Part shown: in pieces, positions 1-64,000 of the stretch
Layout of the letters: each line of letters starts with the position of its first letter
How positions within the stretch are numbered: the stretch's first letter is position 1
DNA from: Gammaproteobacteria bacterium
GTDB taxonomy: Bacteria > Pseudomonadota > Gammaproteobacteria > Eutrophobiales > Eutrophobiaceae
NCBI GenBank assembly: GCA_041984885.1
Contig: JBHIXH010000010.1
Span: forward strand, 1,697 to 65,696
Length of the DNA stretch: 64,000 nt
Direction: 5' to 3'
The notes under the pieces: generated by a model
What the model saw: only the letters and a program-made list of their open reading frames with translations
The model's database searches: none
Told to the model about the DNA's origin: nothing
Translations under genes and position numbers: made by a program

Positions 1-112
1 TCAGAACTGACTCTAAAACCGCTGCTGGAATAGCAATTTTTATTAAATAGAAATAACCAATCGCTTAAGCACACTACGACGTAAAGTGCCATCCCTTAGC
101 TCGATTATTTAG

Positions 113-469
113 TTGCAGGAGAACACAATGCCACTTGAAATGATGCAGGTACAACAACTTCGAGAATATATACGAGGTGTAATGAATCGCGCTGAACATC
201 ACGCAGGCAATGTTGACGAGATCATTCTCGCTATTGCAGGGGCGGTGATCTGGCGCATGGATGACGAACCGCTTGAAGCATTTACTCGTGAAGGTGAAAC
301 TAAGAATGTTCTTTGGATGCATATCAATGGCAAACGTCTCGCATTCTCGTACAATCATGAAGAAGAAACTATAGAAGTAAGAGAGGGTACAACACAAGGT
401 CGTGTAGTGCGATCCTTCTCCAATGATGATTCAACTAGTGATGTAGCAGAGTTTTTCCGTAGTTTGTAA
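113..469 (+). CDS. hypothetical small acidic protein (~113-118 aa), no family recognised
   Basis: Intact ORF with a likely start at ATG 128 (MPLEMMQ...). It sits alone between two hairpin/T-run elements and is bracketed by 16-bp imperfect direct repeats at 56-71 and 482-497. Confidence 0.45.
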   Translation: MQENTMPLEMMQVQQLREYIRGVMNRAEHHAGNVDEIILAIAGAVIWRMDDEPLEAFTREGETKNVLWMHINGKRLAFSYNHEEETIEVREGTTQGRVVRSFSNDDSTSDVAEFFRSL

Positions 470-540
470 CAAGGAATATCACCAGTCGCTTAAGCATGAG
501 ACGGCGCAAAGAATCAGCCCGTTGGCTCAACTGTTAAAAT

Positions 541-576
541 GAAAAAACCGCTGCCAAAAGACAGCGGTTTTTTTGT
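541..576. terminator. bidirectional rho-independent terminator
   Basis: aaaaaaCCGCTGcc-aaaaga-caGCGGttttttt: a GC stem flanked by an A-run and a T-run. It lies between the convergent small ORF (+) and fhs (-). Confidence 0.7.
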
Positions 577-593
577 GCCTGAGAAAAGATTAC

Positions 594-2264
594 CTAGAAC
601 AACCCGGTAATATTCCCGTTCGCGTCCACGTCGATCTTTTCTGCGGCTGGCACTTTCGGTAAGCCTGGCATCGTCATCATGTTACCGGCGATGGCGACGA
701 CAAAACCGGCTCCGTTCGCCAGTCTCACTTCGCTGATGTGCACGGTATGACCGGTGGGGGCGCCGATCGCGGTTGGATCGGTCGAGAATGACATTTGGGT
801 TTTTGCCATACAGACCGGGTAAGAACCATAGTCTTTGTCCCACATCGCGAGTTGTTGTTTGACCTTTGTGTCAAACGTGACATTGCCAGCGCCGTACACC
901 TTTGTTGCAACTGCCTCGATCTTTTCGGTTAATGACGCACTGTCTTCGTAGACATACGTATGTTTGCCCGGTGAGTTTTCGACGACGTTGACCACTTCTT
1001 TGGCGAGGTCTTCGGCACCGGCGCCGCCATCGGCCCAGTGCTTGGAAACAACGGCCTTGACGCCGATCGCTTCGCATTTTTCCTGCAGCAGTTTGACTTC
1101 GGCATCGGTATCGAACGTGAAGTGATTGACGCAGACGACACACGGTAACCCATACACATCGCGGATATTTGCAACGTGTTTCTCCAGGTTCACCATGCCT
1201 TTTTCCAGTGCTTCCAGGTTTTCATTGTTCAGTTGATCTTTCGCCACACCACCGTGGTATTTCAACGCACGGATCGTGGCAACCAGGACAACGCATTTCG
1301 GATTCAGTCCGGCCATGCGCGTTTTAATATCAATGAATTTCTCTGCGCCGAGGTCCGCACCGAAACCTGCCTCGGTGATCGTATAGTCCGCGAGTTTCAG
1401 GCCGGTCTTCGTTGCTGTCACCGTGTTACAACCATGCGCAATGTTGGCAAACGGGCCGCCATGAATAATCGCGATGTTGTTTTCCAGTGTTTGCACCAGG
1501 TTCGGGTTGATCGCATTGTTTAACAATGCCGCCATCGCACCGTGTGCTTTAAGATCACGCGCATACACCGGTGTGACCTTGTCTGTCTTGTAACCGATAA
1601 TAATGTTGCCGAGACGCTCTTTCAGATCCTCGCGACTGGTCGCCAGGCACAGGATCGCCATGATCTCCGAGGCGACGACGATATCGAACCCGTCTTCACG
1701 CAGGTAACCGTTCGCCGGGCCGCCCATGCCAACGACAATGTTACGCAGGGCGCGGTCGTTCATGTCGACGACACGCTTCCACTGGATACGCCGCGCATCG
1801 ATGCTGAGTTCGTTGCCATGATTAATGTGGTTGTCGATCATCGCGGACAACAACGCGTGGGCGACACCGATGGCGTGAAAGTCGCCGGTGAAGTGCAGGT
1901 TGATGTCTTCCATCGGAACGACCTGGGCGTAACCGCCACCGGCGGCACCGCCCTTGACTCCAAAGCAGGGGCCGAGCGACGGTTCGCGCAGACACATGAT
2001 CGCTTTTTTGCCGATGCGATTCAGTGCATCGCCGAGTCCAACAGTGGTCGTGGTTTTACCTTCGCCGGCTGGCGTCGGGCTGATCGCGGTCACCAGTACC
2101 AGGTTGCCATCCTTACCTTTCAGGCTTTGAACGTATTCCAGTGATAATTTTGCCTTGTAGTGGCCATACGGTTCGAGATGTTCGCTGGCGATGCCATATT
2201 GTTCTTCTGCCAGGTCTACGATGCGTTTTTTATTCGCTTTTTGTGCAATTTCAATGTCGGACAT
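594..2264 (-). CDS. fhs: formate--tetrahydrofolate ligase
   Basis: 556 aa. Carries the P-loop '[15 protein letters not shown]' and is of FTHFS length and composition throughout. Confidence 0.9.
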
Positions 2265-2507
2265 TCCGGGATCTCCTCTGCTAATAGCCGGGATATATAG
2301 AGTTAATTCGTGTTTTGTTTGTAAGCTGTGTTCGTCTAACGATGCGGTATCACCGCATTCTTGTTATGTTAGTGTTGCTCGGTCGACATCCTGCTGAGCC
2401 TGCGACACATTTTATAACGACTGTTTTACAAATTCATAGGGTATTCGGCCATCAGCACCCCGGGGTTAAAACACAGACTATCAGCACTGCTGGATCGACT
2501 GCGTGTC

Positions 2508-4205
2508 GTGCTGGCCGGCTCGGCTGGGCTGCCGGTGTTGTCCGCACTCGGCCTTATATCCGGCGTCATTGTCGGTTTGTTGATCGTATTGTTTCGCCTG
2601 TATATCGAATCCAGCCAGTCCGCGATATTGCCCGGCGGTGATCCGGAAAACTACGAGCAGCTCGAACCTGTAATGCGTCTTGCGCTGTCGGTCGGTGGTG
2701 GTGTCCTGCTCGGCATCCTCTTTCTAATCATGGGGCGCAACCTGATTCGTGTCGGCATCATCCACGTGCTGGAGCGGCTGAATTACCAGGAAGGTCATCT
2801 GCCCTTTCGCAATGCCGCGTTCCAGTTTATTGCCGGTGGTATCTCGATCATCTCCGGTCACTCGGTCGGGCGTGAGGGACCGAGCGTGCATCTCGGTGCG
2901 GCCGCGTCCAGCCTGCTAGGGCAAAAGCTGCGCCTGCCGAATAACAGCATTCGCACACTAGTAGCCTGTGGTGCCGCGGCAGCGATAGCCGCATCGTTTA
3001 ATACACCGCTGGCCGGCGTCATCTTCTCGATCGAGGTGATCATGCTGGAATACAGCATCATCGGTTTTATCCCGGTCATTCTCGCCGCGGTGAGTGCCAC
3101 GGTCGTGACACGACTCGTGTTTGCGGCGGACCCGGCGTTCGTCGTCCCGGCGCTGAATCTCGCCTCGTTCTGGGAATTGCCGATCATTATCCTGATGGGT
3201 GTGGCCATCGGTGCGATCGCGGCCCTGTTTATCCACCTGACGAAGCAGTTTACCCAGTGGGGGAAACCGTTGCCGGTTTATCTGCGCCTACCGGTCGCCG
3301 GACTTGTCGTTGGCGTGCTCGCGTTTACTGCGCCCGAGATCATGGGCATTGGTTATGACACGGTAGATAAAGCGATCCTGGCTGATATCGGACTCGGGAT
3401 GCTGGTCTGGATATTGTTGATTAAATTGTTGGCGACGGCTGCCGGTGTCGGGCTGGGATTACCGGCCGGCCTGATCGGTCCGACTTTATTTCTCGGGGCG
3501 ATGGTCGGTGGCGCGGTCGGACAAATCGTCGATCAACTGCCGATGATCGCCTCGCATCCGGGTTTGTACGCGATGCTGGGCATGGGTGCGATGATGGGTG
3601 CCACGTTGCAGGCACCGCTGGCCGCGTTGATCGCGTTGCTGGAACTGACCGGCAATCAAAACATTATCTTCCCCGGTATGCTTGCGATCATCAGTGCCAA
3701 CCTGGCGACACGCGAATTGTTTGGTCAGGGCTCGATTTATCGTACCCAGATGCAGCAGATCGGTCTCGATTATCGCAACGATCCGTTTGCACAGTCGCTG
3801 CGCAAACTGGGTGTGGCCTCGGTTATGAACACGAATTTTGTCTTGATGACGCCGACGGTAAAACGCGAGCGGGCGATGGCGATCCTGGCGCAAAGGCCAC
3901 AGTGGCTGGTCATTAAAACAGAAAAGAACATGAACCTGTTGTTGCCGGCGGCGGACCTGGCCCGTTACCTGGAAGAAGCGACCGAGGAGGAGATCGACTT
4001 ACTCGAAGTGCCGGGCCAGCGGCTTGAACTGGCCCCGATCCGGCAACAATCAACGTTGCAGCAGGCACACCGGCAGTTGCAGGAGACCGATGCCGAGGCG
4101 TTATATGTGATTCAACCGATCGGTGCCGGCGGTGACCGCATCTTCGGTATTATCACCGCGCAGGATATCCAGCAGGGTTACCACTTACGCGGCCATGAAT
4201 TCTAG
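2508..4205 (+). CDS. ClC-family voltage-gated chloride channel/antiporter with C-terminal CBS region
   Basis: 565 aa, multi-TM. Has the ClC selectivity motifs 'GREGPSVHLGAA' and 'GLPAGLIGPTLFLGAMVGG'. The cytoplasmic C-terminal ~150 aa fits a CBS pair. Confidence 0.85.
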   Translation: MLAGSAGLPVLSALGLISGVIVGLLIVLFRLYIESSQSAILPGGDPENYEQLEPVMRLALSVGGGVLLGILFLIMGRNLIRVGIIHVLERLNYQEGHLPFRNAAFQFIAGGISIISGHSVGREGPSVHLGAAASSLLGQKLRLPNNSIRTLVACGAAAAIAASFNTPLAGVIFSIEVIMLEYSIIGFIPVILAAVSATVVTRLVFAADPAFVVPALNLASFWELPIIILMGVAIGAIAALFIHLTKQFTQWGKPLPVYLRLPVAGLVVGVLAFTAPEIMGIGYDTVDKAILADIGLGMLVWILLIKLLATAAGVGLGLPAGLIGPTLFLGAMVGGAVGQIVDQLPMIASHPGLYAMLGMGAMMGATLQAPLAALIALLELTGNQNIIFPGMLAIISANLATRELFGQGSIYRTQMQQIGLDYRNDPFAQSLRKLGVASVMNTNFVLMTPTVKRERAMAILAQRPQWLVIKTEKNMNLLLPAADLARYLEEATEEEIDLLEVPGQRLELAPIRQQSTLQQAHRQLQETDAEALYVIQPIGAGGDRIFGIITAQDIQQGYHLRGHEF

Positions 4206-4409
4206 CTACAGAATCCGTCGACCATTTGCAAGCTATTGATTGCACTTGTTTTACCTTTTTATTCCGAAACGAAAAATAATCCGGCAACGGTATTTTTATT
4301 GGTGCCTGTCGGTGAATTTTGCTAGCATGTGCTCCCGTCCTATGAAGCACATTCGCACTCAAAAACTGCATTTGACGGCCGGTCGAGTCGCGGATGTCCT
4401 GCCCCCTGA

Positions 4410-8193
<3,784 letters not shown>

Positions 8194-8199
8194 TACAAC

Positions 8200-8487
8200 A
8201 TGAGACTGCTGGCCACCACATTACTGTTACTGCTTGTATTGTTGCAGTATCGCTTGTGGTTCGGTAATGGCAGTATGACCGACCTGCATCACTTGGAGTC
8301 GATTAAACAGGCGCAGGTCGAAGAGAATACCGAATTGAAGGAACGCAACCAGTCACTGGCGGCCGAGGTGATCGATTTGAAACAGGGACTGGATGCAATA
8401 GAAGAGCGTGCCCGTAGCGACATGGGTATGGTGCGGGAAAATGAAACCTTCTTTCAAATCGTTCGTTCCTCCAACGCACAACTATAA
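8200..8487 (+). CDS. ftsB: cell division protein FtsB
   Basis: 95 aa with one N-terminal TM followed by a coiled coil. Sits in the conserved eno-ftsB-ispD-ispF position. Confidence 0.8.
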   Translation: MRLLATTLLLLLVLLQYRLWFGNGSMTDLHHLESIKQAQVEENTELKERNQSLAAEVIDLKQGLDAIEERARSDMGMVRENETFFQIVRSSNAQL

Positions 8488-8498
8488 GTTTTCACTCT

Positions 8499-9203
8499 AT
8501 GTCTGATGTCAGGTATTGGGTCGTGATTCCGGCCGCGGGTATCGGTAAACGAATGCAGTCAGACATACCCAAGCAATACCTGAAGCTGGGTGAACGTACG
8601 ATCCTGGAACATACGATTCAGTGTTTTCTTGATGAAGCAAAAATACATCGCATCGTTGTTGTCATTGCCGAGCATGACAGTTACTGGTCGTCGTTAAGTA
8701 TTCATAATGACAGGATCATTACGGCTGATGGTGGTGCCGAACGTTGTCACTCGGTACTGAATGGATTAACGGCTATTCAGGACCAGGCAGATGATAATGA
8801 CTGGGTACTGGTGCACGATGCTGCCCGGCCTTGTTTGTCACGAAGTGAACTGAATCGGCTAATCAGTGAGGTTGGTGATGATGACGTTGGCGGAATACTG
8901 GCTGTACCGGTGCGTGACACGATGAAACGCGGCACAGCAGACAACGAAATCGCCGAAACAGTCGATCGGAATCAACTCTGGCACGCGTTGACACCGCAGA
9001 TGTTTCGTTTTCATAAATTACTGTCATCCCTGCGTAATATTCAGAAATTACAGCAAATTGTCACGGATGAGGCGGAGGCGATAGAGAAAACAGGCGTCAA
9101 AAGTCAGTTAGTCAGGGGCGAATATTCAAACATAAAGGTCACCGAAATGGGTGATATTGAGCTGGCAATCTTCTACCTACAACAACAGGAAAAAGCCCGA
9201 TGA
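8499..9203 (+). CDS. ispD: 2-C-methyl-D-erythritol 4-phosphate cytidylyltransferase
   Basis: 234 aa with N-terminal '[11 protein letters not shown]'. It is followed by ispF with a 4-nt overlap. Confidence 0.88.
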
Positions 9204-9673
9204 GAATTGGTCATGGCTATGATGTGCATCGTTTCGTGGCCGACCGGCCACTCATTCTCGGTGGTGTCGAGATTGCATATGAGTACGGCCTGGAAGCGCA
9301 CTCTGATGGCGATGCCGTCATTCATGCGCTCTGCGATGCGTTACTCGGGGCGGCAGGACTCGGTGATATTGGTCACTTCTTCCCGGATACCGACCGTGAA
9401 TTCAAGGACATAGACAGCCGTATACTACTACGAAATGTAGTAGAGCAGCTGTTTGTAAACAACTATCAATTGTGTAATGCAGATATTACCGTTATCGCCC
9501 AGGCACCGAAACTTGCACCACATATTGAATCAATGCGAAAAAATCTTGCAGCCGATCTGCAAGTAAAGATCGATCAAATTAATATCAAGGCGACGACAAG
9601 TGAAAACATGGGATTCCTTGGCCGCAAGGAAGGTATCGCTGCACACTGTGTTGCACTCATTGATTTAAAGTAA
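9200..9673 (+). CDS. ispF: 2-C-methyl-D-erythritol 2,4-cyclodiphosphate synthase
   Basis: 157 aa, '[12 protein letters not shown]' and '[10 protein letters not shown]'. Confidence 0.9.
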
Positions 9674-9846
9674 ATATTAAAATTTGTAAAAATTTCTTTT
9701 CTGTAAATCTTCTTCATATCTTCACCTTCCTGATTTTATTACTGATAGACTAATAGCAGGTTGGCGCTGCTGAGTGCTTGCCTGATTACCTGTCAATTTA
9801 ATAAATATAAAACCAATCTGGCTACTATGGTCGGGAAGGAGGAGAA
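9674..9846 (+). promoter_or_regulatory. AT-rich upstream/promoter region of the rpfF-like gene, with two TGTAAA repeats
   Basis: A 173-bp AT-rich intergenic region. TGTAAA occurs at 9685-9690 and 9702-9707. The RBS 'ggaaggaggag' precedes ATG 9847. Confidence 0.4.
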
Positions 9847-10752
9847 ATGAAAACTGTTAAATTTGCTAATGAAGTGCGCCTGAAAAACTTTCAGCACCTG
9901 GAAGTTGAAGTCATACCGGAGTTAAACACGGCGTGGTTATATTTTAATGCCAAACCACGCAGCTGTTTTACCCTGACACTGTTACAGGAGTTACAGGAGT
10001 TTCAGAATATCCTGTCACAGCAGCAGGGCAAACTGCCATGCGATAATGACTTGATCGATATCCAGTATAATGTGATCAGCTCAAAACACTCGGTGTTCAG
10101 TTTTGGTGGTGATCTGGATTACTTTATACAGTGTATCGAAAAGCAGGATCGTGAAGGATTAAAGCTGTATGCAAGGAAATCGATTGATGCTGTTTACTTC
10201 AATCACATAGGTCGAGAACATGATCTGACAACGATCTCCCTGGTGCATGGGAATGCACTTGGCGGTGGTTTTGAGGCCGCGTTATCCAGTCATGTAATCA
10301 TCGCCGAGAACCAGGCCGAGATGGGTTTGCCCGAAGTACTGTTTAACCTGTTTCCTGGCATGGGTGCCTATCAATTTATTTCTCAAAAAGGTGGTGCGGC
10401 TTTAGCCGAGAAAATGATTCTGAGTGGTCGGTTATACAGCGCCGAGGAATTACAGGAGATGAAAATTGTCGATGTGCTTGCCGAAGACGGCGAGGGCAGA
10501 TCAACAGTGCATGGATGGATACGCAATAACCGAAAACGCCAGAATACAATGAATGCATTACGCAAGGTCAAGCAGAGAGTGAATCCTGTCGATTACAAGG
10601 AATTGCAGGAGATCGGTGAGATCTGGGTAGATGCAGCTTTCAATATTTCAGAAAAGGATTTACGCACCATGGGACGGCTTGTGCGTAGTCAGTCAAAACA
10701 CTCCAGGCTGGAGGATCAGAGTCAGGTAAAAGAGCAAAGACTTTTTCGTTAA
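9847..10752 (+). CDS. rpfF: DSF-family signal synthase (RpfF-like enoyl-CoA hydratase/crotonase-fold)
   Basis: 301 aa. The crotonase core 'VHGNALGGGFEAALSSHVIIAE...MGLPEVLFNLFPGMGAYQF' keeps both RpfF catalytic Glu positions. The C-terminal stretch 'IGEIWVDAAF..SEKDLRTMGRLVRSQSKHS' closely parallels the Xanthomonas RpfF C-terminus. Confidence 0.8.
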   Translation: MKTVKFANEVRLKNFQHLEVEVIPELNTAWLYFNAKPRSCFTLTLLQELQEFQNILSQQQGKLPCDNDLIDIQYNVISSKHSVFSFGGDLDYFIQCIEKQDREGLKLYARKSIDAVYFNHIGREHDLTTISLVHGNALGGGFEAALSSHVIIAENQAEMGLPEVLFNLFPGMGAYQFISQKGGAALAEKMILSGRLYSAEELQEMKIVDVLAEDGEGRSTVHGWIRNNRKRQNTMNALRKVKQRVNPVDYKELQEIGEIWVDAAFNISEKDLRTMGRLVRSQSKHSRLEDQSQVKEQRLFR

Positions 10753-10828
10753 TTTAAACGAATAAATTTTTGTTAACTGAACTGATAACTGTCGCAGGAC
10801 AGATTCTCAAACAAACTGGAGAAATGAA

Positions 10829-11914
10829 ATGAAGAAAGTAGACACGAAACAGTTACGTGCGCTGGTGTCCCGGTTTAACCGGCCGGATGATCGTATTGCG
10901 CTCGGTCTGTTTACATTTGATGTGATCATGCTCGTCGCCTTGACATGTGGTGTGATTTTTCTGCAACCCGTCTGGTTGAAACTTGTGTGCAGCATAATGG
11001 CCGGTATGCAGATATCCACATTGTTTGTCATCGGTCACGATGCAGCACACAACACATACACCAGTAGTCGCAAGCTAAACGAGATTATCGGTCGTATAGC
11101 CTTTTTACCTGCGTTGCATAATTATGGTTTATGGCTAAGGGCACATAACCGGATGCATCACCAGGTGAATAATGTGCAGGGATATAATTCGTGGTCACCA
11201 TACTCGCTTGAGGAATATCGAAGCATGAGCAGGTGGCAACAAATGCGGGAGCGGTTTTACCGCAGTGTTCCTGGTATCGCTGTGTACTACATGATTGAAC
11301 GCTGGTGGAAAGAGAAGTTTTATCCATTCAGCCATATCGAAGGCAAATATAATTCAGTATATGGCGATTTTGCGTTGATCGTGGCTGGCCTCGCCATTTA
11401 CCTGTCAGGTCTGGTTTATGCCGGTGCAGTGTTGTCACATACGACGGTGCTGGAGTTGTTGGTGCTGGGTTTTGTTTTGCCAACAATGGTCTGGAACTTC
11501 ATGATAGGTTTCACAGTGTATCAACACCATACACATGAAAATATTTCATGGGCACGCACGCTGGAGGAACGCAACCGTCTCGGTGATCAGGAAGACTTCA
11601 CCATGCATGTGCAATATCCTGCCTGGTATAACCTGTTAAGTCATAACATTATGGAACACACGGCACACCATGTTGATCCACGTATTCCCTGTTATCGACT
11701 GGCTCAGGCACAGACAGTGATTAAACGTGCACTCGGCGATCAGATGCATGCGATTCGATTTACTATTGGCGGGTTTTTACGGACGATCCACCGCTGCCAG
11801 CTGTATGATTATGACAATCATTGCTGGCTGGATTTTGCAGGTAATCGCACGACCGGTCGTTTGCATCAGGCTGATGTTGCTTCGGATGTAACCGAGGTTG
11901 CGGTCGCTGCCTGA
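10829..11914 (+). CDS. membrane fatty-acid desaturase family protein (three His boxes)
   Basis: 361 aa, four predicted TM segments. His boxes 'HDAAHN', 'HNRMHH' and 'HTAHHVD' are spaced as in the di-iron FA_desaturase family. It lies 76 bp downstream of rpfF on the same strand. Confidence 0.75.
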   Translation: MKKVDTKQLRALVSRFNRPDDRIALGLFTFDVIMLVALTCGVIFLQPVWLKLVCSIMAGMQISTLFVIGHDAAHNTYTSSRKLNEIIGRIAFLPALHNYGLWLRAHNRMHHQVNNVQGYNSWSPYSLEEYRSMSRWQQMRERFYRSVPGIAVYYMIERWWKEKFYPFSHIEGKYNSVYGDFALIVAGLAIYLSGLVYAGAVLSHTTVLELLVLGFVLPTMVWNFMIGFTVYQHHTHENISWARTLEERNRLGDQEDFTMHVQYPAWYNLLSHNIMEHTAHHVDPRIPCYRLAQAQTVIKRALGDQMHAIRFTIGGFLRTIHRCQLYDYDNHCWLDFAGNRTTGRLHQADVASDVTEVAVAA

Positions 11915-11929
11915 TTAATCAAGCAGAAA

Positions 11930-11968
11930 AATAATACCCCGGCACATCTGATTGTGCCGGGGTAAATA
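11930..11968. terminator. bidirectional terminator hairpin between the desaturase and the rpfC-like gene
   Basis: CCCCGGCACA-tctgat-TGTGCCGGGG, a perfect 10-bp stem flanked by A/T-rich sequence at the convergence point. Confidence 0.65.
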
Positions 11969-14497
11969 CTAGTAGTTCGTTGCAGTGGAATTGTCTTTTT
12001 TCAGGTAGCGGTGCATTTCGTCCCGGGTCTGTAAAAAAGTCGTCTGCAGGTGTTCGAGTATGTTATCGGAAAGCTGGGATAAATCCGCGTTACGCGCAGC
12101 GTGACATATCACATCCGCGATCGAGGCAAGCTGTTTTGCACCGATACTTCTCGAACTCCCATCCAGGGTATGGGTATGATGCCCGAGGACCTCAAAATTC
12201 TTGTCCAGAAAAGCTGTCCTGATCTGTCCAATAGTCTCCTCGGAGTCATGCAGATAGCCGTTGATTAACTCGTGCATGAATTTGTTATCGGGTGCGATTT
12301 CAGTTATCTCCTGTAGAACCCTTAAATCCAGTAGCGGCAGGTTATCAACATTATTAGCGACCAGTTGCAACCTGGGTTTGCCCCGGTTGCTCTCCTTATC
12401 CAGTTTCTTTATAAGCAATTCACTGATGGTATTCAGCAGTTTTTGCGGTTCTACCGGTTTCGTCAGGTAGGCATCCAGACCGGCTTCTTCTACCTCCCGC
12501 ATGGCCTCTGTTGTCGCATTGGCAGTCAGTATCAAAACCGGAATGTGTTTTTTCTCGGGATGCATCATGCGATAGAGTTTCGCAGCTTCTATCCCGCCCA
12601 TGATCGGCATTTGCATATCAAGGATCAAAAGATCGAAGTCACGTTGCTCAAGTTCATCCAGCGCCAGTTCACCGTTCTCGGTCATGGTGACCCTGTGACC
12701 ACCTTTTTCCAGGATTTTTTGAATGACTTTCTGATTTGTTGGGTTGTCTTCTCCAACCAGTATGTCAAGGTCGGCGACGATGTTTGATATCCGATCGTCT
12801 GTTTCAAGTGCCTTGATAGTATTAATTTCGTCAAAATTCTGATGGCTCCTGATGACAGCATGCAGGCAACGAAACAGCGATGTCAGGTTAACAGGAGCGT
12901 GCAATGCAGATGCAAAGTCAGCCTCGAGCAGCTTATCAGAAAGCGCATCGGTCAGGTTTTCGCCAATATAAACCAGGCTGGGTTTGTTTTCGCCCACCTG
13001 GTTAAACAGGTCTTTGGCAAAGCCAACAGGTTCTATACTTTCATTGGCTAAAACGACAACATTATATTTTGAATCATCAGTGCCATCACCGGTTGTCAGA
13101 AGTGCGAGCGCTTCTGACTCTGTGACAGCTTCATGAGGTGTTATCGAGATTTGGGAAAAGTACTGGAGTAACTGTTTCCCCATTGAATCATTCTGATGTA
13201 CCAGCAGTACCGATCTGCCGAGATGGTGAACCGGTGAATCTATTTCGTGTACTGGCAAAGATTGTTCGACGAGAGGGGTGGTGATCCAGAATGTGCTGCC
13301 AACATTTAACTGGCTCTCAAAATTGATTTCTCCTCCCATCGCTTCAATTAATTGTTTCGCGATTGCCATGCCCAGGCCAGAGCCGCCGAATTCACGCGTG
13401 GTTGATTGATCTGCCTGGGAAAACGTACTGAATATTTTATTCTTCGCTGCCGGATCGATGCCGATGCCGGTGTCCGTGACCCTGATCGTTACATTCACCT
13501 TATTCTCATCAACTGACTGACTGACGACCTGTATTTTTATTTCGCCGGTCTTGGTGAATTTAATGGCATTATTGATCAGGTTAATCAAAATCTGGCGTAA
13601 ATGTTGTGCATCACCGCGTAACAGGACAGGAACGTCCGGCGAAATATGCCAACTGTATTTCAGCCCTTTTTTCTCTGCCACCGGCTTTAACATCAGGGCA
13701 GTCGCATTGATCAAGGCGTAAAAATCAAAGTTGATCGTTTCAATCTCCACCTTGCCGGCTTCGATCTTTGATATATCCAGAATATCGTTGATCAGGGTCA
13801 ACAGTGTTTTGGCTGAAGCATTGATCGTTGAAGAGTACTCTTTTTGTTCGTTAGATAGCCTGGTTTCATCGAGCAATTCGCTCATGCCGATAACGCCATT
13901 CAGGGGCGTACGTATCTCGTGACTCATATTGGCAAGAAACTGACTCTTGGCTTCGTTTGCTGCTTTCGCTTCCTGTACCGCTGCCTGCAGTCGGGAGATC
14001 AGGAATGATACGTAGGCACTGAGGATTACGATTGCTACGGCCAGGCCGTAGCCAAGAATTTTATGCTGACTCCAGAAAGAGTTATACGCGAGTACAAAAC
14101 TGAAACTGATCAGGCTGAGAAACGCACTGGCATACAGGTACCGATTACCATACCGAAAGCCGTGACCAAATGTCATGAATAAATAGGCGCCAAAGAGCGG
14201 GGATCCGATCTCTCCGGTCAGCATGATAGCAGTCGCGAGGAAACTGTGATCCATGACCATGCCAAAATAGCGTCGAAATGGATTGATTTCGGGGTATAGA
14301 ACGATCCAGAAGAAGTTAATCAGCAGGGCAAATTGATAGGCATAGGAAATTAAAAAAATCGATTGTGGCAGGGTATGTTCGAGGCTCATCCAGGAGACAT
14401 AACTAAGCCAGACAAAACCGACGAGAAATCGAATGATAACCTGCTCATGCTCGGAATCATGTCGCTCGGCAAGTCGTTTTAGTATGTTTTCAAACAT
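11969..14497 (-). CDS. rpfC: hybrid sensor histidine kinase (RpfC-like: multi-TM input, HisKA, HATPase, REC, HPt)
   Basis: 842 aa with ~5 N-terminal TM helices. Contains an H-box '[19 protein letters not shown]', an HATPase G-box 'DTGIGI...GGSGLGMAI', a REC domain '[11 protein letters not shown]...LLILDMQMP', and a C-terminal HPt '[12 protein letters not shown]'. Confidence 0.8.
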
Positions 14498-14589
14498 TGA
14501 GCCGTTTTTTCTGTTTCAAATGAAGAGCTTATTTCTCATAACTTTGTCTGACGCTATGTATTTTATCAGGTAATGAACCGGAAAGTATT

Positions 14590-15696
14590 TTAGCCCTGCG
14601 AATTCTGGGTTGAATTTATGAAGTTACCATCCGTTTCACGGGTGATCGGTTCAGATACTTCATCGACAATGGAAATAAAAGCATCAATGCAATCCGGGTC
14701 AAATTCTTTTCCGCGAGCGTTTTTCAGATACTCCAGCGCATCCTCGTGATTCCACGCTTTCCGGTAACTACGACTGCTGGTTAAGGCATCATAGACGTCG
14801 ACAACAGCCACGATCCTGGCCTCAATCGGAATCTTGTTCCCACTCAGATTATTCGGATAGCCCTGGCCATCAAAGCGTTCATGATGATTCAGTGCGATGA
14901 TTGCTCCCATGTCGAGAAAATCCGACTCACTGTTTTTCAGAATCTGATAACCGATCCAGGTATGACGTTGTACTATCCTGCGTTCATCGTCAGTCAATGC
15001 ATCGGTTTTGTTCAATATGGTCTCGGGAATGCCGACTTTACCGATGTCATGAATAACCGAAGCCTGCTCGATCGTATTACAAAAATCTTCCGGCAACCCC
15101 ATCACCTCGGCGGTACGTCGTGACAGTATGCCGACACGCTGAAAATGTTGATCACAAGGCACATCGCGAAATTCAGCAGCACGTGCAAGCCGGTAGAGTA
15201 TTGCACTTTCGCGGGTACGGATATTCACGGCCTGTTCCTGGTAACTCTTTTCAAGAGAGGCAGCCCGCTCGCGAATAATAGTCTGTTGCCTGCGCAGGTT
15301 CAGCAGGTTACGACAGCGAACCTTGCATTGATAATGGTCGATGGGTTTACACAGAAAATCTGTGGCGCCGGCGTCGAGTGCGTCATACAACACCGATTTA
15401 TCATCAACAATCGTCACAACGACAATTGGAATATCACACAGCAGCGGGTTTTCCCTGAATGATCGAATCAATTCAATACCGTCCATGTCCGGCATTTTGT
15501 AGTCAGTCAGGATAAGATCCGGAATATCTTCTTCAGCTGCCCGCAGTGCTTCTCTTGCATTGTCAAAACTGACTATCGAAATATTATGTCCAACGGTTTT
15601 AATAATCGTCTCGAGGATCCTGCGTTCGGTCGCCTGGTCATCAATAATCATGACCGAAAGCCTGAGTGATTGATCTCTTTTTTCGGGGTTATTCAT
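14590..15696 (-). CDS. rpfG: response regulator with HD-GYP phosphodiesterase domain (RpfG-like)
   Basis: 368 aa. REC domain 'VMIIDDQ...ILTDYKMPDMDG...CKP', then an HD-GYP domain with 'HDIGK' and 'HHERFDGQGYP'. Confidence 0.85.
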   Translation of the reverse strand: MNNPEKRDQSLRLSVMIIDDQATERRILETIIKTVGHNISIVSFDNAREALRAAEEDIPDLILTDYKMPDMDGIELIRSFRENPLLCDIPIVVVTIVDDKSVLYDALDAGATDFLCKPIDHYQCKVRCRNLLNLRRQQTIIRERAASLEKSYQEQAVNIRTRESAILYRLARAAEFRDVPCDQHFQRVGILSRRTAEVMGLPEDFCNTIEQASVIHDIGKVGIPETILNKTDALTDDERRIVQRHTWIGYQILKNSESDFLDMGAIIALNHHERFDGQGYPNNLSGNKIPIEARIVAVVDVYDALTSSRSYRKAWNHEDALEYLKNARGKEFDPDCIDAFISIVDEVSEPITRETDGNFINSTQNSQG

Positions 15697-15738
15697 ACAA
15701 ATACAATATCGTTATTTTGAATTTATCAGTGCTATTGA

Positions 15739-16302
15739 CTACTGGCTGGAACGTTTCAGCAATACATAAACGGCACCGGTACCTCCGTCGATCGGCCGTG
15801 CTGAACAAAAGGCCAACACCCTGTCATCGAGTTGCAGCCAGTGATTCAACCTGTTTTTTAAAACGGGTAATTGATTACGTGAACCACGACCTTTGCCATG
15901 AATGATCCTGACCGCGTACGCTCCTCTCTGTGTTGAGCGTTGCAGAAAATCCTTTACAGCCGTATTCGCCTGAGTCACTACCATGCCATGCAGATCCAGT
16001 TCATCCTGTATTGCTATTAAACCGCGTTTTAATTTTCGCAGTGTCTGTTTTTGAATACCTGGTCGCAGAAAGCTGAGTTCATCGCCTGTATCGACGCTGG
16101 GCACATCGAACGGTTCAGTGCCTAACTGATGAATGACTGCCTGTTCATCCGCGAGCGATTGAGTCGGGACAGGTTCAGGTCGTTTCCTTTCGAAATGAAT
16201 CCGGTCGTTTTCTACCGGTGTTACTTCACCAATCGCGTTGCGAAACAGGTCGATATCAGTATCGCTTAACTGTTTCGTCGGTCTTTTTTTATTACTGACC
16301 AT
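15739..16302 (-). CDS. smrB: Smr-domain endonuclease (SmrB/YfcN family)
   Basis: 187 aa with a C-terminal Smr domain: 'LDLHGM...A', 'IIHGKGRGS', 'LKNRLNHWL'. Confidence 0.75.
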   Translation of the reverse strand: MVSNKKRPTKQLSDTDIDLFRNAIGEVTPVENDRIHFERKRPEPVPTQSLADEQAVIHQLGTEPFDVPSVDTGDELSFLRPGIQKQTLRKLKRGLIAIQDELDLHGMVVTQANTAVKDFLQRSTQRGAYAVRIIHGKGRGSRNQLPVLKNRLNHWLQLDDRVLAFCSARPIDGGTGAVYVLLKRSSQ

Positions 16303-16434
16303 ATATTATAGATGAAACTTACCGTGGTTTATCAGCAAAGCCGATTTTAATTCGCATTAGTAATAATTAGTAGTGACGAATCGGGAGAAAACGATAATTT
16401 CACCAGGAAATTCACCCAAATGGGTGAGTAATCG

Positions 16435-19400
16435 TCAGGCTATCCAGTTTCTGGCGTTGTTGAACATGGTCATCCATGGGCTGTACTCGGACGGCCAATC
16501 TTCGTTAGTCCAGGATAATTGCTGCTGAAGAAATACCCGTTCCGGGTGCGGCATCATGATGGTGACGCGCCCATCGGCATTGGTAAAACCGGTCTCACCC
16601 CTTGTTGAACCATTCGGGTTAAGTGGATACGTGTCAGCAACATCACCTGCGTGATCAATGTATCGCAGGCAAACCTTTGCTGCGCCATTGTCTGAATGAT
16701 CAATATACTGAACCCGACCCTCGCCATGCGCCACGACGATAGGCAGTTCTGATCCCTGCATGTCACGCAGAAATATCGAATCCGATTTTTCTACGCGAAC
16801 CATCACGAGCCGGGATTCAAACTGCTCACTCGTGTTTTTTACAAAGCGTGGCCAGTTTTCCGTCCCGGGTATCAGTTCGGCAAGTTGCGACAGCATCTGA
16901 CAACCATTGCAGACACCAAGTGCAAATCGATCGGTACGCTGAAAGAATTGCTGAAACTGATCACGTAAGGCAGGATTGAACAGGATCGATTTTGCCCAGC
17001 CACCACCCGCACCGAGCACATCACCGTAGGAAAAACCACCGCAGGCGACGAGACCATGAAAGTCTTCAAGTGAACTCTCGCTGTTGATCAAATCCGACAT
17101 ATGTACATCGATACTGTCAAAGCCGGCGCGATCAAATGCCGCTGCCATTTCAACCTGACCATTGACGCCTTGTTCGCGCAGGATCGCGACTTTCGGACGG
17201 GCACCGGAGTGGATGGCGGGGTTCACTCTTGCAACCGGGAAGCTGGCATTCACGGAACGGCCGGGATCTTCCATGTCACACACATGCAGGTATTCCTGTT
17301 TGGCAGAATCCGGATTATCCCGCAGGCTTTGCATGTGAAAACTGGTCAGCGACCAGTCTTGTTGCAGTTGTTCCAGTGACTGGCTAAACACGGTTTCGGC
17401 TTCGTTGGTAATGGACAGGGTTCGAATATCCGTAACGGCTCCGATCACGTGCACGTGTTCTGCCAGAAGCCCGTTTCTGGTAAACGTATCCAGCACGGTT
17501 TCCAGGCAGGACTTGCGTATTTGAATAACGGCACCGGCTTCCTCGTTAAACAGGCAATCCAGTGTATCGCCTGCAAGCTCATCAAGCGCAATATTCAGGC
17601 CCAGTCGACCGGCCAGGCACATCTCGGTCAAGGTGACAAACAATCCGCCATCCGACCGGTCGTGATAGGCGAGCAGGTAACCGGCATCGTTCAATAGTTG
17701 AATGGTTTGAAAAAAATCAGCCAGTGTTTCAGGTTTTTCTATGTCAGGGCAGGCACCACCGATGTGGTTATACACCTGTGTCAGACAGGAACCGCCAAGT
17801 CGGGTTTTGCCCAGGCCCAGATCGATGAGCAATAAAACCGTTTCTTCATTCGGATTGACCAGTTGCGGCGTTAACGAGGTGGTGACATCCGCGACCGGTG
17901 CAAACGCTGTAACAATTAACGATAACGGTGCGGTGACCTGATGGTGCTCATCATCCTGTTGCCAGACGGTGTTCATTGATAATGAATCCTTTCCAACCGG
18001 TATACACAGTTGTAACTGCTGACAGAATTCTGATACGGCTTGTACAGTTTCATACAGGCGCACATCTTCATCGAGTTGACCCGCCGCCGCCATCCAGTTT
18101 GCCGATAAGGAAATATCGGCAAGTTGTAACACGCGGGCTGCACACAGATTGGTAATGGCCTCGGCAATAGCCATACGCCCGGAAGCAGCAGCATTGATCA
18201 GGGCCGTCGGTGTCCGTTCTCCGATTGCCATCGCCTCACCGCACAAGGAACCATAACCACTGGCCGTGATGGCACAGTCTGCTACCGGCACTTGCCACGG
18301 ACCGACCAGTTGATCGCGGACGACGAGACCGGAAACGCTGCGGTCGCCAATGTGAATCAGAAATCGTTTATCGGCGATGGTCGGCAGTTGCAATAGACGC
18401 CGGCAGGCATCATCAACATCAATGTTGGCCGTATTGAATTCGGTTTGATTGTAAGCGAGTGCTCTCGCTTCACGTTGCATTTTCGGTAACCGGCCGAGCA
18501 ACATCGGCAACGGCATGTCGATTGGATTGTTATTAAATTGCGAATCTGACAAGACCAGTTGCTGTGCCGCGGTCGTCTCACCAAGCACCGCAAACGGTGC
18601 ACGTTCACGTTCGCAGATCGCGGTAAAATCGGACAGGCGCGCCTCGGCAATGGCGAGCACATAGCGTTCCTGCGCCTCGTTGCACCAGATTTCCAGCGGT
18701 GACATACCGGGTTCGGCATTCGGTATCCGGCGTAGCTCAAATTCAGCGCCACGTTCACTGTCGTGCACCAGTTCCGGTAACGCGTTCGACAGGCCACCGG
18801 CACCCACATCGTGAATGGAGATAATCGGGTTCTCATTACCCATTGCCCAGCATCGATCGATGACTTCCTGGCAACGACGTTGCATCTCCGGGTTGTGTCG
18901 TTGTACCGAGGCAAAATCCAGTTCTTCATCACTGTCACCGGAGGCCATGGATGAAGCCGCACCACCACCAAGGCCAATCAACATCGCCGGTCCACCCAGC
19001 ACGATCAGTTTTGCCCCCGGCGGAATCGTCTGCTTGTGGATATGTTCAGATCGGATCATGCCGTAACCGCCGGCGATCATGATCGGTTTATGATAGCCAC
19101 GCACGCAATCGCTTGCCGGTTGCAATTGTTCATAACTGCGGAAGTAACCACATAAGGCCGGTCGACCAAACTCGTTGTTGAACGCTGCGCCACCAATCGG
19201 GCCGTCCAGCATAATGTCGAGTGCCGATAATATTCTTTCCGGTTTGTTTTCACCGGATTCCCACGGTTGTGGCAGTGCCGGAATATTCAGATTGGAAACC
19301 GAAAAACCGGTCAAGCCGGCTTTTGGTTTGCCGCCACGTCCGGTCGCTGCTTCATCGCGAATCTCACCGCCGGAACCGGTAGCGGCGCCAGCCAGGGCAG

Positions 19401-20304
19401 CGATAGCCGTCGGATGGTTATGCGTTTCCACCTTCATTAACAGATGAACTTCTTCATCGTGCCAGCGATAGCGATGTTTCTCGTCCGGAAAAAAACGGCT
19501 CGCGTAGCTGCCAGTGGTGACAGCGGCGTTATCACTGTAGGCTGACAATACACGTCCCGGATGACGGGAGTGTGTCTGACGGATCAGATCGAATAAGGAG
19601 TCCGTTTTTTGCACACCATTGATGTGCCAATTGGCATTGAAGATCTTATGGCGACAATGTTCCGAGTTCGCCTGCGCAAACATCATCAACTCAACATCAG
19701 TCGGATTACGTTTTAACGACGCGTAACTCGCGACCAGGTAATCGATTTCTGTTTCTGCCAGCGCCAGTCCCAGCGATTGATTCGCCTGTTCCAATGCCGC
19801 CCGTCCTTGCTGCATCAGGTCAATTTCATTAAAAGTACCCGGTTCATGTTGCTGAAATAAATTTTCGGCAGCTTCAACATTGAACAACACCGTCTCCGTC
19901 ATGCGGTCGTGCAGTTGCCCACTGATCGATTGCAGTTGCTCGCGCGTCAGCGTTGCTTCATCACAACTAAAATACCAGGCAATACCACGTTCTACACGCG
20001 TGACCTCAACCAGGCCGCAATTGGTCAGGATGTCGGTGGCCTTGCTTGACCAGGGTGATTGTGTGCCGATTCGAGGTGTGACGACCAGGTGAATGCCAGG
20101 CATGGGGCCGGCGGCATCACTGTCGGGATCGAGTAACTGTTTTACCTGTGCAGATTGCTGCTCGCTCAGCTCCTTCGCTGCATGAAGAAAGTGAATGTGC
20201 CGCGTCTCTACCTGTCGGATTTGCGGCAGACAGGATTGCAACAGGGGAAGGAGTTTCGCGATACGAAAGTTTGAGACGGCGTGACCGCCGACAAAAATCT
20301 GCAT
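16435..20304 (-). CDS. purL: phosphoribosylformylglycinamidine synthase (single-chain)
   Basis: 1289 aa, full-length large PurL with a C-terminal glutamine amidotransferase domain. Confidence 0.92.
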
Positions 20305-20384
20305 TCAGTTAACTGCGGGTTGCTAGCGTTGATACTGGCCGGCATTCTACCAGCTTCCGCCTGTAGCAGCGATGTCTCAGTGAA

Positions 20385-21254
20385 TTATTTCAGTTCGGTC
20401 ACTTTTACCGCAATGCTGCGGAATTCCTGTCCGGTCCGGCGTGTCGTGGTTAAATTCAGTCTGCCCTTGTCGTCGAATTGTTGCTCGACGCCACCAAGAT
20501 AGATCCACTCACCGAGTCTGCCGGATGCCGTCGTCTCGACATTCTGAATATCAAACACACCACCGTGCGCGGAATTTACCCGGTTTAGCTGTGGCGCGAT
20601 CATCAACGTGACAATATCGCCACTGAGCCGTGGTAACACATAAAATCCGGAAGTGACATCGCGATACTGTATGCCATCCTGCAGAATCACGCCGCCACCC
20701 GGCGTGATGATCGTTTGTTGATTGGCGACGGGTACCGAATGGCCGGTATGAATAAACGCCGGGTAGCCTTCAGTGACCTGCACAGAAAAGGTATTCTTGT
20801 CCTCAATGCTGGAACGTGTCGACAGCGCACGATATCCAATCACATTACCCTCGTCGTCCTTGATCGCAATAATACCGCCACCGTTGCGGGCGCCCGGGTC
20901 CGGGCTGGCAATCGTGACATCTCCCGAACTGTAACGACCGGAGATCCCCTGTTCGTTATGGTTCACATTACCGTCGACATTTTGTTTCACCGAGATCATC
21001 AAACGGCGAGGCGCCTTATCCAGACTGTGGATGACCTGTTTGATCTGGTTCAGGTTTTCGGCTGTGGATTTCACAATGACTTGATCGTTCATGCCGGTGA
21101 CGGTACCCCCGTCAACAACGAGGGGTTTGACCATGGGGATGACGTCATTCGCCAGTCGGTGTTTCAGTGAGATGACTTCAAGCACCATTTCTGCCGTTAC
21201 CGGGGCCGTGAAAAACAGTGCCGACAACAGCAGCGTCATTGTTAATGTCTTCAT
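20385..21254 (-). CDS. short secretin-like exported protein (Secretin_N-like domain plus short secretin-like C-domain)
   Basis: 289 aa with the signal peptide 'MKTLTMTLLLSALFFTAPVTA'. The N-terminal block 'VISLKHRLANDVIPMVKPLV...NLNQIKQVIHSLD' resembles a secretin N-domain. The C-terminal half, 'GFYVLPRLSGDIVTLMIAPQLN...GEWIYLGGV...RSIAVKVTEL', resembles a secretin core. Confidence 0.5.
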   Translation of the reverse strand: MKTLTMTLLLSALFFTAPVTAEMVLEVISLKHRLANDVIPMVKPLVVDGGTVTGMNDQVIVKSTAENLNQIKQVIHSLDKAPRRLMISVKQNVDGNVNHNEQGISGRYSSGDVTIASPDPGARNGGGIIAIKDDEGNVIGYRALSTRSSIEDKNTFSVQVTEGYPAFIHTGHSVPVANQQTIITPGGGVILQDGIQYRDVTSGFYVLPRLSGDIVTLMIAPQLNRVNSAHGGVFDIQNVETTASGRLGEWIYLGGVEQQFDDKGRLNLTTTRRTGQEFRSIAVKVTELK

Positions 21255-21799
21255 ATCAGTAGCCTCCTGAAGTTAGGGTCGGGTTTGGCCACTTCCCACA
21301 TATCGTTAAACTCGTTCTGGTAATTGGTTGCCGTCCTTTTATCATTGAAACAGGTCTGTGACTCGTAGCGTTCGGCATTTTTTCGGTGCATATAACCAAT
21401 TGAATCGACGATCAGTAGACCGGCATTGAAATCCTTATGTTCCTGACCGGCGCGACGAATTTCAATATAGCTGCTCAAACTGCCAACCAGTTGGAGTAAA
21501 CGGTGCCCGCGTTTGACAATCAGGTCCGGTTCCCAGACCAGCAGGCGCACCTGTGCCCGGCGATTGTTTGTCACAAGAGATTTAACGGCAGAGGTGAACC
21601 TGACTTGATCATAAATCACCGGATCGAGCATGCGGCTTGCGACCTCAATGCTGCGTCGACTCTGCCTGACAAGTGCGGCCGCGCAGTGTCTGTTCTCACT
21701 GGCGGTCTCCAGCTGTACGACCTCTTTGTTTATTCCGCCAAGTTTGTACTCATCCAGATTTAGCATTAAGGCTGCCTGTAGATTGAAATTTGATGCCAA
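21251..21799 (-). CDS. hypothetical protein, translationally coupled to the secretin-like gene
   Basis: 182 aa with no signal peptide or TM segment. It overlaps the downstream gene by 4 nt (ATGA). No family recognised. Confidence 0.4.
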   Translation of the reverse strand: MASNFNLQAALMLNLDEYKLGGINKEVVQLETASENRHCAAALVRQSRRSIEVASRMLDPVIYDQVRFTSAVKSLVTNNRRAQVRLLVWEPDLIVKRGHRLLQLVGSLSSYIEIRRAGQEHKDFNAGLLIVDSIGYMHRKNAERYESQTCFNDKRTATNYQNEFNDMWEVAKPDPNFRRLLI

Positions 21800-21823
21800 G
21801 TATAGGGAATATATCGGGTGAGT

Positions 21824-22270
21824 TCAGTCACCGGGTAACGATTTGATCATTCGGCAATGCGGAATATCCGCCTCGTCGAACTGCTCGCCTGTTTCAGTAA
21901 AGCCGAATGACTGATAAAACTTAGTCGCATGACTTTGTGAATTTAAAAAGACCGATTTCATCTGCTTTCGTCCTGCGACATCAAGCAACATACGTAACAT
22001 GGCTTTGCCGACACCGGCACGACGAAATGGTTGTAATACAGCCATGCGACCGATTTGGCCGGAGTCCAGTAAACGGGCCGTGCCAATAGCCTTGCCGGAA
22101 TCGGTGATTGCCAGCAAATGCAGGCAAACTGCGTCATGCTCGTCCCATTCCAGCTGTTCAGGCACCTTCTGCTCGTGAATGAAAACACAGGTTCGGATTG
22201 CCCGAATACGGGTTGCATCCTCCTGCCAGTCAGCAATGAAGACTTCAAATTCGAACGGTTCAATCGACAT
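21824..22270 (-). CDS. GNAT family N-acetyltransferase
   Basis: ~148 aa with the acetyl-CoA binding motif 'RRAGVGKAMLRMLL'. ATG 22270 is preferred over TTG 22288; both overlap the roxA stop. Confidence 0.75.
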   Translation of the reverse strand: MSIEPFEFEVFIADWQEDATRIRAIRTCVFIHEQKVPEQLEWDEHDAVCLHLLAITDSGKAIGTARLLDSGQIGRMAVLQPFRRAGVGKAMLRMLLDVAGRKQMKSVFLNSQSHATKFYQSFGFTETGEQFDEADIPHCRMIKSLPGD

Positions 22271-23387
22271 ACAGTATCCCTTTTGCAAGCAGTGATGCGA
22301 TTAATTCGTGCAGCGCGGCCTGATCAGCAGACAATCGGAGTTCTTCTGTTGTGATCGGTTCATGTCGACTCAGTTTATCGGCAATCGGTAATGACTCAAC
22401 TGCCACGATATATTTTTCCCCGTTCACATATAAATGGATTTTATTGTCGAGAAACATAAACACGGTTTTGCTGGATCGGTCACAGTGCAAATGACAATCC
22501 TCGTTTAATAATGCAGAAACCGGCAGTGATGTGGATGGGGCCGATTCCATTCGATCCGCCGTGATAAGGGATGCAAACCAGTCGGCGAATGCGTCCCGAT
22601 TCGATATGGCCGCAACCATATCCGAATAAAGACGGTCGATATCAGGAGCACTGATTTCGCCTGCATGCGTCTGCAACGGTCTTTGCGGGTCAGAAAACCG
22701 CTCGCCTGCAGCAAACAGGTGATGGCTGTCGTTGACAAAGCCGGTCAGCAACTCAGTGGCCGTTGGTGCACGAAAGCCTATCGAGATCGTCATGGATTCA
22801 CAGTCGGCGATGCCATGATGGGCAACGCCGGGGGGCAGGTACAACAGATCACCGGGCTCGAGCGTCCAGGCTTGTTCAGCCTGAAAATGATCGATTACAC
22901 GCAGTGGTTTGCCTTCAATAAAATCCGTCTCGTCATAATCATGGCAATTGATGCGCCACTCGCGGTTACCCAGTGCCTGCAATAAAAACACATCATAGCT
23001 ATCCAGGTGTGGGCCGACACCACCGTGCGGGGTGGCATAACTGACCATGATGTCATCAACGCGCCAGTTTGGAATAAAGCGAAAATGCTCAAGCAGCTTT
23101 GCAACCTCGGAATGCCACTGATCGACACGTTGAACCAGTAATGACCACGATGAGGGTGGCAGATTTCGCAGGGTTGTTTCAGCAAAAGGACCATAATCGA
23201 CTTGCCAGTGATCCGTTTGCGGTGTGTGTCGCACAAGACGGGATTCGACCTCTTGCTCCAGGCACAGGCCAGCCAGTTCGTCCGGTGAAATGGGTGGCGC
23301 CGGCATGGGTATCGCCTGGCGCAATAGCAGTGGTTGTTGTTGCCAGTATTGATCCAGAAATGTTTGCGGATCGAAATCTCGCAACAT
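22260..23387 (-). CDS. roxA: ribosomal protein uL16 arginine hydroxylase (JmjC/cupin-4, YcfD/RoxA family)
   Basis: 375 aa. Length and cupin-4 layout match E. coli YcfD, including the Fe-binding 'HLDSYD...HHG' context. Confidence 0.7.
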   Translation of the reverse strand: MLRDFDPQTFLDQYWQQQPLLLRQAIPMPAPPISPDELAGLCLEQEVESRLVRHTPQTDHWQVDYGPFAETTLRNLPPSSWSLLVQRVDQWHSEVAKLLEHFRFIPNWRVDDIMVSYATPHGGVGPHLDSYDVFLLQALGNREWRINCHDYDETDFIEGKPLRVIDHFQAEQAWTLEPGDLLYLPPGVAHHGIADCESMTISIGFRAPTATELLTGFVNDSHHLFAAGERFSDPQRPLQTHAGEISAPDIDRLYSDMVAAISNRDAFADWFASLITADRMESAPSTSLPVSALLNEDCHLHCDRSSKTVFMFLDNKIHLYVNGEKYIVAVESLPIADKLSRHEPITTEELRLSADQAALHELIASLLAKGILYVD

Positions 23388-23403
23388 GCGGCCCGGGATA
23401 TGG

Positions 23404-25826
<2,423 letters not shown>

Positions 25827-25831
25827 CTCTT

Positions 25832-26041
25832 TTATTTTTTCAGAAACAGATTAATCAGTAGTGTCTCGATGATACTGATCAACAGCATCGACGTGATCGG
25901 GATATAAACGCGGCTGTTACCTTTGCCGATATTGATGTCGCCGGGTAACTTGCCAAACCAGTTGACTAATCCCGGCGCATACAACGAGGCGAGACCAACC
26001 AGTAGCAGGATTGCACCTGTAAAAATGAGAATTTTCGCCAT
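25832..26041 (-). CDS. DUF2905 small membrane protein
   Basis: 69 aa with two TM segments and the 'LPGDINIGKGNSRVYIPITS' core. Confidence 0.65.
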   Translation of the reverse strand: MAKILIFTGAILLLVGLASLYAPGLVNWFGKLPGDINIGKGNSRVYIPITSMLLISIIETLLINLFLKK

Positions 26042-26122
26042 GCGGCTCCCGGGACACGAACGCGTACAAATACAATGACAATATGATACCGTTGTCGGGC
26101 ACTAAAAATAAGACTGAACACA

Positions 26123-27163
26123 ATGAAATTGACGATCCGAAAACCGGATGACATGCACCTGCATCTTCGCGACGGTGCCGAGTTGCAGGCGGTGGCTGCT
26201 TACTCGGCCAGGCAATTTGCACGGGCGATCATTATGCCAAACCTGACACCACCGGTGACAACCGTGGCGCAGGCTAAAGCCTACCGTGAACGCATTATGT
26301 CGGCGATCGGTGTGACATCGTTTGAGCCGTTGATGACGTTATACCTGACGGACAATACGACGACAGACGAGATTAAGGCCGCGTGTGACTCCGAAGAAGT
26401 GCATGCGGTGAAATACTACCCGGCCGGTGCGACGACCAATTCCGACTCCGGTGTGACGGCTATCCAGCGGGTATATCCGGTGCTTGAAGCCATGGCAGAA
26501 GCAGGATTGCCGTTACTGGTACATGGCGAGGTCACGGATGCCGGGGTTGACGTCTTTGATCGTGAGGCCGTCTTTATTGATCGCATACTGGCACCATTGC
26601 GCGAGCGTCTGCCGGCTTTACGCATGGTTTTTGAGCATGTTACAACTGACGATGCCATCCAGTTTGTAAAATCGTGCGATGAAAACGTAGCGGCAACGAT
26701 CACACCGCAACATTGCTTAATGAATCGCAATGCCTTGTTTCAGGGCGGCTTGCGTCCACATCATTACTGTTTGCCGGTATTAAAGGCCGAGCAACACCGA
26801 CAGGCCGTTTTGGATGCGGCCATATCCGGCGATGTGCGCTTTTTCCTTGGCACGGACAGTGCGCCGCATAGCAGGGATAAAAAAGAATGCGCACACGGTT
26901 GTGCCGGAATTTTTTCGGCATTTTCTGCCGTGGAACTGTACGCCGGGATCTTTGAGCAATGCGGTGCGCTGGACAGCTTGTCGGGATTTGCCAGCGAATA
27001 TGGCGCACAGTTCTATAAGTTACCTCTCAACGACGAGAACGTGACACTGGTAAAGCAGGCCTGGACATTACCGACTGCACTTGAATACGTGAATTCCGAG
27101 CTTATTCCGTTTCGTGGCGGTGAACTGCTTTCATGGAAACTCATTTCTGATACCACCGAATGA
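26123..27163 (+). CDS. pyrC: dihydroorotase (class II)
   Basis: 346 aa, 'DDMHLHLRDG...IMPNLTPP'. Confidence 0.9.
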   Translation: MKLTIRKPDDMHLHLRDGAELQAVAAYSARQFARAIIMPNLTPPVTTVAQAKAYRERIMSAIGVTSFEPLMTLYLTDNTTTDEIKAACDSEEVHAVKYYPAGATTNSDSGVTAIQRVYPVLEAMAEAGLPLLVHGEVTDAGVDVFDREAVFIDRILAPLRERLPALRMVFEHVTTDDAIQFVKSCDENVAATITPQHCLMNRNALFQGGLRPHHYCLPVLKAEQHRQAVLDAAISGDVRFFLGTDSAPHSRDKKECAHGCAGIFSAFSAVELYAGIFEQCGALDSLSGFASEYGAQFYKLPLNDENVTLVKQAWTLPTALEYVNSELIPFRGGELLSWKLISDTTE

Positions 27164-27813
27164 CCGAGACTGAACAACCGACCCTTTCCGTGAGTGAGCG
27201 ATTTCGTGGTTTTTTGCCGGTTGTCGTCGATGTCGAAACGGCCGGATTTAATGCAGCTACCGATGCGTTACTCGAAGTGGCGGCGGTGCTGGTTGAACCG
27301 GATAAACAAAACCTCTGGGGAATAACCGAGGTGATCAGCAAACACATCCAGCCGTTCGAAGGCGCGAACCTGGAACCGGCTGCGCTTGAGTTTAATGGCA
27401 TTGATCCGGCACATCCGTTTCGTCAGCAGATCGCCGTTGCCGAGTCGCAGGCACTCGGTCAGATATTTACCGCGATTCGAAAAAAAATAAAACAACATGC
27501 CTGTCGTCGTGCCGTGTTGGTCGGACATAACGCCGCTTTTGACCTTGGTTTTGTTAATGCTGCCGTGGAACGCTGCGGCATCAAACGCAACCCGTTTCAC
27601 CCGTTCAGTACGTTTGACACCGTCTCGCTGGCCGGCCTGGCCTATGGTCAAACGGTACTTTCCCGGGTTGCGCAGGCGGCCGGCATTGGCTGGGATAACA
27701 AGCAGGCACACTCGGCACGTTATGACGCCGAGAAAACCGCCGAATTGTTTTGCAAGATAGTTAATGAAAGCAGAATGCTACCGGTCGCGTCAGAACAGGA
27801 ACTACAGCCATAA
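27160..27813 (+). CDS. rnt: ribonuclease T
   Basis: 217 aa DEDDh exonuclease with 'VVVDVETAGF' and 'HNAAFDLGF'. Confidence 0.88.
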   Translation: MTETEQPTLSVSERFRGFLPVVVDVETAGFNAATDALLEVAAVLVEPDKQNLWGITEVISKHIQPFEGANLEPAALEFNGIDPAHPFRQQIAVAESQALGQIFTAIRKKIKQHACRRAVLVGHNAAFDLGFVNAAVERCGIKRNPFHPFSTFDTVSLAGLAYGQTVLSRVAQAAGIGWDNKQAHSARYDAEKTAELFCKIVNESRMLPVASEQELQP

Positions 27814-27846
27814 AAAAACCGCGTTGTTGAACGCGGTTTTGTCATC
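27814..27846 (+). terminator. rho-independent terminator after rnt
   Basis: aaaaaaACCGCGTTgttgAACGCGGTtttgtc. Confidence 0.7.
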
Positions 27847-27957
27847 AGTGCGGCGGTGCGGATATTCCGGACCAACCAGCTATGTCATTGGACGATTCAT
27901 CATCGTCTCTACTATCTTGCCAGCCGGTAAACACCCGCTGACCGCCGAATCATGAGA

Positions 27958-28635
27958 CTAGCCTGCGCGACGTCGGGCGAAACCGACCCCAATCAAACCG
28001 GCTCCGAGAAGCGCGAGCGTGAACGGCTCGGGCACGGATGCCAGCGTCAGGTCCATATTCAGATCCCAGTGATGAGATTGCATATCGCCGGTAATCCATG
28101 CGGAGGCACCGAACACCGGTGTTTTATCATTGGCGCCCATGCCGATCTGCAAGCCGAAGTTGTTCACCATACCATTGATTAAAAAGTCAGCCGGGTCTTC
28201 CTCTTCATTTTCCGCATAGTCAATCGTGATAGAACCAAGCACATTGCGGAAGAACAGCCAGTCAGCCGGGTTGCCGCTGCCGACCGGCGGTTTGTAATCG
28301 ACGAGCAGATGGTTATCGGTAAAATTACTGAACAATAAATCGATGACTGCGTCACCCTCTTCATTCGAAGCGGTGCCCTGCAATCGTGCTGTCCACGTGC
28401 TCGGTGCCCCGCTATCGAAAATCGTCAGCGTGGTTCCCTGGTCGAAATCAAAATAATTTGAGCAAGCAGCGCCGGGAATATCCTGGTTGGTCCAGAGACC
28501 GTGTGGTGCGGTCGCATCACAGCCGCTGCCCGTGGGACCGGTGCTGGTTACGTTAAAGATGATGTCTGCCTTCGCTGGCGAGATGACCAACGCCAGCAAC
28601 ATCATCGAAAAAATCAGATTCAGTCTTGTTTTCAT
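27958..28635 (-). CDS. PEP-CTERM sorting-domain secreted protein (putative exosortase substrate)
   Basis: 225 aa. N-terminal signal peptide. C-terminal 'VPEP' followed by a TM helix 'FTLALLGAGLIGVGF' and 'ARRRAG'. Confidence 0.8.
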   Translation of the reverse strand: MKTRLNLIFSMMLLALVISPAKADIIFNVTSTGPTGSGCDATAPHGLWTNQDIPGAACSNYFDFDQGTTLTIFDSGAPSTWTARLQGTASNEEGDAVIDLLFSNFTDNHLLVDYKPPVGSGNPADWLFFRNVLGSITIDYAENEEEDPADFLINGMVNNFGLQIGMGANDKTPVFGASAWITGDMQSHHWDLNMDLTLASVPEPFTLALLGAGLIGVGFARRRAG

Positions 28636-28905
28636 TCTTGCTTTACCTGTTCGTTGAATTCTTATGAATTAAGGCATCCTTATGTGAGAGTCAGCAAAGA
28701 GCATGCCAGACAAAATTTAATAATAAAAACAAATAGTTATAGATATAGTCATACACAAACTGTAAAAATATTCGACAGCTGCGGTTGTTGTCTAACTGTA
28801 ACTGTTTGAGAATTAAGGGAATTTTTGATCAGCCGGTTTTGGCTGTGTATTTATCAAGTGTAAGATTTTTCGACAACGGGTTGTTATATATACAACCCGG
28901 AATGT

Positions 28906-30213
28906 TCAGTTTTTTCTCAGTATCTGTTGCTGCCAGGCAGCGCAATCCCGGGCCAGCACATCGAGATTGAATGTGGTGTGGACATGGTTTTGCAGCACGC
29001 GTTGGCCGGCAATCCAGACATCGCTGACCTGGCATGAATTGACGGAGTAGATCAACTGGGAAACCGCATCAAACAACGGCTGTGTATTCAGCCGTGCCAG
29101 ATCAATAGCGACAACATCGGCCTGCTTGCCGATCACCAGCGAACCGATCTGGTGATCCAGTCCGAGTGCGATGGCTGCGTTCAATGTCGCCATACGCAAT
29201 GCCGTGGCCGCGGGAACGGCGGTCGGATTTTCCGCCACGGCCTTGGCCAGCATGGCCGCAGTTCGGGTCTCGTCCAGCATATCCAGATCGTTGTTACTGG
29301 CGGCACCGTCGGTGCCGATAGCGACATTGATGCCGGCCTCGATCAGTTGCTGCACCGGGCAAAAGCCGCTGGCCAGTTTCAGATTCGATTGCGGACAATG
29401 CACAACATTCAGGTTGAAGCGCGCCGCCAATTCAATCTCTTCACTGTCAAGTTGTGTCATGTGCACCGCGATCAGTCGCTGACTTAATAAACCGAGATCG
29501 TGCAAACGAGTCAATGGACGCTTGCCATGTTTGTCCAGTTCACCATTCACTTCATCGGCGGTTTCATGCACATGCATATGGATCGGCACGTCCAGTTCCT
29601 CCGCCAGCGTGCCGAGGCGGGTTAATGGTTCATCCGAAACCGTGTAGGGGGCATGCGGTGCAAACGCCGTCGTTATCAGGGGCGAGTGTCGATATTTATC
29701 GTGTACCATTTCGCCCTTGGTAAAATACTCTTGCGCATCTTTTGCCCAGGCCGTGGGAAAGTCGATCAGGATCAAACCGATGCTGGCACGCATGCCCGCT
29801 TCGATCGCGACTTCGGCCGTTTGGTCCGGAAAAAAATACATATCGTTAAAGCAGGTAGTGCCAGCCGCGATCATCTCGGCAATGGCCAGGCGTGTCCCGT
29901 CGCGGACGAAGGCTTCATCGACACAGCGTTGTTCAGCAGGCCAGATATGTTCGTTTAACCATTGCATCAGGGGCAGGTCATCAGCGAGTCCGCGAAACAG
30001 GCTCATCGCCGCATGCGTATGTGCATTGATCAGTCCGGGGATCAGCACATGATCGGGCAGGGTAATGACTTCTGCATCCGGATAGGTCGCCGTTGCCTCG
30101 GCGGATGGTAGCAGGTCGTGAATGCAATCCTGTTCGATAACGAGCGTATGTTGTTCCAGCACTGTGTCTTCCGGTTCAACCGGGATGATCCAGCGGGCTT
30201 GCAGTAATTTCAT
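28906..30213 (-). CDS. mtaD: 5-methylthioadenosine/S-adenosylhomocysteine deaminase-like amidohydrolase
   Basis: 435 aa with the metal-binding 'INAHTHAAMS' and 'HVHETADE'. Divergent from mtnA. Confidence 0.7.
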   Translation of the reverse strand: MKLLQARWIIPVEPEDTVLEQHTLVIEQDCIHDLLPSAEATATYPDAEVITLPDHVLIPGLINAHTHAAMSLFRGLADDLPLMQWLNEHIWPAEQRCVDEAFVRDGTRLAIAEMIAAGTTCFNDMYFFPDQTAEVAIEAGMRASIGLILIDFPTAWAKDAQEYFTKGEMVHDKYRHSPLITTAFAPHAPYTVSDEPLTRLGTLAEELDVPIHMHVHETADEVNGELDKHGKRPLTRLHDLGLLSQRLIAVHMTQLDSEEIELAARFNLNVVHCPQSNLKLASGFCPVQQLIEAGINVAIGTDGAASNNDLDMLDETRTAAMLAKAVAENPTAVPAATALRMATLNAAIALGLDHQIGSLVIGKQADVVAIDLARLNTQPLFDAVSQLIYSVNSCQVSDVWIAGQRVLQNHVHTTFNLDVLARDCAAWQQQILRKN

Positions 30214-30291
30214 GGCGTTACTTTTTATTTTTTCTGACGTATCGTACGCGCATTATCTCATATCGTTATCCTGCAGATTTATAAAATTCAG

Positions 30292-31338
30292 ATGAGTTCG
30301 TTTGATTCCAGAGTCAAAGCCGTCGAGTGGTCTGACGGTAAATTACGCCTGCTCGATCAACGTGTGTTGCCCGCGGAGGTTAGTTATCTGGATTTTCAGA
30401 CAGCAGCAGAAACAGCCACGGCCATACGCGATATGGTGGTTCGTGGTGCCCCTGCGATCGGTGTAACGGCCGCCTATGCGGTGGTGCTGGCCGCTCGTGC
30501 CGCTTACACGGCTGACGCAGACAATTGGCAAGACCTGATACAGAAGGATCTGACCTTACTCGCTGCGGCCAGGCCAACGGCGGTTAATCTGGTTTGGGCC
30601 ATAAATGCAATGCAAAGCCTGTTTGCAGACATCAACGGAGATCCGGTCGCAACGTTACTGGATAAGGCCAGAGATATTCATCAGCAGGATATTGATGCGA
30701 ACCGGCGCATTGGTGAGCTGGGTGCGAACTGGCTGGGGGAAGTAACGGGAATTTTAACGCACTGTAATGCCGGGGCATTAGCCACCGGCGGTTATGGTAC
30801 GGCACTCGGTGTGATACGCAGTAGTTGGTCAAGCCAACAACTGCGACAGGTCTATGCGAATGAAACGCGTCCATGGTTACAGGGCGCAAGACTGACCGCA
30901 TGGGAATTAATGCAGGACAATATTCCGGTAACGTTGATTGCGGATAACGCGGCCAGTCACCTGATGGGTCGCGGCGAGATCAATGCTGTCGTGGTCGGTG
31001 CCGACAGGATCGCCGCCAACGGTGATGTGGCCAACAAGATCGGTACCTACCAGATAGCCATAGCGGCACGGCATCATAAATTGCGTTTCATCGTGGCTGC
31101 GCCGTTATCGACGATTGATCGCGACATGAAAAGCGGTGATCAAATTCCGCTGGAACAACGATCGGTTGATGAAGTGATGCAATGGCAAAATCAACGTACG
31201 GCACCGGTCAACTGCGTGGCGTTGAACCCGGCGTTTGATATCACACCGGCGGCATTAATCGATGCCATCGTGACCGAAGCCGGCCTGATTGAAAAGCCGA
31301 CCACAGAAAAAATTCAGGCGTTGTTCAGCAAACCGTAG
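30292..31338 (+). CDS. mtnA: S-methyl-5-thioribose-1-phosphate isomerase
   Basis: 348 aa, eIF-2B-like fold: 'VVRGAPAIGVTAAYA', 'VVGADRIAANGDVANKIGT'. Confidence 0.85.
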   Translation: MSSFDSRVKAVEWSDGKLRLLDQRVLPAEVSYLDFQTAAETATAIRDMVVRGAPAIGVTAAYAVVLAARAAYTADADNWQDLIQKDLTLLAAARPTAVNLVWAINAMQSLFADINGDPVATLLDKARDIHQQDIDANRRIGELGANWLGEVTGILTHCNAGALATGGYGTALGVIRSSWSSQQLRQVYANETRPWLQGARLTAWELMQDNIPVTLIADNAASHLMGRGEINAVVVGADRIAANGDVANKIGTYQIAIAARHHKLRFIVAAPLSTIDRDMKSGDQIPLEQRSVDEVMQWQNQRTAPVNCVALNPAFDITPAALIDAIVTEAGLIEKPTTEKIQALFSKP

Positions 31339-31488
31339 AGCGAATTCAAGCCACTGAAACTACGCCGGTTTTAGTGCAGCATAATCGGCAAAATTATTAT
31401 CCTGAAAGGGGCTTTTGTGATACAATTTCCCGCTTGAAAAGATGTCCACAAAAATACAATAAAAGCCAGTTTAGAAAGCCTTCCCTGA

Positions 31489-34029
31489 ATGAGTGATTCC
31501 GAGTTCGCGCGATCAGTTTCGCCGGTCAATATTGAAGATGAAATGAGGCAGTCCTACATGGATTACGCCATGAGCGTGATCGTGGGACGTGCATTACCGG
31601 ATGTCCGTGATGGTCTGAAACCGGTTCATCGCCGTGTCTTGTTCGCCATGAACGAGATGGGCAATGACTACAATAAACCATACAAGAAATCGGCACGCGT
31701 TGTCGGTGACGTCATTGGTAAATACCATCCGCATGGTGACTCGGCCGTGTACGACACGATCGTGCGTATGGCCCAACCTTTCTCATTACGCTATCCACTT
31801 GTCGATGGTCAGGGTAACTTTGGTTCGGTTGATGGTGATGCACCGGCAGCAATGCGATATACCGAAGTGCGCATGGCGCGCATTGCGCATGAGTTGTTGC
31901 AGGATATTGACAAGGAGACCGTTGATTACGCACCGAACTACGATGGTTCGGAACACGAACCGACGGTATTACCGGCACGCATCCCGAATCTGCTGGTCAA
32001 CGGTTCCAGCGGTATCGCTGTCGGTATGGCAACCAACATGCCGTCGCATAACCTGACCGAGGTGATCAACGCCTGTATCGCGACAATTGATAACCCGGAC
32101 ATCACGATAGCGGAATTAATCGAGATCATCCCCGGTCCGGACTTTCCAACGGCTGGCATTATTAACGGTGCCCGCGGCATTCACGAGGCGTATCTGACCG
32201 GACGTGGACGCATCTACATCCGGGCTCGATCGACGATAGAAGAAGAGGGCGATCAAAGTCGTATTGTCGTGACGGAACTGCCGTACCAGGTGAACAAGGC
32301 ACGTCTGCTGGAAAAGATCGCTGAACTGGTCAAGGACAAGAAACTGACCGGCATCCGTGAACTGCGCGATGAGTCGGACAAGGATGGCATGCGTATGGTC
32401 ATTGAATTACGCAAGGGCGAATCGGGCGACGTGATATTAAATAACCTGTATCAACACACGCAGATGCAGTCGGTGTTTGGTATCAACATGGTGGCGCTGG
32501 TCGACAATCAGCCGCGTCTGTTGAATTTGAAAATATTGCTGGAGGCGTTCATTCGTCACCGGCGCGAGATCGTTACCCGCCGCACCATATTCGATTTACG
32601 TAAGGCACGCGGCCGGGCTCATATCCTGGAAGGGCTGGCGGTTGCGCTGGCGAATATCGACCCGGTCATTGAACTGATCAAGGCATCGAAGACACCGGCC
32701 GAGGCGAAACAGGGCTTGCTGCAACCGTTGTGGCAATCGACTGTGGTGCAGGACATGTTAAAGCGTGCCGGGGCGGAAGCCTCGCGGCCGGAAGCCTTGT
32801 CGGCCGAGTTTGGTCTGACCGATGAGGGTTATCGGTTGTCCGAGGCCCAGGCCCAGGCAATCCTCGATCTGAAACTGCAACGCCTGACCGGCCTGGAACA
32901 GGACAAGGTGTTACAGGAATACAGTGAAATTCTCGAAACCATTCAGGATCTGCGTGACATACTCGAACGCCCCGAGCGATTGATGACGGTCATCAAGGAT
33001 GAACTGGTTGAAATCCGTGATTGCTACGGCGATGAGCGTCGTACCGAGATCATTGCCACGCAGGAAGACCTCTCGATCGAGGACCTGATAACGGAAGAAG
33101 ATGTCGTCGTCACGTTTTCGCACGCTGGCTATGCCAAGTATCAGCCGATTGATGTGTATCGTTCACAGCGTCGTGGTGGTCGTGGCAAGTCGGCAACGAA
33201 TGTGAAAGAAGAGGACTTTGTCGACAAATTATTTATCGCCAGTACGCACGATACGATGTTGTGTTTTTCCAGCTTTGGAAAATTATACTGGCTAAAGGTG
33301 TATCAATTACCGCAGGCCAGCCGTACTGCCCGCGGCAAACCCATCATCAACCTGTTACCACTGGACGAAGGTGAACGCATCAGTGCCATCCTGCCAATCC
33401 GCGAGTTTTCCGATGACAAGTTTGTCTTCATGGCAACGGCAGATGGAACGGTCAAGAAATGCAGCCTGAAAGATTTTTCCCGACCACGTCCAAGTGGCAT
33501 ACGCGCCATTGAACTGGTCGAGGGCAATCACCTGATCGGTGTTGAACTGACCGATGGTGAGCACGACGTGATGCTGTTCAGTGATGCCGGTAAGTGTGTA
33601 CGCTTCAACGAGGCCGAAGTGCGTACGATGGGACGTACGGCGCGCGGTGTCCGCGGCATTCGACTGGCCAGGGATCAGGCAGTGATCTCGTTGCTGATCG
33701 TTGAGTCAGAGGAGGAGAGCGTACTCACGGCAACGGAAAACGGATATGGTAAACGCACACCGATTAATGATTATGCCCGCAAGGGCCGCGGCGGACTGGG
33801 CGTGATTTCGATCCAGACCACCGAGCGCAACGGCAAGGTCATCGGGGCTGAAGTGGTCAACGAAGACAACGAGATCATGTTGATCAGCAACCAGGGCACG
33901 TTAATTCGTACACCGGTGAAAGATGTGTCCTCGATGGGACGGAACACGCAGGGTGTACGCCTCGTATCACTGGGTGAGGGTGAGTCATTAAGCGGGATTG
34001 AACGCATCGTCGAAGACAGCGAAGAATAA
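31489..34029 (+). CDS. gyrA: DNA gyrase subunit A
   Basis: 846 aa; '[14 protein letters not shown]' and 'AAMRYTE' (the catalytic Tyr region). Confidence 0.95.
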
Positions 34030-34158
34030 ACCGGAATTATCCGACACTGTTTTCGAGCCGGTTAAACGCCCGACACCGGAATCTAGCCCAGGGGCTAGCG
34101 GCACTTTTTGCCTAACTGCTTTATACTGCCTGCCATTTTACAGGCCAGAACCAGTCAC

Positions 34159-35247
34159 ATGTCGGAAAAATCACCCACACTGGAACAACTTCGTGCAGAC
34201 ATTGATGCACTCGATGACCAGATCCTTGCGCTGATCGCGCAGCGGGCCGAAAAGGCCGGTCTGGTCGTCAAGGCAAAGAATATCGATCCCGCACAGGAAG
34301 ATTGTTATCGGCCGGAACGCGAGGCACAGGTGTTGCGTCGTTTGTTGCAGAGTAATCACAGCCTGCTGAACGATGAGAACATCGCGGCTATATTCCGCGA
34401 AGTAATGTCCGCCTGCCTGGCCCTGCAACAACAGTTATCGATTGCCTATCTTGGCCCTGCGGGTACGTTTACCCAGACTGCCGCGTTGAAACATTTTGGC
34501 CACGCCGTACAGACGCATGCCTTTGGCAGTATCGATCAGGTGTTTCGGGAAGTGGAATCCGGTACCTGTCGATACGGTGTCGTGCCGATTGAGAATTCGA
34601 TTGAAGGCGTGGTGAATCATACGCTCGACATGTTGATCAACTCCGGCCTGATCATATGTGGCGAAGTGGAATTGCGCATTCACCATCATCTACTCAGCAA
34701 GTCAACAGACATCCAGTCGATTAAAACGATCTATGCTCATCAGCAATCATTTGCTCAATGCCGTGCCTGGCTGGAGAGCCATGTCCAGCAGGCCGAACAT
34801 GTAACGTTAAACAGTAACGCCGAGGGGGCACGGCGTGCTGTCACCGAGACGGGTACGGCTGCGATCGCCGGTGAAGCGGCCATGCTTGAATACGGGCTGG
34901 ATCAACTGGCGATGAATATCGAGGATGAACCGAATAACACGACACGGTTTTTGATTATCGGTCGTCAGCAAGCCGCCCCGAGCGGTCAGGATAAAACCTC
35001 GTTGTTGTTTGCCGCACCCAACAAGTCCGGAGCCCTGCACCGGTTGCTGGCCTGTTTCGCTGATAATGATGTCAGCATGACGCGCATCGAGTCACGACCG
35101 TCGCGCCGTGGCATGTGGGACTATGTGTTTTTTGTTGATGTTGAAGGACACATTAACGACGCAGCGGTGGCAAAAGCCGTGCAGGAACTGGAGCAACATG
35201 CCTCAATGGTGAAATGGCTCGGTTCGTATCCGTGTGCAGTCCTCTAG
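34159..35247 (+). CDS. pheA: bifunctional chorismate mutase / prephenate dehydratase (P-protein)
   Basis: Start chosen at ATG 34159 (MSEKSPTLEQLRADIDALD). The N-terminal part is a chorismate-mutase helix; PDT and ACT domains follow. Confidence 0.88.
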   Translation: MSEKSPTLEQLRADIDALDDQILALIAQRAEKAGLVVKAKNIDPAQEDCYRPEREAQVLRRLLQSNHSLLNDENIAAIFREVMSACLALQQQLSIAYLGPAGTFTQTAALKHFGHAVQTHAFGSIDQVFREVESGTCRYGVVPIENSIEGVVNHTLDMLINSGLIICGEVELRIHHHLLSKSTDIQSIKTIYAHQQSFAQCRAWLESHVQQAEHVTLNSNAEGARRAVTETGTAAIAGEAAMLEYGLDQLAMNIEDEPNNTTRFLIIGRQQAAPSGQDKTSLLFAAPNKSGALHRLLACFADNDVSMTRIESRPSRRGMWDYVFFVDVEGHINDAAVAKAVQELEQHASMVKWLGSYPCAVL

Positions 35248-35259
35248 CGGCAGTTTATT

Positions 35260-36363
35260 ATGTCCTGTGATCTTTTCCAGTTAGCCACGCCCGGCGTCGC
35301 CGGTTTACAGCCGTATCATCCGGGTAAACCGATTGAGGAGTTACAGCGGGAACTGGGCCTGGAAAAAATCATCAAGCTGGCATCGAACGAAAATCCTCTC
35401 GGTGTCAGTGGCGCAGCAAAAAAGGCCGTGCATGCCTTTACTGACTATTGTCGCTATCCGGATGGCAATGCCTTTCTGTTGAAACAGAAACTGGCCGAAA
35501 GACATTCTATTGCCACGAATCAGATTACGATTGGTAATGGTTCTAACGATGTACTTGAATTGATCACGCGGGCAACAGCGACAGCCGAACATGAAATCGT
35601 TTTTTCTGCCCATGCGTTTGCGGTTTACCCCCTGGTAACACAGGCGATCGGCGCAAAAGCCGTGGTAATTCCGGCGATAGACTGGGGTCATGATTTGCAG
35701 GCCATGGCTGCCGCCATTAATGAGCGAACCCGCATTGTATTTATCGCCAATCCGAATAATCCGACCGGAACCTGGTTAACGCATGCCGCGGTTGATGCGT
35801 TTCTTGCGTCGGTTCCTGAAGAAGTGATTGTCGTGCTCGACGAGGCCTATTACGAATACGCGAATCAGCATGATTATCCGGATTCAGAACAATTGCTGCA
35901 GCAATATTCAAACCTGGTTGTCATGCGCACCTTCTCAAAGGCTTTTGGCCTGGCCAGCCTGCGTGTGGGTTATGCCTTGTCCGATCCGGCATTGGCCGAT
36001 TTAATGAACCGCGTGCGACAACCGTTTAATGTTAACAGCCTGGCCATGGTCGCTGCCTGTGCCGTGCTGGATGACGACGACTACATTGAACGCAGTGTGC
36101 AAGTGAACACGACCGGCATGCAACAATTGATCGCGGGCCTGGATAGCATGGGACTGCATTACATCGGATCGCGCGGCAATTTTATTTGCATCAATCTGCA
36201 ACAGTCCGGCGCAGGGATTTATCAAAAGCTGTTACATGAAGGTGTTATCGTCAGGCCGATCGATAACTACGGCATGCCGGAGTTTATTCGTGTCAGTATA
36301 GGTACAGAGCAGGAAAATACCGCATTTCTCGCGGCCCTCACCCAGGTCCTGAGCGAAACATGA
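35260..36363 (+). CDS. hisC: histidinol-phosphate aminotransferase
   Basis: 367 aa, 'LASNENPLG', with the PLP-lysine region 'TFSKAFGLA'. Confidence 0.88.
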   Translation: MSCDLFQLATPGVAGLQPYHPGKPIEELQRELGLEKIIKLASNENPLGVSGAAKKAVHAFTDYCRYPDGNAFLLKQKLAERHSIATNQITIGNGSNDVLELITRATATAEHEIVFSAHAFAVYPLVTQAIGAKAVVIPAIDWGHDLQAMAAAINERTRIVFIANPNNPTGTWLTHAAVDAFLASVPEEVIVVLDEAYYEYANQHDYPDSEQLLQQYSNLVVMRTFSKAFGLASLRVGYALSDPALADLMNRVRQPFNVNSLAMVAACAVLDDDDYIERSVQVNTTGMQQLIAGLDSMGLHYIGSRGNFICINLQQSGAGIYQKLLHEGVIVRPIDNYGMPEFIRVSIGTEQENTAFLAALTQVLSET

Positions 36364-37244
36364 TAAACCGGTTAACGATTTTTGGAGTTGGTCTGATCGG
36401 TGGTTCGCTGGCACGAGCACTGAAACAGAAACAATTATGCGGGCATATTGCTGGTTGCAGCCGCAACCGGAACAACCTGCAACTGGCGCAGGATCTCGGT
36501 GTGATTGACAGTTTTACGACCGATGCCAGCGCGGCCGTCGCCGATGCCGATGTCATTCTGCTGGCCTCTCCGGTCAGCACGTATCAACCGATTCTCGAAT
36601 CGATTGCGCATTCTATTAAACCGGATGCGGTGATAACCGATGCCGGCAGTACCAAAGGCAGCGTGGTGAAGGCAGCAAAAAATACACTCGGCGAACACCT
36701 GAAACATTTTGTTCCCGGCCATCCAATCGCCGGTACGGAACAGTCTGGCGTCGAGGCATCCTTTGCCAGCTTGTATGAATCTCACCGGGTCATCCTGACG
36801 CCACTGCCGGAAACCGACATCAAGGCGACCGAAATTATTGCCAACATGTGGCATGCAGTCGGGGCTGAAGTAGTGACGATGGATTACGAGCACCATGATC
36901 GCGTGTTAGCAGCGACCAGCCATTTGCCACATTTGCTTGCGTATGCACTCGTCGATTGTCTCGCCCGTATGCAGGAACGGGAGGAAATATTTCGTTATGC
37001 CGCCGGCGGCTTTGCCGATTTTACCCGCATCGCCTCCAGCAATCCGGACATGTGGCATGACATCTGTTTTTCCAATCGGGAAGAGTTGCTGAAAGTGGTA
37101 CGTCAATTTGATGAGCACCTGCGGGAGATTGAAACAGCTATTAACAATGATGACTCACAGTCATTGTTAGATATATTTACCCGGGCGAAAACCGCTCGCG
37201 ATAACTTTACCGACCTGAGAGATATCGATAAGCAACATGACTGA
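36360..37244 (+). CDS. tyrA: prephenate/arogenate dehydrogenase
   Basis: 294 aa with a Rossmann 'IFGVGLIGGSLA'. Overlaps hisC by 4 nt. Confidence 0.85.
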   Translation: MINRLTIFGVGLIGGSLARALKQKQLCGHIAGCSRNRNNLQLAQDLGVIDSFTTDASAAVADADVILLASPVSTYQPILESIAHSIKPDAVITDAGSTKGSVVKAAKNTLGEHLKHFVPGHPIAGTEQSGVEASFASLYESHRVILTPLPETDIKATEIIANMWHAVGAEVVTMDYEHHDRVLAATSHLPHLLAYALVDCLARMQEREEIFRYAAGGFADFTRIASSNPDMWHDICFSNREELLKVVRQFDEHLREIETAINNDDSQSLLDIFTRAKTARDNFTDLRDIDKQHD

Positions 37245-38559
37245 TAGTCCAGGTTTGTGTTGGCAGGTGGAACAGGCTGGTGCGATCAGCGGGACGATCC
37301 AGGTTCCCGGTGACAAATCGATCTCGCATCGTGCCCTGATGTTCGCGGCACTGGCCGAGGGCGACTCCAGACTCAGTGGTTTTCTTGCCGGTGCCGATAC
37401 GCTGGCAACCAAACGCGCGTTCGAGTTGATGGGTGTCAGGATCGATTCTGTAGCAGACACTGAACTGGTTGTGCACGGTGTGGGTATGCACGGTTTGCAA
37501 AATCCGGCAGCACCGCTTGATTTCGGTAACTCCGGTACAGCCACGCGTTTGATGGCAGGACTGTTAGCCGGTAGTGGCATTGTCTGCGAGATCGTCGGTG
37601 ATGAATCATTAATGCAACGTCCCATGGGGCGTGTTATCACGCCGCTGCGATTGATGGGCGCTGATATAACCGGGACAGCAAACAATACATTACCGATAAA
37701 AATCGGCTCAGTGAGAAAATTGCGGGGCATTGAATACACGTTACCGGTTGCCAGTGCGCAATTAAAATCCTGCCTGTTGCTGGCTGGTATGTACGCAGAC
37801 CCGGCGACCCGGATTAAACAGCCGGCCCCGTCACGCGATCATACCGAGCGACTGTTACGCGCATTGGGTGCAGACATCCAGTCAATCCAGGACGAGATCT
37901 GTATGCAACCGGTGCAACACTTGAAGAGTTTCGACATGACGATACCGGCAGATATTTCTTCGACCGCGTTTTTTATCGTGGCCGCGCTCATCACACCCGG
38001 TTCGAATATTATTATCCCGAATGTTGGCATCAATCCAACACGCGATGGTGTGCTGACGATTCTTAAACAGACGGGTGGTGCAATCATCCTGTCCAATCAA
38101 AAAGACGTCTCCGGTGAACCGGTCGCGGACATACAGGTAAAACACAGTGCACTGAAAGGTATTGTCATCGACGAGGCACTCGTGCCGAATGCAATTGATG
38201 AATTTCCCGCCATCTTGATCGCGGCGGCGGCCGCTTCCGGCACAACCAAACTGACGGGCGCGGAAGAGTTGCGTGTGAAAGAAAGCGATCGTATCGCCGC
38301 GATGAGCGCAGGCTTATCGGCACTTGGCGTTACCAACCGGACCCGTGCCGATGGTATCGAGGTGGATGGTGGTCAGATAGGTGCCGGCAGCGTCGACAGC
38401 CACACCGATCACCGCATTGCGATGGCGTTTACCGTCGCCGGCCTGGTTGCCGATGGTCCGGTGAAGATCCGGCGATGCGACAATGTGACGACGTCGTTCC
38501 CCGGATTTTTTACCGTCATGAAACAGGCCGGGGTCAACATCAGAACGGTGAAAGAGTGA
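37237..38559 (+). CDS. aroA: 3-phosphoshikimate 1-carboxyvinyltransferase (EPSP synthase)
   Basis: 440 aa; 'LGNSGTATRL' and 'DHRIAMAF'. Confidence 0.92.
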   Translation: MTDSPGLCWQVEQAGAISGTIQVPGDKSISHRALMFAALAEGDSRLSGFLAGADTLATKRAFELMGVRIDSVADTELVVHGVGMHGLQNPAAPLDFGNSGTATRLMAGLLAGSGIVCEIVGDESLMQRPMGRVITPLRLMGADITGTANNTLPIKIGSVRKLRGIEYTLPVASAQLKSCLLLAGMYADPATRIKQPAPSRDHTERLLRALGADIQSIQDEICMQPVQHLKSFDMTIPADISSTAFFIVAALITPGSNIIIPNVGINPTRDGVLTILKQTGGAIILSNQKDVSGEPVADIQVKHSALKGIVIDEALVPNAIDEFPAILIAAAAASGTTKLTGAEELRVKESDRIAAMSAGLSALGVTNRTRADGIEVDGGQIGAGSVDSHTDHRIAMAFTVAGLVADGPVKIRRCDNVTTSFPGFFTVMKQAGVNIRTVKE

Positions 38560-39239
38560 GTGATGCACCTGTTATTGCCGTCGATGGGCCCAGTGGTACC
38601 GGCAAGGGTACGTTGTGTGGCTATCTTGCCGAAACCTGGCAATGGCACCTGCTGGATAGCGGTGCGTTGTATCGCATCGTTGCCTGGGCGGCATTGCAGG
38701 ATCAGATTGCGTTGACGGCCGAGACAACATTGGCACAACTGGCAGGCTCGCTGGATGTGCAGTTTTCACCGGCCAAACCCGGTCAGGATGTGCAAATTCA
38801 CTATGCCGGCAACGATATCACGCAGGCAATCCGCAATGAGCAATGTGGCAATGCCGCCTCGCAGGTTGCCGCGTTGCCCGGCGTCCGTGCTGCCTTGCTA
38901 CAGAGGCAGCGAGATTTCCGCAAGCCGCCCGGATTGATCGCCGACGGCCGTGATATGGGTACGGTGGTTTTCCCGGATGCCGAGCTGAAAATCTACCTGA
39001 CCGCGAGTGCCGAGACCCGCGCCAGCAGGCGCTATAAACAGTTGAAGCTAAAGGATAACGGTGTTAACCTCCGCCAGCTTTTGGCCGATATCACCGAGCG
39101 TGACGCAAGAGATATGGAACGAGACGTCTCGCCACTAAAGCCGGCCGAAGATGCGCTGACGGTTGATACGACGAATTGCTCAATACAGCAGGTTGTCGAT
39201 CAGGTGTCCGCGATAGTTCGAGAACGATTCCCGAATTAG
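38556..39239 (+). CDS. cmk: cytidylate kinase
   Basis: GTG start overlapping the aroA stop; '..APVIAVDGPSGTGKGT'. The longer 38475 ORF lies inside aroA and is rejected. Confidence 0.88.
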   Translation: MSDAPVIAVDGPSGTGKGTLCGYLAETWQWHLLDSGALYRIVAWAALQDQIALTAETTLAQLAGSLDVQFSPAKPGQDVQIHYAGNDITQAIRNEQCGNAASQVAALPGVRAALLQRQRDFRKPPGLIADGRDMGTVVFPDAELKIYLTASAETRASRRYKQLKLKDNGVNLRQLLADITERDARDMERDVSPLKPAEDALTVDTTNCSIQQVVDQVSAIVRERFPN

Positions 39240-39333
39240 AACTAGGTGTATGCAGTGAGTGTGTCTGCATTGACAGACTTTTCACTGGCATATTGTGATT
39301 AACGAACCCTAACAGAGTACATCCATTTTCATC

Positions 39334-41001
39334 ATGAGTGAGAGTTTCGCCGAATTATTTGAACAGAGCCAGATAGAACAAAAAATGCGACCCGGTAACA
39401 TAATCAGTGGCCAGGTCGTCGAAGTCAGCCAGGACAAGGTCATTGTCAACGCCGGATTAAAATCAGAAGGCGTCATCCCCATCGATCAATTTTATGATGA
39501 AAACGGCGAGTTGGAAGTCAACATCGGCGACGAAGTTGATGTCGCGCTCGATGTCGTCGAGGACGGCTATGGAGAAACCCGTTTATCGCGCGAGAAGGCC
39601 AAACGCCTCGTCGCCTGGAAAAAACTCGAAGCCGCACATGAGGCCGGCGAAACCGTCACCGGTGTCATTTCCGAGCGGGTCAAAGGCGGTTTCACCGTCG
39701 ATATTGAAAAAGTGCGTGCGTTTCTGCCGGGTTCACTGGTCGATGTGCGTCCGGTCAAGGACCCGAGCTACCTCGAAGGTAAATCACTGGAATTCAAGGT
39801 TATTAAAATCGACGAAAAGCGCAGCAATGTCGTGGTATCCCGTCGCGCCGTTGTCGAAACAGAAAACAGTGCCGATCGCGATGCGTTGCTGGAGAAATTA
39901 TCCGAGGGCGTCGTCGTTAAGGGCGTGGTGAAAAACCTGACCGACTACGGTGCATTCCTCGATCTTGGCGGTATCGACGGTCTGCTGCATATCACTGACA
40001 TGGCCTGGAAACGGGTGAAAAATCCGGCCGACATCGTCAACATCGGCGATGAGATTGATGTCAAAGTGTTAAAATTTGACCGTGAACGCAATCGCGTCTC
40101 GCTCGGCCTGAAACAGATGGGTGAAGACCCATGGGCCGATCTCACCCGTCGTTATCCGGAAGGTTCACGCCTGCATGGTGTGGTGACGAACCTGGCCGAT
40201 TATGGCTGTTTCGTTGAACTGGAAGAAGGCGTTGAGGGACTGGTTCACGTCTCCGAAATGGACTGGACAAACAAGAACGTGCATCCATCGAAGATTGTCC
40301 ACATCGGCCAGGAAGTCGATGTCATCATCCTGGATATCGATGAAGAGCGCCGACGCATTTCGCTCGGCATGAAACAATGTCAGCCGAATCCGTGGGAAGG
40401 TTTTGCCGCCACGCATAACAAGGGTGATCGGGTTACCGGTCAAATCAAGTCGATTACCGATTTCGGTATCTTTATTGGTCTTGATGGCAACATTGACGGC
40501 CTGGTGCATTTGTCTGATATTTCCTGGAATGACGACGGTGAAGAGTCCATCCGTCGCTTCAAGAAGGGTGACGAACTGGAAACGGTTGTCCTTGCCGTTG
40601 ATGCCGAACGCGAGCGTATCTCACTCGGCATCAAGCAGTTGGAAAAAGATCCGTTCTCGGCCTACGTTGCCGAATACACGAAGGGCAGCCTGGTGACAGG
40701 CACCGTCCGCGAGGTCAGTACGAAAGATGCCATCCTCGATCTGGCCGAAGGCGTGGAAGCCACGCTGAAGGCATCAGAAATATCCATCGATAAGCGTGTT
40801 GAAGACGCACGATCCGAGCTGAAAGAGGGTGAGCAACTGGAAGTGAAGATAGTGAATGTGGATCGTAAAAAGCGCACGATAGCGGTCTCGATCAAGGCCA
40901 AAGAATATGACGATGAAGCGGCAGCGGTCGAAGAATACGGCCAGGAAAGTGGTTCATCGGCAAAACTCGGCGATATTCTGAAAGAACATCTGGACAAATA
41001 A
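39334..41001 (+). CDS. rpsA: 30S ribosomal protein S1
   Basis: 555 aa, six S1 repeats. Confidence 0.95.
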
Positions 41002-41100
41002 CGGCAGAAAAATGCCATTAAGCCGTTGATTTGACGGCTGAAAACAGAGAGAATACAGAAAAAATATTCACGGAGACGGTTCTCCACCGGGGCTAGATCA

Positions 41101-41415
41101 ATGACCAAGTCTGAACTGATCGATCAGTTGGCAAAACGTCAGTCTCAACTCGCATATAAAGATGTTGAGCTGGCGGTGAAGACGATTCTTGAGCATATGG
41201 CGCAAACTTTGTCGAATGGTGAGCGCATCGAGATCCGCGGGTTTGGCAGTTTTGCCCTGCATTATCGGCCGCCACGTGTCGGTCGCAATCCGAAATCGGG
41301 CGAACCGGTCTCTCTACCCGCCAAACATGTGCCGCATTTCAAGCCCGGTAAGCAACTGCGTGAGCGAGTCGACCTGTCCCGCCACACGGTGCCGACACCC
41401 ATCCCCGCCGACTGA
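41101..41415 (+). CDS. ihfB: integration host factor subunit beta
   Basis: 104 aa, '[11 protein letters not shown]...GFGSF' HU/IHF fold. Confidence 0.92.
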
Positions 41416-41543
41416 CCTTCCTTTCCGATTTGACCGGCTTGCGGTTGCGATGCGCGCAGGCTGCGCTTATCGTAATCATTCAGAGTGTATGATCGTGGAT
41501 CAGAACACTTCTCTTGGTTAAAACAGGCGAACTGGAGATCCGG

Positions 41544-41840
41544 ATGTTACGCATCGTAATTTTCGTAATCGTAGTCATTGTATTCATACTCGGCCTCGGT
41601 TTTCATTTACAAAATGACCATCTGGTCGAGTTCCGTTTCTATACCGGTGCGGTCGAATATCCGTTATCAGTTTTCCTTGTCCTGGCTTTTATTACTGGCA
41701 CTGTTTGTGGTGTCAGCGCCATGTTGAAACTGGTTATTCAACTGCAAGCGCGAAACCGTAAACTGAAAAAGGAAATGCGATTACGTGAACAGGAAGTCAG
41801 TAATTTACGCTCAATCCCGTACAAACAATTGAACAAGTAA
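41544..41840 (+). CDS. lapA: lipopolysaccharide assembly protein LapA (YciS)
   Basis: Two TM segments plus a short coiled coil, in the conserved ihfB-lapA-lapB context. Start taken at ATG 41544. Confidence 0.7.
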   Translation: MLRIVIFVIVVIVFILGLGFHLQNDHLVEFRFYTGAVEYPLSVFLVLAFITGTVCGVSAMLKLVIQLQARNRKLKKEMRLREQEVSNLRSIPYKQLNK

Positions 41841-43009
41841 TGTTCGATAATTACCTTTTCATCACATTGATCATATTTGTGGCCGTGTTGTCCGGCTGGT
41901 GGCTGGGGCGGCGCCGTTTTAACACCGAATCGGCAAACCAGTTTTCCATGCATCCCGAATACTTCCGTGGTCTGAATTATGTATTAAATGAACAACCGGA
42001 CAAGGCGATTGAAGTGTTTATAAAAATGCTTGAGGTGGACAGCGAGACAGTTGAGACCCACCTGGCCCTGGGCAATCTGTTTCGACGGCGCGGTGAAGTG
42101 GACCGGGCGATTCGCATTCATCAGAACCTGATAGCCAGACCCTCTCTTGGCAAGGAACAGCGTGCTCTGGCGTTACTCGAACTGGGCATGGATTACATGC
42201 GATCCGGGTTGCTCGATCGCGCTGAAAGCCTGTTTATCGAGTTAATAGACATGGGTGTTTACCGCAAGCAGGCGTACCGCGAATTACTCGAGATATATCA
42301 GCAGGAAAAGGACTGGGACAAGGCAATCGAAACTGCACGTAAGCTGGAAAATGTCGCTGCGGAAACCCTGGCTCCGGTCATCGCCCAGTTTTACTGTGAA
42401 AAAGCCGCCGAGCATCTGGAAAAAGGTGAACTGACCCGGTTTAAAGACCAGATAAAAAAGGCGTTGGTCAATGATCCGTTTTGCGTTCGCGCAAACATCA
42501 TGTCTGCAGATCAATTACACAAGGCCGGGCAGCCGGAACAGGCATTAAAACAATACAAACAGATCGAAAAACAGGATATCGATTTCATGTCGGAAGTTAT
42601 CATACCGATGCATCAGTGTTATCAGGATATAAATAAAGTAGACGAGTTTATCGATTATCTTCGTGCTATTACTGACAAGACCGGTTCAATTACGGCCCTG
42701 CTGACACTGGTACGGTTGATCACCGATCGTGATGGTCATGATGAGGCGACGAAGTTTATTTCAACTGAATTAAAGAAACGTCCGTCGGTGCGCGGCGTCG
42801 ATCGGTTGATCGAGTTTGTTCTGTATAGTGCCGAAGGAGAAACCCGCGATAGTCTCATGACGATCAAGGATTTAACCGGTGAATTGTTAAAAAACCGTTC
42901 AGCCTATCGCTGTAATCACTGTGGCTATGAAGCGAAAACACTGCACTGGCAGTGTCCCGGTTGTCGCAGCTGGAGTTCAGTTAAGCCGATATACGGTATC
43001 GGCGGCTAG
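41840..43009 (+). CDS. lapB: lipopolysaccharide assembly protein LapB (YciM), TPR plus rubredoxin-like C-terminus
   Basis: 389 aa with an N-terminal TM, TPR repeats, and a C-terminal 'CNHCGYE...CPGC' zinc finger. Confidence 0.85.
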   Translation: MFDNYLFITLIIFVAVLSGWWLGRRRFNTESANQFSMHPEYFRGLNYVLNEQPDKAIEVFIKMLEVDSETVETHLALGNLFRRRGEVDRAIRIHQNLIARPSLGKEQRALALLELGMDYMRSGLLDRAESLFIELIDMGVYRKQAYRELLEIYQQEKDWDKAIETARKLENVAAETLAPVIAQFYCEKAAEHLEKGELTRFKDQIKKALVNDPFCVRANIMSADQLHKAGQPEQALKQYKQIEKQDIDFMSEVIIPMHQCYQDINKVDEFIDYLRAITDKTGSITALLTLVRLITDRDGHDEATKFISTELKKRPSVRGVDRLIEFVLYSAEGETRDSLMTIKDLTGELLKNRSAYRCNHCGYEAKTLHWQCPGCRSWSSVKPIYGIGG

Positions 43010-43112
43010 AAAGTTTTCCGCGCGTTTTTACTGCAGTATGTAGCCGATATAAGACTGGTTTGATTCCGTAACACTTTACACTACTTTTTCCCAACGCTTT
43101 TCTGATTAATCC

Positions 43113-46100
43113 ATGCCTGATCCATCGTATCAAAGTCCGTTTCAACCTGTCCTGCCGTCCGGTCAGGATCAACGAAAATACTGGGGCAGGCTTTACGGTA
43201 GCAGTAAGGCGTTGACGATCACACAAGCGGCGTCCGAACTGGCGACGCCACTCGTTGTTTTAACCACCGATACGCTGGCAGCAAACCGGTTGTATGAAGA
43301 GATACGTTTTTATCTTGCAGAAAATCCGGCAATCGAACTGTTGTCATTTCCGGACTGGGAAACACTGCCGTACGATGTTTACTCGCCCTATCAGGACATT
43401 GTCTCGGAACGGCTGGCGACACTGGTGCGTTTATCGACGATCGGCCAAGCGATTCTGGTCGTGCCGGTAACGACAGTAATGCATCAGTTGATGCCACAGC
43501 AGTATCTGCAGACACACAGCATGTCGCTGAAAACCGGTCAGACTCTGGAGACAGAGGCATTCCGACGACAGTTGCACGACAATGGCTATCACATTGGTTC
43601 GCAGGTAATCGAACACGGTGAAGCTGCGTTTCGTGGTTCATTGATTGACTTGTATCCGATGGGTGTGAATGAACCTTATCGCATCGATCTGTTTGACAAC
43701 GAGATCGATTCTATTCGTACGTTTGATCCTGAAACCCAACGTTCTACCGGAACGGTCGAGTCGGTAGACATACTTCCGGCAAGGGAGGTAGCCCTGACCG
43801 ATGATGGCATAGCCAGTTTTCGCAGCGCCTGGCGGGCGCGTTTCCCGGGTAATCCAAACGACTGTCCGATCTATCGTGACGTCAGCCAGGGGCTGGCACC
43901 GAATGGCATTGAGTATTACCTGCCACTGTTTTTTAACGAAACCGGCACACTGTTTGACTATCTGCCGGATGACAGTCACCTGGTGCTGGACGAATCAATT
44001 GAAGAGGCCGTTGACACATTCTGGCAGGAAGCCGAACAACGATATGAATCCTACCGACACGATATCGAGCGCCCGGTGGTAAAACCGGCTGAACTGTTTC
44101 TCGACCCAAACCGGTTTTTTACGCGGATCAAACCGTTTGCAAGGATTTATTGCTCGCACATGGAACAGGCCGGGCGCAATGCTGCGATCAATTTTGCCAG
44201 TACAACCCCGGTACGGTTTGCCATCGACTCACGGGCGGAAAATCCGCTGGCCGTATTTCAACGCTATCTGGATGAATTTGACGGGCGCATTTTGATCGTG
44301 GCGGAAACACTGGGACGGCGAGAAACATTGCTGGAGCTGTTCAGTCGGCATCAACTGAAACCACAACTGGTAGATAACTGGTCCGGGTTTATTCACTCGG
44401 ATATTGAATTTGGCCTGACGGTGTCCCTGCTTGAACAGGGCACACAGATCGATGATCCGGCAATCGCGGTTATCACGGAAAACCAGTTGTTCGGTGAGCG
44501 CGTCATGCAACGTCGCATGCGCAAGCGCAAGCAGATCGATACCGAAGCGGTGGTCCGTAACCTGACCGAGCTGAAACCGGGGGCACCCGTCGTGCATGAG
44601 CAGCATGGTGTTGGACGCTATCAGGGATTGATCATGCTGGAAGCCGGCAGTATCCCGGCCGAATACATCGCGCTCGAATACGCCGATAGCGACAGGTTAT
44701 ATGTGCCCGTCGCCGCGTTGCAGCTGATCAGTCGTTACACCGGTGTCGATCCGGAGCATGCGCCATTACACCGGCTTGGTAGCGGGCAATGGGAAAAGGC
44801 CCGACGTAAGGCGGCAGAGAAAGTCTTTGATGTCGCTGCCGAATTGCTGGATGTCCAGGCACAGCGTGCCGCCCGCAAGGGTCACAGTTTTGATTTTGCC
44901 ACCGATGCCTACCGCAGCTTTATCCAGGGTTTTCCGTTTGAAGAAACACCGGGGCAGGCGGAGGCTATCGAGTCGGTGGTGGCTGACATGCAATCGGATA
45001 AACCGATGGACCGCTTGATCTGCGGTGATGCCGGTTTTGGTAAAACCGAAGTGGCATTACGCGCTGCGTTTATCGCGGTCGACAATGGCAAACAGGTGGT
45101 GTTGCTGGTGCCAACCACGTTGCTGGCGCAACAACATTATGAAAATTTTCGTGATCGCTTCGCCGACTGGCCGGTCAAGGTGGAACTGCTATCACGCTTT
45201 CGCAATTCCCGGGAACAAAATACGGTTACGGCCGGCCTTGAATCCGGTGAGGTCGACATTGTTATCGGTACACACAAGTTGATTCGGGGGGCGATTAATT
45301 ATGCCCGGGTGGGTCTTGTCATTATCGACGAGGAACATCGCTTTGGTGTCCGACAGAAAGAAAAACTGAAGACACTGCGCGCCGAGGTTGATGTGCTGAC
45401 GTTAACGGCAACACCGATTCCGCGTACATTGAATATGGCGTTATCGAATATTCGTGAGATGTCGATTATCTCGACGCCACCATCGCGCCGCCTGGCAGTG
45501 AAGACATTCGTGCGCGAGTGGAATGAGCCCTTATTGAAAGAGGCCATTCAGCGTGAGATCAAGCGCGGGGGGCAGGTGTTCTTTTTACACAATCGTGTCG
45601 ACAGCATCGATCAGTGCGCGGAAAAAATAAGAAAGTTAATGCCGGAGGCACGTCTGCAGGTTGCCCATGGCCAGATGCCGGAAAAACAACTCGAACAGGT
45701 CATGCTCGATTTCTATCATCGCCGGTTCAACATACTGGTGTGTACGACAATCATCGAGACTGGTATCGACGTACCAAGCGCCAACACGATCATTATTGAT
45801 CGGGCCGACAAGTTTGGCCTGGCCCAGTTATACCAGTTGCGCGGTCGGGTGGGCCGTTCACATCATCGGGCCTATGCCTATCTGATCGTGCCGCCGAAAA
45901 AGGCGATGACACGTGACGCGTTAAAACGCCTTGAGGCCATCGAATCGCTGGAAGACCTGGGCATCGGTTTTACGCTGGCCACGCACGATCTGGAGATCCG
46001 TGGTTCCGGTGAATTACTCGGTGAGGAGCAGAGCGGCCAGATACAACAGGTCGGGTTTGGATTGTACATGGACATGCTGGAGCGGGCCGTACGCTCCCTG

Positions 46101-46589
46101 AAAACGGGGCAGACCCGATCGCTGGATATGCCACTCGACGCGGGCGCCGAGATCAACCTGCATCTGCCGGCTCTGATCCCGGAGGACTACCTGCCGGATG
46201 TGCACAATCGGTTGATTCTGTACAAGCGCATTGCCAGTGCTGGTTCCGAAACCGAACTGGAAGATTTACGTGCCGAGATGATCGATCGCTTCGGTTTGTT
46301 GCCGGATGCCGTGAAAAACCTGTTCCAGGTTACCTCGTTAAAACTTTGCTACACGCCGATCGGTATCCGCAAGATCGATGTCGGTCAGAAAGGCGGGCGT
46401 ATCGAGTTTGCCAAACAAACACAGTTAAACCCGGAGGGCATCATCGAGCTAATCCAGACGCGACCGCATGAATTCCGGCTTGATGGTCAGCAAAAACTAC
46501 GCATACTCGCCGAGCTCCCGGAGCCGCAACATCGTTTTGAAATTCTGCAGGAGGTCCATGCTGCCATTCGAATCGAATCTGCAGCTTGA
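43113..46589 (+). CDS. mfd: transcription-repair coupling factor
   Basis: 1158 aa. The helicase motifs 'GDAGFGKTEVA' and 'DEEHRFGV', plus the TRG motif region, are present. Confidence 0.95.
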   Translation: MPDPSYQSPFQPVLPSGQDQRKYWGRLYGSSKALTITQAASELATPLVVLTTDTLAANRLYEEIRFYLAENPAIELLSFPDWETLPYDVYSPYQDIVSERLATLVRLSTIGQAILVVPVTTVMHQLMPQQYLQTHSMSLKTGQTLETEAFRRQLHDNGYHIGSQVIEHGEAAFRGSLIDLYPMGVNEPYRIDLFDNEIDSIRTFDPETQRSTGTVESVDILPAREVALTDDGIASFRSAWRARFPGNPNDCPIYRDVSQGLAPNGIEYYLPLFFNETGTLFDYLPDDSHLVLDESIEEAVDTFWQEAEQRYESYRHDIERPVVKPAELFLDPNRFFTRIKPFARIYCSHMEQAGRNAAINFASTTPVRFAIDSRAENPLAVFQRYLDEFDGRILIVAETLGRRETLLELFSRHQLKPQLVDNWSGFIHSDIEFGLTVSLLEQGTQIDDPAIAVITENQLFGERVMQRRMRKRKQIDTEAVVRNLTELKPGAPVVHEQHGVGRYQGLIMLEAGSIPAEYIALEYADSDRLYVPVAALQLISRYTGVDPEHAPLHRLGSGQWEKARRKAAEKVFDVAAELLDVQAQRAARKGHSFDFATDAYRSFIQGFPFEETPGQAEAIESVVADMQSDKPMDRLICGDAGFGKTEVALRAAFIAVDNGKQVVLLVPTTLLAQQHYENFRDRFADWPVKVELLSRFRNSREQNTVTAGLESGEVDIVIGTHKLIRGAINYARVGLVIIDEEHRFGVRQKEKLKTLRAEVDVLTLTATPIPRTLNMALSNIREMSIISTPPSRRLAVKTFVREWNEPLLKEAIQREIKRGGQVFFLHNRVDSIDQCAEKIRKLMPEARLQVAHGQMPEKQLEQVMLDFYHRRFNILVCTTIIETGIDVPSANTIIIDRADKFGLAQLYQLRGRVGRSHHRAYAYLIVPPKKAMTRDALKRLEAIESLEDLGIGFTLATHDLEIRGSGELLGEEQSGQIQQVGFGLYMDMLERAVRSLKTGQTRSLDMPLDAGAEINLHLPALIPEDYLPDVHNRLILYKRIASAGSETELEDLRAEMIDRFGLLPDAVKNLFQVTSLKLCYTPIGIRKIDVGQKGGRIEFAKQTQLNPEGIIELIQTRPHEFRLDGQQKLRILAELPEPQHRFEILQEVHAAIRIESAA

Positions 46590-46672
46590 TCGAATTAAAT
46601 ATGGAACATCCCGACCAGTATGATATCTGTTATGTTAATGTTCAGTACCGAAATCGGGTTAAATGAAACAAG

Positions 46673-47320
46673 ATGCAGTTCGCCAACGTTTTAAAATCTC
46701 TTTTTTACGCAGCAATATTACTTTTTAGCAGTGCGGTACAGGCAGCCCCCTGGTACCGCGTCGAGGTCATCCTGTTTGAGCATCTGTATTCAGATGGAAA
46801 CGGTGAGACCTGGGACAAGTTGCCCGGTTTGCCGGAAAAAGATCGCCTGATTACCGTCGGCGAAACCGGGGACGATGGCGGATATTTGTCCATTGTCGAA
46901 GGCAAGCGCCGGCTCGCCGGAATTTACTCGGCATTGCGTTTCTCGAAACAATACCGCCCGATTCTGCACATGGCCTGGCAGCAGCCGGGACTCGGTGCCT
47001 CGCGTGCGCGCAATGTGCAGATACGCAAGATCGACAGTGTCATTGTCGATAACGGCGTTGAAGTCCCGATCCTCAAGGCCGATGGCGTGGTCAAAATTCG
47101 CAGCACACGGCTGCTGCATGTCGACGTCGATCTGGCGTATTTTTTCCAGCCGGTGTCCGAGACCGAGTTGCTGGCGGATATTGCAGCCGATGATCCGGCC
47201 AATCCGCTGCGTTATGCCCGCTTGAAGGAGTCACGCAAGATCAAGTTGAACGAGGTGCATTACTTCGACCATCCCCTGTTTGGAGCCTTGATCCAGGTAA
47301 GTCGCCTGGCTACGGAGTAA
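46673..47320 (+). CDS. exported hypothetical protein, possibly CsiV-family peptidoglycan-associated
   Basis: 215 aa with a signal peptide. The mfd-adjacent position matches the Vibrio csiV context; the family call is from memory only. Confidence 0.4.
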   Translation: MQFANVLKSLFYAAILLFSSAVQAAPWYRVEVILFEHLYSDGNGETWDKLPGLPEKDRLITVGETGDDGGYLSIVEGKRRLAGIYSALRFSKQYRPILHMAWQQPGLGASRARNVQIRKIDSVIVDNGVEVPILKADGVVKIRSTRLLHVDVDLAYFFQPVSETELLADIAADDPANPLRYARLKESRKIKLNEVHYFDHPLFGALIQVSRLATE

Positions 47321-47326
47321 GATCGT

Positions 47327-47962
47327 TCAGTTCACACAGAACCGTTGCGGCACCAGCCTCACCCACAACTCTGTCGTGTCATAATTTCGGTCACGGGTCA
47401 CGGCGAACACGTGATTGGTCATGCCGAGACGACTCATTGTGAACTTGATTTCATGCGCGGTCAGTTGATTGGCCACATTAGATGGTGTCGTGATCCGTCT
47501 CTGGTAGACATCATCGAAATAATCAGGCTGGTATTCGTTCAATTCATTTGTCAGATGCGAAGGCGAAATGCCGGTTACTTCGACGGTGGCTGGCGAACCT
47601 GCGCCCGCATCATAAAATTTGGCATAGGTAATGTTCAGACCATCCGGGTCCGAGGCAATGACCGTAAAACGAAACGGCGGTAAGTGCGTCGAGTTGTATG
47701 CCGTCGGGTCGGGAGTTAGACCCGGCAGATCGGTTCGATAAATACCGGCCTCCCAGGCCACGATGTCGCTGCCAATAGCGGTTCCTGCAGCGCAGCCTGT
47801 GTCGACGTCACCGGGTCCGCTGGTTGCTACCAGCCGATCCTGACCGGACTCGTCTTGCAGAAAAATACTGAGTAACGGCGGCTGATTGTTATTGCCGGGC
47901 GCGTCCGGCTCACAGGCAAAAAGCGGAACCAGCAGGACCAGGATAAGAGAGGTTCGCAACAT
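47327..47962 (-). CDS. hypothetical lipoprotein
   Basis: 211 aa with the signal peptide and lipobox 'LVPLFAC'. No family recognised. Confidence 0.5.
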   Translation of the reverse strand: MLRTSLILVLLVPLFACEPDAPGNNNQPPLLSIFLQDESGQDRLVATSGPGDVDTGCAAGTAIGSDIVAWEAGIYRTDLPGLTPDPTAYNSTHLPPFRFTVIASDPDGLNITYAKFYDAGAGSPATVEVTGISPSHLTNELNEYQPDYFDDVYQRRITTPSNVANQLTAHEIKFTMSRLGMTNHVFAVTRDRNYDTTELWVRLVPQRFCVN

Positions 47963-48254
47963 GAGTGCCTTCCTGTACTCGATTCAGGACAGGTTAGCCG
48001 AATGCTGCTGGTTGTTCCAGACGAAGTGATGCTGATCCCGGTATGAAGTCTATTGGCCAGATCCGAACATTTGACTAGACGATGCTGATCGTCTACTTTC
48101 TTTATCAACTTGATGCGCCGATTTGAAATCAGCTTGCGGGCGCTTTAAAAATACCGCTAAAGAGAGGCCTGCTTTAGCTCAAGCTGTTGCGGGTTTTTTT
48201 ATGTCTGCCATTCCCGCCATCAAATTTTCAGGTCAATTACCGGAGAACAACGAT

Positions 48255-49439
48255 ATGAGTCAATCTGAGCCGGATCAACTCCAGTCACAGACATTGGCCG
48301 TGCGCGCGGGTACCGAACGTACGATGCAGGGCGAGCATTCCGAACCGATCTACCCCACATCCAGTTTTGTCTTTGCCTCGGCCGCGCAGGCGGCGGCACG
48401 CTTCAAGGGCGATGAACCTGGCAATATCTATTCGCGTTTCACGAACCCGACCGTCCGTGCGTTCGAGCAACGACTGGCCGCGATGGAAGGCGGCGAGCGT
48501 TGTATTGCCACATCATCCGGTATGAGTGCGATTCTCAGCACCTGTCTGGGTTTGTTGAAAAGTGGTGATCACATCGTTGCCTCACGCAGTATATTCGGCA
48601 CAACCGTTGGCCTGTTCGGTACGTTGCTGCCAAAGTTCGGCATCGAAACGACGTTTGTCGACCTGACCGATCCGCATGCCTGGGAAGCGGCCATAACCGC
48701 GCGGACAAAATTACTGTTCCTCGAAACACCTTCAAACCCGCTGACCGAGGTGGCCGACATCCGCCAGCTGGCCGACCTTGCCCATTCGAAAAACTGCCTG
48801 CTCGTCGTCGATAATTGTTTTTGTACGCCGGCGTTGCAGCTACCGTTTCAACTGGGTGCCGACCTGGTCATTCATTCGGCGACCAAATATCTTGATGGCC
48901 AAGGACGCTGTATCGGTGGTGCCGTCGTCGGCCCGGAGTCCCTTCTCGGTGAGGACATCTTCGGATTTCTGCGCACGGCCGGTACCAGCATGAGCCCGTT
49001 TAACGCCTGGGTGTTTTTGAAGGGGCTGGAGACGCTGAATATCCGCATGCGTGCACATTGTGATAATGCGACCGTCATGGCCGAATGGTTATCGCAACAG
49101 GCCGGCGTGGAACGCGTTTACTATCCCGGTCTGAGCGACCACGCCGAGCACGAACTGGCAAAAAGGCAACAGTCCGGGTTCGGCGGCATTGTCAGTTTTA
49201 CCGTCGCCGGTGGCCAGCAGGCCGCCTGGAAACTGATTGATCAGACGAAGATTTTTTCGATCACGGCAAACCTGGGTGATACGAAGAGCACGATCACGCA
49301 TCCTGCGACGACGACGCATCACAAGCTGACGGACGAACAACGCGAGCAGTCTGGCATCGCACCAGGCCTGATTCGGCTCTCGATCGGGCTCGAGCATCCC
49401 GCGGACCTGCAGGCCGATCTGGCACAGGGACTGGCCTAA
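48255..49439 (+). CDS. metZ: O-succinylhomoserine sulfhydrylase (Cys/Met-metabolism PLP enzyme)
   Basis: Start at ATG 48255 with the RBS 'ggagaa'. PLP fold with the lysine region 'HSATKYLDGQG'. Confidence 0.8.
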   Translation: MSQSEPDQLQSQTLAVRAGTERTMQGEHSEPIYPTSSFVFASAAQAAARFKGDEPGNIYSRFTNPTVRAFEQRLAAMEGGERCIATSSGMSAILSTCLGLLKSGDHIVASRSIFGTTVGLFGTLLPKFGIETTFVDLTDPHAWEAAITARTKLLFLETPSNPLTEVADIRQLADLAHSKNCLLVVDNCFCTPALQLPFQLGADLVIHSATKYLDGQGRCIGGAVVGPESLLGEDIFGFLRTAGTSMSPFNAWVFLKGLETLNIRMRAHCDNATVMAEWLSQQAGVERVYYPGLSDHAEHELAKRQQSGFGGIVSFTVAGGQQAAWKLIDQTKIFSITANLGDTKSTITHPATTTHHKLTDEQREQSGIAPGLIRLSIGLEHPADLQADLAQGLA

Positions 49440-49616
49440 AACCCGGTAAAACGTGCTTCCAGAAAACTCGTTTTGCCTGATCACGCCCCAGCGATTAGAA
49501 TCGTCAGGCTTGAAATCTAGAACGACGTTGTATATTGTGCACTGCACAAGAATATTAGAATAAAAACCGGGCACTGTCAGAGGCCGGACTCTATAAAGAC
49601 TTTCAGAATTTCAAAA

Positions 49617-49648
49617 TCAGGATATCCATGTCCTGGTTTTTTTTAGTC
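49617..49648 (+). terminator. hairpin plus T8 (terminator or attenuator) between metZ and sga
   Basis: CAGGAtatccatgTCCTGgtttttttt: a 5-bp stem with an 8-nt loop and a T8 tract. Confidence 0.45.
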
Positions 49649-49701
49649 GTTCTTACTTATTCGTAATTTTTACCAATCAAACCAGAAACTGGAGACTAGC
49701 T

Positions 49702-50883
49702 ATGCCCGGAAGAAATTTCCTTTTTATCCCCGGCCCGACCCAGGTACCGCGTCGTATTCAGAACGCCATGAACATCGAGCAGGAAGACATGCGCGCGATG
49801 GACCTGCCGGAATTCACCAAACCGCTGTACGAAGACATAAAGAAGATCTTCAAGATGGAGAAGGGCCGTGTCTTCATCTTTCCCGCCTCCGGTACCGGTG
49901 GTTGGGAATCTGCCGTGGCCAACACGCTGAACAAGGGCGACAAGGTGCTGATGTCCGGTTTCGGACATTTCTCAAACCTGTGGATCGACCTGTGCCAACG
50001 CTGGGGCCTGGATGTGCAGGCACTCGAAGTCGAATGGGGCGAAGGCGTACCGGTCGAGCAGTACGCGAAGATCCTCGAGGCTGACAAGAACCATGAGATT
50101 AAGGCCGTGTTCGCCACGCAGAACGAGACTGCGACCGGGGTTGCCTCCGATATCGCCGGTGTCCGCAAGGCGCTGGATGCGGCTAACCACCCGGCGCTGT
50201 TGTTTGTCGATGGTGTCAGCTCGGTCGCCTCGATCGATTTCCGCATGGACGAGTGGGGCGTCGACATCTGTGTCTCCGGCTCGCAAAAAGGCTTTATGTT
50301 GCCGACCGGACTTGGCATCGTTGCCGCCAGCGAAAAAGCGCTCGCCTGCCGCGAAAACTCCGACCTGCCAAAAACCTTCTTTGACTGGAAGGATCAGATC
50401 GCCACGAACGACAACGGTTTCTTCCCGTATACGCCGCCGATGAATCTGCTGCGCGGTCTGCGCGAGTCGATCAATATGCTGCTGGACGAAGGCCTGGAAA
50501 ACGTCTTTGCCCGGCATAACCGCATGGCGAGCGCGGTGCGTGCTGCCGTCGGTGCCTGGGGCATGACAACGATTGCCACGGACGAAAAATGGTACTCGGA
50601 TACGGTCACCGCGGTCAGGGTACCGGAAGGGTTTGATGGCAACGAAGTCGCCAGACATGCGTATCGTTATTACAACCTGGCATTGTCCATCTCGCTGGCG
50701 AAGATCGCCGGCCAGGCATTCCGTATCGGTCACCTCGGCGATATGAACGAGTTGATGGTGTTAACACCGATCAATGGTGCCGAAATGGCGATGAAAGATC
50801 TGGGTTACCCGATCGAGCTGGGTAGTGGTGTCGCCGCCGCGCAGGAATACCTGCGCAACACGAAGCAGGATCGCCTTGCTTGA
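49702..50883 (+). CDS. sga: serine--glyoxylate aminotransferase (class V aminotransferase)
   Basis: 393 aa; 'FIPGPTQVPRRI' and the 'SGSQKGFMLPTGL' PLP-Lys region. Immediately followed by mcl-mtkAB-hprA-ppc. Confidence 0.8.
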   Translation: MPGRNFLFIPGPTQVPRRIQNAMNIEQEDMRAMDLPEFTKPLYEDIKKIFKMEKGRVFIFPASGTGGWESAVANTLNKGDKVLMSGFGHFSNLWIDLCQRWGLDVQALEVEWGEGVPVEQYAKILEADKNHEIKAVFATQNETATGVASDIAGVRKALDAANHPALLFVDGVSSVASIDFRMDEWGVDICVSGSQKGFMLPTGLGIVAASEKALACRENSDLPKTFFDWKDQIATNDNGFFPYTPPMNLLRGLRESINMLLDEGLENVFARHNRMASAVRAAVGAWGMTTIATDEKWYSDTVTAVRVPEGFDGNEVARHAYRYYNLALSISLAKIAGQAFRIGHLGDMNELMVLTPINGAEMAMKDLGYPIELGSGVAAAQEYLRNTKQDRLA

Positions 50884-50911
50884 TTAAAACGATAACCAGG
50901 AGAAATGCCCG

Positions 50912-51865
50912 ATGAGTTTTACCCAATATGAACAGGCGACACCTCGCCTGCAACGCAGCGAGCTGGCTGTGCCCGGATCGAACCCGAAAATGTTCGAGAA
51001 GGCCGCGGCCAGTGATGCGGATTACATTTTTCTCGACTGTGAAGATGCCGTCGTCCCTGACGACAAGGAACAAGCCCGAAAAAATATCATTGAAGCATTA
51101 AATGATATTGATTGGGGCAACAAGACGATGTCCGTGCGTATTAATGGTCTCGATACACATTATATGTACCGGGATGTTGTCGACATTCTGGAACAGGCCG
51201 GAGATAACCTCGACACGATCCTGATCCCGAAAGTCGGTACGCCGGAAGACGTCTACGCGGTCGACATGCTGGTCACGCAAATCGAGACCGCCATGGGACT
51301 GAAGAAAAAGATCGGGCTGGAATGCCTGATTGAAACCGCTCTCGGCGGTGCCAACGTGTTCACGATCGCGCAAGCGAGCCCGCGACTGGAAGCCTTCCAC
51401 TTTGGTGTCGCGGATTATGCGGCCAGCCTGCGTTCACGCACGACTGTCATCGGTGGTTTGAACCCGGACTATGCGTGTAAAGGCGTCGAAATCGATCAAT
51501 GGCATGCGGCCCAGGTGCAAATGCTGACCGCCTGCCGTGCCTATGGTCTGCGTGCGATCGATGGCCCGTTCGGCGATTTCAGTGACCCGGACGCCTATCG
51601 TGAGGCGGCACGTCGTGTCGCAGCCCTCGGTTACGAGGGCAAGTGGGCAATCCATCCGTCACAAATCGAACTGGCGAACGAAGTCATGTCACCACCGGAA
51701 GCCGAGGTGACGCGTGCCCGACGTGTGCTGGAAGCGCTCGAAGATGCGGCAAAGGCCGGTAAGGGTGCAGCCCAGCTGGACGGCAAGATGATTGACATTG
51801 CCTCGGAACGTATGGCGCGCAATGTGATCGCGCAGGCAGATCAAATCGAAGCCAAATCAAAATAA
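50912..51865 (+). CDS. mcl: malyl-CoA lyase (HpcH/HpaI / citrate-lyase beta family)
   Basis: 317 aa; 'RSELAVPGSNPKMFEKAA', 'FLDCEDAV'. Confidence 0.8.
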   Translation: MSFTQYEQATPRLQRSELAVPGSNPKMFEKAAASDADYIFLDCEDAVVPDDKEQARKNIIEALNDIDWGNKTMSVRINGLDTHYMYRDVVDILEQAGDNLDTILIPKVGTPEDVYAVDMLVTQIETAMGLKKKIGLECLIETALGGANVFTIAQASPRLEAFHFGVADYAASLRSRTTVIGGLNPDYACKGVEIDQWHAAQVQMLTACRAYGLRAIDGPFGDFSDPDAYREAARRVAALGYEGKWAIHPSQIELANEVMSPPEAEVTRARRVLEALEDAAKAGKGAAQLDGKMIDIASERMARNVIAQADQIEAKSK

Positions 51866-51894
51866 CTTTTTAACTATTAATCAGGAGAATCAGC

Positions 51895-53070
51895 GTGGAT
51901 ATTCATGAATATCAGGCGAAAGAGATACTCTCCGGCTTTGGCGTCCCGATTGGTAAGGGTGGACTGGCATACAGCCCGGAGCAGGCCTCATATCGCGCCA
52001 CTGAAATTGGTGGCGATGTCTGGGTCGTTAAGGCGCAGATACATTCCGGTGCCCGTGGCAAGGCCGGTGGTATTAAAGTATGTAAATCAGAGAGCGAAGT
52101 CTGGGATGCCGCGAACGAATTACTTGGCAAAAAACTGATCACGCACCAGACCGGCGAACAAGGCAAGGTGTGTCACCGGCTGTACATAGAAGAAGGTTGC
52201 AACATCGGTCGCGAAATTTACCTCGCGTTCGTACTTGACCGGGCCAAAGAGAGCGTGACCGTGGTTGCCTCGGCCGAGGGCGGTATGGAGATCGAACAAC
52301 TCGCAGTCGAAAAGCCGGAATCGATCATCAAGATCGCGGTCGAACCGGCGGTCGGTATGCAGGCGTTCCAGGCACGTGAACTGGCGTTTGCTCTCGGCCT
52401 GGACAAATCTCAAATCAATCAGGCCGTGTCGACGTTTCTTGGCTGTTACCGGGCGATGCGTGACCTGGATGCGAACATGGTCGAAATCAATCCATTGGTT
52501 GTCACGAAAGAGGGCAGTCTGCTCGCGGTCGATGCGAAGATGGGTTTTGATGAGAACGCGCTGTTCCGTCATCCAAACATCTCGGAACTGCGCGACAAGT
52601 CGCAGGAAGACCCGCGCGAAATGCGTGCCGCGGATCGTGGACTCAGCTACGTCGGTCTTGATGGCAACATCGGTTGCATTATTAACGGTGCCGGCCTGGC
52701 GATGGCGACGATGGACATGATCAAGCATTCCGGTGGTGAACCGGCCAACTTCCTCGATATTGGTGGTGGTGCCTCGCCGGAACGTACCGCGAAGGCATTC
52801 AACCTGGTGTTGTCCGATGACAATGTCGAGACGATTCTCGTCAATATCTTTGCCGGTATTAACCGTTGTGACTGGATCGCCGAAGGCGTGGTGCAGGCCG
52901 TTGAGAAGATCGATCTGAAGGTACCGCTGGTCGTGCGTTTGTCGGGTACGAACGTCGAAGCCGGTCAGAAGATCATCAAGGACAGCGGCTTGCCGATCAT
53001 CTCGGCAGACACCCTGGCAGAAGCCGCAGAAAAAGCGGTCGCAGCCTGGAAACAACACACAGGCAAGTAG
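51895..53070 (+). CDS. mtkA: malate--CoA ligase (malate thiokinase) beta subunit, SucC-like
   Basis: GTG start, '[11 protein letters not shown]', ATP-grasp. Assigned to mtk rather than suc from its position between mcl and hprA. Confidence 0.75.
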
Positions 53071-53082
53071 GGGAGAAACAAC

Positions 53083-53973
53083 ATGGCAATATTATTAGAC
53101 GAAAACTCAAAAGTCATCGTGCAGGGATTTACCGGTCAGATCGGTACGTTCCATGCGACGGAAATGATCGAATACGGCACGAATGTCGTTGGTGGTGTGA
53201 CACCTGGTAAAGGGGGTACGAAGCATCTCGACAAGCCGGTGTTCAACACCATGAAAGAAGCGGTCGAGGCGACCGGTGCGAACGCGAGTATCGTGTTTAT
53301 TCCACCACCGTTTGCGGCCGACGGCATCATGGAAGCGGCCGACGCCGGAATTAAATTCTGTGTTGCGATCACCGATGGCATTCCGGCACAGGACATGATC
53401 CGCGTGAAACGCTATATGCGTCGTTACAAGAAAGAAGAACGCATGGTGTTGACCGGTCCGAACTGTGCTGGCTCGATCAGCCCGGGCAAATGCATGATGG
53501 GTATTATGCCTGGACATATCTACATGCCGGGCAATGTCGGAGTCGTTGGACGTTCCGGAACGCTCGGTTACGAGGCGGCCTCGCAAATGAAAGCGCTCGG
53601 TATCGGCATCTCTTCCAGCATCGGTATCGGCGGTGATCCGATCAATGGTTCCGCGTTTCGCGATCACCTGGAATATTTTGAACAGGATCCGGAGACGAAG
53701 GCCGTTGTCATTATCGGCGAGATCGGTGGTCCGCAGGAAACGGACGCTGCACAATGGGCGAAGGACAACATGACAAAACCGGTTATCGGTTATGTTGCCG
53801 GACTGACCGCACCAAAAGGTCGGCGCATGGGGCATGCCGGTGCGATCATCTCGGCTGTCGGCGAAAGCGCAGCGGAGAAAGTCGAGATACTGCAACAATG
53901 TGGTGTCACCGTTGTGCCGAATCCGGCTTCATTTGGTCCGGTGGTACAGGAGGTCCTGGCGAAAGCCGGCTAG
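53083..53973 (+). CDS. mtkB: malate--CoA ligase alpha subunit, SucD-like
   Basis: 296 aa; CoA-binding 'VIVQGFTGQIGTFH' and the phosphohistidine region 'MGHAGAII'. Confidence 0.75.
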   Translation: MAILLDENSKVIVQGFTGQIGTFHATEMIEYGTNVVGGVTPGKGGTKHLDKPVFNTMKEAVEATGANASIVFIPPPFAADGIMEAADAGIKFCVAITDGIPAQDMIRVKRYMRRYKKEERMVLTGPNCAGSISPGKCMMGIMPGHIYMPGNVGVVGRSGTLGYEAASQMKALGIGISSSIGIGGDPINGSAFRDHLEYFEQDPETKAVVIIGEIGGPQETDAAQWAKDNMTKPVIGYVAGLTAPKGRRMGHAGAIISAVGESAAEKVEILQQCGVTVVPNPASFGPVVQEVLAKAG

Positions 53974-54072
53974 GCCGGAGTTCGTACCAATCATAGGGCG
54001 TTTCATGTCAGATGAGGCGCCCTTTGTTCCAAATTTAAAGTTAAAAATAAAACGATCATTCAGGAGTCAAGT

Positions 54073-55047
54073 GTGAGCAAACCGAAAGTATTACTAACGC
54101 GGCAGTGGCCACAAGCGGCAGAGGATCGCGCCAAAGAATTATTTGATGTCACATTAAATGAAGACGACCACAAGATGTCGGTCGACGAACTGAAGACAGC
54201 GATGCAGAACTACGATGCGGTATGCCCGACTGTGTCGGATTTTCAGATCGATGCCGATATTCTTAATGTTGACAATCGTCGTTGCAAAATCCTGGCTAAC
54301 TTTGGTGTCGGTTTTAACAATATTAATACGGATGATGCGAAGGCAGCCGGTGTGGTCGTGACGAACACGCCCGGAGTATTAACCGATTGCACGGCAGACA
54401 TCGCCATGACCCTGTTATTGATGGTCGCACGTCGCGCCGGTGAAGGTGAACGTCTTGTGCGTAACAAGAAATGGGACGGCTGGCGTCCAACCCATATGCT
54501 GGCTACCAAGGTCACTGGCAAAAAACTCGGCTTTATCGGCTTTGGTCGCATCGCCCAGGCGGTCGCGCAAAAAGCCCATTTTGGTTTTGGCATGTCAATC
54601 AGCTTTTATGATCCGTATCCGCCTGCCAGTGAAGTCATTGAAAAATTCAGCGCAACGCAACTGGATACGGTTGAGGACGTATTAAAAGACGCAGACTTTG
54701 TCACGCTGCATTGTCCCGGCGGCGGTAGTAATACGAACCTGCTGAACAAGGAACGTCTGGCGTTAATGCAAAAGCATGCTTTCCTGATTAACACGGCACG
54801 TGGCGACGTGGTCGATGAGCCGGCCCTGGTTGACGCATTGAAAAATGGTGTCATTGCCGGTGCCGGTCTGGATGTGTTCGCAAAAGAGCCCACCGTAACA
54901 GAAGACCTGTTAACGATGGATAACGTGGTTATGTTTCCACACCTGGGTAGCGCGACAACAGAAACCCGTGTCGCCATGGGTAACTGTTCGATTGATAATG
55001 TTGAAGCATTTTTTAACGGCAAAGAACCGCCGAATCGCGTGGCCTGA
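54073..55047 (+). CDS. hprA: hydroxypyruvate reductase / D-isomer-specific 2-hydroxyacid dehydrogenase
   Basis: GTG start, 324 aa; NAD-binding 'GFIGFGRIAQAVAQKA', 'NTARGDVVDE'. Confidence 0.78.
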   Translation: MSKPKVLLTRQWPQAAEDRAKELFDVTLNEDDHKMSVDELKTAMQNYDAVCPTVSDFQIDADILNVDNRRCKILANFGVGFNNINTDDAKAAGVVVTNTPGVLTDCTADIAMTLLLMVARRAGEGERLVRNKKWDGWRPTHMLATKVTGKKLGFIGFGRIAQAVAQKAHFGFGMSISFYDPYPPASEVIEKFSATQLDTVEDVLKDADFVTLHCPGGGSNTNLLNKERLALMQKHAFLINTARGDVVDEPALVDALKNGVIAGAGLDVFAKEPTVTEDLLTMDNVVMFPHLGSATTETRVAMGNCSIDNVEAFFNGKEPPNRVA

Positions 55048-55124
55048 ATTCACAAACCTCACAGCCGCAAGTGGTTGTGAGGTTACCTGCTTGCTGTCTC
55101 TAATTCACATACGGTTTAACCATC

Positions 55125-57872
55125 ATGGCGCAGAATCAGACAAACGAAACCACCAGTACTGAACAGGACATTGACTCCATTTCGGCGACGTATGCCAAGC
55201 ATGTGGTTGACCTGCTGACTGAACAACTGAAGCAGGTGATCACAACGAGACAGCCGGAGATCCTGCCGTTGTTTCATGGCGAGGAAGACATACCGCCGGA
55301 TCGGCCGGAGTTGCTGCTCGGTGTATTGCAGGCCTGGGGTATCTGGTTCCAGTTACTGAACGTGGCCGAGGAAAATACCGCGATGCGTCGCCGCCGACTG
55401 GTCGAGAAGATGCAGGGACTGGAAAACGTGCCGGGTACATTTGCCAATGTGTTTGCCGAGGCAAAAAAATCGAACATCAGCGAGAAGGACATCCAGGCCC
55501 TGCTCGACAAGGCACATATCAGACCGACGATCACGGCACATCCGACCGAAGCAAAACGCGTGACGGTGCTGGAGATTCATCGCCGTATTTATGTCCTGTT
55601 ATACCGCCTGGAAGCCGAGCGCTGGACCGAACGGGAACGCCAGAAATTTATTACTGATTTGAGAAATGAAATTGATTTGCTCTGGTTGACCGGTGAATTG
55701 CGGCTGGAAAAACCGACCGTGGCACTGGAGGTCGCCTGGGGTTTGCATTTCTTTGAACAGACCCTGTTTAACCGGGTGCCGGAAACACATGATCGATTGC
55801 TGCTCGCACTACGTAACGCCTATCCGGACCAGGAATTTTATATTCCGCCATTCTTTCAATTTGGTTCCTGGATTGGCGGTGACCGCGATGGCAATCCATT
55901 TGTGACGAATGATGTAACCAAACAAACCTTATTAAGCAATCGTGAACGCATACTCGAACATTACATGGAAACACTGGAAGTAATGATTCAGCGTATCAGC
56001 GTCTCCCGGCACACGATTGATCTGAGTCCCGAGTTTGAAAACCATTTAAACCAGTTGCTCGAAGAAACCAACATGTTGCACATGGTGGCCGGTCGTAATC
56101 CGGGCGAAGTCTTCAGGCAATACGTATCCTGCCTGTTGAAAAAGATTCGTGGCACGTACGAAACACAGGAAGGCAAGCATTACAGCGCAATACGTTATAA
56201 CAATGCCGATGAATTTATCGAGGATTTACAGCAACTGGCAGACGGCCTGATTACATCCGGTTGTGAAAATCTTGCGAATGCGCATGTGATCCCGACCCTG
56301 CAAAAAGCCCAGGCCTATCGTTTTCGCACAGTACGACTCGACCTGCGGGAAAACTCGACCACGGTCAACAATACACTGGCGGCAATCTGGAAAGCGATTC
56401 ATGGCAAGCAGGAGGCACCGGCAGCAGACAGTGCAGAATGGAAGCAATGGTTGCAACAGGAACTGGAAAAACCGCTGGAGCAGCTGCCGACCTTCTCCGA
56501 CCTGGATGGTCCGTCTGAATCGACATTTGGTTTGTTCCAGATGACCGCAGAGTTAATGGGCAAACTGGATACCGAAGCCTTCGGTCATTTTATTTTGAGC
56601 ATGACGCAATCGGTTGCAGACATTCTTGGCGTGTACTTGCTGGCAAAGTATGCCGGCCTGTTCGCCGATAGTGAAGACGGTGAATACAGCCTGTTACCTA
56701 TCGTGCCTTTATTTGAAACGATTGATGATCTGCAACGTGGTCCGGATATGATGCAGGAATTGTTAAACGAACCGTTGATCCAGCGATCAGTAAAACATCA
56801 AACCGGTGTGCAGGAAGTCATGATCGGTTATTCCGATTCGAACAAGGACGGCGGCTATTTCACGGCCAACTGGGAACTGACGAAAGCACAACATCAGTTA
56901 ACCCGGACCGGTCAGGATTGCGGTATACCGATTGCATTTTTTCACGGTCGTGGCGGTTCAGTCAGTCGCGGCGGTGCACCGACCGGTCGTGCCATTGCGG
57001 CACAACCGGCCGGTTCGATCCATGGCCAGATGCGTATCACCGAGCAGGGTGAAGTGGTGTCATCGAAATTCGCCAACGAGGGCACGGCGCAGTACCAGAT
57101 AGAATTACTCGCCGCCAGCGTGTTTGAACACACGATCAAGTCGCTCGACGAGTCGGCGCTGAAACCGAACGAGGCATTTGATAATGCGATGGAGAGCCTC
57201 TCTGGATATGCGTTCAAACATTATCGCAAACTCGCTGAAACAGAAGGCCTGGTCGACTACTACAACTCGGCCAGCCCGGTTGAAGAGCTGGCAAAGATGA
57301 ATATCGGTTCACGACCGGCACGTCGCTTCGGCGCAAAATCGCTGGGCGACTTACGTGCCATACCGTGGGTATTTGCCTGGACACAAAATCGCCATCTTGT
57401 ACCAGGTTGGTACGGTGTGGGCAGTGGCCTGGAAAATTACATCGCCGAACGTGGCGATGCGGGCAGGAAATTATTAAGTGAGATGTTTGAAGAGTCCCGT
57501 ATCTTTCGGCTGGTCATTGATGAAGTGGAGAAGACACTGACGCTCGTCGATATGGACGTCTGTGAAAAATACGCCGAACTGGTCGAGGACGAGTCTGTGC
57601 GCAATACCGTCCTGTCCATGATAAAGGATGAATACGCACGCACGGTGGAGCAGGTGTTAGCGCTGACCGGAGAAGACAAGCTGGGTGTCCGCTTCAGGAA
57701 GTTCAGCCGCAAACTGAGTCGACGTAACGTAGTCCTGAAAGAAGCCGGGCTGGAACAGGTCACGCTGGTGAAAAATTTCCGTAGCTCAGCGAAGAGCGAA
57801 CAGTTCGAAGAGTTGATCCCGTTACTTTTATCAATTAACTGTGTTTCCGCCGGCCTTGGCTGGACCGGGTAA
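55125..57872 (+). CDS. ppc: phosphoenolpyruvate carboxylase
   Basis: 915 aa; 'ITAHPTEAKR', 'VMIGYSDSNKDGG', 'FHGRGGSVSRGGAPT'. Confidence 0.92.
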   Translation: MAQNQTNETTSTEQDIDSISATYAKHVVDLLTEQLKQVITTRQPEILPLFHGEEDIPPDRPELLLGVLQAWGIWFQLLNVAEENTAMRRRRLVEKMQGLENVPGTFANVFAEAKKSNISEKDIQALLDKAHIRPTITAHPTEAKRVTVLEIHRRIYVLLYRLEAERWTERERQKFITDLRNEIDLLWLTGELRLEKPTVALEVAWGLHFFEQTLFNRVPETHDRLLLALRNAYPDQEFYIPPFFQFGSWIGGDRDGNPFVTNDVTKQTLLSNRERILEHYMETLEVMIQRISVSRHTIDLSPEFENHLNQLLEETNMLHMVAGRNPGEVFRQYVSCLLKKIRGTYETQEGKHYSAIRYNNADEFIEDLQQLADGLITSGCENLANAHVIPTLQKAQAYRFRTVRLDLRENSTTVNNTLAAIWKAIHGKQEAPAADSAEWKQWLQQELEKPLEQLPTFSDLDGPSESTFGLFQMTAELMGKLDTEAFGHFILSMTQSVADILGVYLLAKYAGLFADSEDGEYSLLPIVPLFETIDDLQRGPDMMQELLNEPLIQRSVKHQTGVQEVMIGYSDSNKDGGYFTANWELTKAQHQLTRTGQDCGIPIAFFHGRGGSVSRGGAPTGRAIAAQPAGSIHGQMRITEQGEVVSSKFANEGTAQYQIELLAASVFEHTIKSLDESALKPNEAFDNAMESLSGYAFKHYRKLAETEGLVDYYNSASPVEELAKMNIGSRPARRFGAKSLGDLRAIPWVFAWTQNRHLVPGWYGVGSGLENYIAERGDAGRKLLSEMFEESRIFRLVIDEVEKTLTLVDMDVCEKYAELVEDESVRNTVLSMIKDEYARTVEQVLALTGEDKLGVRFRKFSRKLSRRNVVLKEAGLEQVTLVKNFRSSAKSEQFEELIPLLLSINCVSAGLGWTG

Positions 57873-58199
57873 AATATAGCCCTTTTGTCCGATCTCCTCG
57901 TTGCTTCACTTCGCGCGATGCTCACATATTATTTATATGCTGCGCTTCTCACGAAGCTTGCGCCTTGTCCTGGCAAAAAATAGCCGCGTCGAATCCATTC
58001 ATTTTTTATTGCTGTAAATCTGCGCGCACTCTCTCGGCGCGTTATCGCATCTTGAGAAAAAATTATTCTGTCACGATGAATAATATATATAGGCAATAGT
58101 ATGAATTTTTCCCGGGCAGTTTTCCTGTAGGACATCGCAGCTTCATTCGCTATGATTCAAATCCCCGAATATTTAGTAATTTTTCAAGAGGAGAAGGGA

Positions 58200-58673
58200 A
58201 TGAAATTTGTAAATCTGTTTGCACTCATTTTGTTGCTTGGACTATCAACCGGCGTTCGGGCAGCAGAGTTTATCGAAGTCACAAAATCGCTGGACATCAA
58301 TGCCGGTATCGACGCTGTCTGGAATAAAGTCGGTGATTTCTGTGCCATCCAGGACTGGCATCCTGCCGTGGCCAAATGCGAGGCCTATGATGACCATGGA
58401 ACCCGGTATCGTACATTGACGCTGGCTGATGGGGGAGTGATATCGGAAAAGTATGCGGGAACGGAGGGAACCAGTTATACCTACTTTATCAAGAAGAGTC
58501 CGTTACCGGTGAAAACCTGTAAAGCTACATTCAAGGCCGAGGGCGGTACAGATAAAACGACGATAACCTGGACTGCTCGATTCAAGGCGAAAGAAGTCAC
58601 TGAAGAGGAGGCCAAGGCGGCGGTTGCAGGTATATTTGATGCAGGCCTGACATCCATTTCGGAAAAATTTTAA
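58200..58673 (+). CDS. exported SRPBCC (Bet v1/polyketide-cyclase-like) domain protein
   Basis: ~157 aa. ATG 58200 with the RBS 'gaggagaaggg'. Signal peptide 'MKFVNLFALILLLGLSTGVRA'. Confidence 0.6.
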   Translation: MKFVNLFALILLLGLSTGVRAAEFIEVTKSLDINAGIDAVWNKVGDFCAIQDWHPAVAKCEAYDDHGTRYRTLTLADGGVISEKYAGTEGTSYTYFIKKSPLPVKTCKATFKAEGGTDKTTITWTARFKAKEVTEEEAKAAVAGIFDAGLTSISEKF

Positions 58674-58701
58674 TTACGCCGCTTGATATCATCTCGTACT
58701 T

Positions 58702-58733
58702 GTCCGCGGTGAAAGGGTCACCGCGGACAGGTT
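58702..58733 (+). terminator. rho-independent terminator hairpin
   Basis: TGTCCGCGGTGAaaggGTCACCGCGGACA, a perfect 12-bp stem. Confidence 0.7.
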
Positions 58734-58795
58734 TACACAGTCGAAATATATTGGTGTTCAACTTTAACCAATGAAATGTGTCAAGGTTGATTAAC

Positions 58796-59233
58796 TCAAA
58801 GTAGTTCTTGCTTCCATATAGCCTGATATTGTCGGCATTTCTCGATGTAGCGTGTCGAGTGTTGTTCAAGAAAAATCTCCGGTTGCCACGGGACTGAGTC
58901 GAGATTACGCCGGAACTTTTCGCTGACAACGTAGGCAAACGCTTCCAGTTTTTGCTCCTGTATGTCGACTTTAACCGGCAGTCGTTCGTAAATTTCAGCT
59001 TCAAACCAGTCAAACACCTGCAGCGTATTATTGGATACCTCGCGATAGACAACGCCGTCTACACTGGCATTGATGTCGTTTACGATGCCTGGATAACAGG
59101 CATTTTTAATGGCGTAACGGGCAAAGCCGGTCAGCGTCGCTGGCACTGGAATCAATTGTTCACCGGTCAATGCCTCCACAACCTCGGGGAACATCAGTGT
59201 GCCGTAGGTAAAGACTGGATAAGACATAATCAT
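58796..59233 (-). CDS. gamma-glutamylcyclotransferase-like (AIG2/GGCT fold) protein
   Basis: 145 aa, 'VFTYGTLM' N-terminal motif. Confidence 0.7.
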   Translation of the reverse strand: MIMSYPVFTYGTLMFPEVVEALTGEQLIPVPATLTGFARYAIKNACYPGIVNDINASVDGVVYREVSNNTLQVFDWFEAEIYERLPVKVDIQEQKLEAFAYVVSEKFRRNLDSVPWQPEIFLEQHSTRYIEKCRQYQAIWKQELL

Positions 59234-59614
59234 TGAGGACTTCTTGCTGTTGGATTCTTCAAAATTCGGATTTTACTCAGGTTATAAATTTTTCGCTGAT
59301 GGAGACTCATTAACCCGGGAAGTAGCTGCTGTGATTTATGCAATTCATTATCTACCTATATGATAACACTGAAATGATCGGCCTGGTGCTGCTGCTATTG
59401 TGTGAACAGACCCCGTCGGAACTGTACGGTCTGTTACCCGTCAAATGCTTGTAGGGTGAATTTTCAGGGGTCCGGTAACTGGTTAAACTGCATTTGGTTC
59501 CAAAGATGTGGGAGAGCGTGACTTGCAATGCGGTTCTGATATATTCACTCTGGGATGCCAGTATGGGAGATTTAGCCAGGGTCAATTAAATCTTGTCATT
59601 CGAGGTGAGAGACG

Positions 59615-60100
59615 ATGCCTACATTTTACTCATCAGAAGAAAATCTGATTCACTCAAGTTGTAATATTCGATATCTGTCAACAACACTGTTAATTTTATT
59701 TTCCTTGTTAGTGTCGGCATGCGGCCCGGCGAAATATTCAATTCGGGAAGTCAAGGATCCGGGTTCCAGGTATCTTGCTTATATTGATGAAGGTCGCCCT
59801 GGCCATTACTTTGTTGTCTATAACCCGCAAACCTGTGAGCAGGTAGGACATGCCTGTGAGTTTTTCCGTTCACAGGTATATGCCCATGCCAGGCTGAATC
59901 ACCCGATTTACGATCAGCCACATTTTTATACGGCTCAACTTGAATCCCAGGCGGATTGCTGGGCAGCTAAATATGCCTCGACGGCGGCGTTAAATGCAGC
60001 AGTTGAAATATTCGAGGATGAACAACGGGCGAGAGAGCTGCGTTTATATGGAGATTTCGCAAAACGTGCAGAAAGAATCAGGCAGTGTGCGCAACTTTGA
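59615..60100 (+). CDS. hypothetical lipoprotein
   Basis: 161 aa with lipobox 'LLVSAC' and several Cys residues. No family recognised. Confidence 0.45.
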   Translation: MPTFYSSEENLIHSSCNIRYLSTTLLILFSLLVSACGPAKYSIREVKDPGSRYLAYIDEGRPGHYFVVYNPQTCEQVGHACEFFRSQVYAHARLNHPIYDQPHFYTAQLESQADCWAAKYASTAALNAAVEIFEDEQRARELRLYGDFAKRAERIRQCAQL

Positions 60101-60138
60101 CGTTGATAGCCTGAAAGACAATAACAGGCCGTTACCCC

Positions 60139-60300
60139 CGGGATAACCCGGCGTTTGCTGTTTCGATCATTTTCTTTTGTACTTTGCTGATGCGCCAGTC
60201 ACGTTCAATGTGATTAAATCGCATTGCTATACCTTCTAACAGGGCAGCAAAGCTGTTCCTGTAAATGCCATACACACGGTTATCATCCACTAGCATGTTT
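60139..60300 (-). other. 54-aa ORF below the ORF-track cutoff, possibly a gene remnant
   Basis: Reverse-strand ORF MLVDDNRVYGIYRNSFAALLEGIAMRFNHIERDWRISKVQKKMIETANAGLSRG inside a 535-bp non-coding gap. Possibly the C-terminal remnant of a longer protein. Confidence 0.2.
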
Positions 60301-60634
60301 TTAGCAGTAGTGAAGCATGATCATAACAATTCAGGATAATCGTGGCAGCACCTGAGAACTAACGTAGTTTCAATCAGCCGGATTTTTCGTCGCTTACCGG
60401 CGCGCCCGGGGAGTAGGAAAACCCGTTTTCATTACGTCAGATAGCGCTCATCTCCAGACGGTCTAATATGACGTCAGGCTGGGCTGAATATTGCGTAGTT
60501 TAGCGAGCGATATCATTTGCAGGATTTTAGCCGGGATTATTTCAGCTGCCCGGTTCATGATTGATACCGGACAGAAAAATGCTGGCGGAAAAAGCTGTGC
60601 TGGCTAAAATAAACAAAAAATCAACGGTATAACT

Positions 60635-61213
60635 ATGACTGATCTACTTTTTTGGTTCGAGCAAAACAGTATCCGTGTCTGGATAACGGTCGGCATCATT
60701 GCTTGTTATTTCATCTTTCGTCAGCTTGTATTCCCGCGCGTAGAACAATACATACAACGCGACCAGCTGAAGAATGAAACATTGAAAAATGCGATCTTCA
60801 GCCTGAGTTTGATCTCTTCAATTCTTTGTTTTGTCGTGATCCTGTTTGCCTGGGGTTTCGACATCAAGGGCCTGTTGGCCCTGTCAACCGGTGTGGTTGC
60901 GCTGACTGGTGTGGCGATGTTTGCGAATTGGTCGATTCTCAGCAATATTACCGCCTTCTTTATTCTGATCGCACATCAATCGTATCGCCGTGGTAACTTT
61001 ATCCGTGTCATCGATATGGATAATTTTATAGAAGGTTACATATCGGAAATAAACCTGTTTAATACAAAACTGGTGAGTGAAGATCGGGAAGTCATCATTT
61101 ATCCAAACAACTTTTTGATAGCTCGTCCGGTTATTATTAATCCCCGAACACGACATGCTGTCACGGGCAAGATTCAGGACTACATGCAGCCAGTGAATAC
61201 CGACGCAGAATAA
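60635..61213 (+). CDS. small MscS-family mechanosensitive channel protein
   Basis: 192 aa with three TM segments followed by an MscS-type beta domain, 'FIRVIDMDNFIEGYISEINLFNTKLVSEDREVIIYPNNFLIARPVIN'. Confidence 0.7.
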   Translation: MTDLLFWFEQNSIRVWITVGIIACYFIFRQLVFPRVEQYIQRDQLKNETLKNAIFSLSLISSILCFVVILFAWGFDIKGLLALSTGVVALTGVAMFANWSILSNITAFFILIAHQSYRRGNFIRVIDMDNFIEGYISEINLFNTKLVSEDREVIIYPNNFLIARPVIINPRTRHAVTGKIQDYMQPVNTDAE

Positions 61214-61231
61214 AACACAAGGAGAAGAACG

Positions 61232-61648
61232 ATGACAGATAAAACCTGTACCGGTAGTTGTCTTTGTGGCGAAATCACTTATGAAATTCAATCGCCGTTC
61301 AGGATATTCCAGTATTGTCATTGTTCGAGATGCCGAAAATTTACCGGGAGCGGACATGCGACCAACCTGTTTGTGCCACCGGGACAGTTTCGCTGGGTTA
61401 GCGGTGAAGACAAACTGGGTCGTTTCGAACACCCGGAGGCCAAGTATTTTTCCACGACATTTTGTAAACGTTGTGGCAGTTCAATGCCCTGGGCCGTGCA
61501 GGGCGGTAAAAATATCGTCGTCACTGCAGGTACGCTGGATGATGATCCGGGCATACGACCGATGTGGCATCTATTCTGGTCATCCCGGGCCGAATGGTGT
61601 GAGCAAGCCGATGACCTACCCCGATTCGATCAATACCCGAGCAAATAA
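61232..61648 (+). CDS. GFA (glutathione-dependent formaldehyde-activating / CENP-V) family Cys-rich zinc protein
   Basis: 138 aa; 'CLCGEITYE', 'YCHCSRCRK...G', 'TFCKRCGS'. Confidence 0.7.
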   Translation: MTDKTCTGSCLCGEITYEIQSPFRIFQYCHCSRCRKFTGSGHATNLFVPPGQFRWVSGEDKLGRFEHPEAKYFSTTFCKRCGSSMPWAVQGGKNIVVTAGTLDDDPGIRPMWHLFWSSRAEWCEQADDLPRFDQYPSK

Positions 61649-61672
61649 CCATTTATTAACCGGAGAAATATC

Positions 61673-61960
61673 ATGCAACTGATAAAAACCTGTCTGGTCT
61701 TGCTGTTACTGGTCCCGACTTATACGCTCAATGCCGAACCATTGGATTTATCGAACGACGCAACGATGAAATCAGTATTAATAGCCCAACAGGACAAACG
61801 GATTACGCTGAACCTGACATCCGGCAAGGAACTGTCCGGTACGGTCGGCCTAGTGACTGATTCGGTCGTTCATATCAAGCAATTATCCGGCAAAGAGTTT
61901 TTTGATGCCGTGATTGCAATTAAAAAGATTGAAGCGGTACAAATTCGCACCCGTAAATAA
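61673..61960 (+). CDS. small exported hypothetical protein
   Basis: 95 aa with signal peptide 'MQLIKTCLVLLLLVPTYTLNA'. Confidence 0.45.
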   Translation: MQLIKTCLVLLLLVPTYTLNAEPLDLSNDATMKSVLIAQQDKRITLNLTSGKELSGTVGLVTDSVVHIKQLSGKEFFDAVIAIKKIEAVQIRTRK

Positions 61961-62112
61961 ATCCATGTAAAACCGGCTGGCTGCTAAATGGAGGAGCCGT
62001 AAGCTAAATGAACTCACATGCCAGCCAAAATCGGACAGTCCTGTTATTCAGTTTTCGGGCCTGCCTGACGATAACAATCAAGCCACTTTTTATCTGCGGG
62101 TCCGCCTGACAT

Positions 62113-63969
62113 ATGCGCCTGGCTGATTATCCAATCCGTACCCGACTGACGATATTTGTCGCGTTAATGGTTATTGTTGTTGCCAGTTTACTGAACTGGA
62201 TCGGTTTTCGGTTTGCCCGCGAAAGCCTGACCAGCCAGATCCAGTTACGGCTGGATACGATTGCCCATGATCGTGAAGCGCGTATTCGTACGTTCGCCGA
62301 ACAACGCAAAAAGGAAATTGCACTCATTGCCAGCCGCACACGTTTACGTAAATACCTGCAACAATACAAGGCAGGTACTGTTGAGAATGAGGAATTTCTC
62401 CGTGGCACACAGCGTATTTTGTCTGATGCCATCAGCAGTAGTCCGGAATTTCTTCGTGTCTGGATAACAGATATCAATGGCCGGATCATTACCGGTAACG
62501 ATGCATCTCGAAATGGTGAAATGCTGGCCGATGATCCAGTCTATCAGCAGGGACGTCAACGTACGCACATTGGCGCGCCTTTTATGGCCGGGGGGAACTA
62601 CCTGGCTAACCTGAGTGCACCGGTAACGACAAACGATCAGGTCTATCTGGGTGTTATCCTGGCGCAGCTTGACGTAAGCCAACTCCGTAACATATTGCTG
62701 GATCAGGCAGGTCTTGGCCAGTCGGGTGAAACGCTGGTGGGCTCGATTGAGGGCGGTCAACTCAACTATTTATTTCCTTCAAAACGTCATCCCTCGAAGT
62801 GGATGAGCGATCCGAGCCAGGTTCCGGCCATGATGCGTGCTATTAACGATGAAACACCAGGACAGAACATCAGTGATTATGAAGGTAAAACTGTTTTGGT
62901 CGCCTGGCGTAATATTCATTATCAAGATCCGGCTTATCAGCGTTGGGGCATGATAGTCAAGATAGATCGGAATGAGGCGTATGCACCGATTACCACATTG
63001 ACAGGGTTACAGATATTTCTGGAAGTGGTACTGGTGATTGTCAGTATTTTCCTGGCCTGGTTACTGGCGCGACAGATCACGGCGCCGATACAACAACTTG
63101 TCGATGCCTCGGAAAAAATTACTGGCGGTGACCTGACTGTGGAAGTGTCTATCAATTCCGATGATGAACTTGGACGCCTGGCCAGGTCTTTTAACCAGAT
63201 GGCAGCCAAACTGTTGCGTTCACGACAGGATCTGGAAGAGCGTGTCAAGGAACGAACCCGGGAACTGCAACATGCGAAAGACGTGCTCGAAAAAAGTAAT
63301 ATGGACCTGCAACAATTTGCCTATGTCGCTTCCCACGACCTGCAAACACCGATAAGACATATCACCAGCTATACACAATTATTACAAAAACGCTATTCCG
63401 GTGAACTGGATGAGACGGCAGGCGAGTTTATTGAAACGATCGTCGGTGCTGCAAAAAAAATGCAGACATTGATCCAGGATTTGCTGGCGTATTCCCGTGT
63501 TAATAATCGGGAGCGTCCGTTTCAACAAGTGGATCTGAACCTGGTATTTGAAACTGTCATCGAAATGCTGGCGCCCTCGATTGAGGATTCAGGTGCAAAC
63601 GTATCCAGTGGTGAATTACCGACTGTGTCCGGTGATCCATCGCAACTATCACAGCTTTTTATGAACCTGATTGGTAACGCGATCAAGTATCACGGGGATG
63701 AGCCGCCTGACATCAAGGTATTATGCGAACAACAAAAGCAGGAATTCATAATATCGTTCGTTGATAATGGCATCGGCATTAAACCGGAGTACCAGGACAG
63801 AATATTTGACGTATTCAAACGCCTGCACGCTGATAATGAAATACCCGGTACGGGTATCGGTCTGGCAATATGTAAACGCGTGGTTGAACGCCACGGAGGC
63901 CGCATCTGGCTTGAGTCAGCAGAAGGGGCGGGCAGCAGTTTTTATATTGCATTACCACTGGTTAATTAA
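62113..63969 (+). CDS. sensor histidine kinase (periplasmic Cache-like input, HAMP, HisKA, HATPase)
   Basis: 618 aa. Two TM segments flank a ~270-aa periplasmic domain. HAMP 'DELGRLARSFNQMAAKL', H-box 'ASHDLQTPIRHI', G-box 'GTGIGLAICKRVVERHGG'. Confidence 0.8.
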   Translation: MRLADYPIRTRLTIFVALMVIVVASLLNWIGFRFARESLTSQIQLRLDTIAHDREARIRTFAEQRKKEIALIASRTRLRKYLQQYKAGTVENEEFLRGTQRILSDAISSSPEFLRVWITDINGRIITGNDASRNGEMLADDPVYQQGRQRTHIGAPFMAGGNYLANLSAPVTTNDQVYLGVILAQLDVSQLRNILLDQAGLGQSGETLVGSIEGGQLNYLFPSKRHPSKWMSDPSQVPAMMRAINDETPGQNISDYEGKTVLVAWRNIHYQDPAYQRWGMIVKIDRNEAYAPITTLTGLQIFLEVVLVIVSIFLAWLLARQITAPIQQLVDASEKITGGDLTVEVSINSDDELGRLARSFNQMAAKLLRSRQDLEERVKERTRELQHAKDVLEKSNMDLQQFAYVASHDLQTPIRHITSYTQLLQKRYSGELDETAGEFIETIVGAAKKMQTLIQDLLAYSRVNNRERPFQQVDLNLVFETVIEMLAPSIEDSGANVSSGELPTVSGDPSQLSQLFMNLIGNAIKYHGDEPPDIKVLCEQQKQEFIISFVDNGIGIKPEYQDRIFDVFKRLHADNEIPGTGIGLAICKRVVERHGGRIWLESAEGAGSSFYIALPLVN

Positions 63970-64000
63970 TAACCCGATTGCGGGTCATGCAGGTTCCCTA

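Follow-up and report, generated by a model that had tools for sequence, protein, structure and literature searches.

The question raised by this locus is whether four genes lying between ispF (9200–9673) on one side and smr (15739–16302) and purL (16435–20304) on the other, in a 64-kb stretch of gammaproteobacterial DNA (hereafter, the window), form a genuine gene set for DSF-type fatty-acid cell-to-cell signalling, how long they have resided there, and what a membrane desaturase does among them. Their ORFs carry, in order, the Pfam domains ECH_1/ECH_2; FA_desaturase; HisKA, HATPase_c, Response_reg and Hpt; Response_reg and HD_5/HD, confirming the positions and architectures given for the four genes in the initial annotation, and no second copy of any of them occurs in the 64-kb window. 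The flanking gene that had been named smrB does belong to the smr family, but its product scores higher with the SmrA model than with the SmrB one, and stays below the cut-off of both. The features of the block are the following:

9674–9846, plus strand: spacer upstream of rpfF, AT-rich (34% GC), presumed promoter region
9847–10752, plus strand: rpfF-like DSF-family synthase of the crotonase type, 301 aa (Pfam ECH_1, 69.5 bits)
10753–10828, plus strand: spacer of 76 nt between rpfF and the desaturase gene, with a GGAG ribosome-binding site before the ATG at 10829
10829–11914, plus strand: integral-membrane di-iron fatty-acid desaturase family protein, 361 aa (Pfam FA_desaturase, 92.9 bits)
11935–11964, minus strand: 12-bp G+C-rich hairpin followed by UUAUUUUUCU, intrinsic terminator of rpfC (−25 kcal/mol, z −5.5 and −5.0)
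11969–14497, minus strand: rpfC-like hybrid sensor kinase, 842 aa (Pfam domains, sensor motif)
14590–15696, minus strand: rpfG-like response regulator, 368 aa (Pfam HD_5, 130 bits; Response_reg, 85.6 bits)

As for the synthase, its gene is preceded by a ribosome-binding site, GGAGG, at 9838–9842, and the spacer at 9674–9846 has no match to the sigma-70 consensus, so that the promoter there is a presumed one. The catalytic glutamates, E143 (GGGFEAALSSH, nt 10273–10275) and E163 (GLPEVLF, nt 10333–10335), align with E141 and E161 of Xanthomonas campestris (Xcc) RpfF, and the alignment reaches the C-terminus, with W260 as the counterpart of Xcc W258; the crotonase core, both glutamates and the RpfF-like C-terminal stretch are thus as first described. 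The protein is 41.7% identical to Xcc RpfF and 33.7% to BDSF-type RpfF, and it scores 201 bits with the Xcc RpfF structure (3m6m), against about 50 bits with DspI and generic enoyl-CoA hydratases. Among the NCBIfam models, PRK08788 gave 340.9 bits (cut-off 177) and the RpfF equivalog came second with 246.8 bits (cut-off 550), so identity of product specificity is not to be assumed; the enoyl-CoA hydratase models gave at most 72 bits. In a neighbour-joining tree with a BDSF synthase as root, the sister group of xanthomonad RpfF is an environmental clade that includes the window protein; phylogeny and scores together place the latter with RpfF and apart from the hydratases of beta-oxidation.

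The kinase has a short N-terminal sensor, about five transmembrane (TM) segments (residues 20–170, by hydropathy), HisKA (H193), HATPase (295–409), REC (579–691, D627) and HPt (743–819, H776) domains, which is the RpfC architecture initially recognized. It is longer than Xcc RpfC (842 versus ∼726 aa) and carries some 160 additional residues in the interval from HATPase to REC; Pfam gave no match for this interval (416–575) or for residues 1–175, and the REC domain matched that of Xcc RpfC (3m6m_D) with 2.4e-24. Alignment of the input domain does recover RpfC-like features: the N-terminal motif R12-H-D14-S15-E16-H-E-Q19 (nt 14441–14464) sets residues 12–19, RHDSEHEQ, against residues 15–22 of Xcc RpfC, RADSEHAQ, with a match at all five DSF-docking residues, namely R15, D17, S18, E19 and Q22, which are essential for DSF sensing in Xcc, where Ser18-to-Thr is tolerated (PMC5391125). 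The form R-x-D-[ST]-E-H-E-Q occurs in most rpfF-linked kinases, and JGI gives the label “RpfC” to fragments consisting of the input domain only.

Regarding the regulator, the REC (15–122, D65) and HD-GYP c-di-GMP phosphodiesterase (HD at 216–217, HHERFDGQGYP at 271–281) domains have intact motifs, and the HD-GYP structure 4mcw matches the protein with 4e-46, in keeping with the RpfG-like assignment made at the outset. On the other side, a model specific for RpfG does not exist, and of the 15 ispF-site relatives with enough flank, 8 lack rpfG at the locus. The strong bidirectional terminator proposed at the convergence of the two gene pairs stands in half: on the plus strand, the hairpin at 11935–11964 comes after the stop of the desaturase gene and is followed by AAAUACUAGUAG, with no U-tract, and only the minus strand, that of rpfC, carries one.

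In its core, the block resembles the system of X. campestris, whose layout is rpfB-rpfF convergent with rpfC-rpfH-rpfG: it has an RpfF-family synthase with both catalytic glutamates (42% identical), a short-sensor hybrid kinase with the R-x-D-S-E-H-x-Q motif, about five TM segments and the order HisKA-HATPase-REC-HPt, and a REC plus HD-GYP regulator, and the synthase gene is convergent with the rpfG-rpfC operon. It differs in the absence of both rpfB and rpfH from the window, in the desaturase gene placed between rpfF and rpfC, in an RpfF that stays under the NCBI equivalog cut-off, in the extra residues of the kinase, and in its host, an environmental gammaproteobacterium with serine-cycle genes rather than a plant pathogen. 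The lack of an rpfB-like ligase was correctly reported, since no AMP-binding ligase is encoded within the 64 kb; a 555-aa ORF considered as a candidate is rpsA. Likeness to the BDSF systems (Burkholderia/Cronobacter RpfF with RpfR) and to Pseudomonas DspI is limited to the synthases, all crotonase-family enzymes for cis-2-enoic acids; the window protein stands farther from them (34% identity and 157 bits to the BDSF-type RpfF structures 6dgn and 5fus, 50 bits to DspI), and its receptor is of the RpfC type, not the PAS-GGDEF-EAL RpfR.

The block is therefore a genuine DSF-type gene set, on the strength of the synthase grouping with RpfF, the docking motif of the kinase, the intact REC plus HD-GYP regulator and the convergent layout, and its kind is known beyond plant pathogens. 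The initial annotation, which treated DSF systems as classically xanthomonad, overstated the novelty: many close homologues already bear the JGI labels “DSF synthase” and “RpfC”, and a 2015 review (PMC4504480) had listed clusters of rpfF, rpfG and rpfC in Methylophaga, Leptospirillum, Thiobacillus and Methylobacillus, so that the core circuit is of a known kind. These clusters share the three core genes and the convergent layout, and their hosts are uncharacterised, environmental and in some cases methylotrophs; five Methylophaga loci (L027, L035, L037, L060, L073) have the order rpfF, RpfC-type kinase, HD-GYP. The window belongs to a separate lineage, with the cluster between ispF and smr-purL, and differs from them in the desaturase gene, which is not found beside their rpfF.

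From the domains described, and from catalytic and phospho-relay residues that are all intact, we infer the signal chemistry and the outputs of the circuit. RpfF would take 3-hydroxyacyl-ACP out of fatty-acid synthesis, dehydrate the chain to the cis-2-enoyl form and hydrolyse the thioester, so that a cis-2-unsaturated fatty acid is set free. This acid would bind RpfC at its short N-terminus, which faces the periplasm; the kinase, with its five TM segments, would autophosphorylate at H193 and pass the phosphate on, by way of D627 and then H776, to D65 in RpfG, and the HD-GYP domain of the latter would degrade c-di-GMP, switching outputs of the biofilm and motility type. The desaturase gene takes the accessory position that belongs to rpfB in the xanthomonads.

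This rpfF-linked membrane desaturase is the one unusual and new element of the module: its position and family had been given correctly, but its weight had not, for it is the sole feature absent from the literature searched, in which no description of an rpfF-desaturase pairing was found. It shares with membrane acyl-lipid desaturases (DesA/Delta-12-type; Bacillus Delta-5/Delta-10 Des) the three His boxes, HDAAH (residues 70–74, nt 11036–11050), HNRMHH (106–111, nt 11144–11161) and HTAHH (277–281, nt 11657–11671), four predicted TM helices and the desaturase fold, and it has no cytochrome b5 fusion; an additional motif, QHHTH, is at residues 232–236, and the His residues are invariant in 44 homologues. 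The AF2 model (pLDDT 87.9) has FAD-like desaturase subunits as nearest solved folds (TM 0.76), followed by AlkB, whereas models of characterised desaturases match it only weakly (63 bits, where the cut-off is 500). The spacer before the gene contains no intrinsic terminator, its sole hairpins being weak ones of the A/U type (−12.7 kcal/mol, z −2.2), and the two genes are probably co-transcribed. The same-strand pairing recurs with gaps between called genes of 10 nt (L086), 39–45 nt (L171, L084) and 76–88 nt (window, L002), and with a 40-nt overlap of the ORFs in L105. Its contexts are three: the ispF locus; L086, with genes for an MMPL/HAE3 exporter, a DUF4442 protein and kinases alongside; and L105, where rpfF, the desaturase gene and rpfC are all on one strand. 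The core circuit can do without the desaturase, which is missing in eight loci (L003, L008, L009, L011, L013, L014, L029, L047) and reduced to a deleted remnant in L005.

That the genes are an ordinary enoyl-CoA hydratase of beta-oxidation, an ordinary lipid desaturase and an unrelated two-component system that happens to be adjacent would fit the generic Pfam domains and the unreached equivalog cut-off; it is hardly credible given the 150-bit gap between the RpfF structures and every generic hydratase, and given that, among the rpfF loci that extend 6 kb or more downstream, 64 in all, a kinase with the rpfC-type, docking-motif input domain is present in 55 and the convergent layout, the commonest, in 50. 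A recently acquired genomic island within a conserved housekeeping run is also highly improbable, and largely refuted. In its favour, the four module genes average 46.5% GC, some 2.3 sd under the mean of the other 35 window genes (52.7%, sd 2.7), and relatives differ in gene content at the site, some having and others lacking the desaturase gene or rpfG. However, the horizontal acquisition first proposed relied in part on a GC content of 37–45% in the block against some 50–55% in the flanks: the genes have 44.9–47.6%, and only the spacers (24–41%) are that low, while purL (53.1%) agrees with the flank estimate but ispF (47.3%) equals the module. Indeed, ispD (47.5%), smr (47.9%) and ftsB are likewise low, only purL and more distant genes are higher, and GC3 is even lower in ispF (0.44) and smr (0.45) than in the module (0.49–0.53). 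The window has neither tRNA genes nor an integrase or transposase gene, no meaningful direct repeats flank the module, and the ispF-[rpf]-smr-purL placement is found in 18 further distinct loci (L002–L009, L011, L013, L014, L029, L047, L084, L089–L091, L171), whose RpfFs are only 42–66% identical and cluster in the tree. The module has thus long been at this site and is not a recent import, and it is quite likely, judging from sequence, that it represents a DSF-family quorum-sensing circuit of the chromosome, passed on by vertical descent, to which the desaturase, probably co-transcribed with rpfF, is functionally tied.

As for the nature of this tie, the desaturase probably serves the fatty-acid signal, either by tailoring it or in a supporting role, and we tentatively prefer, at somewhat under even chances, a further oxidative modification of the acyl chain by this enzyme, be it a second double bond or some other change, which would give a modified (e.g., dienoic) DSF-family signal. 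Against this, no membrane desaturase is known to act on free fatty acids or RpfF substrates. It could instead be a partner in membrane homeostasis within the same DSF circuit, offsetting the drain of acyl-ACP by RpfF and restoring fluidity, as a counterpart of RpfB; this is rather unlikely. It would agree with RpfF being a broad thioesterase that RpfB counteracts in xanthomonads (PMC4504480), with the resemblance of the family to acyl-lipid (phospholipid) desaturases (JGI names of known relatives; weak DesA/DesB matches), with distant relatives (35–38% identity) that stand alone amid housekeeping genes, with the frequent loss of the desaturase while the circuit persists, and with the induction of both rpfF and a desaturase gene during salt adaptation in Leptospirillum, where linkage of the two was not shown (PMC9053815). 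Against it, the rpfF-linked desaturases form a clade of their own, separate from the stand-alone ones, and the sister clade, not linked to rpfF, is defined by a DUF4442 hot-dog (thioesterase-fold) gene upstream; with the lipid exporter of L086, these ties fit a free lipid product better than bulk-membrane upkeep. In L007, the same slot is held by a far more divergent member of the desaturase family (34% identical).

The conserved pairing of rpfF with a membrane desaturase gene sets this locus apart from the known Rpf systems. The pair lies within a four-gene module, proposed in the initial annotation as a complete diffusible signal factor (DSF) circuit; all four genes were recovered at that place as intact open reading frames, and each domain named for their products was found again by Pfam:

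9847-10752 (+), rpfF-like crotonase, 301 aa, ECH_1/ECH_2
10829-11914 (+), membrane desaturase, 361 aa, FA_desaturase
11969-14497 (-), rpfC-like hybrid histidine kinase, 842 aa, HisKA, HATPase_c, Response_reg and Hpt
14590-15696 (-), rpfG-like REC+HD-GYP regulator, 368 aa, Response_reg and HD_5/HD

The module is flanked by eno-ftsB-ispD-ispF on the left and by smr-purL on the right, and none of its genes has a second copy within the 64-kb window. As in the Rpf gene cluster, rpfF is convergent with rpfG-rpfC, and rpfG adjoins rpfC on the same strand, 92 nt upstream of it. Compared with the xanthomonad Rpf system, rpfH and rpfB are missing; regarding rpfB, its reported absence holds for the whole 64 kb, in which neither an AMP-binding signature nor a homologue was found. 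Linkage of this acyl-CoA ligase gene to rpfF is usual in most xanthomonads, and rpfB is accessory rather than defining. At the convergence point, a 12-bp hairpin (11935-11964; -25 kcal/mol on either strand, z about -5) is strong on both strands, as expected of the bidirectional terminator first suggested, but the U-tract occurs on the rpfC transcript alone. As for the right flank, the smr gene (15739-16302, -) has the same orientation as rpfG and stops 42 nt before it, and read-through from smr into rpfG-rpfC is possible. Its product was labelled SmrB at first; the SmrA model outscores the SmrB one (128 bits with a cut-off of 180, against 69 bits with a cut-off of 128), and Smr-domain endonuclease is the better name.

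The crotonase belongs to the RpfF family and keeps both catalytic residues: E143 and E163 correspond to E141 and E161 of Xanthomonas campestris (Xcc) RpfF and are invariant among 13 homologues, and the alignment extends over the helices of the C-terminus, with W260 opposite Xcc W258, which bears out both the catalytic pair and the C-terminal parallel noted at the outset. In a search of the PDB with its sequence, two xanthomonad-type enzymes ranked first, Xanthomonas RpfF (3m6m) with 201 bits and 7zq7 with 198 bits, followed by the Burkholderia/Cronobacter-like (BDSF-type) RpfFs 6dgn and 5fus at 157 bits; below these there was a gap, and neither DspI nor any ordinary enoyl-CoA hydratase exceeded about 50 bits. 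Over 271 aligned columns the protein is 41.7% identical to Xcc RpfF; for the BDSF type the value is 33.7%. Both the PDB bit scores and the tree place the synthase with the characterised DSF synthases and not with the hydratases of beta-oxidation. Among the NCBIfam models, PRK08788 was passed with 340.9 bits (cut-off 177), while the RpfF equivalog model NF053515, the second-best match, gave 246.8 bits, below its strict cut-off of 550; the protein therefore belongs to the family without being the xanthomonad enzyme's equivalog, and the same product specificity cannot be assumed. A generic enoyl-CoA hydratase identity is rejected on the NCBIfam and PDB scores. Metagenome relatives number in the thousands, many of them labelled "DSF synthase" by JGI, and the closest RpfF in the genome collection has 61% identity.

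The kinase is a receptor of the RpfC type: it carries the DSF-docking motif, and its H-D-H relay is complete. In Xcc RpfC, DSF docks on a 22-residue N-terminal sensor (Cai et al., PMC5391125), of which R15, D17, S18, E19 and Q22 are essential, A16, H20 and A21 are dispensable, and the S18T change is tolerated; the residues reported there give R-A-D-S-E-H-A-Q for positions 15-22. The window kinase has R12-H-D-S-E-H-E-Q19 directly before its first hydrophobic segment: by comparison with the Xcc residues printed in PMC5391125, R12, D14, S15, E16 and Q19 correspond to the docking residues with identical spacing, and H17 also equals Xcc H20. The pattern R-x-D-[ST]-E-H-E-Q was found in most kinases encoded beside rpfF in the fetched loci. 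Thus the input domain, on which the initial annotation had made its assignment depend, keeps the docking motif, an outcome that favours RpfC. Hydropathy over residues 20-170 revealed four clear segments and one weaker, in agreement with a five-TM topology, N-terminus out, as in RpfC.

Behind this multi-TM input, the protein has the HisKA-HATPase-REC-HPt hybrid architecture with H193, D627 and H776 all present; the phospho-accepting H193 lies about as far from the sensor as H198 does in Xcc RpfC. The receiver domain matched the Xcc RpfC REC structure at 2.4e-24, this domain (3m6m_D) being all that the PDB covers of xanthomonad RpfC and RpfG, neither of which is there full-length. A profile search with 25 input domains returned 25 matches, short environmental fragments only, several of them named RpfC by JGI. 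Pfam at E<=10 gave no match for residues 1-175 or for the stretch of about 160 residues between HATPase and REC (about 416-575; window 12773-13252, -), which by eye resembles a degenerate, Asp-less receiver. Full-length kinase homologues at the ispF locus are similar in length (839-851 aa), with the exception of that in locus L171 (690 aa).

As for the regulator, it is of the HD-GYP type with intact metal and GYP motifs (HDIGK and HHERFDGQGYP) and D65 in its receiver; its nearest solved relative is the HD-GYP phosphodiesterase 4mcw (4e-46). The RpfF family membership, the docking motif of RpfC, the intact HD-GYP domain and the canonical arrangement together make the DSF-type circuit a correct reading. 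By analogy with the systems described in PMC4504480 and PMC5391125, RpfF would convert 3-hydroxyacyl-ACP into a free cis-2-enoic acid, which would bind the RpfC N-terminus and switch on autophosphorylation; phosphate would then pass from RpfC to RpfG, and RpfG would lower c-di-GMP.

The comparison loci came from a genome scan with the RpfF profile (best 80 loci, xanthomonads not among them), a metagenome scan with the desaturase profile (80 more) and exact-protein look-ups. Gene order was counted in the 64 rpfF loci that extend 6 kb or more downstream: 55 of them have a kinase whose input domain is of the RpfC type, in 50 this kinase is convergent with rpfF, and 37/64 also have an HD-GYP gene. 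Such an arrangement is that of the xanthomonads without rpfH and rpfB. Clusters of rpfF-rpfG-rpfC in Methylophaga, Leptospirillum, Thiobacillus and Methylobacillus were noted by a 2015 review (PMC4504480), and the Methylophaga loci of the comparison set have the same layout as those clusters; the core circuit thus belongs to a kind already known and is no surprise, and the argument that it sits in an unexpected host was overstated.

The module had also been taken for a recent horizontal insertion, AT-richer than the flanking ispF, and this does not hold. Gene GC is 44.9-47.6% in the module and 47.5, 47.3 and 47.9% in ispD, ispF and smr, with no compositional step between them, so the low-GC stretch takes in the housekeeping neighbours; values of 24-41% are limited to spacers, and GC3 is higher in the module genes (0.49-0.53) than in ispF (0.44) or smr (0.45). 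No integrase or transposase gene was found at the module borders, where the neighbours are housekeeping genes; the window has no tRNAs, and the flanking repeats are weak, chance-level ones, none convincing. A further 18 distinct loci have the cluster at this position, with ispF on one side and smr-purL on the other:

Loci sharing the ispF site: L002-L009, L011, L013, L014, L029, L047, L084, L089-L091, L171

Their RpfFs have 42-66% identity to that of the window and cluster together in a neighbour-joining tree; all these loci were fetched via rpfF or the desaturase, so that the sample is one of occupied sites. Composition, the absence of mobility features and the shared synteny lead us to reject a recent transfer or genomic island, and the module has resided at the ispF-smr site for a long time. 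Accessory content varies at this site: the desaturase is present in 11 of the 19 loci (window counted), and rpfG in 7 of the 15 with enough flank.

The desaturase has three His boxes, HDAAH, HNRMHH and HTAHH (HX3H, HX2HH, HX2HH), in a four-TM protein, invariant across 44 homologues, and scores 92.9 bits with Pfam FA_desaturase. Its AF2 model, a confident one (pLDDT 87.9), is nearest to FAD-like desaturase subunits among PDB folds (TM 0.76), then to AlkB, and among PDB sequences there was a single FAD-like match; the fold is generic, and neither search discriminates between substrates. In the window, the gene starts 76 nt past rpfF with a good ribosome-binding site and no intervening terminator, and comparable pairs recur in other loci:

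ispF locus, rpfF-desaturase pair: L002, L004, L006, L084/85, L089-L091, L171
L086, pair 10 nt apart, near an MMPL/HAE3 exporter, a DUF4442 gene and kinase genes
L105, rpfF and desaturase ORFs overlapping, then rpfC in the same orientation and a DUF4442 gene after it
L007, a divergent family member (34% identical) in the same slot beside rpfF

In L086, an IS66 element lies about 1.8 kb downstream. No description of this pairing was found in the literature searched, absence there being no proof, and no homologue of the window desaturase occurs downstream of rpfF on the contig of about 5 kb of the Leptospirillum MAG locus L031. One rpfF-linked desaturase allele, P0189 (L084/L085), is listed in 41 assembly-collection blocks, Tara Oceans contigs included, which indicates that a module-bearing lineage is common in the ocean; hydrothermal (SZUA) MAGs and MAGs of Langseth Ridge are the source of other relatives.

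Copies from the ispF locus group as a single clade in the desaturase tree, and the L086 copy is sister to them. Members of the clade after these are not linked to rpfF and have a DUF4442 hot-dog (thioesterase-fold) gene immediately upstream:

DUF4442 directly 5' of the desaturase: L087, L092-L095, L097-L099, L169, L170

DUF4442 genes also occur in L086 (3805-4281) and L105 (6017-6484), within a few kb of the rpfF-desaturase pair. In L169 the order is desaturase-DUF4442-desaturase, and L087 and L170 have an extra Crp-like regulator and an acyl-CoA-ligase-like gene. A large freshwater clade (35-38% identity) is solitary, amid housekeeping genes. The circuit can do without the desaturase: L003, L008 and others that still have the circuit lack it, and L005 retains a remnant (5413-5956; residues 22-163 and 327-361, in different frames), which has lost the middle of the protein, third His box included, beside intact rpfF, rpfC and rpfG.

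Regarding its role, the desaturase could introduce an extra double bond, or another oxidation, into the acyl chain before or after its release, giving a modified signal. That it helps to make a modified DSF-family signal is our tentative reading, at somewhat less than even confidence; it is suggested by the partners, always enzymes able to release free acids, by the dedicated clade that the rpfF-linked desaturases form, and by the lipid exporter in one context (L086). The main alternative is that the enzyme serves membrane homeostasis and offsets a broad thioesterase drain by RpfF, as proposed for xanthomonad RpfB; its known relatives are acyl-lipid desaturases and the gene is often lost, both in keeping with such a role, which we consider somewhat less likely in view of the partners and the dedicated clade. 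If membrane upkeep were its only function, the locus would be an ordinary addition to a known family.

The modified-signal reading can be taken further, to a proposal that is speculative and that we regard as possible: RpfF and its dedicated desaturase might make an undescribed, additionally unsaturated or oxidised DSF-family signal in a widespread lineage of marine and sediment gammaproteobacteria, and the desaturase family, always with a thioesterase-capable partner (RpfF or DUF4442), might constitute a class of two-enzyme cassettes yielding free fatty-acid signals or lipids. What is understood of DSF signalling comes almost wholly from plant and human pathogens; here, the experimentally defined docking residues of RpfC are conserved in uncultured environmental gammaproteobacteria, some relatives of which are abundant in ocean metagenomes. 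The repeated pairing offers a concrete hypothesis of new signal chemistry and suggests the desaturase as a candidate stand-in for rpfB in these lineages.

Elsewhere in the window, the serine-cycle genes reported for this genome are real and form a contiguous block (49702-57872) with an aspartate/serine-glyoxylate aminotransferase-like gene, a malyl-CoA-lyase-like CitE, malate-CoA ligase beta and alpha, glyoxylate/hydroxypyruvate reductase and PEP carboxylase; a formate-tetrahydrofolate ligase is placed at 594-2264 by synteny with L002. A frameshift divides the CTP synthase gene pyrG (4431-6085) in two: the first ORF (4431-5588) runs out in a nonsense tail, and the second (5570-6085) encodes the glutamine-amidotransferase portion at the C-terminus. 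The gene is undivided in L002 and L003 (551-552 aa), and the frameshift is probably an assembly indel error rather than a true pseudogene. Finally, a SAM_alpha (SAM-II) riboswitch (RF00521; 48105-48183, +; 39 bits, gathering score 36), of alphaproteobacterial type in this gammaproteobacterial-looking window, overlaps the listed TTG start of ORF 48123-49439, the true start of which is therefore probably further downstream.

What the first reader, a model, noticed from the sequence alone, without database searches (positions are those of the whole stretch)
10829..11914. Membrane fatty-acid desaturase directly coupled to the RpfF-like synthase, suggesting a modified (additionally unsaturated) DSF-family signal
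Known rpf loci pair RpfF with RpfB (an acyl-CoA ligase). Here the gene downstream of the synthase is instead a four-TM, three-His-box di-iron desaturase (HDAAHN / HNRMHH / HTAHHVD). It lies 76 bp away on the same strand, so it is probably co-transcribed. In known DSF producers, second double bonds such as that of CDSF come from the fatty-acid pool, not from a dedicated enzyme. A locus-encoded desaturase or hydroxylase could make a polyunsaturated or otherwise oxidised DSF-family signal. Alternatively it could shape the acyl precursor.
Basis: inference. Interest (0 to 1): 0.7.

Follow-up and report, generated by a model that had tools for sequence, protein, structure and literature searches.

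The report
Desaturase gene embedded in DSF quorum-sensing cluster
A membrane fatty-acid desaturase gene sits directly behind the synthase gene of a DSF-type bacterial signalling cluster, and the pairing recurs in many uncultured bacteria, so these bacteria may make a chemically altered fatty-acid signal, although this has not been tested.

Summary
ORF 10829-11914 encodes a 361-aa membrane di-iron desaturase (PF00487) with four hydrophobic segments and three His boxes. It lies 76 nt downstream of, and on the same strand as, an RpfF-type crotonase. That crotonase is 44% identical to Xanthomonas RpfF and keeps both catalytic Glu. An RpfC-like hybrid kinase and an RpfG-like REC-HD-GYP regulator converge on the pair.

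The pairing is not an accident. Among 56 species-level genomes that carry this desaturase subfamily, 30 have an RpfF-like gene within 7 kb. These come from Gamma-, Alpha- and Betaproteobacteria and Gallionella, in at least five gene arrangements. None of 23 outgroup desaturases is linked. In the reverse direction, only 1 of 80 arbitrarily sampled RpfF-like loci carries the desaturase, so it is a lineage-specific accessory gene.

In other lineages the slot between rpfF and rpfC holds a haem-oxygenase-like iron enzyme or a KAS+ACP pair.

What the desaturase does remains inferred. The leading reading is oxidative tailoring of the RpfF-derived fatty acid. Membrane-lipid homeostasis is a serious rival. 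Two tests that could have supported the tailoring idea gave no signal.

I found no published description of this pairing. I rate it a new variant of a known system, with moderately high interest.

The parts
9847..10752 (+). RpfF-type crotonase (predicted DSF-family synthase), 301 aa
   Evidence: Pfam ECH_1/ECH_2. NCBIfam PRK08788 341 bits; RpfF equivalog 247 bits, below its cut-off of 550. 44% identical to Xcc RpfF 3m6m, 201 bits. Catalytic Glu motifs GGGFE and PEVLF are kept.
10753..10828 (+). 76-nt spacer between synthase and desaturase, with GGAG ribosome-binding site at about 10817-10820
   Evidence: No promoter-like or terminator-like site. The fold is not significant, z -1.5. Sequence read. 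The equivalent spacing in 23 related loci is 18-91 nt, median 46.
10829..11914 (+). Membrane di-iron fatty-acid desaturase-family protein, 361 aa, four TM segments, His boxes at residues 70, 106 and 277
11935..11964 (.). 12-bp GC-rich hairpin between the convergent desaturase and rpfC-like genes; the U-run is on the minus-strand transcript only
   Evidence: Terminator scan. Fold -31.7 and -33.9 kcal/mol, z -6.9 and -7.9.
11969..14497 (-). RpfC-like hybrid sensor kinase, 842 aa: multi-TM N-terminal input, HisKA, HATPase_c, REC, HPt
   Evidence: Pfam. N-terminal hydrophobic segments. Syntenic in related loci.
14590..15696 (-). RpfG-like response regulator, REC + HD-GYP, 368 aa
   Evidence: Pfam Response_reg + HD_5/HD. 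HD at residue 216, HHE at 271 and GYP at 279 are all present.

Best explanation
The desaturase is a working accessory gene of a DSF-type (RpfF/RpfC/RpfG) cell-cell signalling cluster and is transcribed with the synthase gene. RpfF takes a 3-hydroxyacyl-ACP from fatty-acid synthesis, dehydrates it to a cis-2-enoyl-ACP and releases the free acid at the inner face of the membrane. This is established for RpfF homologues and inferred here. The O2-dependent di-iron enzyme in the membrane then oxidises that medium-chain acyl chain. A second double bond is the most likely outcome. For a FAD-type enzyme that counts from an existing double bond, the product would be a 2,5-dienoic, CDSF-like acid. Hydroxylation or another oxidation is also possible. 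The cell would therefore export a modified DSF-family signal, which RpfC senses and RpfG converts into c-di-GMP hydrolysis. What is shown: gene identities, motif integrity, tight same-strand spacing, and conserved linkage. What is inferred: co-transcription, the substrate, the regiochemistry, and the idea that the product is the signal.
For: 1. Linkage is clade-wide and survives rearrangement. In a scan of one genome per species, 30 of 56 in-group desaturase loci have an RpfF-like gene within 7 kb, and one further locus, cut upstream, keeps rpfC, rpfG and smr. None of 23 outgroup loci is linked.
2. At least five gene orders keep the genes together: crot>desat>|<rpfC<rpfG (Gammaproteobacteria, Gallionella); DUF4442>desat>crot>|<rpfC (Alphaproteobacteria); crot>|<rpfC|desat>|<rpfG, crot>desat>rpfC> and desat>rpfC>|<crot (Betaproteobacteria).
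3. On an RpfF tree, the desaturase-linked synthases fall in at least 5 separate places, while their desaturases all belong to one subfamily.
4. Spacing is 18-91 nt (median 46) in 23 loci. The window's spacer has no terminator.
5. The same slot between rpfF and rpfC holds other fatty-acid-tailoring genes in other lineages. These are PF14518 haem-oxygenase-like iron enzymes (L108, L153, L156, L158, L167), KAS+ACP with or without an acyltransferase (L103, L113, L130, L136, L160), and both oxidase types together in L162.
6. In 8 loci the desaturase is preceded by a DUF4442 hotdog-fold (thioesterase-like) gene. This repeats the pairing of the desaturase with a protein of a thioesterase-type fold, though a thioesterase activity of the DUF4442 protein is not established.
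7. There is a precedent. The FADS-like membrane enzyme UndB acts on free C10-C18 acids, best on C12, using ferredoxin and its reductase (PMC11204201).
8. The in-group has basic residues R158 and K163 where the outgroup has hydrophobic ones. This would fit an anionic head group on the substrate, but it is only a lead.
Against: No product or transcript data exist. All carriers are uncultured MAGs.

No alignment column separates rpfF-linked from unlinked in-group desaturases, so the linked enzymes show no sign of a special substrate.

The RpfC sensor region is no more divergent in clusters without the desaturase. It is 52.7% identical between the window and L084, against a median of 43% among desaturase-positive pairs.

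The cluster also exists without the desaturase in the same synteny (L084, L085, L089-L091), so the signalling system does not need an adjacent copy. L084's genome does keep an in-group desaturase about 150 kb away (L036).

The nearest structural and annotation relatives are acyl-lipid desaturases that work on membrane lipids (JGI names; 8xks_K).

No electron-donor gene is present in the cluster.
Confidence: 0.45

Rival explanations
1. Membrane-lipid homeostasis. The enzyme is an ordinary acyl-lipid desaturase acting on phospholipids. It is co-expressed with RpfF because RpfF's broad thioesterase and dehydratase activity drains acyl-ACPs and disturbs membrane composition. The desaturase would then play a compensating role, analogous to the role proposed for RpfB in xanthomonads, or be a quorum-regulated membrane-remodelling output.
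For: The closest structure and the source annotations are acyl-lipid (delta-12/omega-6-type) desaturases. The best NCBIfam hits are the DesA/DesB desaturase models (Delta(5), Delta(10)), though far below cut-off. About 24 of 56 in-group members have no rpfF within 7 kb, and no sequence signature separates them from linked ones. RpfF activity alters membrane lipids in Xanthomonas oryzae, RpfB is thought to counteract RpfF's thioesterase, and an Xcc rpfF mutant changes expression of a fatty-acid desaturase (PMC4504480; PMC8659556). The RpfC sensor does not co-vary with desaturase presence.
Against: A housekeeping lipid desaturase has no obvious reason to stay beside rpfF, rpfC and rpfG through at least five rearrangements in three classes. 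In other lineages the slot-mates are biosynthetic (KAS+ACP, soluble iron oxidase) rather than membrane-maintenance genes. The recurrent DUF4442 hotdog-fold partner points to thioester or free-acid chemistry.
Confidence: 0.27
2. Precursor shaping. The desaturase acts before RpfF, on a longer acyl chain (lipid- or CoA-bound). That chain is then shortened or re-enters the pool, so RpfF receives an already unsaturated 3-hydroxyacyl substrate.
For: It rests on the same linkage evidence as the best explanation. It is compatible with an acyl-lipid or acyl-CoA type of enzyme. KAS+ACP genes occupy the same slot in other lineages, which shows that precursor supply can be cluster-encoded.
Against: RpfF substrates are ACP-bound FAS II intermediates (PMC4504480; PMC4542539). 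No known route returns a membrane-desaturated chain to 3-hydroxyacyl-ACP, and the cluster has no ligase or acyl-ACP synthetase.
Confidence: 0.1
3. Signal turnover. The desaturase oxidises and so inactivates the DSF-family signal or the by-product free acids. It would limit signal accumulation, as has been proposed for RpfB-dependent turnover in Xanthomonas.
For: It occupies the position next to rpfF that rpfB holds in xanthomonads. RpfB-dependent signal turnover appears in the title of PMC9040794 (listed; I did not read that paper). Long-chain acyl-CoA ligase genes lie near unlinked in-group desaturases in Stellaceae loci.
Against: Desaturation or hydroxylation alone does not degrade a fatty acid. 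Co-transcribing a destroyer with the synthase from one promoter would be futile unless it is regulated after transcription. No beta-oxidation genes are in the cluster.
Confidence: 0.08
4. No functional relation. The desaturase is a neighbour inserted by chance into a conserved housekeeping region.
For: The rpf cluster sits among core genes (pyrG-kdsA-eno-ftsB-ispDF on one side, smr-purL on the other), and the same synteny exists without the desaturase.
Against: 30 of 56 in-group loci are linked against 0 of 23 outgroup loci. Linkage is kept in unrelated genomic contexts and in different gene orders in Alpha- and Betaproteobacteria and Gallionella.
Confidence: 0.03

Closest known systems
Xanthomonas rpfB-rpfF / rpfC-rpfG DSF quorum-sensing cluster
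   Same: An RpfF-type crotonase (44% identical, both catalytic Glu kept) is convergent with a multi-TM HisKA-HATPase-REC-HPt hybrid kinase and a REC-HD-GYP regulator. An accessory fatty-acid enzyme is encoded on the same strand next to rpfF.
   Different: The accessory gene is a membrane di-iron desaturase downstream of rpfF, not the acyl-CoA ligase RpfB, which lies upstream in xanthomonads. The synthase scores below NCBIfam's RpfF equivalog cut-off. The hosts are uncultured, largely marine Gammaproteobacteria, not plant pathogens.
CDSF (cis,cis-11-methyldodeca-2,5-dienoic acid) of Xanthomonas oryzae and Burkholderia
   Same: It is a DSF-family signal with a second double bond, which is the kind of product predicted here.
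   Different: In known producers CDSF is a minor product that needs only RpfF and the FAS II pool (PMC4542539). No dedicated desaturase is known. Here a dedicated enzyme is encoded in the cluster, and the product is unknown.
FAD-type membrane acyl-lipid desaturases (cyanobacterial DesA / plant FAD6 kind; solved relative: Chlamydomonas FADL, 8xks_K)
   Different: Only 19% identity to 8xks_K. No curated equivalog model is met. The genomic context is signalling, not lipid synthesis. The in-group has its own signature (N98, S121, R158, K163, F164, F181, Y267).
UndB, membrane FADS-like fatty-acid decarboxylase of Pseudomonas
   Same: It is a membrane di-iron FADS-superfamily enzyme that takes free medium-chain fatty acids (C12 best) with ferredoxin and its reductase (PMC11204201). 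This shows that such enzymes can act on the class of molecule that RpfF releases.
   Different: UndB makes 1-alkenes by oxidative decarboxylation. I had no UndB sequence or structure to compare, so relatedness within the superfamily is untested. A cis-2-enoic acid has no C3 sp3 hydrogen of the kind a beta-hydrogen-abstraction route to 1-alkenes (my recollection of the proposed UndB mechanism, not checked here) would require.
NCBIfam DesA (Delta(5)) and DesB (Delta(10)) desaturase models, NF052548/NF052549
   Same: These are the best curated NCBIfam matches, aligned end to end (residues 3-336 to profile positions 4-325 of 328).
   Different: Scores are 63 and 50 bits against cut-offs of 500, so the window's protein is not a member.

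Membership tests
DSF / Rpf quorum-sensing system (RpfF-RpfC-RpfG type) | Crotonase-fold synthase homologous to RpfF with the two catalytic glutamates | tested here: met
   201 bits and 44% identity to Xcc RpfF 3m6m. The GGGFE and PEVLF motifs are conserved in the window and in all linked homologues.
DSF / Rpf quorum-sensing system (RpfF-RpfC-RpfG type) | Passes the curated RpfF equivalog model (NF053515) | tested here: not met
   246.8 bits against a cut-off of 550. It passes the crotonase family model NF006452 instead (340.9 against 177). It is therefore an RpfF-like relative, not an RpfF by NCBI's definition.
DSF / Rpf quorum-sensing system (RpfF-RpfC-RpfG type) | Adjacent hybrid sensor kinase with a multi-TM input, HisKA, HATPase, REC and HPt domains | tested here: met
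   All four cytoplasmic domains are found. About five hydrophobic segments lie in residues 1-170.
DSF / Rpf quorum-sensing system (RpfF-RpfC-RpfG type) | REC-HD-GYP response regulator | tested here: met
   Response_reg + HD_5. The HD, HHE and GYP motifs are intact.
DSF / Rpf quorum-sensing system (RpfF-RpfC-RpfG type) | Produces and responds to a cis-2-unsaturated fatty acid | not testable with these tools
   This needs chemistry and bioassays. All carriers are uncultured MAGs.
DSF / Rpf quorum-sensing system (RpfF-RpfC-RpfG type) | rpfB (acyl-CoA ligase) beside rpfF, as in xanthomonads | tested here: not met
   The neighbours are ispF upstream and the desaturase downstream. No AMP-binding enzyme was found among the window ORFs scanned. 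RpfB linkage is not universal in DSF systems (PMC4504480).
Membrane fatty-acid desaturase / hydroxylase superfamily (Pfam PF00487) | Three His boxes (HX3-4H, HX2-3HH, H/QX2-3HH) and four TM helices | tested here: met
   HDAAH at 70, HNRMHH at 106, HTAHH at 277, and four hydrophobic segments. The motifs are invariant in 84 sequences. PF00487 92.9 bits.
Membrane fatty-acid desaturase / hydroxylase superfamily (Pfam PF00487) | Desaturase fold | tested here: met
Membrane fatty-acid desaturase / hydroxylase superfamily (Pfam PF00487) | O2- and electron-donor-dependent oxidation of an acyl chain; identity of substrate and position attacked | not testable with these tools
   No donor gene is in the cluster. 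Regiochemistry cannot be read from the sequence.
Acyl-lipid omega-6 (delta-12) desaturase, as JGI names homologues | Orthology to characterised DesA/FAD6 enzymes | tested here: inconclusive
   The name appears only as a source annotation. The solved relative shares 19% identity. No curated delta-12 model was hit in NCBIfam. The afdb50 library was unavailable.
NCBIfam DesA (Delta(5)) / DesB (Delta(10)) desaturase models (NF052548, NF052549) | Score above the equivalog cut-off | tested here: not met
   63.1 and 49.9 bits against 500.
UndB-type fatty-acid decarboxylase | Sequence or structure relatedness to UndB closer than to desaturases | not tested
   None of the libraries I could reach held a UndB sequence or structure. 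Only its biochemistry was read.

The most novel reading that the evidence does not exclude
DSF-type clusters carry a variable 'tailoring slot' between the synthase and the sensor genes. Different lineages fill it with a membrane FADS-type desaturase (this window and at least 30 genomes), a soluble haem-oxygenase-like iron oxidase, or a dedicated KAS+ACP. Each would generate its own chemical class of fatty-acid signal. The desaturase-bearing clusters of widespread uncultured marine Gammaproteobacteria would then make a so far undescribed di-unsaturated or oxygenated DSF, through the first dedicated signal-tailoring oxidase in this signal family.
Probability: 0.35. Interest if true: 0.78.

Novelty: new variant of a known kind. 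Interest (0 to 1): 0.6.

Why it matters
Known DSF-family signals differ only in chain length, branching and, rarely, a second double bond. All of these are attributed to what the fatty-acid pool offers RpfF. A cluster-encoded oxidase would be the first dedicated tailoring step. It would predict new signal structures and species-specific 'dialects'. It would also extend DSF signalling to abundant uncultured marine and soil Proteobacteria.

The idea is directly testable with two synthetic genes in E. coli. Natural variants of the cluster help as well: some have no adjacent desaturase, some lack rpfG, and some carry other enzymes in the slot. Together they form a ready comparative framework.

If the enzyme instead repairs the membrane, it would be a functional analogue of RpfB. 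That would support the view that RpfF activity carries a lipid cost that cells must offset.

Tried and rejected
- An exact look-up of the window's desaturase in the assembly index found nothing.
- The sequence search of the PDB gave only the Chlamydomonas FADL chain. Foldseek against afdb50 was unavailable, so no characterised UniProt neighbour could be named.
- I searched for residues that separate rpfF-linked from unlinked in-group desaturases. There were none at strict thresholds and one weak column (V230) at relaxed thresholds. This gives no evidence for a linked-specific substrate pocket.
- I tested whether the RpfC sensor region (residues 1-170) diverges more when the desaturase is absent. 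It does not. The test is weak, because L084's genome keeps a distant in-group desaturase elsewhere (L036).
- I looked for a DUF4442 hotdog gene in the window and found none.
- I looked for an internal promoter, terminator or stable hairpin in the 76-nt spacer and found none.
- Five full-text literature searches combining rpfF or DSF with desaturase terms found no paper describing this pairing. The Leptospirillum rpfFCG cluster has no desaturase. In the DSF review, 'desaturase' refers only to RpfF's own dehydratase activity.
- The model coordinates are not exposed, so the positions of R158 and K163 relative to the di-iron site could not be measured.
Full report
**1. What is in the window**

The region lies among core genes. 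On the plus strand come pyrG, kdsA, eno, ftsB, ispD and ispF. These are followed by a 301-aa crotonase (9847-10752) and a 361-aa FA_desaturase protein (10829-11914). On the minus strand lie an 842-aa hybrid histidine kinase (11969-14497), a 368-aa REC-HD-GYP regulator (14590-15696), smr and purL.

The crotonase is RpfF-like. It scores 201 bits and is 44% identical to Xanthomonas campestris RpfF (PDB 3m6m). It is 34% identical to the RpfR-type RpfF (6dgn). Both catalytic glutamate motifs, GGGFE and PEVLF, are kept. By NCBIfam it passes the crotonase model PRK08788 (341 bits against 177). It falls short of the RpfF equivalog (247 bits against 550).

The kinase has a multi-TM input followed by HisKA, HATPase, REC and HPt domains. 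The regulator has intact HD, HHE and GYP motifs. This is a complete RpfF/RpfC/RpfG-type set.

**2.

- The desaturase ORF, its three His boxes (HDAAH at 70, HNRMHH at 106, HTAHH at 277), its four hydrophobic segments and the 76-nt same-strand spacing are all as described.
- The histidines are invariant across 84 homologues.
- The spacer has a GGAG ribosome-binding site, no promoter-like or terminator-like match, and no significant fold.
- A strong 12-bp GC hairpin at 11935-11964 sits between the convergent desaturase and kinase genes.

Co-transcription is therefore likely but not shown.

**3. Is the pairing more than chance?**

I aligned desaturase homologues and scanned one genome per bacterial and archaeal species. 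This returned 80 loci. tblastn with the window's proteins, plus an ORF clustering, gave the gene order in each locus.

A neighbour-joining tree splits the 80 into two groups: an in-group of 56 that contains the window's clade, and an outgroup of 23, mostly Planctomycetota and other phyla. One short match was left out of the tree.

- In the in-group, 30 loci have an RpfF-like gene within 7 kb. One more (L018) is cut upstream but keeps rpfC, rpfG and smr.
- In the outgroup, no locus is linked.
- All gammaproteobacterial relatives of the window keep ispDF-crot-desat|rpfC-(rpfG)-smr. The window's closest relative (70% identity) does too.
- The linkage also survives rearrangement. Kiloniellales and Rhodospirillales MAGs have DUF4442-desat-crot|rpfC. 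Betaproteobacterial MAGs have crot|rpfC|desat|rpfG, crot-desat-rpfC all on one strand, or desat-rpfC|crot. A Gallionella MAG has crot-desat|rpfC-rpfG.
- Where the two genes are adjacent (23 loci), the spacing is 18-91 nt with a median of 46.

**4. The reverse question**

I scanned metagenome contigs with an RpfF alignment and obtained 80 loci at 41-51% identity. Of these loci, 63 have at least 1.1 kb downstream of the synthase. In 34, rpfC converges directly on rpfF. Only one (L162) carries the desaturase, and that desaturase belongs to the same in-group.

On an RpfF tree of 114 sequences, the desaturase-linked synthases fall in at least five separate places. The large gammaproteobacterial clade has a desaturase-free sister group with the same ispF/smr synteny (L089-L091, L109, L111, L121). 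It also has a nested desaturase-free pair (L084, L085).

The desaturase is therefore a lineage-specific accessory gene of RpfF clusters. It has been gained, moved or lost several times, but it always comes from one subfamily. The trees are neighbour-joining without support values, so the number of events is approximate.

**5. Clues to function**

(a) In other lineages the space between rpfF and rpfC holds other fatty-acid enzymes:
- a 215-242-aa PF14518 'iron-containing redox enzyme' of the haem-oxygenase-like fold (L108, L153, L156, L158, L167);
- a KAS plus ACP pair, sometimes with a PlsC-type acyltransferase (L103, L113, L130, L136, L160);
- a Coq4-like protein (L150).

L162 has both the desaturase and the PF14518 enzyme. 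This pattern fits a tailoring or supply slot better than a membrane-maintenance slot.

(b) In eight in-group loci a DUF4442 hotdog-fold gene sits immediately upstream of the desaturase. Three of these are the alphaproteobacterial loci that also have rpfF. Unlinked Stellaceae loci add a Crp-family regulator and a long-chain acyl-CoA ligase nearby. Hotdog-fold proteins of this kind are thioesterase-like, and RpfF has thioesterase activity, so the desaturase repeatedly keeps company with proteins of that type. The thioesterase activity of the DUF4442 protein is assumed from its fold, not shown.

(c) The FADS-like enzyme UndB acts on free C10-C18 acids with ferredoxin and its reductase (PMC11204201). 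Action on a free RpfF product is therefore chemically reasonable.

(d) The in-group differs from the outgroup at N98, S121, R158, K163, F164, F181 and Y267. Two new basic residues in the helix spanning residues 147-164 would suit an anionic head group. I could not place them in the model.

**6. Evidence that cuts the other way**

- No column separates linked from unlinked in-group desaturases.
- The RpfC sensor region is not unusually divergent in clusters without the desaturase. That test is weakened because L084's genome has an in-group desaturase about 150 kb away (L036).
- The nearest named relatives act on membrane lipids.
- In Xanthomonas, RpfF activity perturbs membrane lipids, RpfB is thought to offset RpfF's thioesterase activity, and an rpfF mutant alters expression of a desaturase gene (PMC4504480; PMC8659556).

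A compensating or quorum-regulated membrane role is therefore a real alternative.

**7. Mechanism, with confidence**

I am about 85% confident that the desaturase is functionally tied to the Rpf system. Within that, the probabilities I assign are:

| Reading | Probability |
|---|---|
| Oxidative tailoring of the RpfF-derived acyl chain | 0.45 |
| Membrane homeostasis | 0.27 |
| Precursor shaping | 0.10 |
| Signal turnover | 0.08 |
| No functional relation | 0.03 |

For the tailoring reading, a second double bond is the most likely outcome. If the enzyme counts three carbons from an existing double bond, as many FAD2/DesA-type enzymes do (general knowledge, not tested here), the product would be a 2,5-dienoic acid. 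The remaining probability is unassigned.

**8. Comparison with what is known**

It works like, and by its parts belongs with, RpfF/RpfC/RpfG DSF systems. It differs in having a desaturase instead of RpfB next to the synthase. In known producers all DSF-family signals, including the dienoic CDSF, need only RpfF and FAS II (PMC4542539).

Five full-text searches found no report of an rpfF-linked membrane desaturase. The Leptospirillum cluster lacks one. The library holds open-access papers and preprints only, so a report elsewhere cannot be excluded.

**9. Verdict**

This is a new variant of a known kind of system. It is found in uncultured, largely marine Gammaproteobacteria and in some Alpha- and Betaproteobacteria. 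Interest 0.6.

Noticed in passing
window 5490-5570 (pyrG, ORFs 4431-5588 and 5570-6085): CTP synthase is split into two ORFs by what looks like a single-base deletion near 5520 (…GCCGCGGTGAATACGCACGC…). The reading continues in another frame as [17 protein letters not shown]. This is probably an assembly error in an A-run rather than a real pseudogene, because pyrG is essential.
   Followed up: partly
L108:6010-6738, L153:2407-3054, L156:3535-4239, L158:5887-6585, L167:6145-6792, L162 (minus strand, about 2670-3400): In other RpfF-like clusters the space between rpfF and rpfC holds a 215-245-aa PF14518 'iron-containing redox enzyme' with a haem-oxygenase-like fold. L162 has both this enzyme and the desaturase. 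This is a second, unrelated oxidase recruited to DSF-type clusters.
   Followed up: partly
L103:1881-4250, L113:2061-3589, L130:2916-4444, L136:3500-5028, L160:1825-4238: Soil-metagenome RpfF-like clusters carry a dedicated beta-ketoacyl synthase plus an acyl carrier protein between rpfF and rpfC. L103 and L160 add a PlsC-type acyltransferase. This suggests cluster-encoded precursor supply.
   Followed up: partly
L012:6420-6890, L014:1134-1604, L019:6416-6886, L022:6406-6909, L025:6494-6970, L034:6226-6729, L041:1633-2178, L050:3296-3799: A DUF4442 hotdog-fold (thioesterase-like) gene lies immediately upstream of the desaturase, on the same strand, in eight alpha- and betaproteobacterial loci, with or without rpfF nearby. 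Stellaceae loci also have a Crp-family regulator and a long-chain acyl-CoA ligase next to the pair.
   Followed up: partly
L003, L005, L008, L013, L086 (no rpfG); L038 (remnant, about 10708-11244): Several gammaproteobacterial clusters keep crot-desat|rpfC but have lost the REC-HD-GYP regulator, so smr follows rpfC directly. In this sample, which was chosen by the desaturase, the desaturase is kept where rpfG is not.
   Followed up: no
L084:6001-9561, L085:6001-9661; L036 (same 2.33-Mb contig as L084): Two MAGs nested inside the desaturase-positive clade have the same synteny with rpfF directly convergent on rpfC and no desaturase. L084's genome carries a divergent in-group desaturase (39% identity) about 150 kb away, which suggests relocation rather than loss.
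   Followed up: partly
L002 (about 11800-14000), L011, L015: A second hybrid histidine kinase paralogue of the rpfC-like gene follows rpfG in some gammaproteobacterial clusters.
   Followed up: no
window 8200-16300: G+C is 0.45-0.49 from ftsB through smr. This block includes ispDF and the four rpf-cluster genes, with the synthase lowest at 0.449. Flanking pyrG, eno and purL have 0.52-0.54, and the whole window 0.512.
   Followed up: no
L017 (BQJP01000161.1, 2.7 kb): A contig labelled Thermodesulfobacteriota carries a crot-desat|rpfC fragment that clusters tightly with the gammaproteobacterial loci L010, L038 and L069. It is probably a binning contaminant.
   Followed up: no
window 10829-11914, residues 98, 121, 158, 163, 164, 181, 267: Seven positions are nearly fixed in the in-group desaturases and different in the outgroup. 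They include two basic residues (R158, K163) in the conserved ERWWKxKF helix, where the outgroup has hydrophobic residues.
   Followed up: partly
RpfC-like N-termini: window 14400-14497 (minus strand) and homologues: A conserved acidic motif, N-R-E-D-S-E-H-E-Q, precedes the first TM segment of the RpfC-like kinases. It is present whether or not the cluster has the desaturase. It is a candidate ligand-sensing element.
   Followed up: no

What the first reader, a model, noticed from the sequence alone, without database searches (positions are those of the whole stretch)
20385..21799. Orphan mini-secretin-like exported protein translationally coupled to an unknown cytoplasmic partner next to purL
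The 289-aa product has a signal peptide and a Secretin_N-like block ('VISLKHRLANDVIPMVKPLV...IKQVIHSLD'). Its C-terminal half has the hallmarks of a secretin core ('GFYVLPRLSGDIVTLMIAPQLN', 'GEWIYLGGV', terminal 'RSIAVKVTEL'). It is far shorter than T2SS/T4P/T3SS secretins (450-750 aa), and no pilus or secretion ATPase, pilot or inner-membrane partner is nearby. It overlaps by 4 nt (ATGA) with an upstream 182-aa protein of unknown family. This could be a stand-alone outer-membrane pore module or a degenerate remnant.
Basis: partly seen in the sequence, partly recalled or inferred. Interest (0 to 1): 0.55.

Follow-up and report, generated by a model that had tools for sequence, protein, structure and literature searches.

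The report
Stand-alone mini-secretin with PLD-like partner
This is an intact, widely conserved but unstudied "minimal" relative of the large outer-membrane secretion pores (secretins); it lacks the parts those pores use to enter the membrane and to dock to a secretion machine, and in one bacterial lineage it is always co-translated with a small cytoplasmic protein that looks like an inactive phospholipase-D-type enzyme.

Summary
On the minus strand, a 289-aa ORF (20385-21254) overlaps by ATGA a DUF7931 gene (21251-21766; 171 aa from its ATG). It lies 80 nt upstream of purL.

The 289-aa protein is a true secretin-superfamily member:
- Secretin_N scores above Pfam's threshold.
- 37 of 38 homologues hit Pfam Secretin.
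- The family profile hits GspD in the PDB (E about 1e-8).
- The top 39 PDB fold matches of the AF2 model are all secretins.

It is stripped down: signal peptide, one N-domain and a gated barrel core. It has no N0 domain, S-domain or amphipathic helical loop (0 of 270 sequences), and its lip is half-length, polar and aromatic-free.

The family has at least 765 clusters at 50% identity, all about 260-310 aa, so it is not a remnant.

DUF7931 has a PLD fold without the HKD catalytic motif. It sits directly upstream only within one monophyletic gammaproteobacterial clade (79 loci), usually with a 4-nt overlap. A second clade (80 loci) lacks it and often follows an AFG1/ZapE ATPase gene.

No T2SS or T4P genes lie within ±20 kb. 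Function is unknown. Self-assembly into a filament-independent gated ring is inferred, and outer-membrane insertion is doubtful. P. aeruginosa PA2632/PA2633 are probable, untested orthologues.

The parts
20385..21254 (-). Mini-secretin CDS (289 aa plus stop)
   Evidence: ORF. A 100% identical database protein, P0001, is. The AF2 model's top 39 PDB fold matches are all secretins.
21192..21254 (-). Predicted Sec signal peptide (residues 1-21, cleavage after VTA)
   Evidence: Sequence pattern. Ala21 is invariant and Glu22 nearly so (36 of 38, Asp in the other two) in A1. The model shows a helix at residues 2-14. This is an inference; no predictor was run.
21006..21179 (-). Single Secretin_N (N1/N3-type ring-building) domain, residues 26-83
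   Evidence: Pfam PF03958 E 1.8e-7, 31.7 bits, threshold 28.2. The profile aligns to the XcpQ/GspD N-domain, E about 5e-6. All 38 homologues match.
20388..21005 (-). Secretin barrel domain, residues 84-289 (outer strands about 84-110, 138-161, 250-266, 269-287; inner barrel and gates about 162-247)
   Evidence: Secondary structure of the AF2 model. The junction motif D..PR.L.I.V.Q corresponds to the GspD N3/secretin junction.
20478..20822 (-). Conserved secretin core with both gate hairpins (residues 145-259; motifs TGHSVPV, SGFYVLPRL, GRLGEWIYLGG)
   Evidence: Profile A1 against ETEC GspD residues 427-543, domain E 2.3e-5, and against E. coli K-12 GspD 443-556. PF00263 matches profile positions about 5-130 of 169 in 8 of 8 homologues, all above threshold.
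20844..20930 (-). Short polar 'lip' (residues 109-137)
   Evidence: Family mean: 28 residues, 0.1 aromatic, 8 charged, Kyte-Doolittle -0.98. E. coli GspD lip: 57 residues, 8 aromatic, -0.30. G126, D133, G136 and N137 are conserved.
20421..20486 (-). C-terminal hairpin turn where canonical secretins carry the amphipathic helical loop (residues 257-278); the protein ends 11 residues later with no S-domain
   Evidence: GspD has KVPLLGDIPLVGQLF here, and 102 residues follow its GGL motif. No family sequence (0 of 270) has such a motif, and the tail after GxWxxxGG is 34 residues in 222 of 245. PF00263 profile positions 131-169 are unmatched.
21251..21766 (-). DUF7931 CDS (171 aa from ATG; the longest ORF runs to a TTG at 21799): cytoplasmic single PLD-fold domain without the HKD motif
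   Evidence: Pfam PF25559 E 5.8e-38. P0121 is 171 aa. AF2 pLDDT is 94.8. Foldseek matches TrmBL2 C-domain (3e-8), NucT, Nuc, Zucchini and FAM83. HxK(x)4D occurs in 1 of 125 sequences and there is no hydrophobic segment.
21251..21254 (-). ATGA stop/start overlap (translational coupling)
   Evidence: The same 4-nt overlap occurs in 56 of 73 related loci.
21263..21268 (-). AGGAGG Shine-Dalgarno for the secretin, encoded by the Arg-Arg codons of the DUF7931 C-terminal FRR motif
   Evidence: AGR codons are 49% of Arg codons in the last 8 codons of DUF7931, against 15% in purL of the same loci.
16435..20304 (-). purL (context, not part of the module)
   Evidence: Synteny.
21824..24783 (-). GNAT (21824-22288), JmjC/RoxA-like (22260-23387) and purB (23404-24783): upstream context on the same strand

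Best explanation
The locus is a vertically inherited two-gene envelope module embedded in the core genome.

Gene 1, DUF7931, is a cytoplasmic single-domain PLD-fold protein. It has lost the catalytic His and Lys: Asn and Ala/Ser/Gly occupy the -7 and -5 positions before the invariant Asp. It keeps a conserved polar, cationic set of residues (H88, R89, R104, N114, R128, R133, E135). It is most likely a ligand- or protein-binding pseudo-enzyme rather than a phosphodiesterase.

Gene 2 is translated by coupling to gene 1, through the ATGA overlap and a Shine-Dalgarno inside gene 1's last codons. It is exported by Sec and is a minimal secretin. It has one Secretin_N ring-building domain fused directly to a secretin double-barrel core that keeps both gate hairpins. 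It lacks the N0 domain (the link to an inner-membrane platform), the S-domain (pilotin binding) and the amphipathic helical loop, and its lip is half-length and polar.

Inferred mechanism. The architecture matches the minimal self-assembling unit of PulD (N3 plus C-domain). I therefore expect it to self-assemble into a gated multimeric ring at the periplasmic face of the outer membrane, working independently of any T2SS, T4P, T3SS or phage filament machine. Because the membrane-entering elements are missing, it either stays a periplasmic or peripheral ring or needs an unidentified partner to breach the outer membrane. The substrate and physiological role are unknown.

What is shown and what is inferred. 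Shown: gene structure, homology, fold, the missing elements, family size and co-occurrence. Inferred: export, oligomerisation, gating, location and the role of DUF7931.
For: Secretin identity:
- Secretin_N scores above the Pfam threshold.
- 37 of 38 homologues hit PF00263, and 8 of 8 tested score above threshold.
- The family profile hits GspD structures at E 1e-8 and 1.6e-8.
- The AF2 model's top 39 PDB matches are all secretins, E down to 9e-15, TM about 0.5.
- It matches the PHROG for phage pIV at 4e-14.

Minimal architecture:
- The mature protein starts at the N-domain.
- The PF00263 match stops at profile position about 130 of 169.
- No AHL-like motif occurs in 270 sequences, and the tail after the GG motif is 34 residues in 222 of 245.
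- The comparison with E. coli GspD places a deletion exactly at KVPLLGDIPLVGQLF.
- The AHL is reported as present in all solved secretins and as the most conserved sequence of the family (PMC6532946, PMC6155069, PMC8134430).
- N3 plus the C-domain suffices for PulD multimerisation (PMC4604470).

Not a remnant:
- 765 clusters at 50% identity score E<=1e-30, all about 260-310 aa.
- 41 residues are invariant.
- Pairwise distances track purB and purL, r 0.87-0.91.
- GC content matches the neighbours.

Stand-alone:
- Only housekeeping genes lie within ±20 kb.
- The same is true in related loci.

Partner:
- DUF7931 scores E 5.8e-38, has a PLD fold and lacks HKD.
- It sits immediately upstream in 75 of 80 loci with room and in 4 of 4 loci found from the DUF7931 side.
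- The 4-nt overlap occurs in 56 of 73 loci.
- DUF7931-positive tips form one clade.
- The partial distance correlation of DUF7931 with the secretin is 0.52, against -0.03 to 0.28 for the cross pairs.
- AGR codons are enriched at the junction.
Against: - No oligomer could be modelled or measured.
- The monomer model has only moderate confidence: pLDDT 74, with gate loops below 50.
- The window protein on its own does not reach Pfam Secretin at E<=1. That assignment rests on the family.
- Loss of the AHL and of a hydrophobic lip argues against a classical outer-membrane pore.
- A gated ring with no piston has no obvious way to open.
- DUF7931 is cytoplasmic and the secretin periplasmic, so a physical partnership is hard to picture.
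- 80 of 80 loci of a second clade, and 5 betaproteobacterial loci, lack DUF7931. The secretin therefore does not need it in general.
- The mirror-tree signal may partly reflect two similarly fast-evolving proteins.
Confidence: 0.55

Rival explanations
1. It is not a pore. The protein forms a soluble or peripherally attached periplasmic ring or scaffold, or simply a binding protein, with a structural or housekeeping role in the envelope such as peptidoglycan or division-site organisation. The secretin fold is reused without membrane insertion.
For: The AHL is absent, and the lip is polar, aromatic-free and has conserved Gly/Asp/Asn residues, which suits a binding surface better than a lipid belt. 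In the second clade the gene follows the AFG1/ZapE ATPase in 34 of 54 loci. In Sideroxydans it is flanked by NlpC/P60 and MltB peptidoglycan hydrolases and a Sel1 lipoprotein.
Against: Both gate hairpins and the barrel motifs are conserved, which is hard to explain without a channel. The neighbour associations may be plain synteny. The likely P. aeruginosa counterpart PA2633 was picked up in a surface-shaving proteome (PMC8959810).
Confidence: 0.22
2. It is an accessory subunit of a T2SS or T4P machine encoded elsewhere in the genome. It might stack under, or co-assemble with, the full-length secretin.
For: By sequence it is closest to T2SS GspD: TIGR02517 E 7e-12 and PDB GspD at 1e-8. Its beta- and gammaproteobacterial distribution overlaps that of T2SS and T4aP.
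Against: No such genes lie within ±20 kb here or in any of about 170 related loci. The N0 domain that links secretins to inner-membrane platforms is missing. The gene sits in housekeeping operons, not secretion clusters.
Confidence: 0.1
3. The adjacency of DUF7931 and the secretin is inherited synteny with no functional link. The secretin gene simply rides on whatever cytoplasmic housekeeping gene precedes it.
For: The second clade lacks DUF7931 and instead follows ZapE, often by a few nucleotides. The two proteins are in different compartments. The whole purB-purL region is syntenic.
Against: The flanks vary while the pair stays intact: JmjC/GNAT are present or absent, purL is displaced or absent in 8 or more loci, and purB is absent in some. 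The 4-nt overlap is kept in 56 of 73 loci across 35-78% identity. DUF7931 was never found without the secretin. Residual co-variation is 0.52.
Confidence: 0.1
4. It is a degenerate remnant of a GspD gene or of a filamentous-prophage pIV gene.
For: It is short. The window protein alone misses Pfam Secretin. It matches the PHROG for pIV.
Against: The ORF is intact. There are 765 clusters of the same length and the C-terminal tail length is fixed. 41 residues are invariant and inheritance is vertical. No phage genes are nearby, there is no PADLOC hit and no plasmid hit, and composition is normal.
Confidence: 0.03

Closest known systems
T2SS secretin GspD/PulD/XcpQ (TIGR02517; PDB 5WQ7, 5ZDH, 5WLN)
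   Same: It is the best sequence match. It shares the Secretin_N domain fold, the N-domain/barrel junction, the motifs GxxVPV, G..L.V.P and G..v.lGG, two gate hairpins and the final strand.
   Different: GspD is 650 aa against 289 aa. The mini-secretin has no N0, N1 or N2 domains, no S-domain and no AHL (KVPLLGDIPLVGQLF is deleted). Its lip is 28 polar residues against 57 aromatic-rich ones. There is no gsp operon. It scores 44.6 bits against a 351-bit cut-off.
Engineered PulD 28-42/259-660 (N3 + C + S domains)
   Same: It has the same domain logic: one N-domain directly preceding the barrel. That truncation multimerises and assembles in vitro and in vivo (PMC4604470).
   Different: PulD 28-42/259-660 keeps the AHL, a full lip and the S-domain, and it is an artificial construct. 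The present family is a natural version and is smaller still.
Filamentous-phage pIV (f1/M13; PDB 7OFH)
   Same: It is the smallest classical secretin and works without a pilus machine. It matches by PHROG profile at 4e-14 and by Foldseek at 4e-12.
   Different: pIV is about 405-430 aa with N0, N3 and an AHL, and it is encoded in a phage genome next to pI. Here there are no phage genes and no N0 or AHL.
Mitochondrial truncated GspD of some protists (PMC8134430)
   Same: It is a naturally truncated secretin lacking N0-N3 and the S-domain, and it still forms pores.
   Different: The mitochondrial protein keeps the AHL, which the paper calls the family signature and essential for insertion, and it co-occurs with GspE/F/G. 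The present family keeps one N-domain, loses the AHL and has no Gsp partners nearby.
P. aeruginosa PA2633 (Q9I0K5, 'Secretin_N domain-containing protein') and PA2632; in PA14, PA14_30070/30080
   Same: The annotated gene order matches: purB (PA2629), PA2630, acetyltransferase (PA2631), PA2632, PA2633 (PMC9901815, PMC10119676, PMC8959810). This mirrors purB, JmjC, GNAT, DUF7931, mini-secretin here. Both genes are described as uncharacterised (PMC5542712).
   Different: Orthology was not tested by sequence, because no Pseudomonas genome was reachable. Pseudomonas did not appear among motif-based genome hits, so if related it is divergent. purL is elsewhere in PAO1 (PA3763).
Non-catalytic PLD-fold domains: TrmB/TrmBL2 C-terminal domain, FAM83 DUF1669 (comparators for the partner protein)
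   Same: They are the best structural matches to DUF7931 (TrmBL2 E 3e-8, TM 0.66; FAM83 6e-7). Like them, DUF7931 lacks the HKD catalytic motif.
   Different: DUF7931 is a stand-alone 171-aa protein without a DNA-binding or other domain. It has its own invariant residues (D48, H88, D121, W157) and is tied to a secretin gene.

Membership tests
Secretin superfamily | Secretin_N (N1/N3-type) periplasmic ring-building domain | tested here: met
   PF03958 scores 31.7 bits against a threshold of 28.2, residues 26-83. All 38 homologues match.
Secretin superfamily | C-terminal secretin domain (Pfam PF00263) by sequence profile | tested here: met
   Met at family level. 37 of 38 homologues hit, and 8 of 8 tested score above the 27.5-bit threshold. 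Profile A1 hits GspD cores at E 1.6e-8. The window protein alone gives no hit at E<=1, and only profile positions about 5-130 of 169 are covered.
Secretin superfamily | Secretin protomer fold (double beta-barrel strands with gate hairpins) | tested here: met
   AF2 model pLDDT is 74. The top 39 Foldseek PDB hits are all secretins: PilQ, GspD, InvG, BfpB, pIV and RcpA, E 9e-15 to 1.5e-7, TM about 0.45-0.5.
Secretin superfamily | Amphipathic helical loop (AHL), reported in all solved secretins and as the most conserved sequence of the family | tested here: not met
   No family sequence (0 of 270) has a P-x-[LIVMF]-G-x-[LIVMF]-F or IPxL-type motif. Only 23 residues lie between GG and the last strand, against 35 in GspD. 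PF00263 positions 131-169 are unmatched. Literature: PMC6532946, PMC6155069, PMC8134430.
Secretin superfamily | N0 domain linking to an inner-membrane platform | tested here: not met
   The mature protein begins at residue 22, two residues before the single N-domain. There is no room for an N0 domain.
Secretin superfamily | S-domain or pilotin-binding C-terminus (present in many secretins, not all) | tested here: not met
   The protein ends with the last barrel strand. The tail after the GG motif is 34 residues, against 102 in E. coli GspD. No lipoprotein gene is adjacent in the window.
Secretin superfamily | SDS- and heat-resistant 12-15-mer ring located in the outer membrane | not testable with these tools
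   No multimer prediction or experiment was possible. The only hint is PA2633 in a surface-shaving proteome (PMC8959810), and its orthology is untested.
T2SS secretin GspD (TIGR02517 equivalog) | Score above the equivalog cut-off and a gsp operon context | tested here: not met
   It scores 44.6 bits against a cut-off of 351.35. No gspC-M genes lie within ±20 kb.
T4P secretin PilQ (TIGR02515) / T3SS SctC (TIGR02516) | Score above the family cut-off and a pil or sct context | tested here: not met
   It scores 21.7 against 284.35 for PilQ and 13.9 against 238.45 for SctC. No such genes are nearby.
Filamentous-phage pIV | Secretin encoded within an inovirus genome, with N0 and N3 domains | tested here: not met
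   It matches the PHROG profile (4e-14), but its neighbours are purL, purB and other housekeeping genes. It has no N0 domain and normal GC.
Pfam DUF7931 (PF25559), for the upstream gene | Profile match above threshold over the full domain | tested here: met
   E 5.8e-38, 130.3 bits against a threshold of 27, covering profile positions 3-149 of 149.
PLD/HKD phosphodiesterase superfamily, for the upstream gene | PLD fold | tested here: met
   AF2 pLDDT is 94.8. Foldseek matches TrmBL2 (3e-8), NucT (4e-7), Nuc 1BYR (8e-6), Zucchini, PLD2 and F13.
PLD/HKD phosphodiesterase superfamily, for the upstream gene | Catalytic HxK(x)4D(x)6GSxN motif | tested here: not met
   The strict motif occurs in 1 of 125 sequences. 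At 7 and 5 residues before the invariant D121 the family has Asn (55 of 59) and Ala/Ser/Gly. This mapping rests on motif spacing, not on a structural superposition.

The most novel reading that the evidence does not exclude
The 289-aa protein represents an unrecognised class of secretin. It would be a filament-independent, AHL-less, N0-less minimal ring, encoded in core-genome operons of many Beta- and Gammaproteobacteria and probably including P. aeruginosa PA2633. It would do a housekeeping envelope job by a mode of membrane association or gating unlike that of any studied secretin. In one clade it would be controlled or serviced by a cytoplasmic pseudo-PLD ligand-binding protein.
Probability: 0.4. 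Interest if true: 0.75.

Novelty: new variant of a known kind. Interest (0 to 1): 0.6.

Why it matters
Secretins are studied almost only as the outer-membrane exits of large machines: T2SS, T3SS, type IV pili, Tad and filamentous phage. Their BAM-independent membrane insertion is attributed to the amphipathic helical loop and the hydrophobic lip.

A very large natural family keeps the gate and barrel but lacks exactly those elements and every docking domain. It is a ready-made test of which parts are needed for ring assembly, gating and membrane entry.

It also points to an unknown secretin function that needs no filament. If P. aeruginosa PA2632/PA2633 are orthologues, existing mutant libraries make this directly testable.

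The tight coupling to a catalytically dead PLD-fold protein would give a first functional handle on DUF7931.

Tried and rejected
- PDB search with the single sequence gave only marginal hits (E about 1). The family profile was needed.
- Pfam on the window protein alone misses PF00263.
- PADLOC gave no hit for either protein, so a defence-system reading was dropped.
- PHROGs gave only the pIV family for the secretin and nothing for DUF7931. The BFVD fold search gave only pIV-type hits. With the housekeeping context, a prophage origin was rejected.
- tblastn of the mini-secretin against 72,556 plasmids found no match.
- The promoter and terminator scan found nothing above shuffled expectation that separates the genes.
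- Literature searches found no paper on this family. The terms were DUF7931, 'orphan/mini/minimal/short/small/truncated secretin' and secretin+purL.
- Three cluster look-ups meant to put organism or product names on family members returned only automatic names: 'GspD/PulD (secretin)', 'secretin N-terminal domain-containing protein', 'hypothetical', and for DUF7931 sometimes 'acyltransferase'. No Pseudomonas member was recovered, so PA2633 orthology stays untested.
A narrower alignment worked.
- A lipoprotein reading was rejected. Only 11 of 270 sequences have a lipobox-like string, and the conserved cleavage context is Ala-Glu.
Full report
**Observation**

On the minus strand the window carries a 289-aa ORF at 20385..21254 and, overlapping it by ATGA (21251-21254), a second ORF that runs to 21799.

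The upstream gene most likely starts at the ATG at 21766. This gives 171 aa, matching the identical database protein P0121 and all homologues. The 182-aa figure comes from the longest ORF, which starts at a TTG.

The last codons of the upstream gene read AAC TTC AGG AGG CTA CTG ATA TGA. They place an AGGAGG Shine-Dalgarno 8 nt before the secretin ATG. purL starts 80 nt downstream. GNAT, a JmjC/RoxA-like oxygenase, purB and an aldo-keto reductase precede on the same strand with gaps of 57 nt or less.

**What the 289-aa protein is**

Pfam finds Secretin_N at residues 26-83: 31.7 bits against a threshold of 28.2. On its own the protein misses Pfam Secretin. The family evidence is clear, however:
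- 37 of 38 aligned homologues hit PF00263, and 8 of 8 inspected score above threshold.
- A profile of the family hits P. aeruginosa XcpQ and ETEC GspD structures at E 1e-8 and 1.6e-8. Residues 145-259 align to the GspD core.
- An AlphaFold2 model (pLDDT 74) has secretins as its 39 best PDB matches: PilQ, GspD, InvG, BfpB, pIV and RcpA. E-values reach 9e-15 and TM-scores are about 0.5.
- NCBIfam places it nearest to GspD but far below every equivalog cut-off.

The N-terminus has a typical Sec signal peptide. Ala21 is invariant and Glu22 is nearly so at the predicted cleavage site (36 of 38 sequences, Asp in the other two). This is read from the sequence pattern; no predictor was run.

**Anatomy compared with canonical secretins**

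The mature protein begins two residues before its single N-domain, so there is no N0, N1 or N2 domain.

I aligned it to E. coli K-12 GspD, taken from NC_000913. Several features are retained:
- the N-domain/barrel junction (D..PR.L.I.V.Q);
- the strand and helix before the inner barrel;
- the GxSVPV motif;
- both gate hairpins;
- the SGFYVLPR motif and the GRLGEWxxxGG motif;
- the last strand.

Two regions differ.
- **After the GG motif.** GspD has 35 residues here, including KVPLLGDIPLVGQLF, followed by the last strand and a roughly 55-residue S-domain. The mini-secretin has 23 residues, predicted as a tight hairpin, and ends with the last strand.
- **The lip.** The mini-secretin lip averages 28 residues with 0.1 aromatic and 8 charged residues and a Kyte-Doolittle mean of -0.98. 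The GspD lip has 57 residues, 8 of them aromatic, and a mean of -0.30.

Family-wide figures agree:
- No AHL-like motif occurs in any of 270 sequences.
- The tail after the GG motif is exactly 34 residues in 222 of 245 sequences.
- PF00263 is matched only over profile positions about 5-130 of 169.

The deleted motif is what the literature calls the amphipathic helical loop (AHL). Three papers describe its importance:
- It has been seen in every solved secretin and is thought to start contact with the inner leaflet (PMC6532946).
- It is the most conserved sequence of the family (PMC6155069).
- It is a family signature essential for insertion (PMC8134430).

My equating of that motif with the AHL rests on those statements and on its position between the last two outer strands.

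The remaining architecture, one N-domain plus the barrel, is what was shown to suffice for PulD multimerisation (PMC4604470).

**It is not a remnant**
- The exhaustive profile search found 765 clusters at 50% identity with E<=1e-30. The best 150 are almost all 260-310 aa, the exceptions being a few shorter (203-256 aa) and two longer (351 and 372 aa) sequences.
- 41 residues are invariant among the 38 aligned homologues (49-78% identical to the window protein).
- In 43 loci, pairwise distances of the secretin and of DUF7931 correlate with those of purB and purL (r 0.87-0.91). Their mean divergence is about 1.4-fold higher. This indicates vertical inheritance under purifying selection.
- GC content equals that of the neighbours.

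**The partner**

The upstream protein matches Pfam DUF7931 (E 5.8e-38) and has no hydrophobic segment. Its AlphaFold2 model is confident (pLDDT 94.8) and is a single PLD-fold domain. Best matches are the TrmBL2 C-terminal domain (3e-8, TM 0.66), NucT, FAM83 DUF1669, Nuc and Zucchini.

The HxK(x)4D catalytic motif is absent, occurring in 1 of 125 sequences. Seven and five residues before the invariant Asp121 the family has Asn and Ala/Ser/Gly. Its own conserved set is D48, H88-R89, R104, N114, R128, R133, E135 and W157.

I therefore read it as a non-catalytic PLD-like binding module, like its two best structural matches. That reading is an inference.

**Co-occurrence**

*From the secretin side.* 83 loci were recovered from species-representative genomes and assemblies.
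- 75 of the 80 with upstream sequence carry DUF7931 immediately upstream.
- A 4-nt overlap is present in 56 of 73.

*From the DUF7931 side.* 4 of 4 loci have the mini-secretin next, and in three of them purB overlaps DUF7931 by 8 nt.

*Stability of the pair.* The pair stays intact while its flanks change. JmjC and GNAT come and go, and purL is displaced or absent in at least 8 loci.

*Junction codons.* AGR codons make up 49% of Arg codons in the last eight codons of DUF7931, against 15% in purL. This is consistent with selection for the embedded ribosome-binding site.

*Clade limits.* The association is clade-specific.
- 80 metagenomic loci of a more distant, GC-rich subfamily contain no DUF7931.
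- Five betaproteobacterial loci (Sideroxydans, Gallionella, Sulfuricellaceae) also lack it.
- In a neighbour-joining tree rooted on GspD, the 76 DUF7931-positive tips form one clade of 78. The other two tips are loci truncated upstream.

*The second clade.* Here the gene follows an AFG1/ZapE ATPase gene in 34 of 54 loci, mostly within a few nucleotides. In 17 of 75 loci a small two-helix membrane protein follows with a 4-nt overlap.

*Residual co-variation.* The partial correlation of DUF7931 and secretin distances, controlling for purB and purL, is 0.52. The cross pairs give -0.03 to 0.28. This is suggestive only.

**Context**

All genes within about 20 kb on either side are housekeeping:
- pyrG, kdsA, eno, ispD and ispF;
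- a hybrid kinase and an HD-domain response regulator;
- smr, purL and purB;
- RNase T, gyrA, pheA, hisC, tyrA and aroA.

There is no secretion ATPase, pilin, platform protein or pilotin. PADLOC, plasmid and phage searches were negative or uninformative.

**Mechanism**

*Shown:*
- A coupled two-gene unit.
- An exported secretin-fold protein with one ring-building domain and a conserved gate.
- No docking domains and no membrane-insertion elements.

*Inferred:*
- It self-assembles into a gated ring near the outer membrane, independently of any filament machine.
- Without the AHL and a hydrophobic lip, it either remains periplasmic or peripheral, or needs an unknown partner to cross the membrane.
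- DUF7931 acts in the cytoplasm as a ligand- or protein-binding factor whose synthesis is tied to that of the secretin.

The substrate and physiological role remain unknown.

**Known relatives and novelty**

No paper on the family or on DUF7931 was found. Databases give only automatic names.

One lead came from memory and was partly checked in papers. In P. aeruginosa, PA2629 is purB, PA2631 is an acetyltransferase, and PA2633 (Q9I0K5) is a 'Secretin_N domain-containing protein' detected in a surface-shaving proteome. PA14_30070 and PA14_30080 are called uncharacterised (PMC9901815, PMC10119676, PMC8959810, PMC5542712). The annotated gene order matches this window, but I could not test orthology by sequence.

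I rate the finding as a new variant of a known kind. It belongs to the secretin superfamily by fold and core motifs, but it fails several features that define studied secretins.

Noticed in passing
window 4431-6085 (+): pyrG (CTP synthase) is split into two ORFs. ORF 4431-5588 ends '...[18 protein letters not shown]'. ORF 5570-6085 starts '[12 protein letters not shown]...HRHRYEFN', the rest of the glutaminase domain. This indicates a frameshift near 5540-5590 in an essential gene, probably an assembly or sequencing error.
   Followed up: partly
loci L089-L168 (metagenome contigs), e.g. L163:2408-3763 and L161:6795-7067: A second, GC-rich clade of mini-secretins has no DUF7931. It sits directly downstream of an AFG1/ZapE ATPase gene in 34 of 54 loci, after sucB and lpdA. 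In 17 of 75 loci a small 2-TM protein of about 75-90 aa follows, overlapping the secretin stop by 4 nt. That small protein has a weak, sub-threshold Phage_holin_3_6 similarity.
   Followed up: partly
L077 (Sideroxydans MAG) 4499-7378: The betaproteobacterial mini-secretin is flanked by MltB, a divergently transcribed NlpC/P60 lipoprotein and a downstream Sel1-repeat protein with a lipobox-like signal peptide. A Sel1 protein also lies about 0.7 kb downstream in two Sedimenticola loci.
   Followed up: no
window 21255-21275 (-) and the equivalent junction in related loci: The conserved C-terminal F-R-R motif of DUF7931 is often encoded with AGG or AGA codons, which create the ribosome-binding site of the secretin gene. 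Part of that protein motif's conservation may therefore be a nucleotide-level constraint.
   Followed up: yes
L086-L088, 5001-5008: In some relatives purB overlaps DUF7931 by 8 nt. purB, DUF7931 and the secretin are then packed without any intergenic space and are presumably co-transcribed with a purine-biosynthesis gene.
   Followed up: no
window 22260-22288 (-): The JmjC/RoxA-like oxygenase gene and the GNAT acetyltransferase gene overlap by 29 nt. They occur together as an optional insert between purB and DUF7931 in only some related loci.
   Followed up: no
window 27958-28635 (-): A 225-aa ORF between RNase T and an amidohydrolase gene has no Pfam match at E<=1e-5.
   Followed up: no
window 11969-15696 (-): A hybrid histidine kinase (HisKA-HATPase-REC-Hpt) and a REC-HD(HD_5) response regulator lie downstream of smr. 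The same smr and REC-HD neighbours recur next to purL in distant relatives.
   Followed up: no
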